Virus record (IMG/VR): IMGVR_UViG_3300027467_000156
Location: 1-29,603 of that record
Length of the DNA: 29,603 nt
Direction: 5' to 3' (one strand)
Source: a virus
Taxonomy: Duplodnaviria; Caudoviricetes
The position numbers and the translations under genes are program-made. This document shows positions 1 to 29,603 of this stretch, piece after piece (within the stretch, counting starts at the first letter, position 1; each line of letters opens with the position of its first letter). A model generated the notes under the pieces. It did not search any database. It was not told where the DNA came from and was given only the letters and a program-made list of their open reading frames with translations.

Positions 1-1286
1 TCGTTGTGGGTCATCGTGACGGTGGGTGTGCCGACCATGGCGGTGGTGGCTGCGCTGGCGCCGCGCTTGATGGCGCCTGAGATTGTCCAGCGGGCGGTGT
101 TGCCTGCGCCGGTGACGCCTGCGATCACTTCGCCAGAGAAGCTGTATGCGGCGTTGTTGGGGAGGATGACTTGGTTGGTGGTGCCTGCGGCGCTGGTGTT
201 GCTGGTGAGGACGGTGGCGGTGGCGTCGGTGGTTTGGCGACCTAGGAGTAGGAGGGCGGACTGGGTGCGGCCAGCCGCACTGGAGATGGGGGCACTACAT
301 GCCGGGAAGACGTGATACCCGGTGATACTCCGTGTGTTGCCGTAGGAGCCACCGGAGATAAAGGAGTTCTCGCCATTGGCGGTGTTGTTGCTGCCTCCAC
401 AAATCCCGGAATAATTGCTGCTAATGACGTTGCTAACGCCGCCACCCATGAATGAGTAGGAGCCGCTTGCGTTGTGGTTGTAACCGCCACCAATTAAGGT
501 ATGTGAGCCGGAGCATGAATTGGTATCGCCACCAATAACGACAGCTCTTGAAGCTGTGGCGCTATTTGCATTTCCACCCCCCACAAACGCATACAGCCCC
601 GACGCCGTATTGCCATTACCCCCACAAACCGTGGCGTGGGTGTTGGTTTGGGCGGTATTGCTTTGGCCGCCGCCGATGAAGCTGTAGGCGCTGATCGCCG
701 TATTGCTGTCGCCTCCTGAAACAGCAGTTGCCTGGGCGGTGGCCCTATTAGCACTACCTCCGCCGACGGCACTGTATAAAGCAGTGGCCCTGTTTTGATC
801 GCCTCCAGCAATTACAGATTTGTCGCCACTTGCAACTTGTAGTGGGTCTGCACGAAAACGCTGCCAATCGACTGCATACGCTCCCCGCTTATTCCCCCCA
901 AACGCCGTGCCATCCGGCACCGCTGCGAGTGTTGCGCCTGTGCCCTTGGCGACGATGGCCACGTCGATGTTCGTGTAGCTCGCATCCGTCGCCGTCAGCG
1001 CATCGACCGGCACGGTCGCATTGGGCGATGCGGTGCTCTCGGACTCGACGAAGTGGGTCAGGCCGCCGCCGCCGCCACCACCTGCTGTTGCCCACGACAG
1101 CACACCAGATCCGTTTGTGCTCAGCACTTGACCGCTGGCGCCATCAGCAGAAGGCAGTGTCCAGATGCAGTTGGTGGCAATAGTGGTAGGAGCCTTGAGG
1201 CCGACATAAGCAGACGAATCCGCATCAGCCAGCCGCAGCTCGCGTCGCGCGTTTAGCGTTATGTCGGTTTCAAAAACCCTTGCCAT
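1..1286 (-). CDS. Tail fibre / adhesin-like protein with ~14-aa GGxxNxA beta-roll repeats (partial, runs off the left edge; absent from the ORF track)
   Basis: Read by hand from the ATG at 1286 (TGATG overlap with the upstream stop): MARVFETDITLNARRELRLADADSSAYVGLKAPTTIATNCIWTLPSADGASGQVLSTNGSGVLSW..., then repeats such as SVIAGGDQNRATAL, YSAVGGGSANRATA, YSFIGGGQSNTAQT, YAFVGGGNANSATA. No stop before base 1. Confidence 0.85.
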   Translation of the reverse strand, partial: MARVFETDITLNARRELRLADADSSAYVGLKAPTTIATNCIWTLPSADGASGQVLSTNGSGVLSWATAGGGGGGGLTHFVESESTASPNATVPVDALTATDASYTNIDVAIVAKGTGATLAAVPDGTAFGGNKRGAYAVDWQRFRADPLQVASGDKSVIAGGDQNRATALYSAVGGGSANRATAQATAVSGGDSNTAISAYSFIGGGQSNTAQTNTHATVCGGNGNTASGLYAFVGGGNANSATASRAVVIGGDTNSCSGSHTLIGGGYNHNASGSYSFMGGGVSNVISSNYSGICGGSNNTANGENSFISGGSYGNTRSITGYHVFPACSAPISSAAGRTQSALLLLGRQTTDATATVLTSNTSAAGTTNQVILPNNAAYSFSGEVIAGVTGAGNTARWTISGAIKRGASAATTAMVGTPTVTMTHN

Positions 1287-2077
1287 CAGCCCATCACCAC
1301 CACGCGGTAGGCATTAGCCGCTGGGGCCGTGGCAAACACCAGCTGGCATGTTGTCGTCGTGGGGCGGTAGACATCAACCTCCACGTCGTCGTAGTTGCCG
1401 GAGTTGGGGAACACGCGGATGATCACGTCGCGGGTGTTCAAGCTATGCGTGATCGTGTAGCTTGTGGCGCTGCCATCGCCAATGCTGGTGCTGTACTTCC
1501 GCAGCCGGCCGGACCAGTTCGCCAGTTTGGCTGGGGTGACAATGCGAGCGTCGTCCGTTCCAGCGTCCGTTTCTGCCTGCGTGGCGATCTCGGCGATGCC
1601 AGCGGTAGTCTCGCTTGCAGCTGGCGCAACAGTACCAAACGATGACCAAATGACGTTGCTGCTCTCCAGCGTGCCATTCACCTGCGTCTGTCGGAAGGTT
1701 GCACCGGCATCGGTACCTTCCTCGACTGTCGTGACGGCCTGCTCAAGCTCGGCAAAGGTGCTGGCATCCAGCGCCCGCGTCATCGCGACAGCAGCGCCGT
1801 TCCACACATAGATGCCGTTAGCGCTCTGCGCGGTCTGGTTGCGCACCAGCACGCGATCCTGCGACGCCATCGTGACGCCATCAATCGTGGCGCCAGGGCT
1901 GCTCAGGTTGACGTTGCTTTGCGTGGCGACACGACAGCTGTCCTTCCATGCCAAGCCCTCGATGGCTGAATCGACATACGCTTTGTTTGCAGCGTCGCCG
2001 CTTGCCGTAGGCGACGGCAGGTTAATGACCTTCGAGACCGACTGCAGGTCGAGGTCGGTGAAGAACTTGCGAGCCAT
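1286..2077 (-). CDS. Virion fibre-associated structural protein (263 aa)
   Basis: Phage fibre motifs DAANKAYVD, WKDSCRVAT, DRVLVRNQT..NGIYVW and ASETTAGIAEIATQAE, plus a C-terminal TITHSLNTRDV domain. Tightly coupled to neighbouring genes. Confidence 0.8.
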   Translation of the reverse strand: MARKFFTDLDLQSVSKVINLPSPTASGDAANKAYVDSAIEGLAWKDSCRVATQSNVNLSSPGATIDGVTMASQDRVLVRNQTAQSANGIYVWNGAAVAMTRALDASTFAELEQAVTTVEEGTDAGATFRQTQVNGTLESSNVIWSSFGTVAPAASETTAGIAEIATQAETDAGTDDARIVTPAKLANWSGRLRKYSTSIGDGSATSYTITHSLNTRDVIIRVFPNSGNYDDVEVDVYRPTTTTCQLVFATAPAANAYRVVVMG

Positions 2078-2078
2078 A

Positions 2079-2480
2079 TCAGATCAGGCGGGCGAGGCCA
2101 GCAGATGCTGGATTCAGTGTAACCACAGTCTGGTTGGCGCTTGGATGCGCTATGTCACCGTCGATTTCTTGGCTGCCGCTATCCAGCAATTCAACCGATG
2201 GCTTATAGCCAAGATTATGGTTAATAGTCCAAGTTGTTGCGGGTATGGATTGTGTGTGAACATAGGCAGAACCGCCGGCTGGGCCTTGAGGGCCTTCAGG
2301 ACCTTGAGGACCTTCAGGACCTTGAGGGCCTTCAGGACCTTGCGCACCTACGGGACCTTGTGGACCGGCTGTAAATGCTGTGACTGTAGTGGTAAGCGGC
2401 GTGGTTACAACGGTCGTTGTTCCATCACCTTCGATAAAAGTAACCGTATTATTTACAGCGGTAACGTTTACGGATGTCAT
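2079..2480 (-). CDS. Collagen-like (Gly-X-Y) fibre protein (133 aa)
   Basis: GPQGPVGAQGPEGPQGPEGPQGPEGPQGPAG, followed by an AYVHTQ...WTINHNLG domain. ATGA overlap with the upstream gene. Confidence 0.85.
   Translation of the reverse strand: MTSVNVTAVNNTVTFIEGDGTTTVVTTPLTTTVTAFTAGPQGPVGAQGPEGPQGPEGPQGPEGPQGPAGGSAYVHTQSIPATTWTINHNLGYKPSVELLDSGSQEIDGDIAHPSANQTVVTLNPASAGLARLI
2277..2366 (-). repeat. Tandem 9/18-bp coding repeat encoding collagen triplets
   Basis: Repeated gg(c/a)ccttcagg / accttgag units on the plus strand encode (GPE-GPQ)n. Confidence 0.85.
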
Positions 2481-2815
2481 GCGGTGTACCCCTCGCTGAC
2501 GTAGATGATGCCTTCGAGGTAATACTCTTTCAGGCCGCTTGGGTTGGTAAGTAGTACGTCGTAATAGGCTTCGTTGGGGAAGGTGGCGGTGTCGGTATCG
2601 CTAAGTGCGATTTCAATGGTGCCGGTGCTGCGGTCGGTGTAGGTAACGGTAAAGTCAGCGTACTTAGTGGTGCGATTTTGATTCCAGACCTGAGCGGCGG
2701 CAGTCCAACCGGTGAGGTTGATTACGGCGTTGTTGCTGTCCTTGAACCGCAGCGTGACGCTGTAATCCGCTCGGCGCTGGAGCGTGATGTTGTACGTGCC
2801 CGGAGAGACTGCCAT
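2477..2815 (-). CDS. Small beta-rich fibre adaptor / BppU-N-like structural protein (112 aa)
   Basis: YNITLQRRAD...INLTGWTAAAQVW...YYDVLLT...YYLEG pattern typical of phage fibre-anchoring proteins. First gene of the fibre cassette. Confidence 0.65.
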   Translation of the reverse strand: MAVSPGTYNITLQRRADYSVTLRFKDSNNAVINLTGWTAAAQVWNQNRTTKYADFTVTYTDRSTGTIEIALSDTDTATFPNEAYYDVLLTNPSGLKEYYLEGIIYVSEGYTA

Positions 2816-2824
2816 GGCTCCAGC

Positions 2825-2893
2825 TTAGCGACCCTGGCCGCGCAGCTTTTTGCGGTTGTGGCTTGGCCTGCTATGGCGGCCATGCCCTTGACC
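2825..2893 (-). pseudogene. Orphaned 3' end of the small basic 'LRGQGR' gene
   Basis: Minus strand reads GQGHGRHSRPSHNRKKLRGQGR-TAA with no nearby start. It matches the C-terminus of the ORF at 3438..3575 (DGYGKNSRPRRRGKKPLRGQGR) at about 13 of 22 positions. Confidence 0.75.
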
Positions 2894-2926
2894 TGCGCTA
2901 AGCTGACCCTGATTTTGACGTGTTTC

Positions 2927-3514
2927 ATGGCCACCACTCGCGGTATCAAACCACTGCCCCCTTTGCACGAATTAGAGACGTGGTTTGCCATTGACGGATC
3001 AGACCTTGTTTGGCGTACTAGCTATTTCAAGGAACTCATAGGCAAGCGCGCTGGATATTTGCGACCAGACGGATACATCGAGATTAGGAAACAAAATAAT
3101 AAAATGCTTGCACATAGAATCGCTTACTATATTGCCACCAAGGAAAATCCTGGCAATTACTTTATAGATCATATAGACGGAAACCCGTCTAACAACTGTC
3201 CTAGTAATTTACGAATGGCTACTGCAACAGAGAATTTGCGGAACTGCAGAAGACTGCGCAGAAACAATACGTCTGGCCGATCAGGCGTACTGTACGCCGT
3301 AGTTGGAGGCATCGAATATTGGAAGGCTTATGTAGTTGTCAAGGGTAGGCAGCTTCATCTTGGATCATACGCGACCAAAGAAGCGGCGATTGCCGCTAGA
3401 GAAGTTGCTGAAAAATTCACTTACGGAAAATTTGCCCCTATCGCCCTTGACCCCGAAGAGGTTTTTTGCCTCTTCGCCGAGGGCGAGAGTTTTTGCCGTA
3501 GCCATCCCGTGTAG
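2927..3514 (+). CDS. HNH endonuclease with C-terminal AP2 DNA-binding domain (freestanding homing endonuclease)
   Basis: AHRIAY...IDHIDGNPSNNCPSNLRMAT..EN..N is an HNH motif. NNTSGRSGV...WKAYV...LHLGSY.TKEAAIAAR is AP2-like. The gene is AT-rich and antisense to the operon. Likely start is ATG 2927, in frame with the track ORF 2678..3514. Confidence 0.9.
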   Translation: MATTRGIKPLPPLHELETWFAIDGSDLVWRTSYFKELIGKRAGYLRPDGYIEIRKQNNKMLAHRIAYYIATKENPGNYFIDHIDGNPSNNCPSNLRMATATENLRNCRRLRRNNTSGRSGVLYAVVGGIEYWKAYVVVKGRQLHLGSYATKEAAIAAREVAEKFTYGKFAPIALDPEEVFCLFAEGESFCRSHPV

Positions 3515-3575
3515 TTTTCGGCTTGCCGGGCTGGTGCTGGACGGCGGCAGTGCCGGTTTTGCTGCGGACTGCCAT
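3438..3575 (-). CDS. Small, very basic protein (45 aa) of unknown function; absent from the ORF track
   Basis: MAVRSKTGTAAVQHQPGKPKTTRDGYGKNSRPRRRGKKPLRGQGR-TAG. GGAGG lies upstream (within 3585-3590) and the start is TGATG-coupled to the upstream mini-ORF. Confidence 0.75.
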   Translation of the reverse strand: MAVRSKTGTAAVQHQPGKPKTTRDGYGKNSRPRRRGKKPLRGQGR

Positions 3576-3697
3576 CAGACTGCACCTCCCAGAAGCAGCG
3601 CTCGCAACTCATCAAGGTCGAAACCTGCGGCTTTCAAGCGCTCGGCGGCGGTCAGCGGCATAGGCAAAGCGTCGATCAAGGGAAGATACTTAGGCAC
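3575..3697 (-). CDS. 40-aa mini-ORF, or remnant C-terminus of a tail-fibre-associated protein
   Basis: GTG at 3697 has AAGGAGG 6 nt upstream: MPKYLPLIDALPMPLTAAERLKAAGFDLDELRALLLGGAV-TGA. Its stop overlaps the next ATG. Confidence 0.5.
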   Translation of the reverse strand: MPKYLPLIDALPMPLTAAERLKAAGFDLDELRALLLGGAV

Positions 3698-4100
3698 TAA
3701 GCGCCTCCTTGATCTCATCCGTGGTAGTGGCTGCATCAATGGCAGATTCGATGATGACGTACCGGGCGCGGATAGCAGCGCGAGCGGCTTCGGCCTGGTC
3801 GGCGCTGGCGCCGGGGATCTTCAGGCTGATCATGCGGTCATGCGGCGCCAGCTCATCAGCGCGGCGGCGGCGGCGAATGTCGTGCGCGATGGCCTTGGCG
3901 CGGTCCAGGTCGATCTCGATGCCATCGGGGGAGTAGACCCACGCAGCGCGGAAGGTGCGGTCGGAGGGGATCTGGTCAGCGGTGACGATGGCGTAGATGC
4001 CGTCTGGTGCGACCTGCTGGGCGACCTGCTCGATCGGCACCTCTCCGGTGGGAGTGGTGATCGCGACGCCGGTAGCGGTGGGATGGATGATGTAGGTCAT
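3690..4100 (-). CDS. Putative tail fibre assembly chaperone (136 aa)
   Basis: Directly downstream of the tail fibre. PSDRTFRAAW...IDLDRAKAIAHDIRRRRRADELAPHD...IDAATTTDEIK resembles fibre-assembly proteins. Confidence 0.7.
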   Translation of the reverse strand: MTYIIHPTATGVAITTPTGEVPIEQVAQQVAPDGIYAIVTADQIPSDRTFRAAWVYSPDGIEIDLDRAKAIAHDIRRRRRADELAPHDRMISLKIPGASADQAEAARAAIRARYVIIESAIDAATTTDEIKEALSA

Positions 4101-4103
4101 GGG

Positions 4104-5252
4104 TCAGCGGAAGATAGACACGCCAACGTAAGGCATGTCTTGAAGGCCAGTTGCACTGTTATTTGTCTGAATACGGACTGAGTTTGCGGCAATGCTTGTA
4201 TAAGCGTTGCCGCTGGTTGGCCACACACCGGAATAGCCAGGGTTGCCGGTAGTGCCGTCACCACGATGGATAGTCGAGTTTACACAGTAGCTTGCATCCG
4301 GCATCGCCGTCGTGAAGTTCACCGTATAGTCACCCACGCCATTGTCAGTGATGCTGCTGACGTTGTAGCTGGCGCGGATCGCCACGATGCCGGTGCCGTC
4401 GAAGTTGACCCAGGCGCGGCACAGTTGCCCGCCAACACTGCCAGGGCTGAGTGCCTTGGTGTTGTCGTAGAACCCAACCGGATCGCTGCTGAGTGTGGCG
4501 CCTGCATTGGCGCTGAGTGTGACGGTGGTGCCGCTGATGCTGGCGACCGTCGTGCCGGGTGTGATGCCTTCGCCGGTCACCACCATGCCAGCAACGATGC
4601 CGGTGGCGCTGGCGACCGTCAGGCTGGCGGTGCCGCTGGTGATGGTGCCAGTGGTGTGGATGCCATTGATGTCGGTGCGGGTGGCCACAGCGGCGCCAGC
4701 ATCACCCCATGTGAGCGTGCCACTGCCGTTGGTCTTCAGCGCCTGTCCGTTGGTGCCATCAGTAGCCGGCAGCGTCCACGTAACATTGCTCGATACTGTA
4801 GCCGGCGCTTGGAAGGCTACCCAGTTGCTGCTGTCGCTATCAGCCAGGCGCAGGTCACCTTGACCGTAGATGGTGACATCACCGGCGCTGCTGATGCCAA
4901 CGCGGCGCGTGCCGCCAGTGGCAAAGTCAAGCGCATCAGTACCGCTGCTGTAGATGCCGGTGTCAATACCGGAGTCCTTGAAATACAGCGATGGCGCTGC
5001 AGCAGTGCCGTTCTCAAGGGCAATGCTTGTCCACTCTCCATCCAGTTGGTAGAGCGTGATCCAGGCTGAGTTTGCGCCATTGCGCATCTTCATCACGCCG
5101 GCCGTGGTATCGGCCCAGCGCATGTATGCGAAGGTGGTGCTGGGCTCAGCGGCGCCACTGTTCTGGCTGACGATCGCAGCCAGGGCGTTGTTCAGGTCAG
5201 CGCGGAAGGCGGCCCCGGATTGGTTGGCAATCGCGTAGTCGTGCTGCGCCAT
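4104..5252 (-). CDS. Tail fibre / receptor-binding protein (382 aa)
   Basis: N-terminal anchor MAQHDYAIANQSGAAFRADLNNAL, GTAAAPSLYF..DTGIY shaft motif and C-terminal RAWVNFDGTG..IRASYNVSSITDNGVGDYTVNF domain. Follows gpJ. Confidence 0.85.
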   Translation of the reverse strand: MAQHDYAIANQSGAAFRADLNNALAAIVSQNSGAAEPSTTFAYMRWADTTAGVMKMRNGANSAWITLYQLDGEWTSIALENGTAAAPSLYFKDSGIDTGIYSSGTDALDFATGGTRRVGISSAGDVTIYGQGDLRLADSDSSNWVAFQAPATVSSNVTWTLPATDGTNGQALKTNGSGTLTWGDAGAAVATRTDINGIHTTGTITSGTASLTVASATGIVAGMVVTGEGITPGTTVASISGTTVTLSANAGATLSSDPVGFYDNTKALSPGSVGGQLCRAWVNFDGTGIVAIRASYNVSSITDNGVGDYTVNFTTAMPDASYCVNSTIHRGDGTTGNPGYSGVWPTSGNAYTSIAANSVRIQTNNSATGLQDMPYVGVSIFR

Positions 5253-8200
5253 CAGATGACCTCCCGGCCGTAGCCGATGGCAGTGTAGCTGAACTGGCGC
5301 GAGATCATGCTATTAGCTGCGTTGTAGAAGGTGATCGAGAACCCAGACCGGGTGGGGCTGCTGATCACATAGTAATCACCCGTTGCCATGTTGTATGCGG
5401 TGATGCCAAGCTGCGGGGCCTGGTAGAAGCGGTTAGCGAACGTGACCGCATAGGCTGCTGCAGCTGTCGTCAGCGGGCCAGCGCTGGCGCTGCGTTGCTG
5501 TAACTCAAGCTCACAACCAAGCTCGTCGATGACGATGTTTTGATCGTTGCTGGTGCTGGTAGCAATGGTCTTGAACTGAAATGCGCGGCCACGGGTCAAC
5601 GCATTAGCAAACTCGCGCCATGCCGTCCACGCGGGCGACGCGCCAGGATCGTCGTTGGTAGAACGTACATAAAGCGCAGCGTTGACAGCATCATAAAGCG
5701 TGCCATCAAAGGTGGGCCACGTATCAATCAATGCGGTATTGTCATCGAACAGATCGCCAGGCGCATAAGGCCGTGTGACAAAATACCGGCGCATGTCAAG
5801 GTCATATACGCCACCTAGATCAAAGGTACTGCCGAACTCGTATTCCCCAGAGCCCAGGCTGCCGCTTACGGCGTCGATGGTACCTAGTGCGTCCCAGTTG
5901 CCATCCGTTGCTAATGCGTCGATCTTGGTACCGGTGGCGAGGATCAGGCCATCTAGCTCAGCGCTGTAGATCATGTCGGTGACATTGCCCGAGAATGGCG
6001 GCGTCTCTTGATCTTCACGGTAGGACTGCACCAGTAGGCGCGGTTGCGGCGCCGGCAGTTGTACTACAGCGGTGGCAGCGGTGGCAGAACGTCGGCCACC
6101 GTCATCCTCAAACTTGACCAGATAGGTGCCGGTCAGTAATGGCACTTGCTTTTGCGTCTGGCTTCCGGCTGCTGCTGATACGATCTCTTGGCTATCCTCC
6201 CATAACGCACCAGTGCTAGCGATGTTATGGCGGATCAGTACCTTGCCGCCCAGCAACACATCAAGCTCAGTAGCACGATCCCAGCTGAGGATAGCGCTTG
6301 CCGTGTCGATAGGGATTAGCGACAGTCCAGTTACAGTGGCAGGCGGTGCCGTCTTACCAGCGGTTACCTTAGTTAGCTCTGCCGGTTGTGTTGACGGCAG
6401 CAGTGATGCGCTGAGGCTGTAAACACGCACCGCATAGGTGCCTGGTGTGGTGTCAAGGATCTCATAGTCCGGGCTGCTGACTGTGCGGGTATTCCAGTTA
6501 TCGCTATCGCGACGCCACTGCACTTGATATTGCGTGACACCAGTAACCGCCCGCCAGCTAATGATCAGCTTTGCCTTGGCGATACCACCAGCGTCATAGA
6601 GCACTTCATTTCCTGTCAGGTCGATCGGCGGTGGCGGGACGATGTTTAGGTCTGTGATGTCCCGTTGCTGCAGCGCGATGTCACGTTCAACGTAGGCGTA
6701 CTTACTGGCGTTATAGGCCAGTGCGGTAACGCCATACTGATTGCCTTCGTCTGTTTCAGTAATAGACAGCACCCGCCATGTTGATGCTTGTATATTGCTG
6801 GTTTGATACACCCATACGCTGTTTGCATTAGGTGCGGCACTGAAATTACTGGTAACGACGATGCTATTGCCAACAATGGATTGGATAGCGCGTGATTCAA
6901 CGGCGCCGGTTGGCAAGATGACCGATAACTCAGCGCCGGCTACGGCTGATAGGCCGGTAGCATCGTCTACGGTGATAGTGGAGGCGGAGGCGGCTGCTAT
7001 GCGTCCACCACGACGTACCCCAGCGCGTAGCGGATCTGCCACCTCGATCACTTGGCCAGGGCGTACAACCACACCGGCGTCGATGCTGGTGGTGAAGCTG
7101 ATCACCTCAGATTCGTAGCGCTCGGAGTAGAGTAGCCATTCGCCTAGGCGATGCGCCTGTCCACGGCTAGTGCAGGCAAAAGCGTCTACTTCTTCCTTGA
7201 CAACACCGTATTTGCTTATGCCATCTTGATCCTCAACTACCTCGTAAGCCTTCTCACGTGTTTCAAGGTCAAGGTAACTGACCACGGCAACAGTAGGTCG
7301 TGCCTTACGGCTGCTGCCTTGATAACTAAAGCCCTCTGCTGTGACATTGGCTAGCGTGAATAGGTATGCGCTGTCAGTTGGCTTGTCCTGGCTGATTGTT
7401 AGCGTACCAATGCCCCAGTAGGGCATCACACGCATAACGCTGCACAGATCATTGATCAGCTTGTATGCCTCAGTTTGCGTCTGGATGTTGACATTACAGC
7501 TAAAGCGTGGCTCCGTCCCGCCGAAGCCATTAGGCACCAACTCGCTGGCGTATTGCGAAGCTGCCAAGAACGCCCACTTATCAAGCTGCGCTGCTTTGAT
7601 GTGATCGCCGAATCCGTAACGTGTGCTGGTGAGCAGATCCCACAGGATCCAAGCTGGATCGCTACACCACTGCGCAGCGCCAAAGGTGCCATTCCAGATG
7701 CCGGCATAGGTCAAACGGCCGGTTGCGCTATCAACGGTGGCATTGCTAGGGATTTGTACCTTGATGCCCCGGATGTGGTAGGCGCGTGATGGGATGTTAT
7801 TGAACTGCTCTGCGTCAAGCCGTAGCGCTACCAGTGCGCTGTTTGGATACCGCAGTTTGGCGTAAATAATCTCAGTGTATGAGGTCCATTGGATTGCGCT
7901 AGAGGACTCGATAACATTGGAGTCTTGCTCAATGCGTGTGCTATCCGACACTGAGATACGTGTTACACGAATATCAGCGGTGGTAAAGCCATCGGTTAGG
8001 TTGACGATGTAATCGGTTTGAAATGGATCAGACGTGCGCCCAGAGATTGCGTCTGTAATCACTGTGGTAAAGCCACCGCCGTCATACTGAACAGCGATAG
8101 AATAGGTTACGGATAACCCGTAAACGTTGCCGTCTTTTGCGCTCTGCTGCAGCTGTGGAATTGTGAGCGTAACCCGTACTGCATTGACATTAGGGTCTGC

Positions 8201-8557
8201 AATTTGCCGCGTTACTGGCGTGCCATATTGCACCTCAACGCTGACAGATACCTCTTCTTCTACGTCAGGCGCAATGGCTATGTAGGACTGTGCTTGTGTG
8301 CCGGTGCGCGTATCAACCGTGATACCTTGAAAATTGTATGAGCCGTCTGGATTTTGAAGCGGTGTGTCGTTCAGGATGATTGACTGCTGGCCGGCCTTCA
8401 GGCCTTCGATCTCGCCTTCGCTGATGAGATCAACGATGGTGGCATATTGGCGCGAGTCAAGGCTGTCACCTGCGACCGTTGGAGTGCGTTGCGGCTCAGA
8501 TCGTGAGGCTCCGCCGCCACTTCCTCCACCACCAGCACCGGCAATCAGTTTGCCCAT
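5252..8557 (-). CDS. J: Tail tip / central fibre host-specificity protein (lambda gpJ-like, 1101 aa)
   Basis: DLISEGEIEGL, YHIRGIKVQIP, WCSDPAWILWDLL, EPRFSCN and ACTSRGQAHRLG motifs, FN3-like segments, and position after gpI. Confidence 0.95.
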   Translation of the reverse strand: MGKLIAGAGGGGSGGGASRSEPQRTPTVAGDSLDSRQYATIVDLISEGEIEGLKAGQQSIILNDTPLQNPDGSYNFQGITVDTRTGTQAQSYIAIAPDVEEEVSVSVEVQYGTPVTRQIADPNVNAVRVTLTIPQLQQSAKDGNVYGLSVTYSIAVQYDGGGFTTVITDAISGRTSDPFQTDYIVNLTDGFTTADIRVTRISVSDSTRIEQDSNVIESSSAIQWTSYTEIIYAKLRYPNSALVALRLDAEQFNNIPSRAYHIRGIKVQIPSNATVDSATGRLTYAGIWNGTFGAAQWCSDPAWILWDLLTSTRYGFGDHIKAAQLDKWAFLAASQYASELVPNGFGGTEPRFSCNVNIQTQTEAYKLINDLCSVMRVMPYWGIGTLTISQDKPTDSAYLFTLANVTAEGFSYQGSSRKARPTVAVVSYLDLETREKAYEVVEDQDGISKYGVVKEEVDAFACTSRGQAHRLGEWLLYSERYESEVISFTTSIDAGVVVRPGQVIEVADPLRAGVRRGGRIAAASASTITVDDATGLSAVAGAELSVILPTGAVESRAIQSIVGNSIVVTSNFSAAPNANSVWVYQTSNIQASTWRVLSITETDEGNQYGVTALAYNASKYAYVERDIALQQRDITDLNIVPPPPIDLTGNEVLYDAGGIAKAKLIISWRAVTGVTQYQVQWRRDSDNWNTRTVSSPDYEILDTTPGTYAVRVYSLSASLLPSTQPAELTKVTAGKTAPPATVTGLSLIPIDTASAILSWDRATELDVLLGGKVLIRHNIASTGALWEDSQEIVSAAAGSQTQKQVPLLTGTYLVKFEDDGGRRSATAATAVVQLPAPQPRLLVQSYREDQETPPFSGNVTDMIYSAELDGLILATGTKIDALATDGNWDALGTIDAVSGSLGSGEYEFGSTFDLGGVYDLDMRRYFVTRPYAPGDLFDDNTALIDTWPTFDGTLYDAVNAALYVRSTNDDPGASPAWTAWREFANALTRGRAFQFKTIATSTSNDQNIVIDELGCELELQQRSASAGPLTTAAAAYAVTFANRFYQAPQLGITAYNMATGDYYVISSPTRSGFSITFYNAANSMISRQFSYTAIGYGREVI

Positions 8558-9165
8558 CAGCCGCGCACCCTTACGGTGTCGATACCAGCGCTGATGACAA
8601 CGCTGCCGACGATAGTTTCACCATAGACAATCGGCACTGGCAAACCTTGCCGGCTGGTGTTTTGGATGCCGCTAAAGCTAAAGCTTTCGCGTGGGTCCGC
8701 TTCGCGGTTGCCGCTTGTGCCTGGGCCTGACAGGCGTGGAGTTGGCGATAGCAATTGCGCAACACCAGTAAGGGCAAGACTAATGCCAACACCAGCCAAT
8801 GCAGTGCTAACAGCCAACGGTGCAGCAAGTCCAAGCAGTCCGATAGTGGCGCCGCCGGTGAAAAAAGCACTAGCAAATAATGCCACCCCTGCAATTATCT
8901 TGCCAACGCCACCGCCAGCACCGCTGATCACCGGCATGATCTTGATTACCTGCTGCCCTACTGGATCTGCTAGTTCATCCTCGCCGAGATCGTAACCGCC
9001 GACAGTGACACGGTAGTGCTGGTCTGCCATGTGGCGCTCCAGGCCGGGGAAGTTGACCGCCAGGAAGCGCACAGCCTCGGCTGCGCTATCGACTGCGGCC
9101 TCAAAGGTGCGCTGCCCGAGGAAGGATGCCAGCTTGCCATAAACGCGGATTTTGCGCAGCATCAT
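8557..9165 (-). CDS. I: Tail assembly protein (lambda gpI-like)
   Basis: [10 protein letters not shown]...AEAVRFL and C-terminal [26 protein letters not shown]. The likely start is ATG 9165 (ATGA overlap with the gpK stop), not 9216. Confidence 0.92.
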
Positions 9166-9884
9166 CGAAGCCTTAGCCTGCCCGCATCGTAATGCCGCAG
9201 CCTTCGGCCGGTGCATTTCATCAGCCAGCCACCGTAGAGATCACGACTGCTAAGCCGACCGCGTAGGTGGTGCAGTATCAGCTGATCACCGACGTAGACG
9301 CCAACATGATTAAGCTTGTTGTTGTCGATCGCCATCAGCAGTGCATCACCAGCCTGTAGCGGTTCATCTTCTAGCAGCTCGCGGAAGCCTGCAGAGTGCC
9401 AGTAGCGGTCGAACAACGGATCCGCCTCAAACGCTTCTGGTGTTAGCGGTCGATCCCAGTCCAGCAGCTGCAAACCATGCTCGGCGTACCAGTCGCGAGT
9501 TAGTGTCCAGCAATCCATCAGCGACCACACCCACGGCCTGCCAACCAGCGGCGGCTTGTAGCCGGTTGGGAGCAGCTCTGCGCTCCACGCGCCGGATTTC
9601 GGGTTGCAGATGTACCACGGCAGGCTGGAGCGCTCGATGCCGGCAAGGTCTGCAGCGCTTGGCACCGGCGGCATTGCCGGGTGACTGTGGATGATGGCGA
9701 TGATCTCGCCGGCATCCTCAGCGGCAGCATAATCCTCGGGATCGAGGATGAACTGATCCGCGTCGGTGGATAGGTTGCGGCAGTGCCAGTAACGACGGCG
9801 ACCTTTGACAACCACCAACAGACCGCACGCCTCGCGTGGGTCCTCGGCCTGTGCGTGCTGCAGCGCCGCATCTTGCCATGTCAT
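9162..9884 (-). CDS. K: Tail assembly protein (lambda gpK-like; JAB/MPN plus NlpC/P60)
   Basis: PREACG and HSHP....PSAAD (JAMM motif). DCWTL...NHVGVY...LHH (NlpC/P60 Cys-His-His). Confidence 0.95.
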
Positions 9885-10561
9885 GCGTTGAAGGCCCCCA
9901 CACCAGGGAATGATCCAAATGGCAGCTCAGCGTAAGTGCCGAAGTGCGCCTTGCACGCCGCTAGTGTCTTATCGCATGTTGCCAAGCCGCCGGTGTAACC
10001 GCACTCGGTTGATTTGTAGACCCATTGGCACACGTTCGCGATGCACTGCCGCTTCGGTGCGCGGATGCCCGCTAGGTCAAACGCCGCCGCTAGTTCAAAC
10101 TCTACAATGTCGCGTGTTTCTACTACCTTGCGATCGACATAGTAGATTTCACGCGGTAATTCAGCGGTCGGATCCGGTGCGCCGTATGGGTTGGTGTTGC
10201 CGGGGAAGTTAGCGCCGTCGATGTAACGGGCTAGTGTACGCACCCGAGTAAACTTGGCGCCTTCCAGGCCACTTGGCAAGCTGAGCAGCAGCGCGGTGAT
10301 GGTGCCCATGATATTGCTGACCTGCACCTTGGGACGCGGCAGTTGACCGTTGCCGCTGTATTCAAACCCCGTCGCTTCGATTGGAAAACGCATGTAACTA
10401 TTGCCGTTCCATGCCACTTCGCCATTAGCGTTGAGTGAGCTGCCAGCGTGGAAACGGTACGTTTGCGTTATACCATGCTGCGCTGTATTTAGATCAAGCT
10501 CAAACAGCTCGATAATGGCGCTAGGCGCAATCGCCTGTAGATCGGAGACTGGTACGGTCAT
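9881..10561 (-). CDS. L: Minor tail protein (lambda gpL-like)
   Basis: FPIEATGFE...LPRP and [10 protein letters not shown] motifs, with a C-terminal Cys cluster (CQWVY...ECGY...CDKTLAAC) like the Fe-S ligands of gpL. Confidence 0.95.
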
Positions 10562-10573
10562 CAGCTGCGCAGC

Positions 10574-10909
10574 TTAGGGCTCGAAGACACGCCTAAATGT
10601 GGCGCGTGCCGTGTTACTTACACAGTTGCTAGCAGACACATCCCACTGCTCGCAGACAAACTTACCGGGTGTTCCCCAGGGAGGGGTCCAGTCGAAGGAC
10701 TCGACACCACCACGGGCAGCCAAGAAGGCGCGTATCTCGTCGCGTTCAGCGGCGGTGCGCTCGGAAAAGGATAGCTGCCACTCCTCGGGATCGGTGTTCA
10801 GGCCGAAGCGCGTGCGCTGCTCATAGCCATCGCCGAACTGCGTCTTGCGAACACGCGGCTTGTGCGATTCGCTTACGTCGTAAGAGGCGGTCCAGGTAAA
10901 CGTGGCCAT
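10574..10909 (-). CDS. M: Minor tail / distal tail protein (lambda gpM-like)
   Basis: PRVRKTQFGDGYEQR...GLN and FL...GG..SFDWTPP...ATFRRVFEP motifs. Confidence 0.95.
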   Translation of the reverse strand: MATFTWTASYDVSESHKPRVRKTQFGDGYEQRTRFGLNTDPEEWQLSFSERTAAERDEIRAFLAARGGVESFDWTPPWGTPGKFVCEQWDVSASNCVSNTARATFRRVFEP

Positions 10910-10954
10910 TGGCGCAGCGCGACAGCGAGACTTAGCAGAGCAGATACAACCAGC

Positions 10955-13900
10955 TTACGAAGCCAAGAGGCCACCGGGGCGTTTCTGATTGACCAGCTCC
11001 TGTTGCACAACAGCAGCGATCACTCGGCCAAGCGCTTGTCCTTGGCCGGCGTCGCCAGACATCTGCTGGTTGCCGCTGGCATCCACGTTGACTTGGATCG
11101 TGATTGGGGCCGCACCACCGCCGGAGGACTCGACGCCCAGCCTGCCGCTGGGGAGGCGGCGGAGGGGCATGATCGCCTCGGGGCCGGCCTCGCCGGCCAC
11201 GCCGTTACGCATAAGCCCGCCATCGGCGAACTTGAACATCGTGGGCTTGTTGACGACGCCGCCATAGGCGAATGGGACGATGCGGTTGGCTGCATCGAAG
11301 GCGCCGCCGTAGGCAAACAGGCGCGTGCCGGGATCAAACGCTAGTGGGTTGGCAGTAGCCGCACTGAAGTTGAGTTGCGGTGCGCTTAGCCCGGAGGCGC
11401 CAGATGCGGCGGGTGACGGGGCCAAGAAACCTATTGCCTGCATCAGTGAGCGCATGATGAATTGCCGGACAATGATGCGGGTCATGTCAGCAACCAGGCT
11501 GGTGGCGAACTCGCGGAAGTTGGCTGTGCCAGTGGTCATCAGGCTGGTGATGGAGTCTTCGACGCCTTTGAAGCCAGTCTGGGCGAGGTCGGCAACGTTG
11601 GAGCGGATGGTGCCGATGGATTCGACGTAGGCAAGGGCGCCTTCGCGCAGGCCGGCGTAGGTGTTTGGATCCTGCTTGTAGCGTTGGATTTCCTTGAGGT
11701 GATCGACCGTAGTGGCCAGTTGTTCCAGGTGCTTGCGTACCGGTTCTTCGAGCTTTTGCCAAGAATCGCCGTAGTCGGCGATGAGGGTGTCGAGTGTCGT
11801 AACTTCCCCCTTACCGCGCTGCAGTTCGGTGATCTGCTTGGTAAGTGTCTCGACGGTGGAGCGAGAGGCAGCACGTTGATAGTCGGCCGTGGTGAGTTCG
11901 CCGGCTCGTTTCAAGAAAGCGGTAGCCGCTGGGCCGCCTCTCTTGGATACATCTACTACGGCTCTTTGTACGCGGATCTGCAGGTCATCAAGTGTGCGTT
12001 CAAACTCGTTTACGTTCCGCTGGTCGAAGGGGGCACCTAGGCCGGCGAAGATTTCCTCGTTTATCTTGCTTATGTCTTCGCCGATCTGAGCAACCGTTTT
12101 GTTGTAGGCTGTTTCGATCTTCTGGCGCTCTACGTCCAGTGTCTGTAGAGACTTAGTGTAGATGTCGGGCGTAATTTGATTGTATTTTTTCTGCAGATCG
12201 AGTGCCTGCTTACGCAGAGTAAGTTCGTCAATAGCGAACTTCTTAGCAAGATTAGCGCGGTCAAACTCAGTGGCAGCTTGTTCCTCGGAGAGCTGACCGC
12301 GAGCTTTGAGCAGCTCGATGTTGGCGTTTACATATTCGTTAGCCTGCTGGAATAGGTCGCGTTGTTGTTTGGCTGCATCAGCGCCTGCACCCGCAGCGCC
12401 GGCGGCAGTCCCTGGGGGCTCGGCGAAGCCGGGCATAGAAGGCGCAGTGGGAGCGTTAGGGGCACGACGAACAAGTGTTTTGTACCGTGACTCCAGTAAT
12501 GCACTCTCTGCTATAGCCGCTTGTAGGCGAGGTTCGAGTTCATTAAGCTTAGCCCCGAAGTATGTAGCCATACTGGGGGACGCCTCAAAGTCCTTCTTTA
12601 GTTGTTCTCTTTCTCGCTGTAGCTTAACAACCAAGTCCTGTACGACTTGGTAGCGCCTGCCTACGTCGTTAGCAACACGTAGTACACTCGCTCTGTCCAG
12701 AGCGAAACCGCCTATATCGCGCAGGAACTGTTCACCCGTTGCTTCCGATCTAACCTGTATAAGGCGGTCTTTCGCCCGCTTAATCCGGTTAAAGTAGTCG
12801 ATAACAAGATCAGCACCAACAATAGCGACCGAAATAATAATCGGGCCAGCTAGTGCTGCGGCGGTAGCCCTTGCTGTAGCGGCAAATAGTTTAAGTTGCC
12901 GCTCTGCCATGATTGCTTGTGCTGTGGTACGGCCAAAGGCAGCGCCCATAAGCGCAGCAGCGCCGCTGACCAGGGGGCCTAGTGCGGCGAAAGCGCGACC
13001 GGCATAGATCGTGGAGGTGAGGACGACACCGAACTTGGCAACCAAGGCGATTGCACCGGCGTTGGCGCCAAGGGCTTGAATGACCTTGGCCAGACCTTGA
13101 GCCAGGTTGATGAGTGCGGGGGTGGCGTCCTTAAGGGCCTTGGCGAAGACGGACTGGAACTGCGCACCAAGCGGCTGCAGGGCGCGGCCTACGTCTTCGC
13201 GCATCTTGTCGTAGGCGACTTTGAGGCGTTCGCCTGCGTTTTCGCTGGAGGCAGCGATCTCCAGGGCGGTTTGACCGTGCTTGGTGCGGAGAAGTTCAAG
13301 GAACTTCATCAGATCGTTGAGGCCGATCTTGCCCTGTTCGAGGCCCTTGGCCAGTTGAGGACCGGTGCGGCCGGTGGCCTCGGCAAAGAGGGTGTAGGTG
13401 CCGGGGAGGCGTTCAGCGATCTGGTTCAGTTCTTCGGCGCTTACCTTGCCTTTGGAGAAGACCTGCGTGAGGGCGAGCATGGCGCCATCTACCTGCTCGG
13501 CCTTGCCTCCGGTGGCGGTGACGGCCTCGGTAAGAGCGCGGAAGGCGAAGGTGGACTGGTTGACCGTGCCACCGGCGCCGAGGATGGCGGCGCTAAGGCG
13601 GGTCAGGCCGCCGATTGCGGCTTCTTGGGGGACGTTGAGTTCGCGGGTAGCGGCGTTCGCGGCAGCGAGCACCGTGTTATAGGAGGCCTGGTCCTTGACG
13701 ATGCCACGCAGGGCGATCTTCATCTTGTCGAGCGACGCGGCATAGTCCGCAAAGCCCGCCAGCTGCTGACGGAACATACCGACCTGCGCACCGGCGGCGG
13801 CACCCGCAAACGCGCCGCCGACACCGCCAAAGGCCAAGCCGCCAAGACCGCCGATAAGACCCTCGGGACCGCCGAAGATCCCCCCGCTGAGTGCGGCGCC

Positions 13901-16900
13901 GACGCCTTGGGCCATTTGCATACCGCTTAGGGGACGGCGGCGGGTTCGGTCGCGGCGTTCCAATTGCCTGTCGATTGCAGCCGTCTGCTTGTCGATCTGG
14001 CGATTGAGCGCGGCGTAGTCGGAATCGAGGGGGGAAAGCGAGGCCTGTAGCTCGTCAAGCACCGAGCGCAGATCCTGCAGGTCGCTGATCGACCGCCGGC
14101 TAAGCGGGCCGAACTCACGCAGGCGAGTGTTCAAGCGGTCCATGCCGCGATCGGCACCACTGTCGCCAGGACCACTAGGCGGCGTGGGCGGCAAGTTGCC
14201 GCCGCCGCCTGCGGGAGGTGTACCACCACGGCCACGCATCCCAAAGGACAGGCCACTAAGGCCCAGGCTGCCAAGCTCCCTGAGGTTGGTGGTGCTTTGC
14301 TGCAGAGCGGTACTCAGGCTGGTGCGCAGCGTCTTGATAGGTGCCAAGGTCTGGTCAACAAGCTGTTTAGCCGTGGGGACTACGCTCTTGACTGCTTCGA
14401 TGTCGAGGCTGCGCAGTTTGGTGCCGGCCTGCTGCGCGGTGGTCTGGATGCTGGTGCGCAGTGTGACGAGCGGGCTGGTCACACGATCAATAAGGGTGCT
14501 TGCAGCGCTGCTTAGGGCGGCACTACGGGAACGCGACTCGCTTAGGTTCCGGGCGAGCTTGCTGGCGCCGACCTGAGCCGAAGCGCTGATGATGCGCCGC
14601 AGCGTTTCGTAGGTTCCGGTCTCGCCGTTCCAGAAGTTGTCGGTGGCGGCTCGGTACTTGATGAGCGCCTCGCGCAGAGAAGACGAGGCGGCTGCACGAC
14701 CAAAGGTTTGCCCGCCTCGGGTAAGCGGTCCATCTGTCTGGAACCTGCCAAGGTCATAGGGGGCGAAAATGCCTGGAGCTTGGCGCAGCGCAGGCGCTTG
14801 CGTTCCGAATACAGGAAGCGCGGTGGCGCCGCTGGACGGGCGCGAAATGCCAGGCACGGCGCCGCTAAGCCGCGTGACGGGCTGCAGCACCTCACGACGA
14901 AGGGCGGAAGCCAAGGGACCAACGAACGCACCGGTGCGGCCTACGGCTCGCATGGCTTCGGCGCGAATCACCTCCTCCAAGCCTGCGCCGGGGATCCCGG
15001 CGGTGCCGCGCAACCCGCGACGCTGCTCTACAGGTAGGAACGTTGGAGGAACAATGCCACCACGCTCGTAAGCACGCCGGTAGGTGGCGAGGGGTAGTGC
15101 CGCTGAGTTGGTAACGCCCTCGCCGAGAAGACGGGCAAAGGGCAGAGTGGCAGAGGGGCGGGCACTCGAACGAATAAGGAAGTTCTGCAGCTTGTCCGCT
15201 ACGTCTGATACCGGACCACCTAGGCCGCCAGGCAGCGGAGCCTTGGCAGGACTACCCAGCGCAAACTGAATGGCAGCTTGGATCTGCTTACGGCCAGCCT
15301 TGATGGCATCTACGGTTCCCTTGACGATGCCTTGCCCAATAGGTTCACCGACCTCACGCCTACTTACGCCCGAAGGACTATGAATATCCCAATCACCGAA
15401 GATAAAGTCAAGGTACTTATCAACAAGCGACTTACTTCCTTTCTTAAGTGTATCACTGTCTGTGGCGCCCTTGACGATGCCCTGAGCTATACCTTCGCCA
15501 ACCTGCTGACTGCGATTGTCAAGCAGATTGGTGCGGGAGCCCGTCTCGAACGAGGCAACAATGTCGTTGTAGACCTCGGCGGGCGATTTGCCCATGAAGG
15601 CTTGTTGGCGGCGTAGGCTGGAGGAGGACAGCCCCACAACCCGTTCGTAAAGAGGTGACAGCTCACGCCCACCGTCTACGCCAAGCGCCTCGGCCATAAG
15701 GCTGTGGCGGCGGGCAACAAGATCGCGTTGCTTTAGGCTTGCGTCAAACTGCGCTAAGAGTGCATCGTTTGCGGCTTTCTTCTTAGCCAGCTCAACTACA
15801 GCGTTGTGATCTAGGCGAGCTTGATGTTCGCGATTAGCCTGCTCTTCGATGGCACGTTTAGCAGTTTCGTGGTCGCGGACCACTTGCAACATCTGGTCGT
15901 AGGCTTCTTCCCACTTGCCGAAGGCTTCCTGAACTTCGCGCACAGCGGCGGCCTGGCGCTCGCCAGTCACACCACCGATACCTTCGTAGCGTTGGCGAAC
16001 TTCGCTGGAGAAGGCACCGAAGCCACTTTGCGCTAAGGTTTCGCGCTGCGCTGCCATGCGTTGCCGGATGGCGAAGACCGCGTAGTTGGTGGGCATACGG
16101 CCCAGCTCGGTGATGCGGGTCTGGAGGCGTGTGGCCTCGGCGGCCAGACTGCGGAACTCCTCGGTACCCTCGGCGGTGGCACGGTTGACGCCGGCCATGC
16201 GCTGTTGGAGGTACTGCAGACGCTCGTTGAGCCCCTCGACGGTTACGGAGGAGCCGCGCACACGATCGCGGTATTCTTCAAGGACAGTGGCCTGAGCGCG
16301 GGCCTCACCGCGCTGCACGGATTCCAGGCCGGCGATCTGAGAGGCAAAGCTACGGCTGCGAGGGCTACCTGCCGGAACACTTGCAAAGGCTTCGCGGGCG
16401 CGGTTCAGCTGCTGCCCGATTTCCGCCATCGACATGCGACCGATGTAGTCGCCTAGGCGGGAAAGTTCGACGATTAGCTTTTGTATGTCGTCTGTGATTG
16501 CGGTAAACGATGCGTCGATGTCGGCACGTACAGCGTCCAGCTCGTTGCCTACGCGTTGACGCATAAACGCCATGGCCGTGATTACGGATCCTGTGGCTAC
16601 AGCAGCGGTGGGGCTTATACCGCTAAGCGCTGAGGTAAAGCTATTAGCAATCTCGCTAAGTGACTCTATACGGTTCTGAAAATTAGCGAACTGCGCAGAA
16701 CTTTCGGCAAGATTCTTAGATAGACCACCAAGTACCTTATTCCCCAGGTCGCCGCCAAATAGACCACTGAGTTTGTTAAGTCCAGTCTGCAGCTCGGCCA
16801 CCCGTCCGCTAAGGCCGGCAAGAGCAGATGCGCCGCCGCCGAACGCGGCCGTACCGATGCCAGTAGCCTGTCCCGCAAGAACACCAGCAGTAATACCTTC

Positions 16901-17530
16901 AAATATCCGCCCCGTGGCTCCGACAGGCGTACCCGCCTGTTCGGTCATACGCTTAAAGAAAGCGAAGGCGGAGGCGACTTTGCCGCGTGCTTGCGTTACT
17001 TGGGTGGTATCGACGTTGATGTCGAGCTTGAAGTTGTCTACGGCTTTGAGGCTGGTGTTGAGCCGGTCAACGTCAGCCGTGGTGGCGTTGATGCTGCGGG
17101 ATGTGGCAGCCAGTTCTGTGCGAGTGGAGCGGAGGGATTCGGTGTAGCGCTTGACCGAGGCGACGCTGCTGCCGAATACGCGACTGCCCTGGCGGTCGAG
17201 GACTGTTGTTTGACGAGCCACTTCTTGCGTGGCTTCGGTAAACCGGGCTTTAAGCGTGCTAATGTCGGCACCTAGTTGCGTGTAGGTACGACTGTTTATT
17301 ACAGCCTGGCCTTGTAGGGATTTAAGGCCAGCAATTTGTGCATCAATTATACGAGTAGTAACTTTACCTGCATCGGCGTAATTAAGAATAGCCTCGCGGG
17401 CGAGTGTAATGTCACGCTCGGAGGCTTGAGTAACGCGACTAAGCTGCCGAAAAGCACCGCGAACACTGTCGAGACTGTCGAAGCCCTTGATACCAAGGCG
17501 TAAGACAATATCCTCAACAGTCTGGGCCAC
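10955..17530 (-). CDS. H: Tail tape measure protein (2191 aa)
   Basis: Long Ala/Gly/Gln-rich helical ORF after the chaperones. It has a tape-measure core (LTQVFSKGKVSAEELNQIAERLPG) and a lambda-type C-terminus (FREFATSLVADM, FAYGG, GEAGPEAIMPL, QKRPGGLL). GTG start with AGGAGG upstream. Confidence 0.95.
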   Translation of the reverse strand: MAQTVEDIVLRLGIKGFDSLDSVRGAFRQLSRVTQASERDITLAREAILNYADAGKVTTRIIDAQIAGLKSLQGQAVINSRTYTQLGADISTLKARFTEATQEVARQTTVLDRQGSRVFGSSVASVKRYTESLRSTRTELAATSRSINATTADVDRLNTSLKAVDNFKLDINVDTTQVTQARGKVASAFAFFKRMTEQAGTPVGATGRIFEGITAGVLAGQATGIGTAAFGGGASALAGLSGRVAELQTGLNKLSGLFGGDLGNKVLGGLSKNLAESSAQFANFQNRIESLSEIANSFTSALSGISPTAAVATGSVITAMAFMRQRVGNELDAVRADIDASFTAITDDIQKLIVELSRLGDYIGRMSMAEIGQQLNRAREAFASVPAGSPRSRSFASQIAGLESVQRGEARAQATVLEEYRDRVRGSSVTVEGLNERLQYLQQRMAGVNRATAEGTEEFRSLAAEATRLQTRITELGRMPTNYAVFAIRQRMAAQRETLAQSGFGAFSSEVRQRYEGIGGVTGERQAAAVREVQEAFGKWEEAYDQMLQVVRDHETAKRAIEEQANREHQARLDHNAVVELAKKKAANDALLAQFDASLKQRDLVARRHSLMAEALGVDGGRELSPLYERVVGLSSSSLRRQQAFMGKSPAEVYNDIVASFETGSRTNLLDNRSQQVGEGIAQGIVKGATDSDTLKKGSKSLVDKYLDFIFGDWDIHSPSGVSRREVGEPIGQGIVKGTVDAIKAGRKQIQAAIQFALGSPAKAPLPGGLGGPVSDVADKLQNFLIRSSARPSATLPFARLLGEGVTNSAALPLATYRRAYERGGIVPPTFLPVEQRRGLRGTAGIPGAGLEEVIRAEAMRAVGRTGAFVGPLASALRREVLQPVTRLSGAVPGISRPSSGATALPVFGTQAPALRQAPGIFAPYDLGRFQTDGPLTRGGQTFGRAAASSSLREALIKYRAATDNFWNGETGTYETLRRIISASAQVGASKLARNLSESRSRSAALSSAASTLIDRVTSPLVTLRTSIQTTAQQAGTKLRSLDIEAVKSVVPTAKQLVDQTLAPIKTLRTSLSTALQQSTTNLRELGSLGLSGLSFGMRGRGGTPPAGGGGNLPPTPPSGPGDSGADRGMDRLNTRLREFGPLSRRSISDLQDLRSVLDELQASLSPLDSDYAALNRQIDKQTAAIDRQLERRDRTRRRPLSGMQMAQGVGAALSGGIFGGPEGLIGGLGGLAFGGVGGAFAGAAAGAQVGMFRQQLAGFADYAASLDKMKIALRGIVKDQASYNTVLAAANAATRELNVPQEAAIGGLTRLSAAILGAGGTVNQSTFAFRALTEAVTATGGKAEQVDGAMLALTQVFSKGKVSAEELNQIAERLPGTYTLFAEATGRTGPQLAKGLEQGKIGLNDLMKFLELLRTKHGQTALEIAASSENAGERLKVAYDKMREDVGRALQPLGAQFQSVFAKALKDATPALINLAQGLAKVIQALGANAGAIALVAKFGVVLTSTIYAGRAFAALGPLVSGAAALMGAAFGRTTAQAIMAERQLKLFAATARATAAALAGPIIISVAIVGADLVIDYFNRIKRAKDRLIQVRSEATGEQFLRDIGGFALDRASVLRVANDVGRRYQVVQDLVVKLQREREQLKKDFEASPSMATYFGAKLNELEPRLQAAIAESALLESRYKTLVRRAPNAPTAPSMPGFAEPPGTAAGAAGAGADAAKQQRDLFQQANEYVNANIELLKARGQLSEEQAATEFDRANLAKKFAIDELTLRKQALDLQKKYNQITPDIYTKSLQTLDVERQKIETAYNKTVAQIGEDISKINEEIFAGLGAPFDQRNVNEFERTLDDLQIRVQRAVVDVSKRGGPAATAFLKRAGELTTADYQRAASRSTVETLTKQITELQRGKGEVTTLDTLIADYGDSWQKLEEPVRKHLEQLATTVDHLKEIQRYKQDPNTYAGLREGALAYVESIGTIRSNVADLAQTGFKGVEDSITSLMTTGTANFREFATSLVADMTRIIVRQFIMRSLMQAIGFLAPSPAASGASGLSAPQLNFSAATANPLAFDPGTRLFAYGGAFDAANRIVPFAYGGVVNKPTMFKFADGGLMRNGVAGEAGPEAIMPLRRLPSGRLGVESSGGGAAPITIQVNVDASGNQQMSGDAGQGQALGRVIAAVVQQELVNQKRPGGLLAS

Positions 17531-17899
17531 CTAGTCCTCCTCCTTCTTGTTGAGCGTGCTCAGCGCGGCGCCTTCCATGAGTCGGAGATCCTCAAGCATG
17601 GCAACGCGGTCCTCAACGCAGTATAGATCGAAGAAACCGCCAGGCATAAGCAGGATCTCGTACTTGAGGCCGAGGTAGCCCGCCATGGTGGTGTTCCACT
17701 GCGTTTGCATACGCAAGAACATAAGCACCGTGTCCCAGTTTTCGTCCCAGACCTCGTAGGTAGTAGCGGAATCGGAGGGGGAGGAGGCCGACGAGGAAAG
17801 TAAGGCGGGGTCGAGGCCGAAGGCAGCCGCGTCATCTACGGTCTTGTCTTCGACCTGCTTACCGCCGGCCCAGAACTCAGCGGCGCCTCTCAGTTTCCC
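17531..17899 (-). CDS. T: Tail assembly chaperone, -1 frame part (gpT moiety of the G-T fusion, about 228 aa in total)
   Basis: The -1 frame is open from the slippery site (LRGAAEFWAGGKQVEDKTVDDAAAFGLD...EVWDENWDTVLMFLRMQTQW) and continues into track ORF 17531..17728. Confidence 0.88.
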   Translation of the reverse strand, partial: GKLRGAAEFWAGGKQVEDKTVDDAAAFGLDPALLSSSASSPSDSATTYEVWDENWDTVLMFLRMQTQWNTTMAGYLGLKYEILLMPGGFFDLYCVEDRVAMLEDLRLMEGAALSTLNKKEED

Positions 17900-18216
17900 T
17901 CGCGGGCTCCCTCAAAGGTGTCGGTGTAGGCAGACAGGACCCCGCGCACCCAGTAAGGGTCGTCAACAAACTCGGTGAGGGTCTCGGTGGAGAAGGGGAT
18001 TTCGGTGCCGTCTTCTTCCTTGATGCCGGACCAGTCGAGGACGAGTGCTTTCAGCAGCGGCAGATCGCCCTTGGTGCTGAGCTTGGTGAACTCCTTACGG
18101 CCCATGCGTTTGAAGGTGGCCTCAAACGTGCTGGGATCGAAAGCACCACCATCGGCAGGCTCTTGAACAGTGACAGGCCACTTGAAGGTGCTGACCTTCT
18201 TGCGAACAAACGCCAT
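17890..18216 (-). CDS. G: Tail assembly chaperone (gpG-like, 108 aa)
   Basis: MAFVRKKVSTFKWPV...REGN-TGA, between the tail tube and tape measure genes. The likely start is ATG 18216, because the longer track start lies inside a terminator. Confidence 0.88.
   Translation of the reverse strand: MAFVRKKVSTFKWPVTVQEPADGGAFDPSTFEATFKRMGRKEFTKLSTKGDLPLLKALVLDWSGIKEEDGTEIPFSTETLTEFVDDPYWVRGVLSAYTDTFEGAREGN
17893..17899 (-). other. Programmed -1 ribosomal frameshift slippery site G GGA AAC
   Basis: GAG GGA AAC TGA is an X XXY YYZ heptamer in the correct phase, right before the gpG stop. Confidence 0.9.
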
Positions 18217-18258
18217 AAGGGGTTGCGTTGAAATGTGGGTAAGTTCAGTGTAGGCATG

Positions 18259-18308
18259 AAAAAGCCACGTAGGCAAGCAGCTCTAAGGGGCTGCGTAACT
18301 ACGTGGCT
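18259..18308 (-). terminator. Intrinsic terminator after the tail tube gene
   Basis: AGCCACGTAG-ttac-GCAGC-cccttaga-GCTGC-ttgc-CTACGTGGCT-TTTT: long interrupted hairpin plus U-tract. Confidence 0.8.
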
Positions 18309-18313
18309 AAGTT

Positions 18314-18353
18314 GCGTGGCTGCAGCGCTGCGTGGCTGCAGCGCGGCTTAGGC
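18314..18353. repeat. 8-bp tandem microrepeats (GCnnnGCT-like) at the tail tube stop
   Basis: gcgtggct|gcagcgct|gcgtggct|gcagcgcg|gcttaggc. Confidence 0.7.
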
Positions 18354-19511
18354 GAAGACGAGGCGGAACTCGTCGTTACCAGCGGTCGAGGGGACGAAGG
18401 TGGCGGGCAGGGACAGCATGTGGATGCCGTCCTGGTCGGAGTAGGACGGGTCGCCGATGTCGAGGCGGCTGGATTGCAGAGCGACAATGTTGCCGCCAGT
18501 GTTGCCGTGGATGAAGGACAACTCACCAAGGGTGCCGTCCGTGAGGGCGGCGGTGAAATAGTCCTTCTCAGCGATGGTCGGAGCTTCGATGACGACGGTA
18601 CCGGTGGTAGCACGGTCGGTGATCAGCACCTGCTTAGTGCAGTTCACCAGTTCGCGGTAGACGGTGGTGACGCCAAGGTCCATCGAGACGGACTGGAGGC
18701 AACCGCTGTAGCCCAGCAGGGTGAAAGCGCCGCTGTTGCCTGCCTTGAAGATTTGCGGGGTGGCTTGGTCCGCGTAGGTGACGGTTGGGGCAGCGGTGTC
18801 GGTGGGGGCGTTGTAGATGCCGGTCATCGTGAAGTCGATGGACGGGATCTGACCAACTTGGGGGTTGAGGGTGAAGGTACCCCGGCAACCGGTCAGCTTG
18901 TGAAGCACACCATCAATGTTGTAGTAGATGGTGGCCGAGCCAAACGAGCTGCTTACTGGGGTGTAGACCACCTGAGCGTCGATGCTGTAGACGCTGGTGT
19001 TGCTGAACGTGACCGCGCCGCTAAGGGGGCGAACCGTGGCAACTTTGGTCGAGCCGACGTAGGCGGTGATCAGTGCGATCGTGCCGGCGCCGGAGCCGGC
19101 AGTGATGCGAATGATCTGACCTTTGTAGAAGTCGTTGGTGGCGCTGGCCCCAGCAGCAAGGGTGATGCTGTTGCTGGCGCCTGCGGTGGCGGTGCCAGTT
19201 ACGGCGGGGGTAATCGTGGTCGCAGCCAGGCCGCACGCTTTCAGCACGGAGTCGTAGCGCGGAGCGGTGCCGGCGGTGCCGGAACCTGCCATCTCAACGC
19301 TGAACGTGCATTGAACGCGAGTGTTGGCCAGAAGCTGCTCAGATGCGCCCAGGTAGGGGCGAACCAGATCACGGCCCACCACATCACTCTGCATCGGAGT
19401 GATTTCCAGGTTGCGCACCAGGATGGCGTCGGCACCGCCGGGGGTGCTGTCCGTCCCGTAGGTGGATTCCGTTTTCGCCAGAATCAGGCGTTTGCGTGTA
19501 AGGAGGGGCAT
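18348..19511 (-). CDS. Major tail (tube) protein with an inserted ~75-aa domain (387 aa)
   Basis: LILAKTESTYGTD, RDLVRPYLG, LKACG and HKLTGCRGTF motifs. Upstream of the G/T chaperones and followed by a terminator. Confidence 0.9.
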   Translation of the reverse strand: MPLLTRKRLILAKTESTYGTDSTPGGADAILVRNLEITPMQSDVVGRDLVRPYLGASEQLLANTRVQCTFSVEMAGSGTAGTAPRYDSVLKACGLAATTITPAVTGTATAGASNSITLAAGASATNDFYKGQIIRITAGSGAGTIALITAYVGSTKVATVRPLSGAVTFSNTSVYSIDAQVVYTPVSSSFGSATIYYNIDGVLHKLTGCRGTFTLNPQVGQIPSIDFTMTGIYNAPTDTAAPTVTYADQATPQIFKAGNSGAFTLLGYSGCLQSVSMDLGVTTVYRELVNCTKQVLITDRATTGTVVIEAPTIAEKDYFTAALTDGTLGELSFIHGNTGGNIVALQSSRLDIGDPSYSDQDGIHMLSLPATFVPSTAGNDEFRLVFA

Positions 19512-19517
19512 CGTGAA

Positions 19518-19769
19518 TCACCGCTGAGGGGAATGGGGCAGCGTCCGCTCGACAAGGGTGCGGATGCCTGTAGCCGAGTCCAAGATGTAGGTGCCACCTT
19601 GGCCGCTGTAGTCCTCTTCAAGTGTAAGAGGCGTGGTTGCAACATCCTTAGCCTCACGCTTAGCAGAGACGCTAGGTGTGGTGTCGGTGAGCACGGGAGA
19701 ATCAAGCGATTCGTCGTCAGCAGAAAATGTTGAATCGTCTGCAGACGTGGGTGCCGTAGAGCGCGGCAT
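19518..19769 (-). CDS. Small hypothetical protein (83 aa), disordered acidic N-half and a GQGGTYILD motif
   Basis: Operon-oriented ORF filling the gap between the terminator and tube genes. C-terminal EEDYSGQGGTYILDSATGIRTLVERT looks ordered. Confidence 0.65.
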   Translation of the reverse strand: MPRSTAPTSADDSTFSADDESLDSPVLTDTTPSVSAKREAKDVATTPLTLEEDYSGQGGTYILDSATGIRTLVERTLPHSPQR

Positions 19770-19785
19770 AAGCCTTTGGCAGGTA

Positions 19786-19830
19786 AGTGTATGGTAGGCG
19801 GTGAGGGTTGTACTGCTTCGCGGTACTGCT
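19786..19830 (-). promoter_or_regulatory. Putative late promoter, copy 1 of AAGCAGTACAACCC-N6-CCTAC
   Basis: The 14-mer at 19805-19818 is identical to 26887-26900 and is followed by TACCAT/TACACT -10-like hexamers. A further AGCAGTAC lies at 19823-19830. Confidence 0.6.
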
Positions 19831-19870
19831 AAGTCACTAACTAGGACGAATAGCAGCGCACCACCGCAAC

Positions 19871-20296
19871 TTAGGCCGCCAAGCTACTTACGGAGGTGCG
19901 GTAAAGGACGCGGTAGGTGCAGTAGATGACGCCTACAGGGGTATCGGCTGCCTCCAAGGTGAACTTGGTGGGGCCTGGTTGGATGTCGATGGTCAGACCG
20001 CCCAGGCTCAGGTCGGCCATGAGTTTGGCATGGAGCGATTCGATGATGGGATCGGCGGCTTGATCGGGAACTGTGGCTCGGATGATGATGACGATGCGGA
20101 CGTTGAGGGAATGGTCGAGAGTGGGGAGGGATGTGTTCTGGGTAGGTGTGTCGGTATCGGGCTCGATGACGAGTGCAGGGGATTCGGCGCGGGTAAGAGG
20201 TTCGACACGGCTGCGGTAGATGCGTGTATCCACGCCAGTAGTACCAGCAAGCGCAGTGTGCAATGCGCTTAGGATCTGCTCACGCTTGGTAGTCAC
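19871..20296 (-). CDS. Tail terminator / tail completion protein (gpU-like, about 141 aa)
   Basis: TTKREQIL...RIYRSRVEPL.RAE.PAL...ADLSLGGL; position just before the tube gene. The likely start is GTG 20296 after AGGAG, not 20470. Confidence 0.75.
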   Translation of the reverse strand: MTTKREQILSALHTALAGTTGVDTRIYRSRVEPLTRAESPALVIEPDTDTPTQNTSLPTLDHSLNVRIVIIIRATVPDQAADPIIESLHAKLMADLSLGGLTIDIQPGPTKFTLEAADTPVGVIYCTYRVLYRTSVSSLAA

Positions 20297-20301
20297 GACA
20301 C

Positions 20302-20910
20302 TTAGCTCCTGACTTCGGTGGCCACGATTCGACCGCGTTGGAAGTCGATGGTAGTGGTGTCGCTGATGTTGGCGATGCGGACGCTGACTTCCTCGTTGGC
20401 GGCTACAGAGATCATCCAGCTGGTGGCCAGTTTGGCAATGGCGTTTCCGCTGGCGGAGTAGGCGCGACACTCGGAGGCGTCGATGAGGGTGCCGTTTTTG
20501 GCAAGTTTGATGCCGAGGACGTGGTTGTTACCAGCAGTGGCGTCGATGCTGGCGTAGAAGCGCAGCAGCTTGGTAGCGCCACTGGTGTTCTTGAGGGCAA
20601 AGAGGTCAGTGGTGCCAAGCGTCATACCGCTGGCGGTGGTGCTGTCAAAGGTGGCGGTGAGGCCGGTCGAGACGTAGGCGCCAGCGGTGGCGATGGCGAT
20701 AGTGCCGGAGGTCATGCGACTGGCTTGGCCGCGAACGTCGGCGCCGCTTAGGTAGTAGGGGAGGGCGTTCCAGGTGGTGGTGCCATCGCCAACCTTGATG
20801 CGACGGGTATCAGTCTCGATAGCTAGTTCGCGTAAGGCGAGGACGGGGTTGGTAGAGGCCCAATTGGCGGCGGTATCGCCGCGTGGCCGCACTCGGGCGA
20901 TGCTACTCAT
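20302..20910 (-). CDS. Neck/collar fibre-like protein with an Mtd_N / hyaluronidase-N-type anchor and a beta-rich C-terminal domain (202 aa)
   Basis: RVRPRGDTAANWASTNPVLALRELAIETDTRRIKVGDGTTTWNALPY is the characteristic N-terminal motif. The gene sits among the head-tail connector genes. Confidence 0.75.
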   Translation of the reverse strand: MSSIARVRPRGDTAANWASTNPVLALRELAIETDTRRIKVGDGTTTWNALPYYLSGADVRGQASRMTSGTIAIATAGAYVSTGLTATFDSTTASGMTLGTTDLFALKNTSGATKLLRFYASIDATAGNNHVLGIKLAKNGTLIDASECRAYSASGNAIAKLATSWMISVAANEEVSVRIANISDTTTIDFQRGRIVATEVRS

Positions 20911-21341
20911 GCCGCTCCACCATCGACTGTGTTTCCATCAATGTAGGTGGTAGGAGCGCTACCCCCGTCGATGTCTGGGTCGAGCTGAACTAGGCCAAGA
21001 TTGGTGATTGTGCCAGCGGCACCATTAGCGTCGATAGACGTAAGAGAAGTGGTGTGTGGCGTTTCGAGATCGCGCTGTAGGCAGATTTGTACCCACGCAC
21101 CATCGGTAAGTAGAGTGGTGGTTCTTACGGTGTATGGAACACCATTTACGCTTAGTTGTGCTCCGTACAGTAAACCACCAAACTTAGACGCTTCACAAGT
21201 AAGGGTGTAATCGGTACTGATTACCTGGCCGTCGAGGATCAACTCGCTGGGCATGTCGAGGATGCCCTGGCCGGTGGTGGAACCGGCGACGACATCCACG
21301 CCGAAGTCGGCTAGGTAGATGGAGGGGTCGTCAGTGAGCAT
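20907..21341 (-). CDS. Head-tail joining / head closure protein (gpFII-like) with a C-terminal extension (144 aa)
   Basis: YLADFGV...GILDMP...VISTDYTL...V.G..YTVR....DG pattern, then a ~50-aa tail ending IDGGSAP...VDGGAA. Confidence 0.7.
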   Translation of the reverse strand: MLTDDPSIYLADFGVDVVAGSTTGQGILDMPSELILDGQVISTDYTLTCEASKFGGLLYGAQLSVNGVPYTVRTTTLLTDGAWVQICLQRDLETPHTTSLTSIDANGAAGTITNLGLVQLDPDIDGGSAPTTYIDGNTVDGGAA

Positions 21342-21354
21342 GGCGGTAGGAATG

Positions 21355-21395
21355 AAAAAGCCGCTAGGCCTCGCAAAAGAGGAGGCTTAGCGGCT
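21355..21395 (-). terminator. Intrinsic terminator after the capsid/decoration genes
   Basis: AGCCGCTAAGCCTC-ctcttttgc-GAGGCCTAGCGGCT-TTTT (14-bp stem, one mismatch). Confidence 0.85.
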
Positions 21396-21415
21396 GAGGA
21401 CGGAAGCGACGCAGC

Positions 21416-21796
21416 TTACTGGTACTTCTTGACGCCGAGGCCGACCACGGAGATCACGGAGCTGGCGGTGCCCACTTTTTCGTAGACGTTGACGCGGACG
21501 TAGCGCTTCACGTCGTCCTTGGAGATGGTCGCTTTGCCGAGGTAGGCAGCGTTGCCGATGTCGTCGAAGGCGCCGCCGGTGATGGCGGTGAAGTTGTTGG
21601 CGCTCTCGTCGCTGTGCTCAAGGCGGACCTTGAAGCCGGCAGAGGCGCCAGCGGCGGTGGCTTGCATGACGAAAACCACGTCGCCGTCGTAGCCGAGGAG
21701 GTCAACACTGGTGGCCGCGCCCGTGGCGGTCACGGTGGCGGGGGCGTAAGCAGCGAAGTGCTGCAGCGCCTCGAAGTTGCGCTGGTTGAGGGCCAT
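21416..21796 (-). CDS. Putative capsid decoration / cement protein (126 aa)
   Basis: Small beta-rich protein (SVDLLGYDG...VRLEHSD...F..I.G...KRYVRV) after the capsid gene and before the terminator, with a strong C-ending codon bias like the capsid gene. Confidence 0.6.
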   Translation of the reverse strand: MALNQRNFEALQHFAAYAPATVTATGAATSVDLLGYDGDVVFVMQATAAGASAGFKVRLEHSDESANNFTAITGGAFDDIGNAAYLGKATISKDDVKRYVRVNVYEKVGTASSVISVVGLGVKKYQ

Positions 21797-21798
21797 GG

Positions 21799-22056
21799 TC
21801 AGTCAGGAGCGGTGGGGGCGGGTGAACGGCGGCGCGTCGCCGGCTTGGGGGAGGGGGCGATGGCCTGCGCGTCCGTGGAATCGGCCACGGCGGGAGCAGC
21901 CGGGCTGGGGGCGGAGGCTTGGGGAGCCTGGGCGGGCTTAGCCCGACCCAGACCCACCAGGAGCTGCCCTTCTGCTTCGCTCAGGTCGAGGATCTCGCCG
22001 GTGGACCGGGGAGTGCCACGAACCATCACGTCAGTTGTCAGCTCGTACCAGTTCAT
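21799..22056 (-). CDS. Small head-associated protein (gpFI-like position), Pro/Ala-rich tail (85 aa)
   Basis: TGATG-coupled to the capsid gene. GEILDLSEAEGQLLVGLGRA domain followed by a low-complexity C-terminus. Confidence 0.6.
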   Translation of the reverse strand: MNWYELTTDVMVRGTPRSTGEILDLSEAEGQLLVGLGRAKPAQAPQASAPSPAAPAVADSTDAQAIAPSPKPATRRRSPAPTAPD

Positions 22057-24935
22057 CAGGCGTTACCGGAGCCGAACACGAAGGCGGCGGGATTGCGCAG
22101 CCCGAAGTCCACGTCCTGGAAGGCCACGATGCGGGTCGTGCCCTTGGTGGAGTTGGTGTAGGGATCGACGGTGATGTCGACGCCGCTCCAGAAGCCGAAG
22201 ATGGCCTGCGAGAAGTCGCCGAAGAGGACGTTGGAGCCGATCAGCTGGTTGCTGACGCGGGCGCCGTAGCCGTTGACTTCGTTGTTCTCCCAGATCATCA
22301 TTTCGCTGTTCGCGTTGCGCAGGGTCTGCTTGAGAGCACCGCGCACGTGAGCGTTGCCCACGTAGAACATCGAGGCCACGTCGAGGTTGGCCACGGAAAC
22401 GGTGGTCTCCATGTTCACGTAGTCGGCGAAGTTGCCGAAGTAGTACGTGGTGCCGCCGATCGACTTGTTGGTGTTGGCGTCGCTGGTGAGGGTCTCGGTA
22501 CCCACGCCGGTGACGTTCTTGATGCCGAGGAGGGCGGAGGAGCCACCGGTGCCGTAGACGCCGGAGTAGTCGATGGCCAGGGCGATCGACTCGGCGAGGT
22601 CAGCGCGGACCATGGCTTCCACGTCCATGGACTGCTGCAGCATCAGCCGGCGGGTGATGTCCACGTAGCCGCCGAGCGACTTGGGGGTCATGGACAGCTG
22701 GCCCAGCGTGATGTTGGTCTCGCTGACCGCCACGTCCTCACCCACCCAGTAGGCGGTGGTGCTGCCGGTCTTCTTGGGGATGTCAACGTTGCCGACCAGG
22801 CCGGTGAGGGTGGTGACGTTGAGGCCGAGCAGTGCGGAGCGGTTGCGCACGAGGTCGATAAAGCTGCCAGTCAGCAGCTGGGTGTCGACCACGTAGCCGC
22901 CGGAGGAGGCGGTGCCGACCGACTGAGGGGCGCGTTGGGCGGGGGCGGCCATCACATCCCAAGGCATGACGATGCCTTTGGCGGCGCGGCCGAGCTTGGA
23001 CTCGGCGGCTTTGGAGCACTCCAGCTCGAAGGAGGCGGCTTCGCGAAGGCCGCGATCGGACGGATCGGCCAGATGGCGGATCACGTTCATCAGGCTGTAG
23101 CGCTTGACCTCAGCAGAGGTCAGGCCGATAGAGGCAGCGCCATCGTCGTGGACGCGACCTTGAAACTCCTTGCGGGTGCGACCCAGCTGCCCGAGGACGG
23201 CCTCGCGGGCTTGATCGAGCGTGGCGTCTTCGTTGATCAGGCGCTCAGCCAGGTCGTTACCGACTTGGTGCTGGTCGCACATGGCACGGATGGCCGAAAC
23301 GCGCTCACGCTCGGATTGCCGAGCGGCGGTTTGGACCTCCTGAACGTTGATGTTGGTGTCCATAGGAGGAGGATCTTGGGGGGTGTCAGCTCCGCGCTCG
23401 GCGGTCTGCTTAGCTTCAAGTGTAGTGGTTGACGCTTGAATTGCTGCTGGACTCGTAGCTGGAGTGGCAGTGTTTTCGTTGTCACCTTGGGCGCGACCAA
23501 GGCCAACTGTTTGGTCGGCCGGCACGCTTACCGACGATACTTCCAGTACGTTCCACCGGGTTACGTGGAAATCGCCGTTGGTTGCTTCGCGGACATCGTT
23601 GATTTCATAGGCGAAGGATACGTTGGGGGTGATGCCCGCTTCGATGTCCTTACGGCGCTTGTACTCTTCGGTGCCCTTTTCGGTGGTGTTTGGGCTCCAC
23701 TTTGTTTTGACGTAGAGGCGGCGGTCATCGCCGAGCCACGCTTTTTCGGCGACGCCGAGCACAACATCGCGGTTGTGGTTCCAGAGCCATGCGCCGCCGT
23801 CGTTCATGCGGGCCAGGTCCATCGAGTCTGCGTCGTGGACCAAGATTTCGCGGCCCCACCAGCGCTCAACGGGCGCTTCGGAGCTGAAGCTAAAGGTAAG
23901 GCCGGCGTCGGTACGCTCCTCGACGCGGAGCCCCTGCGGAGCTTCCCGCCGATGGACCTCCTTATTGATGGATTTGATGTCGATGGCGATAGTCATGGCC
24001 TTACCTGTTGCGGGCTCGAACAAAATGGGCGTGTAGTCGTGATTGCTAAGCCACGTCTTAGCTTCGCTCACTGTAAACACTGCGGCATCGAATCGAAGTG
24101 CTTGTAGGCGGAGGGGGTCGTCACCACTGATTCCATAGATCGAGTCGATGCCCTGCGCAAAGTCGTTGTTCTTACGGCGGAAGCGCTCGAACTGGTCGGG
24201 GTCGAGGAGACGAGCGGCGTGCTCGTTGGGGTAGGGGCGCTGTTCGGTGGAGGAAGGGGCGGAGCGATTGTCTTCGTCGTGATTGTTGGATGAGGGCGCG
24301 GACAGGGGGTTGATTTTGCGGAGCGTGGAGAACTTGTGACCTACGAGGGTTTCCGTTTCCTCCCAACCGTCTTGCTTGGCGCGGTAGATGCGGATGAGCG
24401 CGGCGGGGTCTTCGGCGGTGGCTTCGATGCTGAAGGAGCTGTCGGGAACGCCGAGGGTGCCTTCGCGCATGATGTGCTCGATGCGACCACGGGCCGTGCC
24501 GCCGCTGGATTGCCATGACACGAAGTCCCCTTCGCTCAGGGCGTCGGGGGCAGCGCGGTAAGTGACGTGATCAGGAGGAGTGTGGGACTTGGACTCGGCG
24601 CGGTCAATGCGGGCGGCGCGGGCGTCGCTCCAGCTCTTACCGGCGTCACCTCCCCATGCAGCCCACGCGACGCGACCGGGGGAGGGGTAGCCGGGCTCTC
24701 CTTGGCTGAAGCCTTCACCCTGCTTATCGACTTCGTGGCGAGCGAACCACGCGCTCATGGTCTTCACGGTCTCGGGACTCAGTTCGTCGCCGCTAAGGAT
24801 CTGGGATGCGCGGGTGGCTGCGACATCCGTGCCACCATCGCGCCCTTCCTCTTTCCAGGCGCGGTAGCGTTCTGCCTCCTCACGCATACCTGATGTAGGC
24901 ATCAGGTCGATTTCAGTGCCGTTGACGTTAGCCAT
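22056..24935 (-). CDS. Polyprotein: three accessory N-terminal domains, HK97-family prohead protease, scaffold and major capsid protein (959 aa)
   Basis: Protease motifs FSFSSE, LWNHNRD, NVSFAY, LEVSSVSVPAD. Scaffold-like ERERVSAIRAMC. HK97-fold capsid motifs GGYVV, AYWVGE, FGDFSQ, VDPYT. One uninterrupted frame. Confidence 0.95.
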   Translation of the reverse strand: MANVNGTEIDLMPTSGMREEAERYRAWKEEGRDGGTDVAATRASQILSGDELSPETVKTMSAWFARHEVDKQGEGFSQGEPGYPSPGRVAWAAWGGDAGKSWSDARAARIDRAESKSHTPPDHVTYRAAPDALSEGDFVSWQSSGGTARGRIEHIMREGTLGVPDSSFSIEATAEDPAALIRIYRAKQDGWEETETLVGHKFSTLRKINPLSAPSSNNHDEDNRSAPSSTEQRPYPNEHAARLLDPDQFERFRRKNNDFAQGIDSIYGISGDDPLRLQALRFDAAVFTVSEAKTWLSNHDYTPILFEPATGKAMTIAIDIKSINKEVHRREAPQGLRVEERTDAGLTFSFSSEAPVERWWGREILVHDADSMDLARMNDGGAWLWNHNRDVVLGVAEKAWLGDDRRLYVKTKWSPNTTEKGTEEYKRRKDIEAGITPNVSFAYEINDVREATNGDFHVTRWNVLEVSSVSVPADQTVGLGRAQGDNENTATPATSPAAIQASTTTLEAKQTAERGADTPQDPPPMDTNINVQEVQTAARQSERERVSAIRAMCDQHQVGNDLAERLINEDATLDQAREAVLGQLGRTRKEFQGRVHDDGAASIGLTSAEVKRYSLMNVIRHLADPSDRGLREAASFELECSKAAESKLGRAAKGIVMPWDVMAAPAQRAPQSVGTASSGGYVVDTQLLTGSFIDLVRNRSALLGLNVTTLTGLVGNVDIPKKTGSTTAYWVGEDVAVSETNITLGQLSMTPKSLGGYVDITRRLMLQQSMDVEAMVRADLAESIALAIDYSGVYGTGGSSALLGIKNVTGVGTETLTSDANTNKSIGGTTYYFGNFADYVNMETTVSVANLDVASMFYVGNAHVRGALKQTLRNANSEMMIWENNEVNGYGARVSNQLIGSNVLFGDFSQAIFGFWSGVDITVDPYTNSTKGTTRIVAFQDVDFGLRNPAAFVFGSGNA

Positions 24936-24970
24936 AAGGGGGAAGCGATGTGGTCAGCGTAAGTGGCGTG

Positions 24971-25026
24971 GCTTAGCTGCTTAGCGGCTTAGCTGCCTGG
25001 CTGCTTAGCTGCTTGGCTGCTTAGGT
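24971..25026. repeat. Seven tandem copies of an 8-bp unit (consensus GCTTAGCT) across the portal stop codon
   Basis: gcttagct|gcttagcg|gcttagct|gcctggct|gcttagct|gcttggct|gcttaggt. Confidence 0.9.
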
Positions 25027-26593
25027 CGGTGCGGAGGCGGATGGTGGTGTCGTCGTCGAGGTGGATCTCTTCGGTAGAACGGGCGGGTGCGGTTGGATCG
25101 CCTGAGGCCGGTGAGTCGGCTGAGGGGGTGGGGGCAGCGGAACTGAGACCTAGGTCTTGCTTAAGCTGATTCTCTTTACTAATGGTGCTGATTGTGCTCA
25201 TGAAGTCGTTGCCGGTGTACTCCATGATCTGTTCGGCGTGGGTTTGGAGCTGGAGGGCACGGGCCATTTCCATGGCCTTCATTTCCTTGGCGGGATCGAC
25301 CCAGCTCCAGGCGCGGGCTTGCCAATGCGGGGCGTTGTAGCGCTCGGGCCGTGTCCACACGTCCGAGAACATGGGCATGGGCAGGTCGCTCAGTGCGGCA
25401 GCGGCGAGCCACTCCTCGAACACACGCTGGTGGAGCTGCTGGATGAGTACCGATTGGATTACGCGCCAGTGGTCGCGGTCTTCCAAGATGCTCAGGCGCG
25501 AGCTGCTGTAGTTGGATTCCGAGAAATCGCGGCTCAGGGTTTCGTAGGAGCAGCCGTAACCGGAGGCGAAGCGGCGGGCGAGGGAGCGGACCACGGCCTC
25601 GTATTGGTTGTCGTCTGGGCCGAAGGCTGGGGGGATGGCGGTTTCGCCGGGAAGCAGGAAGTTGTAGGAGCCGGGCTCGGTGTTCCAGAGACGCTTATCG
25701 CCTTCGAGGGCTGGGGTGCCGTCAGAGTTGGTGCTGCCGAATGTGTCGGGTTCTGGGGTTTGGATCCAGCCGAGGCTGTTGGCTTGAACGCGCTTACGGG
25801 TCCAGTGGGCCTCTTCGTACTTACCGAGGTTCCAGCTGGTGGTGATGACAGAGCTGAACCAGGGGATGCCGCGTGTCTGGCCGATGCGCTCTGGAATGTA
25901 GATATGGATAAGGTCGGCAGCATCGACAAAGATGTGCTTAGCGGTGCCGTCTAGGTAGGTGCTTAGTTCGGCGTCGCCTGGGTGTTTGCGGAGAATGGCG
26001 TAGCGGGTGGGCCGGCCCCACTCGTTGAGTTCGACACCCATGCGCCATGAGTGGTTGGGGCGGTCGCTATAGCCGGTGTAATCGTCGTCGAGTTGGTCGG
26101 CTTCGATTAGTTCCAGTGCGAGGGGGACGCGACTACGGCCCATGGCTTGGCGGACCAGGCGGACGCAGACTTCGCCGGATTCGGGGAGGGCGCCGGTTAC
26201 GGCGAGTTCGATGCCGTGGAAGCTGAGGCGGCCGGTTACGTCGCAGGAGTCGGCGCGGCACCAACGGTTCCAGTGGTCAAGCAGCGTAGCGTTGCGGCGC
26301 TCGTCCTTCTCGATGCCGTCGAGGCGAAGCACCTGGGGCTGCATTTGGATGCCGCGTGCGCCGACGACGTTGATCTGGGTGGTGCGCTTGGCTTGACGGG
26401 CGTAGGGGTTGTCGCGGACCAGGGCGCGGCTGCGGTTGCGCAGCACCTTGAGGCTGCCGCGTAGTTCGGCATCGGCACTGGTGTTGGGGGCTGCGAAGTC
26501 GGCGCTAAAGCGATTCCACCTGGCCGCGTCAAAGGCGCGTTTGCCGGTGCGGACGGCGCTGAGTTGGCGACGGAGCCAGGTGCGGAGGCCCAT
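24989..26593 (-). CDS. B: Portal protein, lambda family (534 aa)
   Basis: LRNRSRALVRDNPYA, LELIEADQL, GVELNEWGRP, GQTRGIPW, YETLSRDFSESNYSSSR and WVDPAKE motifs. Confidence 0.96.
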   Translation of the reverse strand: MGLRTWLRRQLSAVRTGKRAFDAARWNRFSADFAAPNTSADAELRGSLKVLRNRSRALVRDNPYARQAKRTTQINVVGARGIQMQPQVLRLDGIEKDERRNATLLDHWNRWCRADSCDVTGRLSFHGIELAVTGALPESGEVCVRLVRQAMGRSRVPLALELIEADQLDDDYTGYSDRPNHSWRMGVELNEWGRPTRYAILRKHPGDAELSTYLDGTAKHIFVDAADLIHIYIPERIGQTRGIPWFSSVITTSWNLGKYEEAHWTRKRVQANSLGWIQTPEPDTFGSTNSDGTPALEGDKRLWNTEPGSYNFLLPGETAIPPAFGPDDNQYEAVVRSLARRFASGYGCSYETLSRDFSESNYSSSRLSILEDRDHWRVIQSVLIQQLHQRVFEEWLAAAALSDLPMPMFSDVWTRPERYNAPHWQARAWSWVDPAKEMKAMEMARALQLQTHAEQIMEYTGNDFMSTISTISKENQLKQDLGLSSAAPTPSADSPASGDPTAPARSTEEIHLDDDTTIRLRTDLSSQAAKQPGS

Positions 26594-26599
26594 GGTGGA

Positions 26600-26851
26600 T
26601 CAGGTGAAGCGGATGTAGAGGGAGCGACCGTCGCCACGGCCGGCGTTAAGACTATTGGCCATGCGGTCGCGGGCGATCTCGGCCTTGAGTTGATCGCGCC
26701 ACTGAATCAGCTGTGCCAAGTCGGCACGTTTGACCATACGACCACCTGTAGGCGTACCGATCCGATATTCTTGCGCTCCCGAGATCAGAGTGCGGATTGC
26801 TGTTTCGACCGTTTCTAGGTCGATTAGACGTTGTGCAGCTGGAGTAGGCAT
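26600..26851 (-). CDS. W: Head-tail adaptor (gpW-like, 83 aa)
   Basis: Lies between the terminase and portal genes. AI..LISGAQEYRIG...R.VKRADLAQL pattern. Confidence 0.8.
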   Translation of the reverse strand: MPTPAAQRLIDLETVETAIRTLISGAQEYRIGTPTGGRMVKRADLAQLIQWRDQLKAEIARDRMANSLNAGRGDGRSLYIRFT

Positions 26852-26870
26852 GTGACGGCTGCGTTTCGTC

Positions 26871-26900
26871 TAAGTGTAGGTGGTTTGGGTTGTACTGCTT
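26871..26900 (-). promoter_or_regulatory. Putative late promoter, copy 2 of AAGCAGTACAACCC-N6-CCTAC
   Basis: Identical 14-mer at 26887-26900, then TACACT (26873-26878) about 20 nt before the gpW ATG. Confidence 0.6.
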
Positions 26901-26962
26901 TGCAAATAAGCTGCGTGATTGGTGTGAGGCAATTGCGTGGCTAAACCGAAAAACGCAACTAC

Positions 26963-28840
26963 TTAGCGGCCTAGGACGTTGAAGGCGGCGGCAGAGCGGG
27001 GCTGAGGTGTTGGGGCTTCGCCGCTTACGGGGCGGAGTTTGCGCTCCAGCTGATCCCAGATCGTGCGGCGGTCGTAGAGCTGGTAGAGGCGGTGGAGAGA
27101 GGCGTAGGCGTAGACGAACTCGTCTAGTGCTTCGTTGGGGGCGGAACTCTTCTTTACCCAGACACGCTGGGGGAATCCGTTTTTGTAGCGAAGTACCTGT
27201 TTTTCGGCGGTTAGTTCCTCGAAATAGTCGAGGGGAGTCTTGGCGTGGAAGTGAATGTAGCCGGGGCCGGGTTCGTTGTGCTTTAGGCGTCCAAATAGGA
27301 GGGACTTTACGGTGTCCGAGCCGACTGGGTAGACCTGGGCGCCTTTGCGGAGTGTCTGGCCTTTGTGGTTGAGGTCTACGCGGCTGGGTTTGCCGATCGC
27401 GGGCTTGCCCTTGGTGGACATGCCTTTGATGGCGATGACGCCTTGGGCGGCGCGATCACGGGCGTAGGCATAGACATCGGCGGTGTGATGGCCACCGGAG
27501 TCGATAGCGCAGATGCTTACACGGAGGTCGATGCCGTCTTCGCTGAGGAAGGGGCGTGCCAGTATCTCATCGAGCTGTTTCCATACGTCAGGTCTGGAGG
27601 GGTCGCCGTAGAGCTTGCTGCGGTCGATGAGCCAAGCCTCCTCTTCGCGGCCCCAAGCCCAGACGCTGAGACTTAGGCGATCGTCCTGACAGTCGCAGCC
27701 GATGGTAAGTGCAAGGGCTGCGGCGGGGACGATGAGGTGTTCGTAGGTTTCCTTGGAGGCGCGGTCCAGTAGAACATTGGCGCCGATCTTGGAGGCGTAT
27801 TCGTCTTCCCAGACCTCACCTAAGACGGTGTTTACGAAGGTTTTTAGTTGCTCGGCGTCGTTCTTCGAGTCAAGGAACTCTTCGACTAGGTTGGCCCAGG
27901 TGGCGTTAGGCGAATAAGAGTAGGCGGCCCAAATGTGGAAGCTCACATGCTTACCGTTGCCGGGGACGGTAGAGCGCCATTCGCCGCGTTCCACCATCCA
28001 ACGTTTCTTAGCGTGTGGGATTAGTTCGTTGCAGGATTCGCATTTGTATGCGGCGGTGGATGGGTCGCTGTCGGCCCAGGTCATTTGTGCCCAGCGGAGG
28101 TACTGCATGTGGGCGCAGTGGGGGCATGGGACGAAGTAACGCCGCTGATCGCCTTGGGCATAGAGCCGTTCGATGCGGCTGAAGTCCTTGATGGTTGGGG
28201 TGGAGCCAGCGACGATCTTGCGGTTCCAGTAATACTCGGTTCGGCGGATGCCGAGCTTGATCTGGTCGCCCTCAGTGCCTGCCGAGGGTGGGTAGCCATC
28301 TGTTTCGTCGAAGAGGACCACGCGCCGACTTACACGACGGAAGCCACGCGGCGAATTTGCACCAACAAGGCTTAGCGTTCCACCTGGAAAGTGCTTCTGT
28401 AGAATCGTATTAGCACCATCTTTGGCCTTAGCATCACTAACCAAGCCGCTTAGGCAGGGAGTATCGCGGAGCATGGGGGCGATCTCTTCCTTGGAGTAGC
28501 CCTGCGCATCTTCGATGGTGGGCTGCACCAGCATGATGGGGCAGGGGTCTTGGTGGATGTGATAGGCGATGACGTGGTTGAGGATTTTGCTGTACCCGAC
28601 GCGAGCTGATTTCATTAGCGAAACCTGTTCGATGTGAGGATCGCTAATGGCATCCATAATGCCTTTTTGGTAGGGGAGGGTGCGCCAGCGGCCACCTTCG
28701 GCGCTACTTTCTACGCTTAGATAGGCGTAAGAGTCGGCCCACTCGCTTAGGGTGAGTTTGCGCGGAGGCTTGAAGGCGGACCAGGCAGAACGCTCTAGGC
28801 GTTGAAGGCTTGTAAGGGGTGGTGTAAGGGTTGTGGTCAT
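26963..28840 (-). CDS. A: Terminase large subunit, lambda gpA family (625 aa)
   Basis: Walker A-like KSARVGYSK, Walker B VVLFDETD, GSTPT, CPHC...CESC zinc motif and nuclease motifs GCDCQDD, AIDSGG, NEALD. Confidence 0.97.
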   Translation of the reverse strand: MTTTLTPPLTSLQRLERSAWSAFKPPRKLTLSEWADSYAYLSVESSAEGGRWRTLPYQKGIMDAISDPHIEQVSLMKSARVGYSKILNHVIAYHIHQDPCPIMLVQPTIEDAQGYSKEEIAPMLRDTPCLSGLVSDAKAKDGANTILQKHFPGGTLSLVGANSPRGFRRVSRRVVLFDETDGYPPSAGTEGDQIKLGIRRTEYYWNRKIVAGSTPTIKDFSRIERLYAQGDQRRYFVPCPHCAHMQYLRWAQMTWADSDPSTAAYKCESCNELIPHAKKRWMVERGEWRSTVPGNGKHVSFHIWAAYSYSPNATWANLVEEFLDSKNDAEQLKTFVNTVLGEVWEDEYASKIGANVLLDRASKETYEHLIVPAAALALTIGCDCQDDRLSLSVWAWGREEEAWLIDRSKLYGDPSRPDVWKQLDEILARPFLSEDGIDLRVSICAIDSGGHHTADVYAYARDRAAQGVIAIKGMSTKGKPAIGKPSRVDLNHKGQTLRKGAQVYPVGSDTVKSLLFGRLKHNEPGPGYIHFHAKTPLDYFEELTAEKQVLRYKNGFPQRVWVKKSSAPNEALDEFVYAYASLHRLYQLYDRRTIWDQLERKLRPVSGEAPTPQPRSAAAFNVLGR

Positions 28841-29445
28841 GCGGTTGCGTGATCTGCGGTGGCGGTTGTTGTGCTCAAGTCTTCCAAGGTCTCTCTTACG
28901 ATGTCGTCTAAGATACTTATTGCATCGGTATCAAGGTCGGGTATGCGCTGCTTTGCTTTGGTTGGTATGCCCAAGAGCTTGGTACGGGCTAGGGTAATAA
29001 TTTCTACCCATTTTGTCTCTATTTCCTCGGCTTTTACTAGGATTTTCTCCTTTTGTTGGCGTTCCAGCTCAAGAAGTTCGGCTTTTAGGTGCTCAGTTCT
29101 GGCACGTGATATGTCGTAGTCAGGGACGATCTCACTTGTTTGGCCCAAGCGAGCGTCCGTAGAGGCTGGTGAGGAGGACGTGGAGGCGGCGCGACTTAGG
29201 CGAGCTTCGACTTCGCCAGGACGTAGAGGGGTGAACTCCTGCGTACCTGCAGGAGGCTTAGGGCCACGGCCGATGCGTTTTTGCGTGTTGCGCTGCCACT
29301 CGTCGCGCATGGTCGAGGAGTTTACGAGTTCACGACCATCTCCTGTACGCACCACTGATAGGCGGTTTGTGCGTATTGCTGCGTAGACCGCTTCTCTGGT
29401 TACTCCAAGCACCCGAGCGGCTTCTGCTTTTGTGATCAGGGCCAT
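28837..29445 (-). CDS. Terminase small subunit (Nu1-like, 202 aa)
   Basis: N-terminal HTH (TKAEAARVLGVTREAVYAAI), coiled coil RARTEHLKAELLELE, KLLGIP motif and ATGA overlap with the large subunit. Confidence 0.9.
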   Translation of the reverse strand: MALITKAEAARVLGVTREAVYAAIRTNRLSVVRTGDGRELVNSSTMRDEWQRNTQKRIGRGPKPPAGTQEFTPLRPGEVEARLSRAASTSSSPASTDARLGQTSEIVPDYDISRARTEHLKAELLELERQQKEKILVKAEEIETKWVEIITLARTKLLGIPTKAKQRIPDLDTDAISILDDIVRETLEDLSTTTATADHATA

Positions 29446-29452
29446 GTTTCTG

Positions 29453-29492
29453 ATTGTAGCGTGACTTGTACCCCACGGACTGTTTTCCGTGG
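29453..29492 (-). promoter_or_regulatory. Putative promoter/operator of the packaging operon
   Basis: TACAAT lies 7 nt before the terS ATG, with GTACAA further upstream and the inverted repeat CCACGGA-N6-TCCGTGG at 29473-29492. Confidence 0.45.
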
Positions 29493-29603
29493 TATCATGG
29501 CCGGTTTTTCATTTTGTTAGGGGTAGGGGTAGGTGTGCCCTTGCGCCTAACGAAACAACTTATCAACGCTGTGCCTAGGAAAAAATTGCGCTACGAAACC
29601 CCT

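Follow-up and report, generated by a model that had tools for sequence, protein, structure and literature searches.

Non-splicing elements that carry a nuclease gene together with a replacement 3′ end for the gene they enter have been described as WHO elements at the yeast FBA1 gene (Coughlan et al. 2020, PMC7282813). According to the accessible parts of that report, the old 3′ end is displaced downstream, where the decaying fragment serves as the second homology arm, the fragments start at approximately one position, and some of the WHO genes are antisense to the host gene. Allele-specific cleavage has been shown for WHO6, and the 3′-replacement scheme has been shown experimentally for the WHO elements (PMC7282813). 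A related arrangement is described for gene hybrids in fungal mitochondria (atp6 of Allomyces macrogynus and atp6, atp9, cox2, and nad3 of Glomus), where a foreign C-terminal part comes with an endonuclease, the displaced native end matches an empty-site relative, and the inserted end is divergent (PMC3630166). The free-standing seg and mob nucleases of the T4 type also reside outside introns and inteins, combine an HNH domain with a C-terminal DNA-binding domain, and are associated with co-conversion of the flanks; a duplicated gene end is not mentioned in the accessible part of the review on T4-type homing (PMC2988022).

Here we analyze a locus with such a duplicated gene end in a phage. The window, i.e. 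the whole stretch of DNA that was analyzed, is a virus record of 29.6 kb (29,603 nucleotides), and its minus strand carries a tailed phage's genes for packaging, head, and tail. We are confident that positions 2891-3515 constitute a cassette made up of an antisense HNH-AP2 nuclease gene and a substitute 3′ half for a very small gene, and that this cassette likely spreads by homing, with cleavage by the nuclease as a presumed step. The target gene stays whole because the insert brings a differently spelled copy of the back half of the gene on the strand opposite to the nuclease. The features of the locus are as follows:

2477-2815, minus strand: 112-aa LtfC-like tail assembly/adaptor gene, downstream of and outside the element (PF23926, E 1.7e-6)
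2822-2827, minus strand: putative leaderless-promoter -10 box for the adaptor gene, overlapping the TAA of the stub (motif only)
2825-2890, minus strand: displaced original 3′ end (start-less stub) with TAA at 2825-2827; right homology arm
2891-3515, no strand assigned: whole cassette, delimited by left- and right-anchored alignment with L005
2896-2904, plus strand: putative -10 box (TAAGCT at 2899-2904; motif only) of the nuclease gene, on the cassette's right edge
2927-3514, plus strand: HNH (HNN)-AP2 endonuclease gene, 195 aa (Pfam HNH_3, phrog_99)
3438-3515, minus strand: replacement 3′ end of the T-T-R-D-G type, codons 21-45 and TAG; part of the cassette
3438-3575, minus strand: resident small basic gene of 45 aa with TAG at 3438-3440 (phrog_516)
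3516-3575, minus strand: 5′ half of the resident gene, codons 1-20, from comparison with L005 and L006; left homology arm

The empty state of the site is found in locus L005, where a lone gene of 44 codons stops 9 nt ahead of an adaptor gene that is 98% identical to that of the window. Aligned from the left, L005 tracks the window to position 3516; when the alignment is anchored on the right, identity extends from position 2890 across the whole stub. The 625-nt cassette stands where this empty allele has 9 nt (codons 21-23), giving a net gain of 616 nt, and its GC content is 47% compared to 59% for the window. The 5′ half of the resident gene is identical to L005 in 57 of 60 positions and to the cassette-bearing allele L006 in 60 of 60, and the stub is identical to the 3′ half of L005 in all 66 positions and to the stub of L006 in 57 of 66. 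The HNH profile has no match in the 58.7-kb record of L005, which is 65% complete. A second empty allele, of the T-R-Q-G type, is gp050 of the cultured phage S-CBS4. A preliminary description, made from the letters of the window, had recognized the intact 45-aa gene, the start-less second gene end, the antisense HNH gene, and the AT-rich nature of the insert, all of which were recovered here, and had proposed that a replacement 3′ end and an antisense HNH gene had invaded the small gene and displaced its original end. It had also predicted HNH-less relatives with a single gene before the adaptor gene, and L005 is such a relative.

The locus set comprised 80 loci fetched via the downstream adaptor gene, among which L001-L004 are repeats of the window and L006 carries the same insert with variants. 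The allele comparison covered 115 distinct alleles, 11 with the nuclease gene, 95 without it that had 700 nt or more of sequence downstream, and 9 too short to score; loci L149-L206 entered solely the automated allele scan. A second gene end, which the preliminary description had named as counter-evidence if present in HNH-less relatives, was found in 0 of the 95 HNH-free alleles, the one weak match being unrelated sequence.

The sequencing runs that contain the stretch are river metagenomes. An assembly artefact was ruled out because the whole stretch is present in one assembled piece in three of four DNA runs examined (which are possibly the source of the window itself) and because near-identical cassettes occur in other records (L006 and L121). 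The stretch is also present in six RNA runs, and we compared the contigs of four of these, which give neither strand nor level and may derive from DNA. One contig of run X15 (record 4), corresponding to 3345-3506 of the window, is a diverged relative of the cassette with 10 differences over 3422-3506, and it shares a river RNA library with the version in the window. As to the phage itself, the best match of the terminase among cultured phages is Synechococcus phage S-LBS1 (45.5%), the phage records matching the small gene are Synechococcus phages in 26 of 26 cases, and S-CBS4 has the gene order of the window (tail fibre genes, the small gene gp050, and the 113-aa tail gene gp051), which together make a cyanobacterial host likely. 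In another part of the window (24976-25024, minus strand), five closely spaced CTAAGC words are found at the portal gene's end and before the capsid gene; they are perhaps promoter-like or repeat motifs.

The nuclease gene probably starts at the ATG at 2927, as judged from alignment with its relatives. The HNH part of the 195-aa product is matched by Pfam HNH_3 (E 8.8e-12) and by phrog_99; the AP2 part is matched weakly by Pfam (E 0.023, below cut-off) and by a profile match to WRI1 (E 0.0012). A structure model (pLDDT 78.7) has an HNH half that a flexible linker joins to an AP2-like half, followed by a tail of low confidence; residues 121-165 form three strands and a helix, which match AP2 folds at a probability of 0.94-1.0 with E>0.001. 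The best matches in the fold search were the intron-encoded enzyme I-HmuI and AP2 domains, none of them at E<=0.001. The likeness to I-HmuI (PDB 1u3e) covers the nuclease half only and includes the D-H...N...N catalytic motif. Residues D81, H82, N90, and N103 are invariant in 35 of 35 clade proteins and align with D74, H75, N83, and N96 of I-HmuI, of which D74, H75, and N96 are reported as catalytic (PMC12724721). The dN/dS of the nuclease core is 0.04-0.09 in 11/15 computable pairs (4/15 saturated), which indicates strong purifying selection on an intact enzyme. In a tree of 30 HNH proteins the sub-clades are supported; we draw no order of events from it because its backbone is open and the outgroups are long branches. 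The HNH genes at loci L088, L089, and L142-L148, which have 28-41% identity and were inspected, do not adjoin the small gene. More distant HNH-type ORFs were seen at L093 (approximately 1.2-1.6 kb upstream of the small gene), at G002:C1:971-1336, and at 1096-1605 of L137.

The nuclease frame runs past the AP2 domain so that its last 24 codons are antisense to the replacement end, and its stop codon at 3512-3514 marks the left junction. Within the overlap the dN/dS is 0.15-0.39 in the small-gene frame (12 of 15 pairs with synonymous changes) and 0.8-3.6 in the nuclease frame (pairs with L123 or L125). Most changes are silent when read in the small-gene frame, which does not hold for the nuclease frame, and these ratios point to the small protein as the selected product and to the nuclease tail as a by-product. 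Tails that fit antisense coding of the final G-Q-G-x-stop of the small gene are present in 34 of 35 clade proteins compared to 0 of 85 other HNH matches, and they occur in two different frames, the second of which gives a shorter overlap. From these tails the whole nuclease clade, down to 47% identity, appears to be tied to the small gene, with DNA context provided by 13 alleles.

A TGnTAnnnT word faces the nuclease gene at the right edge of the cassette in 8 of the 11 loci scored and also in L139, but not in L141; in L134 and L135 such a word is found 6 nt before the nuclease ATG. In the lineage of the window the TG of this word is replaced by CG, and in L121 the first T of the -10 word is a C as well, so that the putative nuclease promoter was possibly turned down after invasion while the nuclease remained intact. 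On the other strand, 28 of 45 distinct upstream sequences (L001-L080) have a TAnnnT word at exactly 6 nt ahead of the adaptor ATG, and none of the nine upstream sequences with an SD-like word has it. It overlaps the stop of the small gene in 20 of 22 cases, where the stop codon itself supplies the TA. The word probably represents a type of leaderless promoter used by these phages, and if so, the stub would retain the promoter of the next gene and insertion would be cheap. A consensus promoter scan gave three other sites and no sigma-70 site at either motif, for which reason both promoters are proposed from the conservation of -10-like words.

Thirteen distinct alleles (including L006, L087, L121, L123, L125, and L134-L141) have the cassette at the same codons; two of these, L125 and L136, fell below the thresholds of the automated allele scan and were assigned by eye. 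All 13 sit against the stop of the small gene, while the genes upstream and downstream vary and the neighbours and stubs differ among phages. Six of the stubs are intact, four are decayed by stops or deletions (L123, L125, L134, and L135), two are not recognizable, and one is cut by the end of the contig. In ten alleles, representing both sub-clades, the stub starts within about two codons of one place; no recognizable stub was found at L139/L140 and L141, though the nuclease gene is present there. Decay of the stub next to a resident gene that is intact agrees with the prediction of the WHO model, as far as the model is set out in the accessible text (PMC7282813). Locus L087 is carried on a 62-kb record whose one long match of more than 75% to positions 1-19900 of the window is 2821-3581 (88%), i.e. 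the small gene with its cassette. Within this match the replacement end (73/78) and the nuclease core (466/511) are better conserved than the 5′ half (42/60) and the stub (48/66), and both neighbouring genes differ. Read from such alignments, the cassette spreads laterally across phage backgrounds. The flanks of the window also differ in their affiliation: to the right of 2890 the window shows 7 differences to the empty L005 and 70 to the cassette-bearing L006 over 566 nt, while to the left of the junction (3659-3516) it shows 1 difference to L006 and 5 to L005 over 144 nt.

The insertion point coincides with the family motif T-x-Q-G, where Gln is found in 96 of 120 family proteins among the matches listed, in 21 of the 27 alleles without HNH from the adaptor scan, and in 71 of 95 nuclease-free alleles overall, a sample biased by the queries used. 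None of the 13 resident alleles of cassettes has this Gln (they have RD, KD, RS, KA, SI, or SD instead), and it is present in 9 of 10 readable stubs. The contrast is significant (Fisher p 1e-8), and p is 0.002 when only four lineages are counted in view of the relatedness of the cassette alleles; four is perhaps the number of independent lineages behind it. The nuclease is inferred to recognize a site that includes the Gln codon, a predicted determinant of cleavage. Non-Gln alleles also occur without the nuclease gene (RD 11, SI 6, and QD 1 of the 95), and in a scan for the D-allele pattern 14 of 28 loci were nuclease-free genes of the replacement type. The replacement allele is thus a natural allele class, as judged from these sequences. 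The HNH-free allele closest to the replacement end of the window is L113 (73/78), with a -10-like word directly after it, which makes L113 a candidate for the donor class or for clean nuclease loss. The element probably captured a pre-existing allele, the alternative being loss of the nuclease from such alleles, and since non-Gln alleles exist without the nuclease the predicted “resistance” may be borrowed from standing variation or coincidental.

In the mechanism that we propose, empty T-[R/K]-Q-G alleles of a phage that co-infects the cell would be nicked or cut by the nuclease in the vicinity of codons 20-24. The cassette would then be copied during repair, with the 5′ half of the gene as the left arm and the stub of the donor as the right arm. 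In the recipient, the native 5′ half would be joined to the incoming 3′ end, which is predicted to be uncuttable, and the old 3′ end would be pushed downstream to become a new stub, making splicing unnecessary. The homology arms inside the gene are just 60-70 nt. No ERF, RecT, Sak4-like, or Rad52-like genes were found in two near-complete records of the phage of the window; an ERF gene is present in the record of L087 and a Rad52-like gene in that of L005. With such short arms and no recombinase of the four families found in these two records, the repair route proposed here is tentative.

The layout could also have come about without any cutting, if the nuclease gene landed once behind the stop of one allele and was then carried passively by mosaic recombination via the conserved tiny gene, with the stub as a by-product of illegitimate crossover. 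That replacement-type alleles occur without HNH and that some cassettes lack a stub would fit this account, as would the proposal that HNN-AP2 genes of Xanthomonas phages are mobile without sequence preference (made in the accessible part of PMC2248197). The three-way breakpoint described above requires homologous recombination only, and an ordinary crossover within the stub would yield the same breakpoint. We nevertheless regard passive movement as improbable, since a clade of 47-99% identity stays on one gene in two tail frames, the codon at which stubs start is almost constant across both sub-clades, the residents never have the majority Gln, and the nuclease core is under strong purifying selection. 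Another possibility, to which we give only a slim chance, is that the nuclease is kept mainly as a weapon of its phage against co-infecting competitors with a sensitive allele and that the cassette is copied as a secondary effect. A capacity for interference competition can come from homing nucleases (PMC11620839), lactococcal phage HNH proteins lower the plaque numbers of a related phage approximately 1000-fold (PMC12724721), both according to the accessible text of these reports, and the family of possible targets is large, with at least 1592 clusters. The cassette is, however, rare, since even with targeted searches included just 11 of the 106 alleles scored have it, and it moves between backgrounds with fresh stubs like a selfish element. 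The weapon account is compatible with homing, and the two differ only in what selects for the gene.

Very little credence is given to a transposon or IS-like unit with a 10-bp target-site duplication, or to a self-splicing intron. A 10-bp direct repeat does exist at 2884-2893 (+) and 3443-3452, as the preliminary description had reported, but it does not bracket the insert as had been claimed, its left-hand partner lying approximately 60 nt inside the cassette. The target-site duplication was rejected because the repeat is absent from one junction and is not conserved in eight other cassette loci checked, where the longest shared word is 4-9 nt. Both copies encode the tripeptide G-Q-G, and internal repeats of at least 10 nt are found within 7 of 85 HNH-free single alleles; the repeat appears to be incidental, G-Q-G being coded twice. 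An insertion sequence was dismissed in the absence of a conserved repeat at both junctions and of any match to a transposase family, and a group I or II intron or other structured RNA in the absence of an Rfam match at E<=1 within 2400-4200, with a resident gene that is complete without splicing. Contig joints that skip the cassette were absent from four RNA runs, which counts weakly against splicing since only contigs were searched. A co-occurring empty allele likewise left no joint across the cassette in the contigs of four RNA and four DNA runs, from which rare variants are dropped.

The gene targeted by the homing cassette belongs to a family (phrog_516) whose profile matches 16 of 16 aligned alleles over the whole protein, the allele of the window at E 0.0012, and a profile search gave at least 1592 clusters. 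The protein has no Pfam family match. In the Atlas its neighbours are unnamed clusters (recognition 2095), and ribosomal L41 as the nearest named cluster (0.76) was taken as chance. Directly upstream of the adaptor gene the small gene is apparently frameshifted in five of the 80 adaptor loci (L058, L060, and L062-L064), and at many other of these loci it was not found upstream of the adaptor gene. The frameshifts hint that the gene can be lost, and it may be dispensable. In the T4-like cyanophage S-RIM14 (L208, 2501-2650) the small gene is found two genes ahead of the baseplate genes gp25/gp6, so it is located among tail genes in both phage types. Its product may be a small virion or assembly peptide, and we flag this tiny gene family, with its large number of clusters and its purifying selection, for attention.

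The locus shows how a nuclease gene can enter a phage gene without an intron or intein, by a route that is proven in yeast. The case is testable, as the junctions are exact, a natural empty allele exists, and the recognition prediction concerns one codon; a cultured phage with a T-R-Q-G empty allele is at hand in S-CBS4 on Synechococcus CB0101. Elements of this kind are a possible cause of the mosaic breakpoints seen inside genes of phages, and they offer a natural counterpart to gene drives with a recoded target. Tentatively, and with less conviction than for the cassette itself, we suggest that phages carry a WHO-like third class of homing elements, of which the present clade would be the most compact form, with its resistance allele overprinted by an antisense frame that extends from promoter to stop. 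Such elements may have chased a gene of 44-45 codons across dissimilar cyanophage-like genomes with arms of 60-70 nt, under a pressure that produced the non-Gln alleles.

A description of this 3′-end-replacement layout in phages was found neither in the openly accessible literature, which covers a minority of subscription journals, nor in the accessible text of three phage HNH surveys. Phage HNH/HNN-AP2 endonucleases share the HNH-AP2 architecture, and the accessible parts of the reports on these describe no replacement gene end (PMC10448857, PMC2248197). The ShiLan insertion in a phage methylase is likewise a non-splicing homing insertion with overlapping frames and a hidden out-of-frame HNH, but it is described as read through in frame within the host protein and has no duplicated end (PMC11855218). 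As precedents the preliminary description had named fungal mitochondrial elements and the intronless homing of phages. The former analogy, together with that of the WHO elements, is the better one, whereas the T4 seg and mob genes lie between other genes and their products cleave at a distance of hundreds to thousands of bp from them, according to the accessible text (PMC2988022); the cassette of the window is inserted inside a coding sequence, at codons 21-23, coincident with the predicted cut, and leaves a stub. Compared to the fungal hybrids, which are mitochondrial and where in the atp6 case a LAGLIDADG ORF is co-transcribed with the host gene (accessible part of PMC3630166), the window has an HNH-AP2 gene on the opposite strand with a putative promoter of its own. 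The agreement with the WHO elements extends to a full-length host gene with a foreign 3′ end, a nuclease gene, a displaced native 3′ fragment, the existence of empty-site alleles (L005 and S-CBS4 gp050), and a stub start that is fixed within about two codons. The WHO proteins are related to HO/VDE and have a zinc finger, whereas the nuclease of the window is an HNH-AP2 protein outside that family, and the WHO elements are active in diploid meiosis and form stacked clusters, whereas the cassette is a single copy in a phage with a target of 44-45 codons (compared with the accessible text of PMC7282813). What is new here, also relative to the WHO elements as described in that text, is a nuclease frame that crosses the replacement end in antisense and has its stop codon at the left junction (PMC7282813). 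By analogy, the cassette would work like the WHO elements and the fungal gene hybrids while belonging to neither protein family.
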